Shown here: one piece after another, positions 1 through 47,961 of the stretch
How positions within the stretch are numbered: position 1 is the first letter of the stretch
Layout of the letters: each line of letters starts with the position of its first letter
Source of the DNA: Raillietiella orientalis
Lineage: Eukaryota
Reading direction: 5' to 3'
DNA length: 47,961 nt
Assembly (NCBI GenBank): GCA_036172245.1
Contig: JAYWIR010000033.1
Span: 2,418,001-2,465,961, forward strand
Program-made: the position numbers and the translations under genes
The notes under the pieces: generated by a model
Databases searched by the model: none
Told to the model about the DNA's origin: nothing
The model's input: only the letters and a program-made list of their open reading frames with translations

Positions 1-3000
1 AAAATTAAAGTTTGCACTTCGGAGCGAAAATAGGTGGCGTCAGAGGTATTTTTCCACTACGATCGTTGTGATGATTCTCAATTTCGCACGAGTCGTAGAA
101 CGAAGTCGGCTATGGATGAATACTGGAGTGATAGGGAAATACCAGAAGAGAACCGCATCGGGATCAAAAGTCAATTCTCGGGCTTCCCGAATGCAAACAT
201 AGGATTTTCTCAGCGACCCTCGACCGAAAGAGTGAACTTTCTTCTTACAGTTCCCACATTTTTCGTTTGCGCTATCACAACCGTAGCACATGCTGCCACC
301 CACACTGCAGTTAGAAGCTTTGTGATCTCTGTCATGGCCTTCTACAAAAGCTTCGATCTATGCTTTCTCGACATCGTGACGAATCAGAATGAAAGTAGGA
401 CATCAGGACAATGCATGTTGGAATGGATGACGATGATTGATAGAATGCATAGGGAAATGTGCCTTTTCGAGGTACTGTGAGGACACACTATGAAAACCAA
501 TGCTTTTTAATTGCAGAAGAATTTGGGCAAAAGCCACAAGGTCATAGTAGAGATAAGTGGAAGTTCAGAAAACTGCAAATGCATAACTACCTGTAATGCT
601 CAGCAAAAGTGAGTCCTTTTCAGGCCTGCAGTGCTACACAAAAGTGAGGTCCGTCTGCCGAGGAATTCCTTGTCATCAAAGGCCACCTAAAAGAAGTTGC
701 GTTTTGATATCGCCCATCCATCGCACTGAGATCACGAAAAATAGCTCAATTCGATAGTTTTTGTCAGAGAGCTGATACAGCATTTTTATTCGAAAAGATT
801 ATCGACAAGGGTCTCGATAACGAAGACCATTATAATTAAGTGATGCATTTCGAATGCTGATCCATAAGCAGAATACAGTGAATGCACTGCAGCGTAAAAG
901 CGTTTCTTTGCCTACAGACCGCACACATCTGATTTCCAAGTTCCATCCTCATCACAAATGCAGAAAAAGAATAACTGGAAATGTTCCCCTGAGAGATTGG
1001 AGATATCAAGTAACATATAATCGAAGATAAACAAAGCGATCTCTCCGTGAAACCCGAATATGGGAGGAGAAATGAGGAACCACACGGGTGGTAGAGCTAC
1101 ATCTTCCACTAAAGGCATTTTCATTCCAGGGAGGCAGTAAATGGACGAATTTCATCAGAGGAGGCATCATTCGTGATCATTTGCGTTTTCCGTTCCACAG
1201 CATGCTTGGTGGGTCTCTCCCGCTCATCTCATTGAGTACCGAGAAATGCAACTCAACGTTTGCCGTGAAAAAATGCCATGAGATTGAGGCTCTTTGTGAA
1301 TAAAGGTTTCCTGGAATGTGCGTCCTTGACATCCCATGAAACTCCACAAATCGGGCAATGCTGTTTTCAGCCCCCACCTGACATCTGTTGGGTTTGAATT
1401 TGTTTTTTTCCTTCCTTCTCGAGAGTAGGCATTGGAATCAAGAAAACGAAATTATCTTGAGGGAGTGTTCTTTGCGACCTCACGTTCATCGCAACCGCCT
1501 TATTGGATGTTCGACAGAAAAAGGGGTTTGCACACGGGCAGCACAGCGACTTTTTCTTTCCCTTTGGTGCCGGAATCCAGAAAACCTGCACGCAGCTGTT
1601 GATGCTCGCATCTTCCGAGAGCAGGCACCGAAAGTGGCCCTTAGGTTTTTGCACGTGGAGTGGTTTTTTTGCATGTGGTGGTGATTCGAAGAGACGCTTC
1701 CACATGCAATTCCCACCCGGATGCTACTGACAGCACCACTCGTCATCGAATTAGTGACATGATTGTAAATAACACCCGGAAACGTCTTCCAGATCACCGA
1801 AGTGAGCATGAGCCAACCACGGCGTGTGCAAGGGACACAGTTTCCAGATGGCGTTTGCGTTGCAGTGACTTTTGCGTCAGTGCTCCTATCGCCAAGGTGC
1901 CATCTTTCTGTGAGCTCGAGAAAGCGACAGAGTGCTTGAAATTTTCCGGCGCTCCAGAACCTCATACACACGCTGTTTCACATGTAAGTGTTTGGTTTTC
2001 CTCAAACGCTGGAACGCAGGTGTCAGAAGAACGCAAAGTCTTCAAACTATATGGGACTCCGGATCAAAATCTAGAAAGGTTGAGGGCAACGTCGGAGGAA
2101 GCCACTATTTTCACTTCAGAACACTTGCAGATCAAAAATTCACTAACGTGATGCGTTTGTAGACAATGAAAAGATAACGTGTTTCTTGACTTCATGCCGA
2201 CCGTTAATTTGGGCACATGCGAGAAGTAAAAAAACACTTAAGTTAAATGCAGTGGTGCTTGGTTTTCCTTTAGGCTGTCCTTGGTGAAGAGCTTCTTGCC
2301 TCCGGGGTGCGCTTTTGCGTTCTTTTATGTGTGACTGCAGCGACTGGCGCATGTAACTGCACGCATCGGGCCGGGACTTGCTCTGATTTCTTCCTTCCGC
2401 AACCGGAAAGGATACCTTTTGTTGTGATGTCTGATTGAACTCTCATTCCAAAGATCAGGCTGCGAGGAGGAGGATCCTCTGTAGATAGCGCAAGCAGCCT
2501 CCAAAGGTTGAATGGAGACCTTTCGATGTAGAGTGCGTGCATTGCTTGCATCTGAGTTCACTGGCATGAGAAAATACAAGATAGAGCACGTCTTTGATGA
2601 ATGGGTCTTATTGTATGCATCCGCCCATTCAGTATCACGTGGTTTTCTTCAGAACCATATCCATAGCCAACACGTTTGCTGCAAGCACGCATTACGTCGT
2701 CCGTTTGGACGCAGCTGCTCTTTCCACCTTCATTCGTTATTCCTAGTCGAACGGAACTGGCATCGCCCGCTGCCAGGAGCTCAGTACGCATGCGCGAAAG
2801 GTTCAAGCAGTGCATCCGGATCATAGGAAATGAGGGCACGCGGTCAGTAAGGTGCGCTTTTTGCACGGAGAGTTGCCTCTCCTTAGCAACGCATCCCGCT
2901 GGAACGGAAAGGATCTTTTGTCTAACGTGGATTTCAGGATTGCAGTCTGGGCGTCGTCGAACCCAGCTTCTCTTCTATTTCAGCAGAAATGCCTGCATGC

Positions 3001-6000
3001 ATACTCAGTGCTGCTCAGTCCTAATAGTGCTTTTGCAAGCAGCTGAGTGGTCAACGCAGTATTGTCTTCCTGGAAATGGAAATGGTAGCTGCCAGAAAGG
3101 GTACTAACGTTACTTGCTTCGGGAAGTGCCGCATTTCCGTTTGTGCACTTTTCTCGCCTCTTCTTGGCATGAGCTTCGGAGCCAGACCCGTGGAGGTGGA
3201 AACCTATCGTCGCGAGTGCCTTCTGATGCCTGGCAGACTTCCACTTCAGAAAGTGCCTCCAGCTGTAGAGCAGGATTCCCGTCCTTGATCCCTTAATGAT
3301 GTCATATCACCTGGCGTGAGCATGGTAGGAAGGACCGCCGATTTGAGTCTCGAAAAGTTTTGCTGAGCAAGATTTTGGCAAGTGTGGCTGAAAGCGGTTC
3401 CTGCGGAAACAAGAAATGGATTCAGTGTCAGTCCAACACTGCCTTTCTCCGCACTCATTTTGATGATGTTGCCGCCTTGCAAAGGTGTTTTCTTGGGCCG
3501 ATATTTGCGTGAAGCATACATGCAGCTACACAAGTGTGTCAGTCATTGGTCTGAAATGAGAGCAGTCTCTGACAACAGGATGGTTGCTGCTCTGCGAGCA
3601 GACGTGTAGCATTGTGGCAGGTGCTAATTTAACAGGGGATTTGTAGAGAGATTTTATGCTAGTGCGCCCTGCAGCTTTGGTCAGCTCTTCAGTGCACAGG
3701 AGTCCTTTGCTGTTGTTTTTATTAGTCACGGCATCAATGAGGTTGCCTGCATGGCACCTCTGTTCTCCCTTGTTGGTCGCAGAGGAGCGAGCGCCGATGG
3801 AATAAGATGTGCTATAAAAACATGGAAGTCCTCTTTTCTTCTACGACAGTTTCTCGGGTTGCATTTTCATTTTAATAAGCTGAGATTTTGCATGTACTGT
3901 TCTTTCGCTCCTCAAGAAATGACCAACAACATTTGGAAACATACAGATGCTTCCAAGTGTTTGTGAAGAAGCGCGTCTTTTTTTTTATAGGGTTCATTTT
4001 TTCTATCGTGCTTTCTGCCGAATAATCCTCAGACCTTTGATTTCGCATCGTTGCAGCGTCTGCGAACTTGGGTCTTCGATTTGCTATGCAGCGGCTGCTT
4101 CCGCAGCTGCCAGTGGACGTCTACCTTTTTCCTGAAAAAGTTGCACAACTGCTACTGTGATCTGACGTAGACTTCGTGCGAGCTTGCAAGCACGCCATGT
4201 TATGGTGGCTTTCTTAGTCAAGAGGGCAACATCACTTTCCTCTTCAAATCACATCCCGGTCGAGAAGAACTGGCCGCAATAGTTCGCAATGTTGGACTGT
4301 TTTAATGGAAAGAACGCCTCCTTGCTAGGAGCCACCGTGAATCCTGGAAGAAGTTTGGTTCGTTCTAAGGACTTCCTGAAAATTGCAGTACATTAGTGGA
4401 TCTCTGGAAAGATGTCCGTTTTGGCCGCCATGAATGAATTCTTGCATGCGCGCATGGGCACTCATTTACGCGTTTAGCACGATCCACTACTGAGCGAATG
4501 CCTTTCGCGAACATCTCACGAAGAACAGATTAGGGAGTTTGGTTTGCTGCTAAAGCATCTTTGCGGACCGCGTGTTTGTTCTCAGTGTATGGTCATAAAG
4601 GGAATGTTACTTCTTTCAGGGAGAAAAGCACAACCTTCTGTTCACTTGGATTCATTCTTTACAGAGGAAAAGTAGTGTCTTTGCAGACGGATCATGTTCC
4701 TCGCAATTCTCCTGCTCGTCCCTTGCTCTCTTCGAATTACATATTCAACCTTGTGACCTCTACCTGCCCTTGTCACAGGATTAACAGTGAAGCCACAAAC
4801 TTCAGTCGTTCCAATAACGAAAGCAGAAGTTCCTCATTCTGCATTCCTCTCGTAGAAAGAGGATGCTGCTCACTGAATTAATAGGCCAGCATGAGATAGT
4901 TTGCTAAATCCAATACGCGTGTTTGCAGTCTCTCCATTTTTCAGGAAAGCGCATTATGACGATGCACTCTGCTATGAGGCAGTCTTAGAAGGCACCAACA
5001 AACTCACCAAATGTGCTCCGACAAGAGATCGCTATCAACTGGTGCACCTATGGGAGTTCCTTCTTCTTTTCCTGGATATCCGAATGAAATGCAGCATTTG
5101 GCTCGAGTTTCTGCAGTGCTTCGATACCCAACACCGAACTCTGATCACCACCTGAGACCACATGAGCAAGCACGTGTCGTTTTTCCACGGCGTTTCTCAT
5201 TTTTCTCTCTTTGTGAGTACAATGGCTTTACAAATGTTCTTCCCAAATTAATGAGTCCATCACTACATTCATCGCTACTTTCAGTTCTGCAAGCCTCGAG
5301 ATGAGGCAACGGTACCAAATAACATGTACCTCAGCAATACCGATGATTTAGGCACTTTCCAACCTTTGCAGGGTTACGAGGTCTTCGTCTACTGAGGGTC
5401 ACGTCATGAGTCCAGATTGTCTGATGACTTGGAGCAATGCCGACCATTCGTTCTGTTGAAGAACATCAAGTTTTTGCATACATAGATCTCTCACAGCTTG
5501 AGCGTAGAGCACACAAATTGCTGCGTTTGCAAGGCGGAAGGAATTTTCGCAAATCAAGTTCCGGTCCAGAAAATGCCTTCGAACAAATCAAATTCTTCTA
5601 GCCGTCCTCTGGAAATCATGCCAGCTCAGCGAGATCCAAACATAAATATATACTCACAGATCTCGCATTTGCTGCCGTGATTCCAAATTTTGCAAGTGGC
5701 ACCAATCGTCGCAGGTTCCAATATCCGTGTGGGGCCGATTCTATTCGAGAATTTCAACAAGTGGTTCGTTTGCTCAAAATTTGTGTGGTGGCTGTGGACG
5801 CGGCGGCATTGCAGCAGAATCTTCGGACATCGCCGCTTTAGAGGACGCACGTGGTGTCACGACTTTACTAATAGCCCCAATAAAAGCGGGAGCTATCGCT
5901 TCTAAGATTAGAAGTCCTGGAAATACAAGGACACGAAGCCAAGTTATCTCGTATACCACACGCGTCCATTAGCACGATATAAATGCCGTTATATGTAAAA

Positions 6001-6289
6001 TTTTTTGGTTTACCATGCTGGATTAGGAAGACTGATTCGGTTTACTATTAGTTGTGCTGTCCTTGGTGGTGAGTTTGCTCAATCAAGTAGGGAAACTCCG
6101 AAGAACTGTCTGTGGTTAGCAAGAATACAGTCGTTGAGGTAATCTGCGAAGCTGCAGCTCTCGCTCAGCAACAGTTGAACATTGCCATAAAAATCCAGGC
6201 CAAGAGACTCTAACGGTAGACCACTGAGTAGTGGTGTGCCTATGAGGTCTGCGACTGCGGTTGCACGAGCGCGTAGCTTTCCGTCGACT

Positions 6290-6610
6290 TGGAAAGTATG
6301 TGAGGGTGCTCTAGAGCTAAGTCGCTTTAATCTGCCATGGCAGATTGGTTGCACTTGCTCGTCCTTGGCTTCACTCCAAGCGGCCACGATGCCACGGATG
6401 CAGCTGAGCGTTGCTACGACAAAAGCTGGGTGCAGGGCGTCCCGCACGAAGAGAAGAAGCAAAACGTCTCTAAGAGGGCTACCTTCTACGATCCCTAGGG
6501 TCGTACCAAACGTTCCCAATGGGGCCGGAGGGCAACACAGTCAACTAAGAGGTGCGGGAGGGATTCCCGCTCCCCATATCGGGCACAGTTGGGATTCACA
6601 CCTGTGTCCT
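6290..6610 (-). mobile_element. LINE ORF2 C-terminal fragment (family A)
   Basis: Minus strand reads NPNCARYGERESLPHLLVDCVALRP then DALHPAFVVATLSCIRGIVAAWS, matching the ORF2 C-terminus at 9183-9600. Boundaries approximate. Confidence 0.8.
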
Positions 6611-6673
6611 TCTAGGGAGCGGAAGTGGTGTTGCATCGAACAGTGGTCTGGTGTGTGGGAGCACCGGTGTCCC

Positions 6674-7561
6674 ATGGCAGAAATGCCTGAGGACACCGCG
6701 ATGGAAATTGGAGGAGGAGAAGCGACTTGCTCTTCTCCACCCATGAAAGTGGGGACATCCGCCCCCACGGAATCCAGGGCACTTGCCCCATCGGAATTGG
6801 GGACAACCGCCCCTTCGCGACCCTCTTCGCCATTGGCGAGGAGTTGGAGTGCCGTCGTTGCTGCACCATCCCCGGCTGCAGTAGCGGAGCAGACTGCCTA
6901 CAAGGACAGCGGCTACAAACCGTCGCTGATCTATAAGGTAGGCAGTGTGTTCGACAAGAAAATTGCACGCTCCTTTGAAATGGAGCTGCAAAGACTGAAT
7001 GTGAGGGAGGAAGACCTCGAGGGCCTCTCCGTCCTAGGTGGGGGGCAGAGAGTTGAGCTGACTTGCAGAGAGGCAAGTCTGGCTCAGTGCCTGCTGAACA
7101 CCCCCATTACGGTGGACGGCCGCATGATCTTCCCTGTGACGAAGGACCGCTCCGCTGTGGTCCACCTCACGGGCGTAGCACTCCGAATGGACGGAACCAG
7201 CGTCCATGAGGAGTTGTCAAAACATAGTAGTGTGCACGTGTATTGGGTCAAACCCAATGTTTTCCGGACGTACGGAAGGCTATTCAGTGGGATAACCGCA
7301 GCCCGCGTCACGCTACCAGAGAATGGTGGGCTTCCCCACAAACTAAATATCGGCGAAGAAAAAGTCGATGTTTGGTACGTGGGAAAGCCCAAGTATTGTG
7401 GCCACTGCGATGCTATAGGGCACTTAAAAAAACGGTGCCCTAACATCCAATGCCCCTTATGTAGTAATAAGGGTCACATCCGCAAGGTGTGCCCAAAAAG
7501 AGAAATTCCGGCCCCACCCGCTGCCAAAAAGGCAAAGGCACGGGAGAGGCGAATAACTTGA
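6674..7561 (+). pseudogene. LINE ORF1 (nucleic-acid-binding, two CCHC knuckles), probably prematurely terminated
   Basis: CGHCDAIGHLKKRC and CPLCSNKGHIRKVC. Start MAEMPEDTAME is shared with copies near 40788 and 43120. ORF1-like low-complexity sequence continues past the stop to ~8375. Confidence 0.85.
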
Positions 7562-8379
7562 AACAGGCTGGAAAAAGCCAGATGCCAGTCACTAAGCCCT
7601 CCCAGCAAACGTCGGTTGAGAGCACCCCCGACGACGCTGGTGACGGCGAAGGCTAACAGACGGTACAGCTAAGAAGAAAACCCTTGAGACCCGAACGAAA
7701 CGCGGTAAAAACAAAAACGAAGCGCGGAAAACCGTGAAGCGAAAATCTCCGCGCGTGTTCGGTAAAATTAGGACGTGTGGAGGCACCCGATGCCGCCACC
7801 GGGGGAGCAATCCCCCCCTCGCGTCCGCCAAAGCCGCGACGGTCGATGGCGAACCCTCTGGGGAAACAGAGAGGGAACCGCGCGCCGCGCTCGACGCGAT
7901 CGAGGAGGCCGCCTTCCAGCAGGCGGTGGAAGAAATCGCGGCTGAACTGCAAGGCCGTGAGAAGAACTCCCGGAAAGGCTTACGAAGACCGGCCGCGAGG
8001 AAGGCTCCGTATGCAGATGAGGCCGATCCGGACGTCGGAAGTGCGTCCTCTTCAGCGAAGGCGCCACCAAAGGAGACGGGACGTAATTCCCAGAATCCAA
8101 GGAGGCACATCCGGATCAAGGAGGAGGCGTATGAACCGGCCTCCGAGGGGGAAGCCGGCAGCGTGGGAGGCGAGGGTGATAATCTCTCATTCCCCGACAG
8201 CATGCAGCTCGCGACCCCCATGAAGGAGGAAGTGCAGGTGGGTGAACCTTCCTTCCTCTGCACGGCCCTGACGACGATTCGGCACCCATGGAGGGAGAAG
8301 CGGTGCGCGACGCACCAATTCCTCCTACGTCCCGCCCGACCAGGTGGCGGAAGCCCCATTGCCACTTTCCAAGGAGTAA

Positions 8380-8972
8380 CACCTGGGCTCGCCAGTCGCC
8401 GTCGGATTCGCGCGGCCTGTTGGAATGTCAACGGGCTGCGCGACGACGGTAACAGGCGAGATACAGCCGTCACCCTTCGAGTGCTCGACCTGGCCCTGCT
8501 GCAGGAGATCAACGTGAACACCGCGGCAGACGTCGAGGAGATCGAGTCGATGGCGGGGGGTCGGCTGTACTGGCAATGCGGCATCCGCAACACCTGCGGG
8601 GTCGCGTTCTTCGTGAAGCCGGCCATCGACGCTGCCGTGAAGGGAGTGCGCTTCGTTGACGACGGTCGGGTCGGTTAGCTGATTCTCGGCTGGTCCGACT
8701 CGATCGATCTGATCGTCACGAATGGGTACGCCCCAACCGGTCAAAAGGGATACAGCAACCGTACCAGGCTGCTGGAATCCCTGAAGCGCGACTGGCTGGC
8801 CAACACGAGCGTGCGGAAGTATCACCTGATAGCGGGAGATTTCAATCTCCGGGCGCTGCAAAGCCAGGCTGCTGCGAAAGTCACAGCCGCAGGCAAGAAG
8901 AACTGGCGCCGACGGCAGGAGGGAACGCCAGGTGCCTTGGCGGTCGCGGTCAATCTCCACAAGGCGTTCGAT
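8380..8972 (+). pseudogene. APE endonuclease remnant fused by deletion to an RT fragment
   Basis: RIRAACWNVNGL, LALLQEI, TCGVAF, stop at 8678, HLIAGDFNLR, then GALAVAVNLHKAFD. Confidence 0.85.
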
Positions 8973-11900
8973 TTTCACCCAGAATTCGCCGGGGCGTTTA
9001 TTCTAAAATAAACATTTACAAAGACATGCAGTGACTGGACCATTGCTCTAGCCACGCACGAAGAAACACAGAGCCTGCAGAGTCACCGGTTCGCTGACCG
9101 GCACGGTCCACCACGGCAGCAGCGGGAAAGATGAAAAACAAAACAAAAAGAAAAGAAAAAACTGGGAGGGTACGGGAAGGGATCACAGTTGCTGGTGGGG
9201 CCGTTGCATCCTTTGCAGGATGCCGGCAAGCTCTTGCTGCATGCGTGGATCCAGGTGAGGCCATCGCGACGCTCTCCTCAGGAACTGGGAGGCTGGCTGG
9301 ATGGCACCCTGGTCGTGCTGTCCTCCCGTAGCCTTGCTCCAAGCGGTGAAGATACCGCGTAGGCAGCACAAAGCTGCAAACGAGGCCGCTGGCCGAAGGG
9401 CGTCGGCAACGAAGAGGGCTTTCAGTGCGTCCCTGGAGTTGCCGCAGGGGATTCCGATGGCCGCGGCAAAGAGAAACCTAAGGGGCCGAAGGGCAACACA
9501 ATCCACTAGCAGGTGGGGGAGGAACTCCCGTTGCCCACACCTGACGCAATTGGGGTCCACCGCTCCCCAGGTCCAGTGGTGTCGGCGAACGTTGCAGGGG
9601 AGTCCCCAGTGCTGCAACAGCAGAGCCGACTCCTGCCATTTTAAGGGGAGGGCGGAAGTGTTCATAAGCACCGGGGGCCACTTCAGATGTTCAATGGGAA
9701 CATCGAGCAGCGCGCCCCAGCGCAGAAGTCCATTGGGAGGCGTACTCGGGGACGCAGCGTCTGTCAACTGTCCCGTCTTCCACTCTCCTATCTTCTTCTC
9801 CTTTCCGGAGATTTTTACTGTAACCTCCCACTTCGCCGCAACATCGCTGTCCAGACCTTCCATCAGGGAGGGCAGCGCAGCAGCGAGGGAAGTTCTTCCT
9901 GCCAACGCTCTCTTCTTTGGATCCTTCAGGATCTCGCGGAGCGTGCACCTTCTGTAACCCCCAAACAGGAACCTTTGTTCCTGTTGGGAGCGTTGCATGC
10001 CGAACTGTCCCAACGTTCGAACGGTTTCCTGCAACCAGGCACTACCGTTCAAAGGGCGAAAGGTGACCAATCCTGGTTTTTTCCGGTACAGCGCAGCCAC
10101 CCTCCGTAGCTGGAGTCCGCATCGGTTGACGCGGCGACGGAGTGCAAGAAACGACGTCAGTCCCGTCTTGCCGGTGGCTTGCTGGAAAAGGAGACGTGCA
10201 GGGACGCACCAACAGGTACACCACAACTTTGAAACAAGTGCCGAAATTCGGAACTAAAGCTGAAGCTTCAGCCGCTCCAGCGTCAGAAGGCCCAGACCAC
10301 CGTCCCGAAGAGGAGCGCACAAGTCCATTAAGCGCACACAAGCCCTCCCGTTGCCCCGAAGGGCGATACGGAGGAGGTCCTTTGTCCGCTTTCTAATTCT
10401 CTCTGTGGAGGGGCAAACAAAAAGCAGGGGGCGGAGAAGAGGAGCCGCGAACGTGTTCCAAACCACGGCCCGTTCAAGCAGGAAAAACCTGCCGCCTCAG
10501 AACGGGCCGATCGCCGTCTCTACTTTTTGGAGGCAGTTGGACCACGCTTCCGCAGGGGAGTAGTCTCCCTACAACACACCAGGTACTCGAAGTACCTCAC
10601 CGTGGGGATCCCCAAACGGACCCAGTCCTGCTGCCCTGCCCAGGCCGCACCAACTGGCATCACGGACGACTTCGCCCTGTTCACCGTAAGTCCGGTTCCC
10701 CGATGCAGCAGGCAGAAGAAGTCCTCGATCGCCGAAGCCGGGGTGGACATAGGGAGCAGCAGCAGAAGGTCGTCCGCGTACGCTGAAACGGCCGGCGTAC
10801 CGGCGCAGTCGTGCGGCAGGTGCGCCAGAGTTCCCCTGTACGCTCTCAGTACCAACTCAAAGTAGGTACTGAAGAGCAAGGGGCTCAGGCTGTCTCCCTG
10901 CCGGATCCCACGGCGCACCGGCACGCCGTGCACGGTCTGCCCGCTGAAAGTAACATTGATGAGCGCGTCGCGCCAGCAGGAGCGCAGATAGGCCAATAAT
11001 GAGGCCGGGAAGCCCAAGCGTTCCAGAAGCTCCAGAAGGAGATTCTGGTCTACGAAATCGAATGCTTTTCGCAAGTCGATTGCGACCGCAAGGGCTCCCT
11101 CCCCCACCCGACCATCCGACCCCTTGCCGGCGCACGCACCTAAATTCCGGCTGCGCACCAAGCTCCTTTCTTGTTGGAGCTCTAGCCAGGTGGAAGCGTG
11201 GAACAGGTTCGCCTCCATGCTTCGCCCGGGAACAGCATATGTCTGTTCCGGGCTGATGAAGATGCTGGCAACCCGTCCCAGACGCTCTGCCCAAACCTTT
11301 GCTAGCAACTTGGCGTCCGCATTCACTATTGTGATGGGACGCCAGTTGTTCATGCTCCTCAGATCTCCTCCCTTAGGGAGGAGCCGCACCTTTGTTGAAC
11401 GAAACGAGGCGGGAACGTCACCTGTTTCGCGTATCAGCAAGGTGAGTTGCTGTACCAGGGGGGTAAGCTCAGCCGCGAAAGTTTGATGAAACTCCGCGGG
11501 TAGGCCGTCCCCCCCTGGAGCCTTTCTCCTCTTCAGCTTTCCGATGGCCGAGAGGATCTCGTTCATCGTGAAAGGCTGGTCGAGGATCTTTCTCTGCTCC
11601 TCCCCGATCGCTGGAGCGCCTTCCGGAAGCAGGAGTCGTGAGACGTTATTCTCCGGAGGTGCCCTGGCATACAAAGAGGAGTAGTAACTCCGCAGCAGGC
11701 CGCGGATTTGGGCAGGTGCCGAGTGCTCCTGGCCCTGATCGTCCAGCAAGCTGGCCGATCCGGACTGCCAGGCTTGCATCTCGGCTCCCGCTTTGTATTC
11801 CGCCAGCCTGCAAATGTCGGAGGTCCTGGCGTAACGACAAACCTGCAGGTAGGCTCGTTCTTTACGGACCCCGGTCCCAAAACCCATAGGTAGGCGGTGC

Positions 11901-12020
11901 AGAGGGAACTGGTCGCAGAACTCCTGGACCGACAGCTTGAAGCGGTCCAAATCCTGGAGTGTCCGCAGCCTGAAGCTCAGTATGAACGTGCGGAGATGTT
12001 TCGCTGCGTCCGGTAGCCTC
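8973..12020 (-). mobile_element. 5'-truncated family-A LINE (RT, C-terminal domain, 3'UTR, terminal hairpin)
   Basis: ORFs 10520-11950 and 9183-10226, U-rich 3'UTR, AATAAA at 9002-8997 followed by the conserved hairpin. Confidence 0.92.
9183..11950 (-). pseudogene. LINE ORF2 reverse transcriptase plus C-terminal zinc finger, frameshifted
   Basis: KAPGGDG, LLPKGGD, NWRPIT, DLRKAFD, GIRQGDSLSPLLF, AYADD, CVRCGQREFLPHLLVDC; frame breaks between 10226 and 10580. Confidence 0.93.
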
Positions 12021-12710
12021 TTGAGCTTTCAGATGGCCGAGATGATCTTGCCCATCGTAAAAGGCTCGTCGAGAGACTTTCTATCTTCCTCTCCGATCGC
12101 CGGAGCGCCTTCCGGAAGAAGTCGCGAGACATCCTAGTCCAGTGAAGCGCGCGCGTACAGGTAGGAGTAGAATTTTTTTTCTAAGCCTTTTTACTAAGCG
12201 CCACGCAGATGACGGGGTTCCCTAATCGCGTGGGCGCACCTCGAGTACGATCCGGTCACGGTCCGACAGTTTCGAAGGGAACTTGCCGCGCCTGCCCACG
12301 CGTGAGCATAGGTGCTGGTCAAGGAACACGTGATCTATGCAGTCGGCGATTTCCTGATCTCCCGCGAACAAGTTGCGCGTGTGCATCTCTGCGCACAGCA
12401 CGTTCACGCGATTCCGAAGAGTGTCGGACGCACCTGACCGCAGGTGCAGGTTAAAGTCACCTGCGACTAGGTGCGCTTTGCGCACTCCCGCTCCGTCCAG
12501 ATATTCACGCCTCAGGGTAAGGAAGAAATCTCTCCGCGCCTTTGCCCTTAGCGCGTCGCTGCCGCTTGGGGCGTACACGTTGGTAAGGACCGGATGGATG
12601 GAGTCGGACCACCTGATGTTCAACTGCATGACGCGACTGGCACTATCGAAACCCACGCCTTTGCCGGAGCCTCTACAGCTGGACGAAGCGGGAACGCGTC
12701 ACCGCAAGAT
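12021..12710 (-). mobile_element. Family-A ORF2 fragments (pre-RT piece and APE endonuclease)
   Basis: 12021-12170 resembles 11530-11686; ORF 12222-12656 has TNVYAPSG, AGDFN, IDHVFLD. Confidence 0.8.
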
Positions 12711-14125
12711 TTAACGGTGCAGCAACGCCACAGCAGCCTTCCACCCGAGATACGCTCGATCTCCTGCGCTCGTACTGTGCAGACGTGTTTCCGCGTCTAT
12801 CCGCGCCAACGATCGGGCAAATTTGTGCCTGCGTTTTTGCTCGCACTTATGTGTTCCTGTGCAATCTGCCAAGTAGCATAGTGCAACATGGCCAGTACAC
12901 AGGATAGTGTGGAGGAGCAAGCCACTGGATGCACTTCAGCTGCACTTGAAGTGGCCGCATCCTCCGTAATGGTTTCTTCGCCCCCGGTGCGGAGTTACGC
13001 CGCCGTTACCTCCCAAAGACCAGGACCCTGCGATGCGGAGTTCCAGGCATATGTGTCATCAGGATACATGCCTGCACTCCGTTATAAGGTCAGTGGGCCA
13101 CTTAACGGGAGAATCGGTCGTGAGCTCAATGTTGAGCTCGTCCGGATAGGCGTTCGCGAGGAGGAACTCCTTGCCATAATGCCTGCTGGCAGGATGGAAT
13201 ATACGAAGATTCGGTGCAAGAACGCAGCACTTGTGCAGCGCCTTCTCCGTACGCCGTTGACCATCAATGGCAAGGAAGTCCTACCTACCGCGATGGACGA
13301 CTCTTTTGTCGTTCAATTGTGCGACATCGAACCGGAAATCTCCGACCGCGATGTTGTAAGCGTGCTGGCGAAGTTCGTTACCGTGCACGCCCTGTGGAGG
13401 AGGACGAACCCTTTGAAGGATTTCCCCTCTGTCCACATTGGACAAGCCTCCGCGCGGATCACCGTCGCGAACAGGCGTGTTGTGCCTGAGCAGCTGCAGG
13501 TGAACGGCACGGTCGTTCACCTGTGGTTCATAGGCCAGACTTACGCGTGCAAGCAGTGCGGCAAGGATGGGCACCGAATTAATGAGTGCCCTTCTCCAAG
13601 ATGCCGCTATTGCAAAGATTCCGGGCACGAAATCAAAAACTGCCCGGTACTTGCAAGAAAAAGAGCCGCAGCGGAAATTCGTCGTGTTCAAGAGACCACT
13701 GCACGAAAAGCCGCAGCGGAAAATAAAAAACGTCGTCCGCAAAAACTCGCAAAAAACCACGAGCGATCCGCGGATGAAAAGAAAGCATCCCCGCCCGCAA
13801 CGCCCCGAAAGGGGAAAGTCACGGCGGGGAAGCCAATTAAAAAGGGGCCCGAGGGTTTGACGCGTGCCGTGCCTTCCCTCTCTGCCGAACTTGCAGGCAC
13901 CTCTCCGAGCCAGGAACCAGGGAATCTCCGTAACACCCTGGAGGGAAAGGTAGGAAAACAGGAAGATCGCAACAGTGCGAAGACTTCTTGCCCCGTTCCG
14001 TTGTCCCTTCCGAGTTCCGGACAGCCTCACTGCAGCGCAGGCTTCACTGCAAAGGCTACGAAAGCCGTAAAAAGCAGCGTCGCGACGAGCAAAAGCACGC
14101 TGCATGCAGTCGCTCCATCGCCGAC

Positions 14126-14133
14126 TCGGCAGG
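14126..14133 (+). repeat. TSD tcggcagg, left copy (right copy 17616-17623)
   Basis: Identical 8-mer on both flanks of the family-B insert; its removal restores the ORF1 frame. Confidence 0.85.
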
Positions 14134-17100
14134 TTTCCCCAAGTCCCACAAGGGGTGGGGTAAGTTTATTTTTCTATAAAAATACAAAATTTACATTCGC
14201 ACTCTCATTCACTCAATACAAACATTTTGCACTTGGGGGTCCTTGGGTTGCACTAGAGTTCTGCTTTTCAGGGGGAATTCCAGCTGGATGGTCCCGGGCG
14301 TCGTCCTGGATCCTCTTCAGGATGAATCGGTACGTCCAGGCGTGGATCTTCCCGCAGTTCCTGATGCCGATTTCCCTCTTTAAGAGCCCTTGTAGGATCT
14401 CCATCGGTGGTGCGGCTCTCCTGGCTTTCCTCATTTTCCACCACCGCACAAGTATGGCGGTGATGAAGAGGGCTATGGTCGTCCTCACCATGGGATTGTA
14501 ACAGGGAACATTACCATCCCCATGAAACATCCCGGCGAAGATCTCCATAACGGACTTGTTGGTAAGTCCTATGATCCTTTTCAGGATCAGCCAGTCATGC
14601 AGCAGTGTGGGACACGTCAAGACGTGAAGTCTCGTGTCGTCGTCGCCACATGCTGCGCAGTATCGGTCTTCCCGTCTTCCTGTGAAGTGCTGCAATCGGG
14701 ACCCACTCTGGATTCCTCCGTGATAAAACATCAGGAGGTCATCCTGGGTGCCCGGCGGAAGGTCACTCCTCCAGAGCGTCGTGCCAATCGCTAACAGGTT
14801 GAACCGTTCACTCCCGTAGCGTTCGGTGGCTTCCTGGAGGGCACTGATATCACTGTGTTCTTCTTGAATTAGTCTTCGGAGGTTTGTTCTGGTTACACTC
14901 GACCATGCGAAGTCGTAGTGGTTGAACCACACTTCGCGGGTCCTGTGGGTAAACCTTCCTAACATCATCTCTGTATACCGAAGTATACGTGTTTGATGTA
15001 GGTAGCCTCCTCGCCTCCACTCCTGGATTTGCAGTAGGGTAACTCTGGACCGCTGGTAGATCCAGCTTCTCGTGTCCGGCGGGACAGGAAGCAACCAAGG
15101 GATCACCAGGATGTACTCGTCCTGCCAGAGTTCCCTGCTTCGCGGCACGATCTTGATTTGGTGCTTCCGCACCAGCCGTTGCTTCCTCGTCCAGGTGGGG
15201 TCGATTTTGTTCCATTCCCCTACTTTGCCTAGCAGCGCAGTCATCAGGCCTTTCGAGTTGTTAAGCAACAACGCGTAGGCCCTGTGCGCCGCATACGGCC
15301 AGTCATCCCAGTAAGTGGCAATGTCCAGGATGTGTCGCGTATCCATGATTTCCATGAAATGTGCAAGCGACTTCATCCCGGAAACGCCTTCTTCCCTGGG
15401 ACGACACAGGGGTTTCAGTCTTACTCTTGGGCGATAGTGGCCCCAGAGTGTTTTTCTTTGCAGCTTGTCGAACTCCCTAGTAGTATCGTTGTTCATCCTC
15501 GCGAAGGCCGCCCCGAAGAGCACTTTCGGAAGGAGTACTCCGTTCCATATGTTGGCCTTTCGCTTCATCCCAAGAACCGTTCGGGTGTACTTGGCTGCTT
15601 CCTTGGCCGTTTTCCCCAGGATTTCCTTCCACAGCAGCTTCGACGCAGAGCCGTCGCCGATGTAGACTCCCAGGTACTTGGCCGTGTCCACCGTACGGAA
15701 TCCACTACCCGTTAGAGTGGAGAGATCCAGTATTCCGACGGGCAAAAGCTGGCTCTTCTGGGAATTGTTTTTTAAGCCCAAGCCCTGTTCCATCAGGTCC
15801 ACCACATCCAGAAACGCACGCTGATTTTTCTCTTTCTTGATGAAGAAGAGTAGATCATCGACGTATGCCAGATGGGTAAGACGCTGGCTATCGATGGTAA
15901 TCCCGCTTAGTCGTCCGCTCTTCTCGATAGAGGACGACAACGCCTCCATATAGATTACGAACAGCATCGGACTTAGCGAGTCGCCCTGTCGGACTCCTCG
16001 TTCCATCCTGATTGCTGCCGTCTCCTGGCCGTTGATCTTGATCTGGCAGTACTGGTTCTGGAGTACCGCCCTCACGAAGTTGCTGAAGTGTTCCGAAAGC
16101 CCTAGCTTCTCCAGAAATTTCAGCAGCATCCCGTGGTCGATGGAGTAGAAGGCCTTCTCCATGTCAGTGAACACCAGCACCAGGTTCTCGCCGACGTATC
16201 GACTGAGTCCAACAGTGGCCTGGGCACACTTGACATTCTCCGACATGTGTCGTCCTGGGACTGCACATGTCTGGACCGGAGAGATCAGCCTCGACATGAC
16301 CTTGCCTAAGCGGTTGGACCAGATCTTTGCCAACCACTTGGCATCGGAGTTTAGGATCGAGATTGGCCTCCATTGGGCGAACTGGGTAGAGTCGCCTCCG
16401 TTCGGCAGCAATCTCATCCGACTCTCGTAGAAGGACTGAGGTAGTCTGCCTTCTTCCCGGATGCAGAGGGTCAACTGGTGGAACAAGCGCAGGTAGGCGT
16501 GCAGGTACCGCTGATAGTGCGGGATGGGTACACTGTCAGGGCCCGCTGCCACGTCCTTGCGAAGTTGCCCAAACGCAGTCTTCACCTCTTCTTCGGAGAA
16601 CTCCTCCTCCAGTCTGTTCCGCTGGAGGTCGTCGGTCCTCTTTTCGAGATAGCCCAAGAAGGCCTGTTGACTAGAGCGACACAGCTGTTGTCGCCTGAAG
16701 TGTTTCGTGTACTGCCTGTGAAAGGCATCCACAATGTCCTCACACGAATGTCGCTTTTAACCGTCGTACTGGATGCAGAAGATATCTGTTGCCAGATTTC
16801 TCTTCTCCAGCACGCCGACTTCCCCTTTTATGTTATTGAGGACGTACCGACTCTCGTACTGATCGAAGTACTTTGAGAGGGAGCGATCTTGGATGTTCAG
16901 CTCCCGGTACGCCTCTTGTTTCAAGCGCCTATCCCCGAACTGCATGTTCGCAAACCGGTGTATCCTGTGTCTCAGGCTGTCCCAGTCGGCGACTCTTCGG
17001 ATTGTTGTTGCCCTGAGAATCGCCTCCAGGACAGCCTGATGTCCGGGATGGGTTTCGAACCAGGCGGGCATGCTGATGAGCGCCGCCCTGGTGCCTTGCC

Positions 17101-17615
17101 TCCGCCGAGGATTTTCCGTTCTTAGGAAAAACCGCACCAGGGGGTGATCGCACACCGCAGTCATAGTGTCGCGAAACCCCTGGATGCTATTCCCAAGTTC
17201 GGTGCTGTGCAGGACGTGATCGATCGGCTTGTGACTTGCAGTTCGCCACACCAGTCCGAACTCGTCGGATAACCGCCGATACGCCGTCCTTCCTCTGGCG
17301 TCTTCGGAGTGAGTGATCTCATCCAAGATGTTGAGATCGCCAGCAACTATCACGACGTCCTTAGGGGCGACCTTTTGCCGGAGTGTTGCATGCAGCGCCT
17401 CCGCACAACGATGTTTTAGCCTGTGCGGCCCGTACACGTTCACCAGGATGAGGTGAACAGTAGCGGACCAGGCCAGTCGCACGCCGATGATTCGTCCGGG
17501 TTGGGGACAGAACACTTTTAGAATAGTGGGGGCCAAGTTGTTCTTGATTAGGACCGCCACTCCCTGCGTGTTCCGTTCTCCCTCGCTGACGAAAATCTGC
17601 CCGTTGAATCGCCGT
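14134..17615 (-). mobile_element. Family-B LINE copy 1, 5'-truncated within the endonuclease
   Basis: EN ORF 16757-17560 (NVYGP, AGDLN, IDH, CDH) and RT ORF 14213-16732 are in the same frame, separated by one stop; AATAAA at 14170-14165; flanked by a TSD. Confidence 0.93.
14213..16732 (-). CDS. LINE ORF2 RT and C-terminal zinc finger (839 aa open segment, probably inactive)
   Basis: QWRPISILN, DMEKAFY, GVRQGDSLSP, LAYVDD, KYLGV, CAACGDDDTRLHVLTC. Confidence 0.85.
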   Translation of the reverse strand: MDAFHRQYTKHFRRQQLCRSSQQAFLGYLEKRTDDLQRNRLEEEFSEEEVKTAFGQLRKDVAAGPDSVPIPHYQRYLHAYLRLFHQLTLCIREEGRLPQSFYESRMRLLPNGGDSTQFAQWRPISILNSDAKWLAKIWSNRLGKVMSRLISPVQTCAVPGRHMSENVKCAQATVGLSRYVGENLVLVFTDMEKAFYSIDHGMLLKFLEKLGLSEHFSNFVRAVLQNQYCQIKINGQETAAIRMERGVRQGDSLSPMLFVIYMEALSSSIEKSGRLSGITIDSQRLTHLAYVDDLLFFIKKEKNQRAFLDVVDLMEQGLGLKNNSQKSQLLPVGILDLSTLTGSGFRTVDTAKYLGVYIGDGSASKLLWKEILGKTAKEAAKYTRTVLGMKRKANIWNGVLLPKVLFGAAFARMNNDTTREFDKLQRKTLWGHYRPRVRLKPLCRPREEGVSGMKSLAHFMEIMDTRHILDIATYWDDWPYAAHRAYALLLNNSKGLMTALLGKVGEWNKIDPTWTRKQRLVRKHQIKIVPRSRELWQDEYILVIPWLLPVPPDTRSWIYQRSRVTLLQIQEWRRGGYLHQTRILRYTEMMLGRFTHRTREVWFNHYDFAWSSVTRTNLRRLIQEEHSDISALQEATERYGSERFNLLAIGTTLWRSDLPPGTQDDLLMFYHGGIQSGSRLQHFTGRREDRYCAACGDDDTRLHVLTCPTLLHDWLILKRIIGLTNKSVMEIFAGMFHGDGNVPCYNPMVRTTIALFITAILVRWWKMRKARRAAPPMEILQGLLKREIGIRNCGKIHAWTYRFILKRIQDDARDHPAGIPPEKQNSSATQGPPSAKCLY

Positions 17616-18281
17616 TCGGCAGGAGAGGAGCAATCTCCCGACTGTCAAGAAGGTGACTCCGTTGCCGCTTTTTAAAGGCGTAGCGAAAGCAACGCCCCCA
17701 GAGAACGCAGCGAAAATCCCGGAGGTTTCCGCAACTACTGTCGCGGAAGCCTTCAAAAATCGCGAAGGCGAATGGAAGGTTGTGGAGAGGAAGAAAGAAA
17801 AATCTGCAAAAAAAGCTCCGCAACCTCCATCCCTGAGCTCTTCCAAAGGAAAAAGCAGTCGCGGGAATACGAAAACACGCGCGGCTTGTGACTCTTCCAA
17901 GGAAAAAGCCAGCGCCTTCAACGCGTGCAAGTCCGCTTTTGTGACCGCCGAGAAGACCATTCCGGTGCAATCGGACGGATGCAAGCGCACGTCGATCGTG
18001 CGAGCATCAGACTACGCAAAGGAGTCCGATAACGCAGCTGAACGACGCGTTACTCGTGCGGGAGCGAGCGCCCGCAGGGCTGAAGCCCTGAGGCGTGACA
18101 CACTCGCCGCGGAACGGCGAGTGCTCACCCCGGAACCCACAGGTTCTGCACCCGGAGAGGAGCACCCGATTACGTGCAGCACAGTTGAGGCCGGTGGCGA
18201 CCGCGCCCTCCAGCCCGTCGTGCTTCTTACTGCCCGCTCGCCATGTGAGGCGAGCACCACGGCCTCGCTTTCCCAGCCGTG

Positions 18282-21200
18282 ATGAGGGCAATCGCGTCTT
18301 CTCGTCGTGTTGCCGTAACGTCTTGGAACGTCAACGGGCTCCAACACGAGGAGAAGAGGCGACTAGTGGCTGACGCTCTGAGCGCCTTCGACTTGACGCT
18401 CCTGCATGAGATTCATAGCATCTCCGGAGAGCAGGCTGCCGAAATCGAACGGCGCGCGGGCGGAACGCTACTTTATAGGTGCGGCGTTGCACGTACGTGC
18501 GGCGTCGCTTTCCTCGTCGAGGAACTTTGGCGGGAGCGGTGCGCAGCGTTCGTTTCGACACGGAAGGCCGAGTGGGACAGCTTGTACTCAAGTGGTCCGA
18601 CTCGATCGACCTTGTCGTAACCAACGTGTACGCGCCGAGCGGTGCTGGACGATGGGCCGGAAGGATTGAGTTCCTCGGGACCCTTCAAAGCCAGTGGCTC
18701 ACTCGATTTCACCCTACTGTCGCCCATTTCATTGCGGGGGACTTTAACGTCCACCTGCTTTCCGAGAATAGATCCCACAAAAGGGAAAAGTTGCTAACGG
18801 AAGAGATGTGCGCGTCCGTGCACGCGTGCAACTTGTTCGCCAGCAACCCTGTTATGGCAGCAACGCCGGACCACGTATACCTTGATGAACACTTGCTCTG
18901 TCGAGTGGGTCGGAGAGGTCCCGTGCCGTCCGTGCTTTCAGACCACAACAGGCTCGAGTTCGAGTTGCTCCCGCCAGGCAAGGGGCCTCCAAACTGTTTT
19001 TGGAGGATGCCGGCAGACTGACTAAGCCACCCGGAGGCGGCTGAGCATCTTCGTTAGTACCTCTTTGGCTTTGTTATAAGTGAGGTCGAGGACTGGGACG
19101 ATCTGAAAAGATCGGTCCGCGAGTTCTGCTGCCGGTTTCCCTTGCACCAGCTTCCGCGCGGCTTCGGAGAGGGCGTATCCAACAGAAGAGATTTTCTGAA
19201 GGCCCGCTCCTTTTCCAGTCGCGCGGACGTTGGTCGATTATCCGAGTACAAGGCCAAGGCCGAGCGCCAGGTCTGGCAGTCAGGGGCGACAGTTCTGCTC
19301 GACGACCTGGACCGGGAATGCTCGGCTCCAGCCGACGTGCGACGGATAGTCAGGCGCTATTACTCTTCTCTGTATGCAGAGGCACCGACGGAACGCAGCC
19401 TCTTTCGGCTGCTTCTGCCGATTGATGCACCTCTTGTAGACGAGGAAGAACGCGCGCGTCTTGATGAGCCCTTCACGGCCGACGAAATCTCCTCGGCCAT
19501 CTCGGGGCTCAAGAGACGAAAAGCGTTAGGCGAAGATGGGCTCCCCGCGGAATTCTTCCAGTGTTTTGCGGCGGAGCTCATCTCCCTGGTGCTATAACTC
19601 TCGTCGCTGATGCGAGACTCGGGCGATGACCCCGGCTCGTTTCGCTCAGCGAAGGTGCGTCTACTGCCGAAAGGCGGAGATTTGCGCCAACTGAACAACT
19701 GGCGTCCGATCACATTAGTGAATTCGGACGTCAAGTTGTTCTCGAAACTTTGGGTGACGCGGATGGGTAGGATCGCGGAATCCTTGGTAAGTCCGGAGCA
19801 GACGTACGCTGTTCCTAAGCGGTCCATGGACGCGAATCTCTTGTTCATCCGCACATGGCTGCAATTGCAGCATCGTGTGGCGGTGGATCGTCGTGCGGAA
19901 GCGACGCCTTCGATCTCTCACCGACGGAGGCGCGGGACGCAAAGGGAGACACCGGGAGCCTTGGCGGTTGCAGTCGATTTGCACAAAGCTTTCGATTGCG
20001 TGAACCGAAAGCTTCTTCTTGAGCTTTTGGAACGTCTGGGTCTTCCGGCATCCCTGTTGGCGTACTTGCGCTCCTGCTGGCTCCACGCGATTACATCCAT
20101 TGTTTTCAGTTGCTGTCGCGTGTACGGCGTGCCGGTACGACGAGGAATTAGGCAGGGTGACAGCTTAAGCCCGCTGCTCTTCAGCATCTATTTTGAATTG
20201 GTGCTGGAGGCTTACAGGCTGAAGCTAGCCAACCTGCCGAGCTCCTGTCCAGGTAAGCCGGCCGTGGCAGCCTATGCCGACGACCTGCTTCTCCTGTTGC
20301 CCATGTCCACCCCGGCGACATCGCTTGAAGACTTCTTTGAGTTGATTCGTCGCGGTGCGGGCGTGAGCGTTAACAGGAGTAAGTGTATGGTTGTTCCGGT
20401 GGGTGCGACGTGGGAGGGGCAGTCCGACAGGATCGACCTGGGGATCCCCACGGGCAGGTACCTCAGGTACCTTGGCGTGCCGTTGGGCGAGTTCTGCATC
20501 TCAGAAGCGTGGTCGGACTGCCTTCGGAAGGCAGAGCGTGCACTTGGCCCGTTTTCAGGAGGAAAGTTGGTCTTGCCGGAACGGGCCTGCATCTGGAACA
20601 CCTTCGTTGCCCCCCTCCTCGCCCCCTGTTCTTTGTTTGTTCACCCGCGCAGGAAGTCAAAGTCTGGGTGCAGCGCCTTCTACGCAAAGCGTTGTGGGGC
20701 ACTGCAAGATCCCGTGTCAGACTTAAAGACTTGGTGGCGCCGTGTCAGGATGCAGGCTTGGGCATCCTCGACTTAAACAGCATCGAACTGCAGGTGCAGT
20801 TTCGCAGGCTGCGGCTCTGTGCCAAGCTGTGGTGTACGCCGTGGTGCTTACCCGCACGCCTTATACTGAGGCGCTGTACGGGGAGCGAGGGACTGCTTTC
20901 GTTGCTACCCCACTTTCGGCACACCAGAATAGGGTTTGGCTTCCCGCTGAGGCAGCTGTCCTCACTGCTGGAAGCCCAAAGCTGGATCTCCTGCCGCCCC
21001 ATGAACATTAATGCATAAGGACAGGAATCTTTTTCATCGTGGGCAGCTTCCGAAGGAACGCGCCCGGAAGATCTTCGACGCCTGCGACTTCTCCTCAGTC
21101 ATCAAATGGACGAAGTCATGCAGGACAAGAAGTTGTCGGATCGTCTGGCCGCCACACCACTCGCCGCAGCGCTGTCTGCCCTCAGGGCAAGCAACGACGG

Positions 21201-22050
21201 TTGCCTACCGGCGGAATGGGAGTTCTCCTGCAAAATAGCGGGAGTCAGTAAGCTCCTCGGCAGCTGGACGACAAAGGAGCTGGTGCAAGCCGCCTCACCT
21301 CGGAATCGGGCGAAGGGACTGCTTCGGTGGAGGGAACATTTAAATGTGCCTCCCGGAGAGATAGTGGTTCCCCCCGTTTGTTTGGACAGCTCCGTGTTCC
21401 CCCTTAAGTGGAAACAAGATGTGCTGCTCTTTTTACATTGCGCATTTCACTGTAATAGGCAGCGAAGCATCGTTTCCGGGGGAGCTGCTTTGCCAAACTG
21501 TTTAAGGTGCGGAGAGATCGAGTCTTTTCCGCACCTTTTGCTGGACTGCGGTGACCTCCGGGAACTGTGGCGAAGGCTCACTTCGGCCATCATGCTACAA
21601 GGAGGCACTGCCATTGATGTGCTGCGGCGCTTCTTCAGCAGAAATGGACTTCCGGTTGGCGCGATTGTCGCAACCATGTGTTGCGTTCGCGCTATCGTGA
21701 AGGCCCGCTACGCCCTGGAGTTGTCAGCGCAGCGAAGGGAGGCTCACCTGCTTGCAGCTCAATTCATGGAGAAGAAGCTTTCAAAGAAGACAGAATGGTA
21801 ATGTGTATGATGAACTGCGGAAGCCAAAGCAGTCATCGAGTGAATCAACGAAGGAACCCATTCTTATCGGAAAACTCACCTGATTTTCCTCGTGCGCACT
21901 TCTCCATTTTTAATCGACCACGTTCAGGTTCAAGCACAAAAATATTAAAATTCATGGAGAAGGCTTCAAGGTGGTCTCATCTTCGTGCAAGGTGAATGAG
22001 GACATCACCGGCATACACCGCCGGTTTACACACCTTTGAGAAAGGCGTAA
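18282..22050 (+). pseudogene. LINE ORF2 (EN-RT-zinc finger) with several stops and frameshifts
   Basis: SWNVNGL, NVYAPSG, AGDFN, SDH, NWRPIT, DLHKAFD, QGDSLSP, AYADD, YLGVP, CLRCGEIESFPHLLLDC across ORFs 18279-21801. Confidence 0.93.
21775..21948 (+). other. 174-bp non-LINE insert flanked by a 14-bp TSD
   Basis: aattcatggagaag at 21761-21774 and 21949-21962; the insert is absent from the related copy near 31260-31280. Confidence 0.85.
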
Positions 22051-22362
22051 TCCGGTGACCCCTGCGACCTCTCGCCCACCCATACCCCGTCCCCGTTCGC
22101 TCGGTAAAATTTCCGGTACCCATGCTTTTATCCCCGTGTCTTCCAGAGCGATCCCAAAGACCCTTATCCCGTCCTCCTTATTCATTGTTTTTATTTTATT
22201 TTGGTTTCTTTGTGTTTCCCGCCCCCCCACACCGTTCAAGAAACTGTTACTCTAGCCTGCGTGCCAGCAATATTCTCTTCATTCTTGTTCAGTCGTCGGT
22301 TGGGAGTTTGGTTCCCAACTGGTTTATTTTGTATAATTTCTTTTTTTGGTTATGTTATATGG

Positions 22363-22392
22363 AATAAACGCTCCGGCGTGACCGGGTGAGAA
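22363..22392 (+). terminator. Family-A 3' terminus: AATAAA plus GC-rich hairpin (also 34644-34673 on +; 8973-9002, 27546-27577, 30842-30871, 45586-45622 on -)
   Basis: Six copies approximating AATAAACGCCCYGGCG(N3-5)CCGGGT, each at the end of a 3'UTR. Confidence 0.8.
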
Positions 22393-23765
22393 ATCTCGTG
22401 CACTCGTACAGTGCAGACGTGTTTCCGCGTCTATCCGCGCCAAACATCGGGCAATTTTGTGTTTGCGTTTTCGCTCGCATTGTGTGTTCCTGTGCAATCT
22501 GCAAGTAGCATAGTGCAACATGGCCAGTACACAGGATAGTGTGGAGGAGCAAGCCACTAGATGCACTTCAGATGCACTTGAAGTGGCCGCATCCTCCGTA
22601 ATGGTTTCCTCGCCCCCGGTGAGGAGTTACGCCGCCGTTACCTCCTAAAGACCAGGACCCTGCGATGCTAAGTTCCAGGCATATGTGTCATCAGGATACA
22701 TGCTTGCACTCCGTTATAAGGTCAGTGAGCCCCTTAATGGGAGAATCGGTCGTGAGCTCAATGATGAGCTCGTCCGGATCGGCGTTTGCGAGGAGGAACT
22801 CCTTGCCATAATGCCTGCTGGCAGGATGGAATATACGAAGATTCGGTGCAAGAACGCAGCACTTGTGCAGCGCCTTCTCCGTACGCCGTTGACCATCAAT
22901 GGCAAGGAAGTCCTACTTACCGCAATGGACGTCTCTTTTGTCCTTCAATTGTGCGACATCGAACCGGAAATCTCCGACCGCGATGTCGTAAGTGTGCTGG
23001 CGAAGTTCTCCACCGTGCACGCCCTCTGGAGAACGCCGAACCCTTTGAAGGATTTCTCCTCTGTCCACATCGGACAAGTTTCCGCGCGGATCACCTTCGC
23101 GAATAGGCGTGTTGTGCCTGAGCAGCTGCAGGTGAACGGCACGGTCGTTCACCTGTGGTTCATAGGCCAGACTTACGCGTGCAAGCAGTGCGGCAAGGAT
23201 GAGCACCGAATTAATGAGTGCCCTTCTCCAAGATGCCGCTATTGCAAAGATTCCGGGCACGAAATCAAAAAGTGCCCAGTACTTGCAAGAAAAAGAGCCG
23301 CAGCGGAAATTCGTCGTGTTTAAGAGACCACTGCACGAAAAGCCGCAGTGGCGAATAAAAAACGTCGTCCGCAAAAACTCAGAAAAAGAAACAAGCGATC
23401 CGCGGATGAAAAGAAAGCATCCCCGCCCGCAACGTTCCGAAAGGGGAAAGTCACGGCGGGGAAGCCAATTAAAAAGGGGAGCGAGGGTTGGACGCGTGCC
23501 GTGCCTTCCCTCTCTGCCGTACTCGCCGGCACCTCTCCGAGCCAGGAACCAGGAAATCTCCATAACACCCTGGAGGGAAAGGTAGGAAAACAGGCAGATC
23601 GCAACAGTGCGAAGACTTCTTGCCCCGTTCCGTTGTCCCTTCCGAGTTCCGGACAGCCCCAATGCAGCGCAGTCCCCTCTGCAAAGGCTACGAAAGCCGT
23701 AAAAAGCAGCGTCGCGACGAGCAAATGCACGCTGCATGCAGTCGTCCCATCGCCGACTCGGCAGG
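22393..23765 (+). mobile_element. Second copy of the 5'UTR and ORF1 seen at 12759-14133 (ATG 22520), with nonsense mutations
   Basis: Near-identical to the first copy; stops near 22560, 22648 and 23323. Confidence 0.92.
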
Positions 23766-26700
23766 TTTCCCCAAGTCCCACAAAGAGTGAAGTAAATTTA
23801 TTTTTCAAAAATTTTCGTACAAAAACATTTACACTACAGTCTCATTCATACCATTTGCACTGTCTTTACAACTCTGAAGTCCATGAGTTCACAAGTTCTG
23901 CACTCATGGTGGGTTTCCTGCTTCTTGGTCCCGGGCGTCGTTTTCTAACCTCTTCAGGATGAATCGGTAAGTCCAAGCTTGGATTTTCCCACAGTTTCTA
24001 ATGCCGATTTCCCTCTTCAGGAGCCCTTGCAGGATCTCCATCGGTGGTGCGGATCTTCTGGCTTTCCTCATTTTCCACCACCGCACAAGTATGGCGGTGA
24101 TGAAGAGGGCGATGGTCGTCCTCACCATGGAATTGTAACAGGAAACATTACCATCCCCCTGGAACATCCCGGCGAGGATCTCCATTACGGATCTCTTCGT
24201 ATGTCCGATGATCCTTTTCAGGATCAGCCAGTCATGCAGCAATGTGGGACACGTCAAGACGTGAAGTCTCGTGTCGTTGTCTTCACATGCCGTGCAGTGT
24301 CGATCTTCACGTCTTCCAGTATAGTACTGCAATCGGCACCCACTCTGGATTCCTCCATGAAAAAACATCAGGAGGTCATCCTGGGTGCCCGGCGGAAGGT
24401 CACTCCTCCAGAGCGTCGTGCCAATCGCTAACAGGTTGATCCAGTCACTCCCGTAGCGATCGGCGGCTTCCTGGATGGCACTGATATCACTGTCTTCTTC
24501 TTGAATTGGTCTTCGGAGGTTTGTTTTGGTTACCCTGGACCACGCAAAGTCGTTGTGGTTGACCCACACTTCGCGAGTCATGTGGGTAAACCTTCCTAAC
24601 ATCATCTCTATATACCTAAGTATACGAGTGTGATGTAGGTACCCTCCTCGTTTCCACTTCTGGATTCATTGTAGGGTAACTCTGGACCGCTGGTGGATCC
24701 AGCTTCTCGTGTCCGGCGGGACAGGAAGCATCCAAGGGATCACCAGGATGGACTCGTCCTGCCAGTGTTCCCTACTTCTCGGCACGATCTTGATTTTGTG
24801 CTTCCGCACAAGCCGTTGCTTCCTCGTCCAGGTTGAATCGATTTTTTTCCATTCGCATGCTCAGCCTAGCAGCGCAGTCATCAGGCCTTTCGAGTTGTTC
24901 AACAAAAACGCGTAGGCCCTGTGCGCCGCATACGGCCAGTCATCCCAGTAAGTGGCAATGTCCAGGATGTGTCGCGTATCCATGATTTCCATGAAATGTG
25001 CAAGCGACTTCATCCCAGAACCGCCTTCTTCCCTGAGACGACACAGGGTTTTAGTCGAACTCTTGGGCGATAGTGGCCCCAAAGAGTTTTTCTCTGCAGC
25101 TTGTCGAACACCCTCGTGGTGTCCTTGTTCATCCTCGCGAAGGCCGCCCCGAAGAGCACTTTTGGAAGGAGTACTCCGTTTCATATGTTGGCCTTTCGGT
25201 TCATTCCAAGGTCCGTTCGGGTGTACTTGGCTGCTTCCTTGGCCGTTTTCCCTAGGATCTCGGTCCACAATAGCTTCGACGCGGAGACGTCGCCAATGTA
25301 GACACCCAGGTACTTGGCCTTGTCCACCGTTCGGAATCCTCTCCCCGCTAGAGCGGAGAGATCGAGGATTCCAACGGGCAAGAGCTGGCTTTTCTGGGCG
25401 TTGATCTTTATACCCAGGCCTTGATCCATCAGGTCTACCACATCCAGAAACGCTCGTTGATTTCTCGTTCCCTTGATAAAGAAGAGTAGATCATCAGCGT
25501 ATGCCAGATGGGTAAGACCCTGGCCATCGATTGTTATGGCTTGCAGTCGTCCGCTCTTCTCGATAAAAGACGACAACGCCTCCATGTAGATGACGAACAG
25601 CATCGGACTTAGCGAATCGCCCTGCCGGATTCACCGTTCCATCCAGATTGCTGCCGTCTCCTGACCGTTAATTTTGATTCGGCAGTACTGGTTCTGGAGT
25701 ACTACCCTCACGAAGTTGCTGAAGTGTTCCGGAAGGCCTAGCTTCTACAGAACCTTCAGCAGCATCCCATGGTCGATGGAGTAGAAAGCCTTCTCCATGT
25801 CAGTGAACACCAGCACGAGGTTCTCGCCGACGTATCGGCTGAGTTTTACGGTGGCCTGGGCACACTTGACATTGTCTGACATGTGACGTCCAGGAACTGC
25901 ACACGTTTGGACCGGAGAGATGAGCCTCGACATGACCTTGCCTAAGCTGTTGGACCAGATCTTCGCCAATCACTTGGCATCCGAGTTCAGGATCGAGATT
26001 GGCCTTTATTGAGCGACCTGCGTGAGGTCGCCTCCTTTTGGCAACAATCTCATCCGACTCTCGTAGAAGGACAGTGGAAGTCTTCCTTCTTCGCGGATGC
26101 AGAGGGTCAACTGGTGGAAGAAACGCAGGTAGGCATGCAAGTACCGCTGATAGTGAGTGATGGGTACGCTGTCAGGGCCTGCTGCCACGTCCTTGCATAG
26201 TTGACCAAACGCAGTCTTCACCTCATCTTCGGAGAACTCTTCCTCCAGTCTAATCCGCTAAAGATCGTCGGTCCTCTTCTGAAGATAGCTCAGAAAGGCC
26301 TGTTGACTAGAGCGACAGAGATGTTGTCGCCTGAAGTGTTTCGTGTAATGCCTGTGAAAGGCATCCACGATGTCCTCAGACGACTGTCGCTTTTGACCGT
26401 CGTACTGGATGCAGAAGATATCTGTTGCCAGATTTCTCTTCTCCAGCACGCCGAATTCCCCTTTTATGTTCTTGAAGACGTACCGACTCTCGTACTGATC
26501 GAAGTACTTTGAGAGTGAGCGATCTTGGATGTTCAGTTCCCGGTTCGTCACCTGCCTCAAGCGCCTATCCCCGAACTGCATGTTTGCAAACAGGTGTATC
26601 CTGTGTTTCAGGCTGTCCCAGTCGGCGACTCTTCGGATTGTTGTTGCCTCAGAATCGCCTCCAGGACAGCCTGATGTCCGGGATGGGTTTCGAACCAGGC

Positions 26701-27290
26701 GGGCATGCTAATGAGCGCCGCCCTGGTGCGTTGCCTCCGCCGAGGATTCTCCGTTCTTAAGGAAAACCGCACCAGGGGGTGATCGGACACCGTGGTCATA
26801 ATGTCTCGAAAACCCTGGATGCGATTCCCAAGTTCGGTGCTGTGCAGGACGTGATCGATCGGCTTGTGACTTGCAGTTCGCCACACCAGTCCGAACTCTT
26901 CGGATAACCGCCGATACGCCGTCCTTCCTCTGGCGTCTTCCGAATGAATGATCACATCCAAGATGTTGAGATCGCCAGCAACAATCACGACGTCCTTAGG
27001 GGCGACCTGTTGCCGGAGTGTTGCATGCAGCGCCTCCGCGCAACGATGTTTTAGCCTGTGCGGCCCGTACACGTTCACCAGGATAAGGTGAACAGTCGCG
27101 GACCAGGCCAGTCGCACGCCGATGATTCGTCCGGGTTGGGGACAGAACACTTCCAGATGAGTGAAGGACAAGTTGTTCTTGATTATAGACCGCCACACCC
27201 TGCGTGTTCCGTTCTCTTTCGCTGACGAACATCTGCCCGTTGAATCGCCGTTCCATTTGCTGACTAATCTCGAGACCCATCTTGTGGCGC
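23766..27290 (-). mobile_element. Family-B LINE copy 2, decayed and 5'-truncated
   Basis: Collinear with 14134-17615; LAYADD, LLPKGGD; several frameshifts; AATAAA at 23802-23797. Confidence 0.92.
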
Positions 27291-27545
27291 AACTCCCAGG
27301 ATGGCGTTCCCTTGTCGCTAGGCTGCATCTCGAAAATTAGCCGGGAATGGTGCGACAGCGTCGACGCAATCTTCCTACGTTTGCCGACATGTGAACACAG
27401 GTCAGCGTCGAGGAAGACGTGGTCGATGCTGCAGACCATTTCCCTTTCACCCGCGAACAAGTTGCGCATACGCATGGCGGCGTACAACTTGTTCATCGCG
27501 TTCACTTGTGTTTCAGGCTCATCTGTCAGCAGGCGGAGATTGAAA
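27291..27545 (-). mobile_element. Family-A endonuclease C-terminal fragment
   Basis: FNLRLL, then RMRNLFAGEREMVCSIDHVFLD and SHHSR. Confidence 0.8.
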
Positions 27546-29596
27546 TTTTTTCACCCGGTCACGCCAGGGCGTTTATTGAAAATAAACCGGTCAAAGACGA
27601 TGTCCTCAACTAAAGAAACGACAAGGAGCTAAGAGAAGTAACGGGCACACAGACCTGGTTAACAAACCGCTTCCAACAACACTGAGGGAGTAGAGGAATA
27701 ACACACACACACACAAAAAAAAAAAATTTGGAGGGAGGGGTAACGGGTCTTTGGTGGAGCTCCGTACTCACGGGGATTCAGATAGAGAGCACCTAAAATG
27801 TTCCGGAGCCTAATAGGGCAGAAGTGGAAAAAAAGAAAAAAAACATTTGAAGGGGGCGAGGGGAAAGTTTCACCGGGTGCGCTCTTAAGTAGCGTCTGTA
27901 AACCGTCGGCGAATGCTAGCGAGATCCCTTTTTGTATCCTCAGTCAATTGAGGCCATCTGGCGGCTCCTTTCATATAGGAAGATGCTTTGCCGATTACCT
28001 CTTGGTGCTGTCTGTTGATTATCAGCGCCTATCGGGCGGAAACTATCGCGCGTATGCAACCGATGATTGCAATCCTTGCGATTGTAGACAGCCCGCTCGG
28101 CGTGAAGAATCGTCGCAGCAAGTCTCTTGCAGTATCCTTCGGGTGCGAGGGTGCTGTTGCCAGCCTGCGCCAGGGTCACCTTGTGGGACACCGCAGTCCA
28201 GAAGCAAGTCTCCCGGAAACACGATGCCAACGCTCGTTGCACTGAAAACCCCAGTGAACGAAAAGCATCACGGCGTGTTTCCAAGCAAGAGATAGCAGCG
28301 AACTGTCGACACACTGTGGAGGGACTACAAGTTCTTCGGGGGTGACACCAAGTTCTTCTGCCCACCGGAGAAGTCCCTTTGCAGTAACACGAGGGGTGGC
28401 GGCGTCCGCGAACTCACTCGTCTTCCAGGCGCCAAGGAGTTTGGTTTTTCCCGCTATCGTGCAGGAAACCTCCCACCTCGCCGGTTGGCAACTGTCGTTT
28501 CTTGCCCTGAGGGCAGACAGCGCTGCGGCAATAGGCGTGGCAGCCAGGGTAGAAAACTTCACCTCGTCCTGCAGTACTTTTTCCAAGGATCGTGGAAAAA
28601 ATTGGCGCAGGGGGCGAAGATCTTCAGGGCGTATTCCTTGGAACGCCGCCCAGGATTTAACAGACTCCTGCCGCCAAGCTTCAAAGTTCATTGGGCGGCA
28701 GGAGATCCACGAGTGAGCTTCCAGAAGTGCGGTCAACTGCCGCAATGGAAACCCGAAACTCCGCTTCCTGTATTGAGTGCCCGGCAAAAGCGAGAGAAAT
28801 TCTCCGCTGCCGGCGCATCTCCGCAGGAGAATGCGGACTGGCACACACAGGGGGGATTTCCATAGCTGGGCACACAGTGCCAGCAGTCGGAACTGCACCT
28901 GCAGTCCGATTCGCTCCATTGTCAAGATACCTAAACCAGCATCCCGACGCGGAGCTAACAAATCTTTGAGGCGGATTCTGGATCTCGCCGGACCCCAGAG
29001 AGCGTTCCTGAGCAGGCGTTTAGCCCGCTGTTTTGCCGCATAGGGGGGGTCCAAAACAAAAAATAGGGGACGGAGGAGGGGAGCCACAAAGGTGTTCCAA
29101 ATAGTCGCCGGTTCCTGCAAGGTAAACTTGCCGTTAATGAACGGGATGATGGCCAACTCTGCATTCTGCAGACAGTCCGCCCACGCTTCAAGTGCGCCGA
29201 CAGTGCCCAACGGAACGCCAAGGTACTTGAAGTACCCGCCCGTGGGGATCCCCAGGCGGATCCAGTCGGACTGCCCCTCCCACGACGCACCCACAGGAAC
29301 GACCACGCTCTTCTCCCTGTTCACGCTCACGCCCGCTCCGCGACGAATCAGGTCGAAGAAATCCTTGACACTGGACTCCAGGGTGGACATGGGGAGCAGA
29401 AGAAGCAAGGTCATCAGCGTAGGCGGCAACGGCTGGCGTACCCGGGGAGGAGCATGGAAAGTGAGACGGAGTCAGCCTGTACGCTCTCAGCACCAACTCA
29501 AAGAAGATGCTAAAGAGCAACGGGCTTAAGCTGTCGCCCTGTCGGATGCCCCTACGCACGGGAAAACCGTACACGCGGCAGCCGCTGAAAGTGATG
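27546..29596 (-). mobile_element. 5'-truncated family-A LINE (RT C-half to 3' end)
   Basis: GIRQGDSLSPLLF, AYADD, FKYLGVP, HWGFQCN; 3'UTR with a (GT)n/U-rich tract; AATAAA at 27577-27572 and hairpin. Confidence 0.9.
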
Positions 29597-29599
29597 CAG

Positions 29600-30841
29600 G
29601 TTAGCGCAACACGGCCTCACTGCTGCGCGCGTGACCGTTCGGGAGGGCTGCACTCTTCCCCACAAACTGGTGGTCGAAGGCGAAACCGTCGACCTCTGGT
29701 ATGTGGGAAAGCCGAAATACTGTGGCTTCTGCAATACGTCGGGCCACCTAAAAAAAGAGGTGCCCCAATGTGCAGTGCCAAGTATGCGGAACCATGGGAC
29801 ACACGAGGGAGGTGTGCCCTAAAGCAGCAGTGCGGGTGGTTTCGAAGAGAAACCTTAAAAAACGTGCCCGGCTTCTGCAGAATAGGCTGGCGGCGAAAGC
29901 TGCCGCGAAGGCTGTGCCACCCGCGCCCAAGGCCCAGACCGCACCCGAGACCCCGGCGAACAACGCCGAACAAGTCGAGGGAACAAGCCAGGAGCCTGAG
30001 TGGCAGGTGGCTACGGCCAAAAAATCAAAGAAGGAGAAGAGGATGGAGAAAAAGCTCGCGTACCGCCAGAAAAAAGAGCAGGCAAGCGAGCAAATTGAAG
30101 TATGCAGCGTTGTCGTGGAGCGTATTTACGTCCACAGCGAAAAAGAACTCGCCGCTACCGACGACCTCCCCTCTGTTGACACTGTCAACAGCGAGGGGAG
30201 CGAGCCGGCGGCGGCGTCCGTCATCGACACCACCATCGATGACGTAGCCTTCGTGCGAGCCGCGGAGGAGCTGGCAGCCTCGTTGCAGCCAGAACCCTCC
30301 AAGGCTGGCAAGAAGGCCGTAAGGCGTCCGGCCTCCCCTCAGGAGTCCCCCACTTCCGACCCCGAGATGGAGGCCGGAAGCGCAGCCTCCGTTTCCACGG
30401 CACCGCGCAAGAAGGCTGGACGTAAGTCCACAAAGCCAAGGAAGCTCGTCTCCCCCGTCGAAGGGGAAGAGATGGCTTCCGCAAGCGAAGGTGCCATGAG
30501 CGTGGGAAACTCTCGGGACCCGTCGCCCGAGAGACTCCCATGCACGGACACGGAGGGGATGGAGGGGGTGGAGGCCGAACAGGTGCCTCAGGTGCCTGAG
30601 AAGGCCGAAACCCCCATGGACATCCCGCCCGCCTGGCAAGAGGCGGGCTCCCCCACACCTTAATCTTCCCAGCAGTAATGCCGGGAATCTCCTCCCGCCG
30701 TCGTCTGCGCATCGCCGTTTGGAACGTGAACGGCATGACAGACGCCGGCAGGAGACGAGACATGGCCGTCCTTCTGGGATCCTTCGACCTTGCGCTGCTG
30801 CAGGAGATCCACGTGATCTCTGCAGAACAAGCGCAAGAGAT
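29600..30841 (+). mobile_element. Family-A ORF1 C-half and start of ORF2
   Basis: DLWYVGKPKYCGFCNTSGH, CQVCGTMGHTREVC; ORF2 MPGISSRRRLRIAVWNVNG...LQEI from 30678. Confidence 0.88.
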
Positions 30842-32433
30842 TTCTAACCGGGTCACGCCGGGGCGTTTATTTTATATAAAAAAAACAATTATATAAAATA
30901 AACCAGCTGGGAACCATGCTGTCAACCGACGACCGAACGAGGATCAACAGAAAATTGCTGGCACGCAGGCCAGAATAACACGGAACGGTGTGGAAGAACT
31001 AAGAACACAAACAAACAAAAACAAAAGAAAAAGAAATCAATGGGGGACGCCGGGACAAGGGTATTTGGGATCAATCTGGTTCGCACTCTGATAAAAGTAA
31101 TGGCTCCGGCAGTTTAGCAGAGCGAGCGATGAAGGGGTATAGGTGGGATTCAGGACGTAGTGATCACCGGATTAAGCCATTCTTAAAAGTCTGTAAACCG
31201 GCGATCAATGCCTGTGATGTCCTCTTTTACCTTGTCACGAAGGTGAGGCCAGCTAGCAGCCTTTTCCATGTATTCTGCTGCAAACCGGTGAGCCTCTTTT
31301 CGCTGCGCTGACAACTCCAGGGCGTAGCGGGCCTTCACGATGGCGCGGTTGCGACAATCGCGCCTACCGAAAATCCATTCCTCCTGAAGAAGCGCCACAA
31401 CCCATCAATGGCAGTGCCTCCCTGCGGCAGGATGGCTGAAGTCAGCCTTCGTCACAGTTCACGGAGGTCAATGCAGTCCAGCAAGAGATGCGGAAAAGAC
31501 TCAATATCTCCGCACCTCAAACAGTTTCGCAAAGTAGCTCCTCCGAAAACGATGCTTCGCTGACGATTACAGTGGAATCCCCAGTGTAAAAAGAGCAGCA
31601 CATCTTGTTTCCACTTTAAGGGGAACACGGAGTTGCCCAAACAAACGGGGGGAACCACTATCTCTCCGAAGATTACACTTAAATATTCAATCCACCGAAG
31701 CAGGCCCTTCGCCCCATTACGAAGAGTGGCATTTTCCACCAGCTCCTTTGTCGTCAAACCGTTAAGGAGAAAAATGACCTACGCAATTGTGCAGGAGAAC
31801 TTTTATTTTGCCATTAGGCATCTGTTGTTGCTTGCCCTGAGGGCAGACAGCGCTGCGGCGAGTGGTGTGGCTGCCAGACGATCCGACTTCTTCTTGTCCT
31901 GCATGACTTCGTCCATTGGATGACTGAGGAGAAGTCGTAGGCGCCGAAGATCTTCCATGCGCGTTTTTTCGGAAGCTGCCCACTATGAAAAAGATTCCTG
32001 CCGCCATGCATTAATGTTCATGGGGCGGCAGGAGATCCAACATCGTGAAGGGCTCATCGAGACGCGCGTTCCTCCTCGTCTACAACAGGTGCATCAATCG
32101 GCAGAAGCAGTTCGGAGAGACTGCGTTCCGTCGGAGCCTCTGCATACAGAGAAAAGCAATAACGCGTGATTATTTGTCGCACGTAAGCTGGAGCCGAGCA
32201 TACCCGGTCCTTGTCGTCGAGCAGAACTGTCTCTCTAGACTGCCAGACCTAGCGCTAGGCGTTGGCCTTGTACTCGGATAATCGACCAACGTCTGCGCGC
32301 CTGGAGTAGCAGCGGGCCTGCAGAAAATCTCTGCTGTTGGCTGCCCCCTCTCCGAAGCCGCGCGAAAGCTGGTGCAAGGGAAACCGGCAGCAAAACTCAC
32401 GGACCGGTCTTTTCAGTTCGTCCCAGTCCGCGA
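30842..32433 (-). mobile_element. Family-A LINE 3' part with an internal deletion
   Basis: Resembles 20980-22390, joined near 32040 to the EN-RT linker (DWDELKRPVREFC); AATAAA at 30871-30866 and hairpin. Confidence 0.85.
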
Positions 32434-34673
32434 ATGAGAGCGTACGGGTGTTTGTTTCGCTCGCGAGCGTTTGTGGTTTCATTTTTCTTTTTTTTTGGTG
32501 GGCTTGTGGATTCGGTGGTGGCTAGGCAGCAATGCCTGGGACCACCACCAGTGATAAGAAGAGGGCGACGTGTACGTCTCCTCCGAAATCAATGGATGTG
32601 GGGGCTACCGCTTCCACAGAATCGTCTCCCTCGTTAGGAAGAAGTTCGAGTTCCGTGGCTGCGGCCGAGCTAAAGGTTTACATGAAGGATGGCCTATCTG
32701 CGCTCCAGATGGCGCGACACGCTTATCAAGGTTTTTAGCAAGCATACCACGCACCGCGTTCCGATGCGGCGTGGGATACGGCAGGGAGACAGCCTGAGCA
32801 CCTTGCTCTTCAGTACCTACTTTGAGTTCGTACTGAGAGCGTACAGGGAAACTCTGGCGCACCTGCCCCACGACTGTGCCGGTACGTAGGCCGTTTGAGC
32901 GTACGCGGACGACCTGTTGCTGCTGCTTTCTATGTCCACCCCGGCTTCTGCGGTCAAGGAGTTCTTCGAGCTGCTGAATCGGGGAACCAGACTTACGGTT
33001 AACAGGGCGAAGTCGTCCGTGATGCCAGTTGGTGGAGCGTGGTCAGAGCAGCAGGACTGGGTCCGTTTGGGGATCCCCACGGTGACTTGGTTAGAGGATC
33101 ATAGTGTCCCGTTGAGGGACTACTCTTCTGTGGAAGCGTGGTCCGGCTGCCTCCAAAAATTATAGACGGCGATCGGCCCGTTCCATGGTGGCAGGTTTAT
33201 CCTGCCTGAACGAGCCGTGGTTTAGAACACGGTCGCGGCTCCTGTCCTCCGTTCCCTGTTTTTTGTTTGCCCCCCAACACAGAAGATAAAACAGAGGACC
33301 ATGGACCTCCTCTGTATCGTTCTTTGGGGCAACGGGACAGCCCGATTCCGCTTGAAGGACCTTTGCGCTCCGCGTCAAGATGGCCGTCTTTGCATGCTGA
33401 TGTTGGAGCGACTGGAGCTTCAGATCCAGTTCCGTTTAATGGCTATTGTACCGGAGTTGTGGTTCACCTGCTGGTGAGTCCCAGCACGTCTCCTCGTCAA
33501 CGAAGCCACTGCAAAGATGGGACTCACGTCCTTTCTTTCACTCCATCGCTCCCCCATCAACCGATGTGGGCTCCAGCTTCGGAAGGTGGCGGCCTTGGTT
33601 CGAAAAAACCAAGGATGGATCAGCTGTCGCCCCGCGAACGGTAGTGCCTGGCTGCTGGAAACCGTTCGCACGTGGGCACAGTGCTGCTTGCAACGCACCC
33701 AACAGGAACGACGGTTCCTGTTTGGGTGCTACAGAAGTTGCACCCTTCGAGAGATGCTGGAGGATCCGAAGAAGCGAGCGTGGTCAGGAAGAACTCCCTT
33801 GCTGCTGCTCTGGCCTCCCTAGTGGAAGATCAAAACAACGATGTTGCAGCGAAGTGGGAGGTTACGATGAAAATCTCCGAACAGGAGAAGAAGCAGGGAA
33901 AGTGGAAGACGGGCCAGTTAACAGACGCTGCGACTCAGAGTACGCCTCCCAATGTAATTGTGTGCTGGGAGGCGATGCTCGATTTTGCCATTGATCACGT
34001 GCTCATGAAAACTAACACCCTCCCCTTAAAATGGCAGGAGTCTTCTCCTGTTACTGCACTGCGGACTCCCCTGCAAGGCCCGCCGACCCCACTAGACCTG
34101 GGTCGCGGTCGACCTTCATCGTGTCAACTGTAGGTAACAAGACTCCCTCCCCCACCTCCTTGTTGATTGTGTTGCACTTTGGGCCCTTTGGTTCTGGTTT
34201 GCAGCGGCCATCGGTATCTCCTGCAGGCACCCCAGGGACGCATTTGAAGCCCTCTTCGTTGCGAACGCACTCCAGTGTGCGGCCTTGTTAGCAGTGCTGT
34301 TCTGCGTACCGCGGAATCGTACCCGTTTGCAGCGAGGGAGGAGCACGAGAGAGGGGTGCCATCCAGCATGCCGCCGAATTCTTGCGGAAAGCGTGGCGAT
34401 GGCTTCACCTGGATCCGCGACTACAATAAGAGATTGCCGGCATCCTGAGAAAGATGCAAAGGCCCCACGAGCTACAGTAATCCCTTTCCGTACCCAACCT
34501 CCTTATCTTTCCTTTTTGTTTAGTTTTTTGTTTTTCTCTCCTTATCCCTGCTGCCGCAGTGGAACGTACCGTTCCACGAACCGGTGAGTAGGCAAGTTAT
34601 GTTCTTTGTGTGCATTGTACGTTTTTGTATAAATTTATTTTTAAATAAACGACCCGGCGAAATTCCGGTAAAA
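32434..34673 (+). mobile_element. Internally deleted family-A LINE retaining both ends
   Basis: ORF1 start MPGTTTSD at 32532, jump near 32688 into RT (AYLRS, GIRQGDSLS), C-terminus similar to 9183-10990, AATAAA at 34644 and hairpin. Confidence 0.82.
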
Positions 34674-35769
34674 ATCGAAAGCTTCACCAGCTTTACGACG
34701 GACGTGTTTCCTCGATACTCCTTGGTGCAAGCTTGGTGTGCTTCGGTGGTCGATCAGGCAGCGATGCCTGACACGACCACCGATGAGTGTCAGGGAGTGG
34801 CGGCAACGTCGCTTCAAGAGGAGATACAGTGCCAGGGGGTGGCGGCAACTTCGCCCGCAATGGCGATGGAGGCGGGGCATCCGCCCCCACAGAATCAGTC
34901 CCCACTGCAGCGTGGGCGTGGAGCGCCGTCGTGTCGGCATCATCTGCAGCCGCGGCGGAACTGTCTGCTTATGTGGAAGAGGGCTATAACCCATCACTAT
35001 TCTATAAGGTAGGCAATCTATATAGTTCTGAGAGTGCGCGCGCCTTTTCGAAGGAAATGTGCGCTCTCGATGTTAAAGAGGAGGAGCTCTGCGCTATGAC
35101 CATTCGTAGCGGGGGGCAGTACGTTATGGTGATCTGCAAACAGACAGATCTGGCCCAGCGTCTGCTCAAAACCCCTGTGGTGATGAGGACACACAGGCTC
35201 CTTCCCATTAAGGCGGACCGCAGTATTGTGATCCACCTATTATGGGTAACTGCGCTGATGCGGAAAGAACAATTACGCGCCGCGTTGCAAGAACAAGGAA
35301 CGGTTCATGCAGTATGGACCAAGCCTAGTCCTTTCGAGGACTATACTAAACTTTAATGCGGCCTCACGGCTGCACGTGTAACCGTTTGCGAGGGCTCTAC
35401 TCTTCCTCACAAACTGGTGATCGGTGGCGAAAGCGTCGACCTCTGATAAGTGGGGAAATACAAATACTGTGGCTTCTGCAACACGTCGGGACACCTCAAA
35501 AGGAGGTGCCCCAACGTACAGTGCCAAGTATGCGGGACAATGGATCACACGAGGGAGGTGTGCCCACAATCCGCTGTGCGCGTGGTTTCCCTCAGGATCC
35601 TAAGAAAACGCGCCCGGCTACTAAGAAAAAGGCTGGCGGCGAAAGCTTCCGCGAAAGCTGTGCCACATGCACCCATGGCGCAGGCGGCAGCGGAAACCCC
35701 GATAACGAACGCCGAAAAGATCGAGGGAATCGAGCAGGAGCCTGAATGGCAGGCAGCAACATCGAAAAA
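34674..35769 (+). mobile_element. Family-A 5'UTR and decayed ORF1
   Basis: ATG 34764; GYNPSLFYKVG; CGFCNTSGHLKRRC, CQVCGTMDHTREVC; similar to 29610-30010. Confidence 0.88.
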
Positions 35770-37066
35770 TCGAGCAGCACCTTCGATTCGTTCGTACCCA
35801 GCCGTGACGGCGGCACTGTCAGCGAGTTCAGACGTTTCTGCGTTGACGATGGTGAGAAGAGCAATGCCCTCCGTAACTGAGGTGGAGCGGATCAAAGAAC
35901 CCATGTAGAAGATGGAAGCAAATGTGAAATCTGTTATTCTTAAAGCTGCCATGTTGAAAATACAGAAAGTCAGGGATATTTATGCCGCGTTGCACGAAAA
36001 AAAGGTGAACTTAAACGATGTTAAGGCCATCATTTGAAGTGCAATCGAGTTTAAAATCTACACCAGCAATGAGGAACCCCAGGAAATGCTTCTGGAACAT
36101 GATATAGCTATGAACGGACGTCACCTGCGCGGAATGGGAGAAGCAGATTACACCTTCGTGTTCTTAACGGGGATTAGAGGCTTTACGGAGCAACAGGTTG
36201 TGTGGGATTTTTTATCTCAATACGGAGAAGTGCCGACGTCCTTTGGTCCTTTGATGACGGGAGTCTTCACCGTAGAAGAGATGGCCAGAATCAGGCTGTT
36301 TGATGCGAGGATCCCGGGAGAAGTCTGTACATATGCATACTCCCAACACGTGCTGGTACGTTACCGTATGCAGCCCACATTCTGCGCCGGATGTGAGCAG
36401 TTTGGCCATTGGCTGGGTTCATGCATGAGAGCACGGTGCTTCCAATGTGGTCAGCATGGTCATTTTATCAAAGCCTGCACGAAGTCCCCTCAGTGTCACC
36501 ACTTCAAGAAATCGGGACATGTCAAGAGGGAATTTCCGAGATATATGAAGTGGCTCGATGCTCAGGAAGTTTCCCCGTTGCCGACAATTCAGAGGAAAGA
36601 ACAAGAAAAAGTAGTGGAGGGAGTCAGTACAAGTGCGGCTGCGTTCTTCATTGAAGCAAGAAAGAAGAAAAAAGGAAAAGTCAACGAGGAACTTTCTCCT
36701 GTTTCAGCAGCGACGGAGGAATTAAGCGTAGTTTGAAACGGAAAGGCAACAAATAATGGTGGGTCAAGGAAAGGCAACCACCCGAGTGGAAGTTAGCACA
36801 CACAAGAATGAAAAAAAGGAAATACAGGATAAGCCGTTCCGCTTGTCCTCACAGCAGTGCAAAACTCAGCCACAGAAAAAGAGCTCTCTCTAGGTCTAAA
36901 AAGCGTGCATGCCGCGGAGTAGTCATAAGTCAGAGTCTGCAAAATACGTGCTACTCTTCTTCCTGAAGCAAAGGGCAAACCTGTGGAAAGCAGTTCTCCT
37001 ACCTAAGGTGTTCTTCGAAGCAGCCTTTTGTCGAGTGGACGACGGAACGTGGCAACAGGTGGAACT

Positions 37067-38114
37067 CGTCGCTCATTTTTTTTTTTTTTTACAAGGAAAG
37101 GCTATACTGCAACAGTGCTACTCCTTTATTCAACTCGTTATTTGCAAGCAATATATATACATATCCCGAATGCTCCCAGTCGAAAATGTCATCATCAGCA
37201 GTATGCTTGGTCCTCTGCAACCTAGAATGTTCCAGGCACCTGTCCAAATCGTAGCAGCGGCAAGTGAATTGGATTCGAGCTCGTTGCACCGTTGACCCAC
37301 GTGCCACATGTCCATTCATTTTGTGATTTCCGCCTCTCAAGCTGTATGAGTGAGTCCGGGAAATGCCTCGTAGTTTTGGTGGCCGGAGCCTTCCAGCGTA
37401 TGATCGGAAGCACGTGGCAACCATACAAAAGAAAGCCTCTGCGAATGTGCTCCGTCCCAAGGTTGCCCAAGCAAACATGCAAAACAAACGTGTTCCTAGG
37501 GCAAAGCGAGCAGCGTGCTCCGATTCGGAAATGCAAAGGATCGTGTTGTCCGCAGCCAGTAGGTGTTTTTTTCCAGGTTCGCAGAGACGACACTTCTGGA
37601 TGGTTGCGCCGGCTCTATGCGAAAGAATCGGAGAGGGTCCTTACTCCTTCGCTGGGGTAGTAGTGCACCGAAAGCCACTTGGCCCATTGCTAAAATATCG
37701 AGACCGAGGACGACACTGTGTGCATCCTGACACGAAAAGGAGTATTCAGGAGCGCTTAACAGGACACAATATTTAAAATTGAACATGAGGTGGCAAAACG
37801 GCGATTCGTGACCTCCAGCAGACTCCAAGACGACTTGCGTTTGAATTCGTGAACAAGGAGATTGCAAAAGCTATCAACCACTTTTTTCGACTCAACATTC
37901 ACGGGATATCCTGGATGAGCTCTTGCAGTTTTCACCCTGCACCCGAACGACGTCCATGGGTTTTCCTATTAAATACTAAGATACTAAATTTCCAAACCCC
38001 TGCTGGAGCGACCCGCTCCGTTCTTCCACCGCCAACGTTGAAACAACAACTTGCAAACTCAGTTTGTACCAGGCCAGGCGACACTTGCCTCGCACAGACT
38101 CTTTCAGGGACAAT
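37067..38114. other. ~1 kb unassigned insert inside the B-related ORF2
   Basis: ORF2 homology stops at 37066 and resumes at ~38115; flanks caggtggaact and cagctggaact; T15 at 37076-37090. Confidence 0.55.
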
Positions 38115-39340
38115 CAGCTGGAACTGCAATGGAGAATACTATGGAGTGCTTAAGTCGCGGAAAAGGCTCAAACTCTTGTGCCGACCGCGAGAAAAGGCAG
38201 CACCGGGATGAAAACGGCCAAAGGGTCCGTGCACCAGCTGGACGTGCGACAAATCCTAGATCTTGGCACCAAATGGGGCGAGTGGAATTATGCGGCGCAC
38301 AGAGCCTGCTCGCAGCTGCTCAACAATTCAAGAGGCCAGATGTCTGAGCTTATAGGCAATCAAGGACAGTGGGGAAGCACCGATCCCACTTGGAAGCGCA
38401 AGCAGGCACTGGCGAACGCATACCATAATAGTGCCTAGAAGTGAAGAAATTTGGAAAGACGAACTAGTGAAGATCATCTCATGCTTCCTGTGCGTCCCTT
38501 GGGACATCAGAAAGTGGATGTTGCACAGGCCAAAGACGACCATCAGGGACTGAGAGCAGTTTGCAATCAGCGGCGACCTCCCGAAAATGCAACTGTTCCG
38601 TTTCACAAAGATGATGATTGGAAGATTTACCAACAAATATCGAGAGCTCTGAACAAATCAAGAATCAACTGCTGGTGCCTGACCACCAGAGCCAATTTCC
38701 AGCAAGCTACGACGAAGAATCCCGACGAGGAAGACGAGTTCATCCTGGAGACATCCGTAGCCAGCCGCTACGGATGACTCCAGGTGAACCTGCTGGCGGT
38801 TGAAACCACAATCTGGACGAGCGAATTAAGATTCGACACTAAAAATGACCTACATTTGTTTTATCCCGGAGGCATCCTGAGCGGCACGAGGACGAGGCAC
38901 TGCCTCAAGGAACGTGCAACACGAGATGTGCAACACCTGTGTAACCGGGGAAACATCACTTCACGTACTCATCTGTCCAAGGTTGCGCCGGGACTGGGCC
39001 ATGCTGAAGGAGGTGACAGGCCTGCAGAGGATGGACAAGATGGAGATACTGGCAGGGATGTTTGAAAAAACGACAATGTTTCTCGATACAAACCGATGGT
39101 CCGCACTACCGTCGCTCTCTTTATCAAGAGCATCGTGATAAGGAGGGCCAAAATGCGGACAGGAATGAGCCAGGTGCCTGCTAAAGCAATATTAAAAAGA
39201 CTCCTGAAAAGAGAAATTGGGATCAGAAGCTGCGGAGTGATTGCAACTTGGATGTACTGTCACAGATTGCAAAGGATTTCGGAACATTCAGAAAAGTGTA
39301 CATCCTGAAAGTGAAAAATCATTGTGAAAGTGTTAGGATA

Positions 39341-39378
39341 AATAAATTCTCCCCACCACAAGTAGGAAAGGGGAAAAA
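39341..39378 (+). terminator. Family-B 3' terminus: AATAAA plus CCCC...GGGG hairpin (also 14134-14170 and 23766-23802 on -)
   Basis: aataaattctccccaccacaagtaggaaaggggaaaaa compared with aataaacttaccccaccccttgtgggacttggggaaa; the 5' arm is degraded in copy 2. Confidence 0.7.
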
Positions 39379-39379
39379 C

Positions 39380-40690
39380 TACCGCGTTGGGAAGAATGCG
39401 GCTGGTTGCAGCGTCTTTCGAAGCGACGCACCGCCGCTTTTTCCAGCTTTTGTCGTAGGATTTTCAGCCTTCTTTTTGGGAGTGACCAAAGCCCACGGAA
39501 TGCACAACAGAAGAGAAGATACGGTTTTTGCATTCTTGTAATCCCCTTGTCCCACATTTGCACTCTCTTATGGTATAACGGCATTTATTGACCTGATTCC
39601 CTGAGCGAAATTTTCGCTTTCGGTAGATGGTACAGTAACCGCACTCGCGTATCCTCCGTGTCCTTTCTTAATTGACTCCTCTGTCGCACGATTACCGCTG
39701 CGGGGCATAGCAACAGAGTAAGACACTTGAAAAGTCACGTTTCAGCACGGTTATTTCGCGATCTTTCGAAAGCCTGCCTGTTTTTAAGAGGCTGCTGTTT
39801 TCTCTTCTGCTCACTCTTTGGCACATCGGAGCCTAGCAGCCTCCTTCTTTTTGCAATATTCGGACAGCGTCTAAGATCGTGCCTGGACTTCTTGCAAAAA
39901 CAGCACTTCGAAGAAGGGCATTCTTTCCACCGATGCCCTTCCCTGACGAGTTGCTCGCAAGCGCAAGTTTTGTCTACATACCGAAGGTAAACGAACGTGA
40001 ATCCGGAGTTCCGATTGATCTCGTGCGCTAGTTCTGCAGAGATAAGGTAAATCTCCTGCAGCAGCACAAGGTCGAAACATTTTAGAACGGCAGCCATGTC
40101 TCGTCTCCTGCAGACGTCTGCCATGCCGTTGACGGTCCAAACAGCGAGGCGCAGACGACGGGGGAAGGAGACTCCTGGCATTAATGCTGGGAAGATGTCG
40201 GTGTAGGGGAAACCGCCTCTTCCGAGGCGGGTCAGATGGCCATGGGGGATTTGGCCTGTTCAGGCACCTGGAGCATCTGTTCGGCCTCCACTCCCTCCAT
40301 CCCCTCCGTGTCCAAGCGTGGGAGTCTCTCGGGCGACGGGTTCAGAGATTTTTCCACGCTCTTGGCACCCTCGCTTCCAGAAGCCATGTCCACCCCTGGT
40401 CTTCCGAGGTTTTGTGGACTTTCCTTAAGCCTTCCTGCGGGGTGCCGCGGAGATGGAAGCTGCGTTCCTGGCCATCGCCTCAGGGTCGGAAGTTGACAAC
40501 TTTTGGGTAGAGGCTAGACGCCTTACGGCCTAATTGCCGTCCTTGAAAGTGGCCCGCTGCAACGAGGCAGCGAGCTCTTCTGCCGCTCACTCGAGGGCTA
40601 CGTAATCAAGCACGGACTGGCTGAACGAAGACGATGCAGGTTCGCTTCCCCCGTTGACATGGTGATCAGAGTTTTGCTCCTCGGTGGCAG
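39380..40690 (-). mobile_element. Mosaic of ORF1 and ORF1/ORF2-junction remnants
   Basis: ORF 39735-40181 fuses an EN start (AVWTVNG, LLQEI) to ORF1 knuckles (GHRWKECPSSKCCFCKKSRH); 40020-40590 resembles 30270-30841 inverted. Confidence 0.75.
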
Positions 40691-43110
40691 CTTGCCACGA
40701 GAATACGTGTTTTCCTGCGATCCAAAGAGGAATGCTACGAATGCTGTTTCTTCTTATGGGTGGTGACTTTTTACATCGTCGGTGTCCAATGCCAGAAATG
40801 CGTGAAGGCACCGCGATTGAAGTAGGTGCTGGGTTGGCAAGTCCACCTCCGGAGCCTGCAGAAGGGAACAACTTCCCGGAAATTATCCTCACCGTAAGCG
40901 AAGACGTGGAATGCCATGGTGAGCGCGCCGTAGGACGAAGAGTCGGTGGTTGAAGCGGCCTACAGAGCCACTGGATACGATGCTTCGCTTGCATATAAGG
41001 TGGGTCACCTGTTCGATGGACGAACGGCTCGCCCCTTTACAAACGCGCTGAAGGAAATGCACATTAAGGAAAATTTTCAGGACACACCCTTCCTAAGCGG
41101 AAGTTAGCACGTCGAGGTAGGGTAACTCGTGCTGCATGGCGGCAGCACGAGACACCCCCAAGGAAGAAGCTGAGCCGTCCACAAATTAGAGGTCACAAGC
41201 GAGTCGGTTGACCTGTGGTATTTGGAGAAACCACGGTATTGTGGCTACTGCGATGCAGTAGCTCACCTACGAAAGAGGTGCCCGAACATCAAGTGCTACA
41301 TGTGCGGGAAGAAGGGCCACGTCCGTTTTGTGAAAGATGAAAAAATTTTATTCCTACCTATACGCCAGGGCGCCTATCGAGCGGGACGCCTTGCGACGGC
41401 TGCTCCCGGACGGAGCCCTGCAATAGAGGAGCAGGAAAGGCGAAGACTGAACGAGCCATTTACTACCGGTGAAATCATCACCGCGATAAAAAGGCTCAAG
41501 AGGCGGAAGGCAGCCTGCCCGTGAAGTTCCTTCAAAGCTTCGCGGCAGAGATGAACCCTTTGGTACGTAGGTTGACACATCTGATACGGGAAGAAGGCGA
41601 TGTTTCCGCCTCGTTCCGGTCAGCTAGGATGAGGCTCCATCCTAAGGGAGGAGACTTCCGTAAGCTAACCAACTGGCGTCCGATCACTGTCGTGAATACG
41701 GACGTCAAGTTGGTGGCGAAACTGTGGGCTGCGCGGCTCGGAAAGGTAGCCGAATCCGCAATTAGCCCGGAGCAGACATACGCTGTTCCCGGGCGAAGTA
41801 TGGAGGCTAACCTGTTCCTCGCCAGCACATGGTTCCATGCGCAACAAGAAAACAAAGAACGCAAGGGATCTCTCGGCTACCCCAATTTAAGGGTGACCCC
41901 TGGTCAGGGTGTGGACAGCCGGGCGGATAAGGGTGCCCTAGCGATAGCAGTTGATCTTCATAAAGCGTTCGACTGCGTGGACCAGGAGCTCCTCCTGGAG
42001 CTTCTGCATCGCATGGGCTTCCCTCCTACATTAACGGCGTACCTGCGCTCCTGCTGGCGAGCCGCGTTTACAAACATCTGTTTCAGAGGGCAGAACGTGT
42101 ACGGCGTGCCGGTGCTCCGCGGGATTCGGCAGGGCGATAGCCTCAGTCCCTGCTCTTTAGCACCTATTTCGAGTTGGTGCTGAGAGCATACAGGATGACT
42201 TTGGCTGCCTTGCCAAGCTCGTGCCCCGGCACGCCTGCCGTGTCCGCATGTGCCGACGATCTCCTGCTACTGCTCCCAATGTCCGCCCCGGCAACGGCAG
42301 ACGGGATTTCTTCGACCTGCTAAGCCGTGGGACAGGGCTACGGGTCAACAAGGAAAAATCGTCGATGGTGGCAGTTGGAAAAATGCAAGGGAAACGCGCG
42401 GGGAAAGGAAAAATAAATATTCAAGAGATTGGACGAGAACTGCATCCATTACTGCATTCCTCAAAACCGGCTTCGGAGGACAAGGTCCCCGAAATGGTAG
42501 ATGGAGAAGAGGGCTGGAAGATGGTAAAAGCCAGACCTCTTCTCGTGACCGGATCGAAACCGAAATCCGTGCCGCGCATTAAAACTCTCCGTCAGTGCTC
42601 GTTGGCACTAAAACGTATTGTCGTTACCGCCGACGATTCCCAAGGTGAAATGCTTTCCATCGCTGTTCCCGCCGCGATCAATGCGCGCGAAGGCGCAACC
42701 TTTGCTTTTCACTTTTGTTCAGAAACTTTACATCGTCGGTATCCAATGGCAGATGACTTTAGACACCGCAATGGAATTTGGTGCGAGGAGGCCTAGCCCT
42801 TCACAACCTTCAGGGCTGAGAAAATGTGTCTGAGGATCCTCCTCACCCGGGGGGAGTAGCTGGAGCGCTATGGAGGCCACACCAATGTCTTCGCTGAAAA
42901 AGCCGCATATAAGGCTACGGGATACAAGCCGTTGCTTGTGTATAAGGAAGGACCCCTATTTGACGGAAAGACGGGGCGCGCTTTCATCTATGCGATAAGA
43001 GCGCTGAATGTTAGGGAGGAAGACCTTGACAGTCTGACCGTTCGAAGCAGAGCGCAAGAAGTAGAGGTTGCCTGCAAAGGCACCAGCTTGGCTCAGTGCG
43101 GTGATTCACT
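40691..43110 (+). mobile_element. Mosaic of family-A 5'UTR/ORF1 remnants and an RT remnant (~41340-42380)
   Basis: MPEMREGTAIE, KPRYCGYCDAVAH, NWRPIT, DLHKAFD, GIRQGDSLSP; another ORF1 start near 42747. Confidence 0.8.
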
Positions 43111-45585
43111 GGTTGGAGGATGGCAGAAATGCCTGATCCTGCCACTAGGAAATGTGAGGGGGGCGACGGTCGAACGTCACCCGTACCCATGGAGGTGAGG
43201 GCACTAGCCCCTGAAGCTTCATCCCCCGCGCCAGCGAGGGACTACAGCACCGTGGTCGCAGCGCCATCTCCAGCGGCCATGGCCGAGGCCCAGGCCTAAA
43301 AGGCCTATAACTACAATTCCAGCCTGCTGTTTAAGGTAGGCCGGGTATTCGATGATCGTGTGGCACGCTCCTTTAAGCAGGAGCTGCACCGTTTGAATGT
43401 CAACAAGGAGGATCTGTCTGGTCTTTGTATCCGCAGCGGGGGGCAGCATTTCGAGCTGACCTGCAAAGAAGCAGGGTTGGCGCAAAGTCTGCTGCGAACC
43501 CCCGTTAGGATCGAAGGCCGCCAGCTCTTCCCTGTCCCGGTGGACAACTGAATAGTTGTTTACCTCCGCGGAATCACCCTACGGATGTTTCCGAGTGCCG
43601 TCAGGGCTGAATTGAGCAAATTCGGCACCGTGCACGCACTGTGAGCGAAGCCCAACGGACTCCGTACTTATGACGGACATCTAAGCGGGCTCGTTGCTGC
43701 TCGCATCACGGTTGCCAAGGACGTGGGGATACCCCACAAACTGGTTATCGACGGAGACACTGTCGACATCTGGTATCTGGGTAAACCCAAATACTGCGCG
43801 TTCTGTGATGCTACGGAACACGTGAAGAAAAGTTGCTTCAACATCACCTGCCGCAAGTGCAAGGCAATCGAACACACGGAAGAAATGTGCCAGAAAAAGA
43901 CTCCGCGCGCGCTGGCTGCTGCCAAGAGTGGCACGAACGCGAATAAAAAGAAGCCTGGCAAGCCCTGGTTAACGTCCGAAAAACAGGTTGACCCGGAGCC
44001 AGCCGAAAAGGCCGTGCCGAACACCCCGTCTGCGAAAACGCAGGCAACCAAGGCGGAAGGAAAGAAGCCGGACTGGCAAAAGGTCAGCTACAAAAAAGGG
44101 AACTTAAAAAGAAGAATAAAGTCCCTGCAAAACCCGCGAAACCCGCGAGAAAGCAGGGACTGAAAAAACGCACGATCGCACTGGAGCGCCTAACAGACGC
44201 CGAAGTGACATGCGAACAGGCCATTGCCGTGTGCAACAACGCCGACAGCCCCGTCGCTGTGCGAACAGCAGCCGAGGGCTGCGGCGAGGGGGAAAGCCGC
44301 GTTGGCGCGGACTTTGCGAAAGCCGCAGTCGAGCTCGCCGCCGCCGTTCCGCAATTACCGGCAAAGGGAGAGAAGGCCGCTCGACCTCCGGCCGAAAGGA
44401 GGGTGACCGGGACCTCGGACTCGGACTTGGAGGCCGGACACGCACCATCCGTGTCTGCAACCTCATGGAAGACCGGACGGAAAATCCGTAAACCGAGGAG
44501 GATCGTTTCCTCCGAGGAGGGGGAATCTTCCGAAAACGAGGGTGGGGCGAGCGTGGGAGGAATGGACACGAGTCCTGAACTCCAACGTCCGGTCGAGACA
44601 GCCGAAGCAAGCGGAGGGGATCGTCGAGGCGCCCCCCACTGCAGACGAGCAAGAAAGCATCCCGCCCGATGGGGAGGCGGGAGACGCTGCATCACGTTCC
44701 CAGCAGTAATGCCGGGACTCGCCACCTGCTGTCAAATTTGCAGCGTCAGTTGGAACGTGAACAAGCTGTGCGATGACGGCAGGAGACGAGACATAGCTTC
44801 CACCTTACAAGCTTTCGACCTTGTGCTGCTGCAGGAGATCCAAAAGATCTCTGCAGAACATGCCCGGGAGATAGAAAGGATAACAGGTGGTCAGCTAATG
44901 TGGAGATGCGGCCACCGCCTTACGCGCGGGGTCGCTTTCCTCCCGAAGCCTGCCTTACAACGTTCGGTGTGGAAAGTTCGTCTCGATGAGACAGGTCGGG
45001 TCGAGCATATCACCTTCAGGTGGTCTGGCTCGACCGATCTCGTCGTCAGGAACGTGTACGCGCCGAGCGGCAGTCACGCGCGTGTGGCACGGACGGCATT
45101 CTTCCGTGCGTTCCAGCGCGACTGGCTGTCGGAGGGACGCACGCTCACGGCGCACCTGATCGCCGGCGATTTTAATATTCGCCTGCTATCAGGTGCGGCG
45201 AGGACAAAGGCCACCCCGGTTAACGAGATGTGCGCCACGGTGCATGCATCCAACTTGTTAGCCGGGGACGCCGGGATGGAGCGGAGCGTGGACCACGTCT
45301 TCCTCGACGATCACCTGCACTGTCGCATGGGCAGGAGAAGTAAGATACAGTCCGCTGTCTCCGATCATTCCCGTGTGGAATTCGTCATACGCCCGCGCGA
45401 CAGAGGGCCCCCCTCGCAGGCGTGGCGTTAACCAGGGGACTGGCTGACGAAACCAGGCGCAGCGGAACACTTCCGCGCGTACTTGCGAGGTTTCAGCCTG
45501 CAGACGCTCGACGACTGGGACGATTTGAAAGTCTCGGTCCGAGAGTTCTGCAAGCAGTTCCCCTTGGACCGTCTCCTGAAAGGAT
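43111..45585 (+). mobile_element. Family-A LINE 5' half: decayed ORF1 and complete endonuclease domain
   Basis: DIWYLGKPKYCAFCDATEH; EN SWNVN, LLQEI, NVYAPSG, AGDFN, VDHVFLD, SDH at 44709-45431. Confidence 0.9.
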
Positions 45586-47961
45586 TTAATGTTGCCACCC
45601 GAATACGCCCAGGGCGTTTATTAATAAAAACTCTACAATCGCGGTATCAGGCCCCGCTCACGGCCTTATGCACGGGACCCACCGGGACGCCGAAACGCAG
45701 CCCGGCGTGGCACTCCCCGGCAGCGAAAGGGGATGGGGAAAAACAAAAATAAAAACAAAAACGCAAACCAACAAAAGAGGTTGAAGGGCAGGGAAGGGAT
45801 CACTGTTCGCTGAGAGGAGGGCCCAAACGTTGAAGGAAGCCCTCGAGGTCCATCCGTATGTTCTCCAGTTGGGGACAATCAGCAACTCTCCGCAAAAAGC
45901 GTTGGGCATATGGGATGACATCCCTCGCGTGTTGACCCACTACTTCCTTGTTGGTGTCGCTCCATGCCGCCACGATGCCTCGGACGCAGCACAAGGCTGC
46001 AAGGGCTGCGGCTGGTTGCAGGGCGTCCTTCACGAAGAGGGGCCGAAGAACGTCTCTAGGGGAACTGCCCGTAGGGAGACCGAGGGTCCTCCCAAACGGT
46101 TCTCAAAGGGGACGAAGGGCAGCACAGTCCACAATAAGGTGGGACAGCGATTCCCGCTCACCGCACCTGACACACGCAGGATCCACAACTTCTCTTGTCC
46201 AGTGGGAGCGGCGTGCGTTGCAGGGTAAACCCCAATGCAACAACAGCAACGCCGACTCTCTCCACTTAAGTTGCAGGATCCTGGATTCCTGAAGAAGCGG
46301 GGGCCACTTCATCACATCCATAAAGATGGCCAGCAGCTCGCCCCATCTTCTTAGTCCTCGCGGCTGGACGCTCGGGGTCGTGGCGTCCGCCAGTTGACCC
46401 ATGGTCCAGCCGCTCATTCTTATCTCTCGTCCCTCGATGCAGCAGGAGACTTGCCAACTTGGCTTCCGACTGCTGTGAAACGCCCTCCTCAGGAAGGGCA
46501 GCGCCGTAGCCAGGCAGGTTGTGTCTGCCCACGTGCTTCTAGATGGATTCACCAGGAGATTCCTCAGAGTGAAGCGGGCGTAGGGGCTGCATCGGAGACG
46601 ATTCCACGTTACGTGGCTTTTCTGGTTTACCACTGCCCACGTTCCGATGTTCTCCTCCAGCCAGGTGGAGGAGTTGGCGGGGCAGCAAACCATCCGGCTG
46701 TTCTCCATGGCCAACGATGCCATGCGCCCGAGCTGTAGGCCAAATCTTCTGATCTTCCGGCCTGGGCACAGAAGAAAAGACGCGAGTCCCTCGCACCAGG
46801 TCACACGACTGGCGAGGAGACGAGCCGCAATGCACAACGGCGTGCTCCACATCTTCGCTGAGATGGCCAGCGTGCCCCATCGCAGCTGTTTCTCCACGCG
46901 CTTCAGTGTCAGGAGGCTAAGTCCGCCGTCCCGACGAGGAGCGCAAAGGCCCTTCAAAGGGACTCGGGGACTCCCCTTGCCCCAAAAAGCAATGCGGAGG
47001 AGGTCCTTTGTCCTCTTTTTAACTACTCATGGGGCGGGGCGAACAAAAAGCAAGGGGCGAAGAATGGGAGCCTCAAAGGCGTTTCAAACCGGGGCCCGTT
47101 CCTTCAAGTGAAACTTGCCTTCCAGGAACGGGCCGATCGCCGTCTCGACTTTTTGGAGGAAGCTGGACCACGCTTCCGCAGGGGAGCAATCCCCCAACGG
47201 CACACCAAGGTACTTGAAGCACCTCGCTGTGGGGATTCCCAAAGAGACCCAGTCCTGCTGCCCTGCCCACGTCGCAACCACTGGCACCATCGACGACTTC
47301 GCCCTGTTCACCTGCAGTCCGGTCCCGCGGCTGAGCAGGTCGAAGAAATCTCCGACCGCCATCGCCGTGGTGGACATAGGTAACAGGAGCAGAAGATGGT
47401 CGGCATAAACAACTACGGCGGGCGTGCCGGGGCACGAGCTCGGCAGGGGGGCCAAAGTCACCCTGTACGCTCTCAGCACCAACTCAAAGTAGGTGCTAAA
47501 GAGCAGGCGACTGAGACTATCTAACTGCCGTATGCCCCGCCGCACCGGCACGAGATACACCTTTTGACTACTGAAAAGGATCGAAATTATCGCGTTCCGA
47601 CAGCAGGAGCGCAGGTAGGAAATCAAGGAGGGTGGGAAGCCCACGCGACCAATGAGCTCCAAGAGGAGTTCCTGGTCTACACAGACGAACGCCTTATGGA
47701 GATCGACTGCGATCGCTAGGGCTCCTTTCCCCGCCCCGGGTCTCTTCTCAGCCTCGCTGGCGGCCCCAATGTGGGATTGCCGATTTTCCCTCTCCAACTC
47801 TTCTCTCTACTCTGCAGGTGCATCCACGTGCTTGTGAAGAAGAAGTTGACGTCCATACTTCGCCTGGGAACAGCATAGGTCTGCTCCGGGCTATTTATGG
47901 ACTTTGCTACCTGCCCCAAACGCGAAGCCCATAGCCCTGCTAACAACTTGGCGTCGGTGTT
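45586..47961 (-). mobile_element. Family-A LINE 3' half running off the window edge
   Basis: SPEQTYAVP, DLHKAF, GIRQLDSLS, YADH, FKYLGVP, CVRCGERESLSHLIVDC; AATAAA at 45622-45617 and hairpin. Confidence 0.92.

Follow-up and report, generated by a model that had tools for sequence, protein, structure and literature searches.

Two LINEs of one family, here called B, lie antisense within the ORF1 of a LINE of another family, A, and end at the same host sequence. This raises the question of whether B homes to this ORF1 or whether a single nested insertion was copied together with its host. Our evidence comprises three junctions, all within one 48-kb window (the whole 47,961-nt stretch of DNA analysed here). 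Judged from the sequence, B is probably a target-specific LINE with an APE-type endonuclease, and its target is the ORF1 of A-clade LINEs.

B1 is inserted in the ORF1 of A1

The left part of host A1 (12787–14133, plus strand) contains the 5′UTR and ORF1 codons 1–415, with an ATG at 12888 and a CCHC knuckle. It is followed by B1 (14134–17615, minus strand), a 5′-truncated B LINE that runs from mid-endonuclease (EN) through the reverse transcriptase (RT) and C-terminal domain to the 3′UTR, and then by the remainder of A1 (17624–22392, plus strand) with ORF1 codons 416–634, a decayed ORF2 (EN and RT) and a 3′ end reading ..AATAAACGCTCCGGCGTGACCGGGTGAG. We confirmed the 8-bp target-site duplication (TSD) described for this copy in the initial annotation: TCGGCAGG is present at 14126–14133, with the putative first-strand nick GG^AG after 14133, and again at 17616–17623. 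When B1 and one TSD copy are removed, A1 ORF1 reads through 634 codons with 0 stops, and the empty target site is CCATCGCCGACTCGGCAGG/AGAGGAGCAATC. The 8-bp TSD and the restoration of ORF1 on excision thus identify B1 as a true insertion. They also rule out that the “host” sequence is part of a longer B, as does the fact that the three B copies of the window end differently.

B1 has 1 stop (codon 289, 16757–16759) and 0 frameshifts in 1136 codons, and 14216–16756 is an intact 847-codon ORF. The ORF1 of A1 carries 0 disabling mutations and its ORF2 about six, the latter making A1 a poor fit to a fresh copy. Directly before the right TSD copy, B reads ATCGCCGT, which resembles the target's ATCGCCGAC, and through this likeness a near-complete target site is regenerated to the right of B1. 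The microhomology ATCGCCG adjoins both TSD copies, with a rough chance of 2e-4 for a pattern that was spotted post hoc.

The junction CCGACTCGGCAGG|TTTCCCCAAG occurs exactly twice in the whole 47,961-nt window. Likewise, the 23-mer CCGACTCGGCAGGTTTCCCCAAG has exactly two occurrences, at 14121–14143 and 23753–23775, both with 0 mismatches, and was matched in 0 of 100 shuffles, so the two identical B|host junctions first reported here are real features of the sequence.

B2 shares both ends with B1 but runs into foreign sequence

Host A2 (22393–23765, plus strand) lies immediately behind the A1 3′ end in head-to-tail order and contains a leader, the 5′UTR and ORF1 codons 1–415 with 2 stops. B2 (23766–27253, minus strand) has the same 3′ junction and the same 5′ truncation point as B1, and carries 9 in-frame stops and 3 one-base indels. 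The two truncation points had been called similar; they are in fact identical (±2 nt), as B1–B2 homology stops at one B nucleotide, ..GAATCGCCGT(TC), at 17615–17617 and 27251–27253, where the B sequence reads ..GAACGGCGATTC.

Copy 2 was also thought to extend about 35 bp further 5′. This is not the case: the extra sequence belongs to X (27254–27547, minus strand), a 294-bp EN C-terminus fragment of another A/D-like LINE that is fused in frame to the B2 5′ end. X abuts the 3′ end of A′ (27548–29590, minus strand), a 5′-truncated A-like LINE, and has 48%, 42% and 36% protein identity to three A/D-like LINEs of the window. We rejected X as B's own upstream sequence, since X is an EN C-terminus and B restarts mid-EN with its own GDLN, IDH and CDH. 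We also rejected it as an inverted piece of A2, as X is 36% identical to A1 EN, against about 95% identity between A1 and the host part of A2. A reading of the B2|X joint as the product of a second-strand nick was noticed post hoc.

In copy 2, X stands where a TSD and the continuation of the host would be expected, and this continuation was not found on the B 5′ side anywhere in the window. Nor is there a TSD on the B 5′ side in copy 2, where B2 runs into X, or in the third copy described below. The missing TSD and host continuation in copies 2 and 3 count against target specificity of B.

Host and insert form one collinear block in the two copies (12759–17617 versus 22393–27253, 4.86 kb, 90.95% identity). 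Block 1 opens with a 28-nt leader (12759–12786, plus strand) that is antisense to the EN motif ..HVCTVRAQEI of LINE D and recurs at 22393–22420 with 4 differences. LINE D (8964–12758, minus strand), delineated by tblastn, Pfam RVT_1, EN translation and 3′ end motif, contains the EN C-terminal part, the RT and an A/D-type 3′ end; it is an older element adjoined by A1 and A2, and its EN frame continues into the leader (..VCTVRAQEI|ERISGGRLLW..).

B1 and B2 are a mosaic and not a plain duplication

Aligned over 4852 sites, the two blocks show 434 differences, which are unevenly distributed. As had been proposed, the B copies are more diverged than their hosts, with a mismatch of ~10% between B1 and B2 as compared with ~5.7% (80 of 1392 sites) between A1 and A2, and the excess is synonymous. 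By the Nei–Gojobori method, B ORF2 has a dS of 0.257, a dN of 0.062 and a ratio of 0.24 (wrong frames 1.18 and 1.73), versus 0.076, 0.046 and 0.61 for host ORF1 (wrong frames 0.72 and 0.78). Within the RT stretch 15416–16765, third positions account for 106 differences versus 52 at positions 1 and 2 (binomial p 5e-18); the corresponding host counts are 24 versus 42, not significant. The strong divergence begins 18 nt inside the 3′ junction, and the reported difference between the 3′UTRs is pronounced, as 35.6% of the stretch 14151–14314 is mismatched, with additional indels. The unusual KAFY motif is indeed present in both copies, which read ..DMEKAFYSIDHG...

Decay is likewise asymmetric. In 14216–16765 we counted 0 disabling mutations in B1 and 10 in B2 (p 0.002), the latter comprising 9 stops and 1 frameshift across the 847-codon ORF of B1. 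Outside the B interior the counts are 1 and 4, and the asymmetry is not significant. The B segment 16766–17515 behaves differently: its divergence of 5.1% is near-neutral in pattern and the same as that of the host (about 5.3–5.7%). Together with the common truncation point, this is what one insertion copied with its host predicts.

A plain segmental duplication of the nested insertion leads one to expect equal divergence of insert and host, a dN/dS ratio near 1 and symmetric decay. The initial annotation had named the first two as signs of simple duplication, and we found none of the three. The dN/dS ratio of 0.24, the third-position excess, the onset of divergence 18 nt into B, and the 0 versus 10 disabling mutations refute it. 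Instead, B1 and B2 are a mosaic, in which the 3′ 2.6 kb derive from different functional B lineages and the 5′ 0.75 kb and the truncation point are in common. The pair does not represent two clean independent insertions. The early caveat that duplication followed by gene conversion might account for the pair stays alive, given the common 5′ truncation and the host-level, neutral-pattern divergence of the 5′ segment.

We see two routes to such a mosaic. We slightly favour a second priming at the same nucleotide, either as an independent insertion into A1 or as re-priming at the already occupied junction with the cDNA recombining into the resident copy. A single insertion, duplicated along with its host before ectopic gene conversion overwrote it, is somewhat less probable but a serious contender. 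Recent homogenisation as the cause of the common truncation point was rejected, because a conversion tract cannot shift an end in the absence of flanking homology, which copy 2 lacks.

A third, older composite occupies the homologous site

Further along the window lies a third composite (36915–40017). Its insert, B3 (~36915–39378, plus strand), is a diverged B-clade element that covers ORF2 residues ~668–719 and ~733–1107 (B1 numbering), with a 3′UTR ending ..CCCCACCACAAGTAGGAAAGGGGAAAAA. B3 matches B1 at 34% protein identity over 383 aa (tblastn, E 1e-45), and contains 4 stops as well as 1.08 kb of foreign sequence (37065–38140). A three-knuckle ORF1 at 36038–36736 may belong to B3. The host, A3 (39379–40017, minus strand), is a diverged and decayed A-like ORF1 covering residues ~203–414 (A1 numbering), antisense to B3, and was found by tblastn (E 3.6e-12; local match TKAGKSGGASLRKTLQPAAFFPTR).

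The A3/B3 junction falls in the same alignment column (±1) as A1/B1 and A2/B2, at a point where the three-way DNA alignment is ungapped. The junction reads CGGCAGG|TTTCCCC in A1 and A2, and CGGTAGT|TTTTCCCC in A3. In the host sequence 5′ of the junction (72 bases), A1 and A3 are identical at 47 of 72, a level reached by 9 of 200000 random draws of ungapped 72-mers from the window. The 3′ ends of B1-type and B3 elements are identical at 29 of 45 positions and have AAATAAA..CCCCACC..GGGGAAA in common. Thus all B-clade copies found in the window (3/3) sit at the homologous ORF1 site, and each runs antisense to its host ORF1 and points its 3′ end toward the ORF1 N-terminal part. Our search for the expected TSD as 7–8-mers on the B3 5′ side found none; exact ones occur only at the 3′ junction, plus a 7-mer at 34307 inside LINE D2 that we judged to be a chance match.

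With 1 stop in 1136 codons of B1 and 0 in 634 of A1 ORF1, both elements left functional lineages recently. It follows that A1::B1 cannot have existed as a dead composite since a split from A3::B3, and the two composites (A1/B1 with A2/B2 on one side, A3/B3 on the other) represent independent insertions at one target sequence. The much older A3::B3 supports target specificity better than the two copies first noted. The original proposal of a site-specific B that parasitises family-A ORF1 gains independent support from A3::B3, while the B1/B2 pair on which it was built may not be two independent insertions.

Domain content and relatives of B

Pfam detects Exo_endo_phos (E 1.7e-8 in B1 and 1.5e-5 in B2) upstream of RVT_1 (E 1.2e-30) on the same strand. 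By this domain order, B appears to belong to an APE-endonuclease LINE clade that is L1/Tx1-like. All three copies lack the endonuclease N-terminus, and B1 and B2 also lack B's own ORF1. Pfam zf-RVT gave no match in B1 at E ≤ 1 and a weak one, below cut-off, in A1 (E 0.036); the B1 translation shows a C..C..H..C string. In the ESM Atlas, the closest cluster carries the automatic name “Transposon TX1 149 kDa” (score 0.98, 210 of 256 features), which we take as a lead only.

A protein search with B residues 1–500 returned two distant hits among 8000 scored candidates and no full-length B. A metagenome scan with the B 3′ terminus gave 0 matches, and the metagenome relatives of B (5 loci at 22–26% identity) are too distant for use. 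We also considered that a 5′ ribozyme might set the common B 5′ end, and dropped this idea as Rfam gave no match, and hence no ribozyme, over 12300–28300 at E ≤ 1.

Proposed mechanism of integration

We propose that B integrates at one position, in the ORF1 linker of A-clade LINEs, and always antisense to the host. The B endonuclease would nick the host sense strand at ..CC(G/A)AC(T/G)CGG(C/T)AGG^AGAGG, and the 3′-OH at the nick would prime reverse transcription of the B RNA with its terminal ..GGGGAAA. The TSD would arise from a second nick, offset by 8 nt. The cDNA 5′ end may then be joined where B reads ATCGCCGT-TC, a mimic of the target's ATCGCCGAC-TC, and such joining would both fix the truncation point and regenerate the near-complete target site to the right of B. 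By age, the occupied sites would be ordered as A3::B3 (old), A2::B2 (intermediate) and A1::B1 (youngest); they represent at least two integration events, and probably three.

A broader view can be entertained, in which several LINE families form a homing network, each inserting at a conserved motif in the coding sequence of another family. B would enter the ORF1 linker at ..PTRQ^, A-type elements would insert beside the antisense EN motif ..EQA.EI^, and D-type elements beside the antisense RT motif ..KAFD^. A copy of the target at the 5′ end of each element would lead to head-to-tail arrays, hosts and parasites would co-diverge over long times, and B, by carrying KAFY instead of KAFD, would have escaped D-type homing. 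We regard this network, taken with all of these parts, as rather doubtful.

Alternative explanations

B would need no special target if it had inserted once into one A and the composite had been copied, either at the DNA level or by retrotransposition of a composite RNA beside its source, with the 3′ 2.6 kb of one B later converted from an active B. In that case A3::B3 would be a coincidence or an old member of the composite lineage. Several features agree with such a history: the single collinear 4.86-kb block, the identical 3′ junction and 5′ truncation in both copies, the equal and neutral-like divergence of host (5.3–5.7%) and B segment 16766–17515 (5.1%), the lack of a significant asymmetry in disabling mutations outside the B interior (1 versus 4), and the head-to-tail position of A1 and A2 behind the same 28-nt leader. 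However, the conversion tract must then stop within the last 18–46 nt of the B 3′UTR and leave the junction intact, and a random breakpoint does not explain why the right end of the block coincides with the B 5′ end (±2 nt). Furthermore, A3::B3 agrees in insertion nucleotide and orientation, for which the chance is ~3 in 12000 even given a hit in an A-clade element, and the same ancient insertion is impossible because A1 ORF1 (0/634 stops) and B1 (1/1136) were under selection until recently. We consider this history unlikely.

It is more improbable still that B nicks merely a short common motif such as CGGYAG, and that the repeated ORF1 insertions reflect a LINE-dense neighbourhood. The window does consist almost wholly of LINE fragments, and the A-type LINEs have just a short core, AATCTC, in common; it adjoins 3/3 of their 3′ ends, which lie at two distinct coding motifs. 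Yet a 6-nt motif is expected every few kb on both strands, and 3/3 B-clade copies are found at one homologous position and orientation, in hosts that are only ~65% identical nearby. An assembly artefact, by which a mis-joined or falsely duplicated repeat created the second junction and the B2|X joint, is hardly credible. The region is highly repetitive, with 39% of sampled words of 12300–18400 found in a single sequencing run, but the 434 differences in 4852 aligned sites are incompatible with a collapsed or copied read. Moreover, independent contigs of the public run X1 carry both joints: a 595-nt contig spans the A|B 3′ junction (13826–14419), and another exits B at 17617 into X-type sequence. 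Over the host, the X1 contigs correspond to neither copy 1 nor copy 2; the summed contig depth is 10–17 over host and 43–92 over B, a measure that cannot rank the parts. The empty-site joint 14133>17624 is not among the X1 contigs, which are short; absence from contigs is no proof. Runs X2 and X3 yielded 0 records and 1 spurious 33-nt record, respectively.

Significance and comparison with known systems

If target specificity of B holds true, a LINE that uses the coding region of another LINE as a safe harbour would be a new class of target for a known kind of element, and would mean that one retrotransposon naturally disables another. It would also provide a system for studying the co-evolution of target site and endonuclease between two selfish lineages, whose long persistence is suggested by three composites of different ages. 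A LINE endonuclease with a long recognition site would be of interest for targeted integration, and the microhomology at the 5′ junction is relevant to the way in which the 5′ ends of LINEs become attached.

In the current view, target-specific LINEs persist by inserting into multicopy sequences that are “safe”, among them rDNA, snRNA genes, microsatellites and DNA transposons. Tx1-clade LINEs are directed by their endonuclease to DNA transposons and LTR retrotransposons; the target-specific members include Tx1L of Xenopus laevis, Tx1-Mar, Tx1-9_AMi, Tx1-8_Crp, Tx1-4_AMi, Keno, Kibi and Koshi, and the transposon targets include Tx1D piggyBac, Mariner-N4_AMi, Harbinger and LTR retrotransposons (PMC4494074). 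The same work gives Kojima's criterion for target specificity as more than 20% of flanks in one target, and reports that orientation is fixed at a given hot spot (PMC4494074), as is the orientation of B in our three copies. Like Tx1L and its kin as portrayed there, B would be an APE-type LINE that uses a defined sequence within a multicopy target, which for those elements includes other transposons. Unlike them, the target of B is the protein-coding ORF1 of another LINE, entered antisense, and host and parasite clades appear to have co-diverged (A1/B1 versus A3/B3). In the portions of the target-specific LINE literature that we consulted, we found no LINE whose target is the ORF of another LINE.

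R1 and R2 of rDNA resemble B in that they integrate at a specific site by target-primed reverse transcription, vary at their 5′ ends and have sequence resembling the target at the 5′ junction. They insert into a host rRNA gene, whereas B targets a mobile element, and the endonuclease of R2 is of the restriction-like type. Targeting is said to be reinforced by target sequence that is transcribed together with the element (PMC4494074, in a passage citing Eickbush and Fujimoto).

The mosaic structure of B1 and B2 also has a parallel. Mosaic LINE-1 subfamilies and gene conversion between LINE copies yield elements with segments from different lineages, as in B1/B2. In contrast to mosaic LINE-1, the exchanged segment of B1/B2 starts within 18 nt of the conserved insertion junction, and re-priming at a specific site explains this more easily than random ectopic exchange.

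Two family-B inserts at one nucleotide of a host ORF1

The window is crowded with superimposed LINE fragments, and the analysis draws on it and on the short contigs of one public run (X1). The initial annotation had claimed that two diverged LINEs of family B lie antisense at the identical nucleotide of the ORF1 of another LINE (host family A), and this observation is largely right: the junction-spanning 23-mer has exactly two occurrences, 14121–14143 (copy 1, insert B1 in host A1) and 23753–23775 (copy 2, B2 in A2), and was matched in 0 of 100 shuffles. Left of each junction, the (+) strand encodes an ORF1 with a CCHC knuckle; to the right, the (−) strand encodes a LINE ORF2 in which Exo_endo_phos is followed by RVT_1 (Pfam). 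The claimed 8-bp target-site duplication (TSD) of copy 1 is also present, as TCGGCAGG at 14126–14133 is repeated at 17616–17623, and excision of 14134–17623 leaves the A1 ORF1 open for 634 codons with no stop. These features make copy 1 a classic case of nested insertion. B1 (14134–17615 (−)) begins in the middle of the endonuclease; its 1136 codons include a single stop and are free of frameshifts. Decay within A1 is uneven in that its ORF2 (within 17624–22392), unlike ORF1 and the nested B1, carries about six disabling mutations, comprising stops (19021, 19057, 19597, 21018) and two or more frame changes; A1 may derive from an ORF2-defective lineage.

Self-comparison of the window gave a single collinear block (12759–17617 versus 22393–27253, 90.95% identity), so the repeat comprises host and insert alike. 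In both copies the block ends on the right with the 5' end of B, reading ..CCCGTTGAATCGCCGT(TC); beyond it, copy 1 continues into the TSD and ORF1 and copy 2 into CATTTGCTGAC... The one detail that proved wrong is a 5' extension of about 35 bp in copy 2. The sequence following B2 (X, 27254–27547 (−)) is not B but belongs to another LINE family, encoding the C-terminal end of its endonuclease; the (−) translation matches three elements of that kind in the window at 48%, 42% and 36% identity. X is in frame with B2, and this run was probably the source of the supposed extension. No continuation of the host ORF1 after B2 was found anywhere in the window. The B2–X joint is not an assembly error, because a contig from run X1 passes at 17617 from B into sequence of the X type, differing at 3 of 30 letters, and a second, of 595 nt, spans the 3' junction. 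Another run X1 contig connects 13529 to 18270, omitting 4740 bases, with only 33 letters on its shorter side; it could represent an A-like ORF1 variant without the whole linker, and hence without the B target site.

Mosaic divergence and the origin of the B1/B2 pair

Divergence between the copies varies along the block. The hosts A1 and A2 mismatch at 5.7% (80/1392) with a dS of 0.076, and the divergence looks neutral, since the dN/dS of 0.61 is near the wrong-frame values of 0.72 and 0.78. Within B, high divergence sets in 18 nt from the junction; in the 3'UTR, 14151–14314 is mismatched at 35.6% and has additional indels. The C-terminal domain (14366–15265) has 37 third-position differences versus 45 at positions 1 and 2, the patch 15266–15415 just 4 differences, and the reverse transcriptase region (15416–16765) 106 third-position differences versus 52 at the other two positions (excess p = 5 × 10−18), with dS 0.36–0.40 and dN/dS 0.10–0.20. 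Divergence then falls to 5.1% over 16766–17515 in a near-neutral pattern (third-position 18 versus 20), and the last 100 nt of B are 12% diverged, with a tight cluster of differences at 17518–17533. Disabling mutations in 14216–16765 are lopsided, with none in B1, where an 847-codon ORF is intact, versus nine stops and one frameshift in B2 (p = 0.002); outside this region the counts of 1 versus 4 do not differ significantly. So the 3' 2.6 kb of B1 and B2 are of different functional B lineages, that of B1 being by far the more recent copy of a working element. The pattern in the host, in the 5'-most 0.75 kb of B and at the truncation point looks like that of sequence copied as a unit.

This mosaic fits neither a plain duplication nor two clean independent insertions. 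We lean towards a second priming event at the same nucleotide, either as an independent insertion into A1 or through re-priming at the junction while occupied and recombination into the copy already there; the former must contend with a host and a B 5' segment that are equally diverged in a neutral pattern. It is possible, if the less probable account, that a single insertion was copied along with its host and later overwritten by ectopic conversion, but the conversion tract must then end within the last 18–46 nt of B.

A third composite at the same position and orientation

The initial annotation had further raised the idea that B is a site-specific parasite of the host ORF1. The B1/B2 pair alone is no proof of this, but a third composite has the same junction column and orientation. 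Mapping of the B1 and A1 proteins onto the window located B3, a diverged B-clade copy (36915–39378 (+)), and directly after it A3, a diverged A-like ORF1 (39379–40017 (−)). B3 matches residues ~733–1107 at 38193–39284 (34% identity over 383 aa, E = 1 × 10−45), includes a 159-nt patch of 71% DNA identity, and has a 3'UTR end, AAATAAATTCTCCCCACCACAAGTAGGAAAGGGGAAAAA, that resembles the B1 end, AAATAAACTTACCCCACCCCTTGTGGGACTTGGGGAAA. A3 matches residues 208–409 (E = 3.6 × 10−12), reaching ..TLQPAAFFPTR versus ..TLHAVAPSPTR. In a three-way DNA alignment, about 117 columns across the junction are free of gaps and the junction column is identical (CGGCAGG/TTTCCCC versus CGGTAGT/TTTTCCCC, with a one-base ambiguity from the T run). 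Of the 72 host bases before the junction 47 are identical, a score equalled by random 72-mers in 9 of 200,000 draws. All three B-clade copies in the window, and all three A-clade ORF1 copies that retain the junction region, sit in such composites with constant relative orientation. For a hit known to lie inside a ~6-kb A-clade element, agreement in both position (±1) and orientation has a chance probability of about 3 in 12,000.

The aligned parts of A3 and B3 contain five and four stops, respectively. Because A1 ORF1 is intact and B1 nearly so, their reading frames show both to have been under selection until recently. Descent of B3 and B1 from one insertion is ruled out, as A1 and B1 were recently selected yet are far diverged from A3 and B3. 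Owing to the third composite, a target-specific B clade is the best explanation of these junctions, and a probable one.

A 1.08-kb stretch (37065–38140) that starts with a T-run splits B3 between residues ~719 and 733 and contains a 183-codon ORF (37089–37640 (−)) with no Pfam match. Immediately upstream of the B3 ORF2 remnant lies an ORF1 with three CCHC-like knuckles (36038–36736 (+)), a candidate for the ORF1 of the B clade itself if the element has suffered an internal deletion. Joined to A3, an E-like fragment running from the ORF1 end to the endonuclease start (40018–40671 (−)) is 77% identical to 30171–30841, ends at the same ..AHEI boundary as that relative at 30841, and continues in frame into mid-A3 ORF1 (..AHEI/NRNSGFTFVYL..).

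A putative integration mechanism

The B endonuclease would nick the ORF1 sense strand after ..CGGCAGG, target-primed reverse transcription would copy B RNA starting at ..GGGGAAA, and a second nick, 8 nt further left, would yield the TSD. At the 5' junction, B ATCGCCGT-TC mimics the target ATCGCCGAC-TC, with seven contiguous matches adjoining both TSD copies (rough chance 2 × 10−4 for a match spotted post hoc). This mimicry suggests that 5' joining may be guided by microhomology. The truncation point would then be a property of the target, and its recurrence would need no common descent. Such joining would also recreate, on the right side of B, an almost complete target site, with the B2–X joint at its predicted second-strand nick; renewed cleavage with misrepair, or a template jump, could explain the loss of host sequence from copy 2 exactly there.

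Other LINE-in-LINE junctions

Six A- or D-type 3' ends were found, and their flanks fall into pairs. A1 is preceded by a 28-nt leader (12759–12786) that is antisense to an endonuclease motif, ..HVCTVRAQEI, of the adjoining older LINE D (8964–12758 (−)), running on contiguously into ..ERISGG.. of the D reading frame; the same leader, at 22393–22420, follows the A1 3' end and opens A2. So the A elements begin with a copy of target-like sequence and are arranged head to tail, an arrangement that recurs at 34682/34683. Three A-type 3' ends (..AATAAACGCNCCGGCGTGACC.GGT.A.) lead into an AATCTC core (22363–22420, 30819–30880 (−) and 27548–27585 (−)), which is all that the three flanks have in common. 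The ends at 22393 and 30842 coincide with another LINE's endonuclease motif, ..EQA.EI, in antisense, and the third falls at a sense ..FNLRL motif; they may represent a second example of LINEs favouring sites within other LINEs. The D-type copies at 8964–9002 (−) and 34644–34700 (+) are 78% identical and end in ..GGGTGAA and ..GGTAAA, and their flanks at 8964 and 34683 both begin AATCGAA.GC.T. The flank at 8964 is antisense to ..AVAVNLHKAFD, a reverse transcriptase motif in a (+) LINE fragment. B has KAFY at the KAFD position, which might, speculatively, remove the D-type site. With only two cases each, these flanks suggest repeated use of sites in LINE coding motifs by further LINE families in the window.

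Comparison with known target-specific LINEs

In the literature searched, from which subscription journals and Repbase Reports fell outside, we found no LINE that targets the ORF of another LINE, which is no proof of novelty. As a target-specific APE LINE, B would add a new target class, the ORF1 of another LINE. According to one study, many Tx1-clade LINEs are target-specific, a family being so classed when >20% of its flanks share one sequence, and the target is set mainly by the endonuclease; Tx1 inserts into the piggyBac-type Tx1D, and families of crocodilians have Mariner-N4_AMi, Harbinger or LTR retrotransposons as their targets (PMC4494074). B, a candidate member of this clade, has the APE-then-RT order, and its nearest ESM Atlas cluster is automatically named after Tx1.
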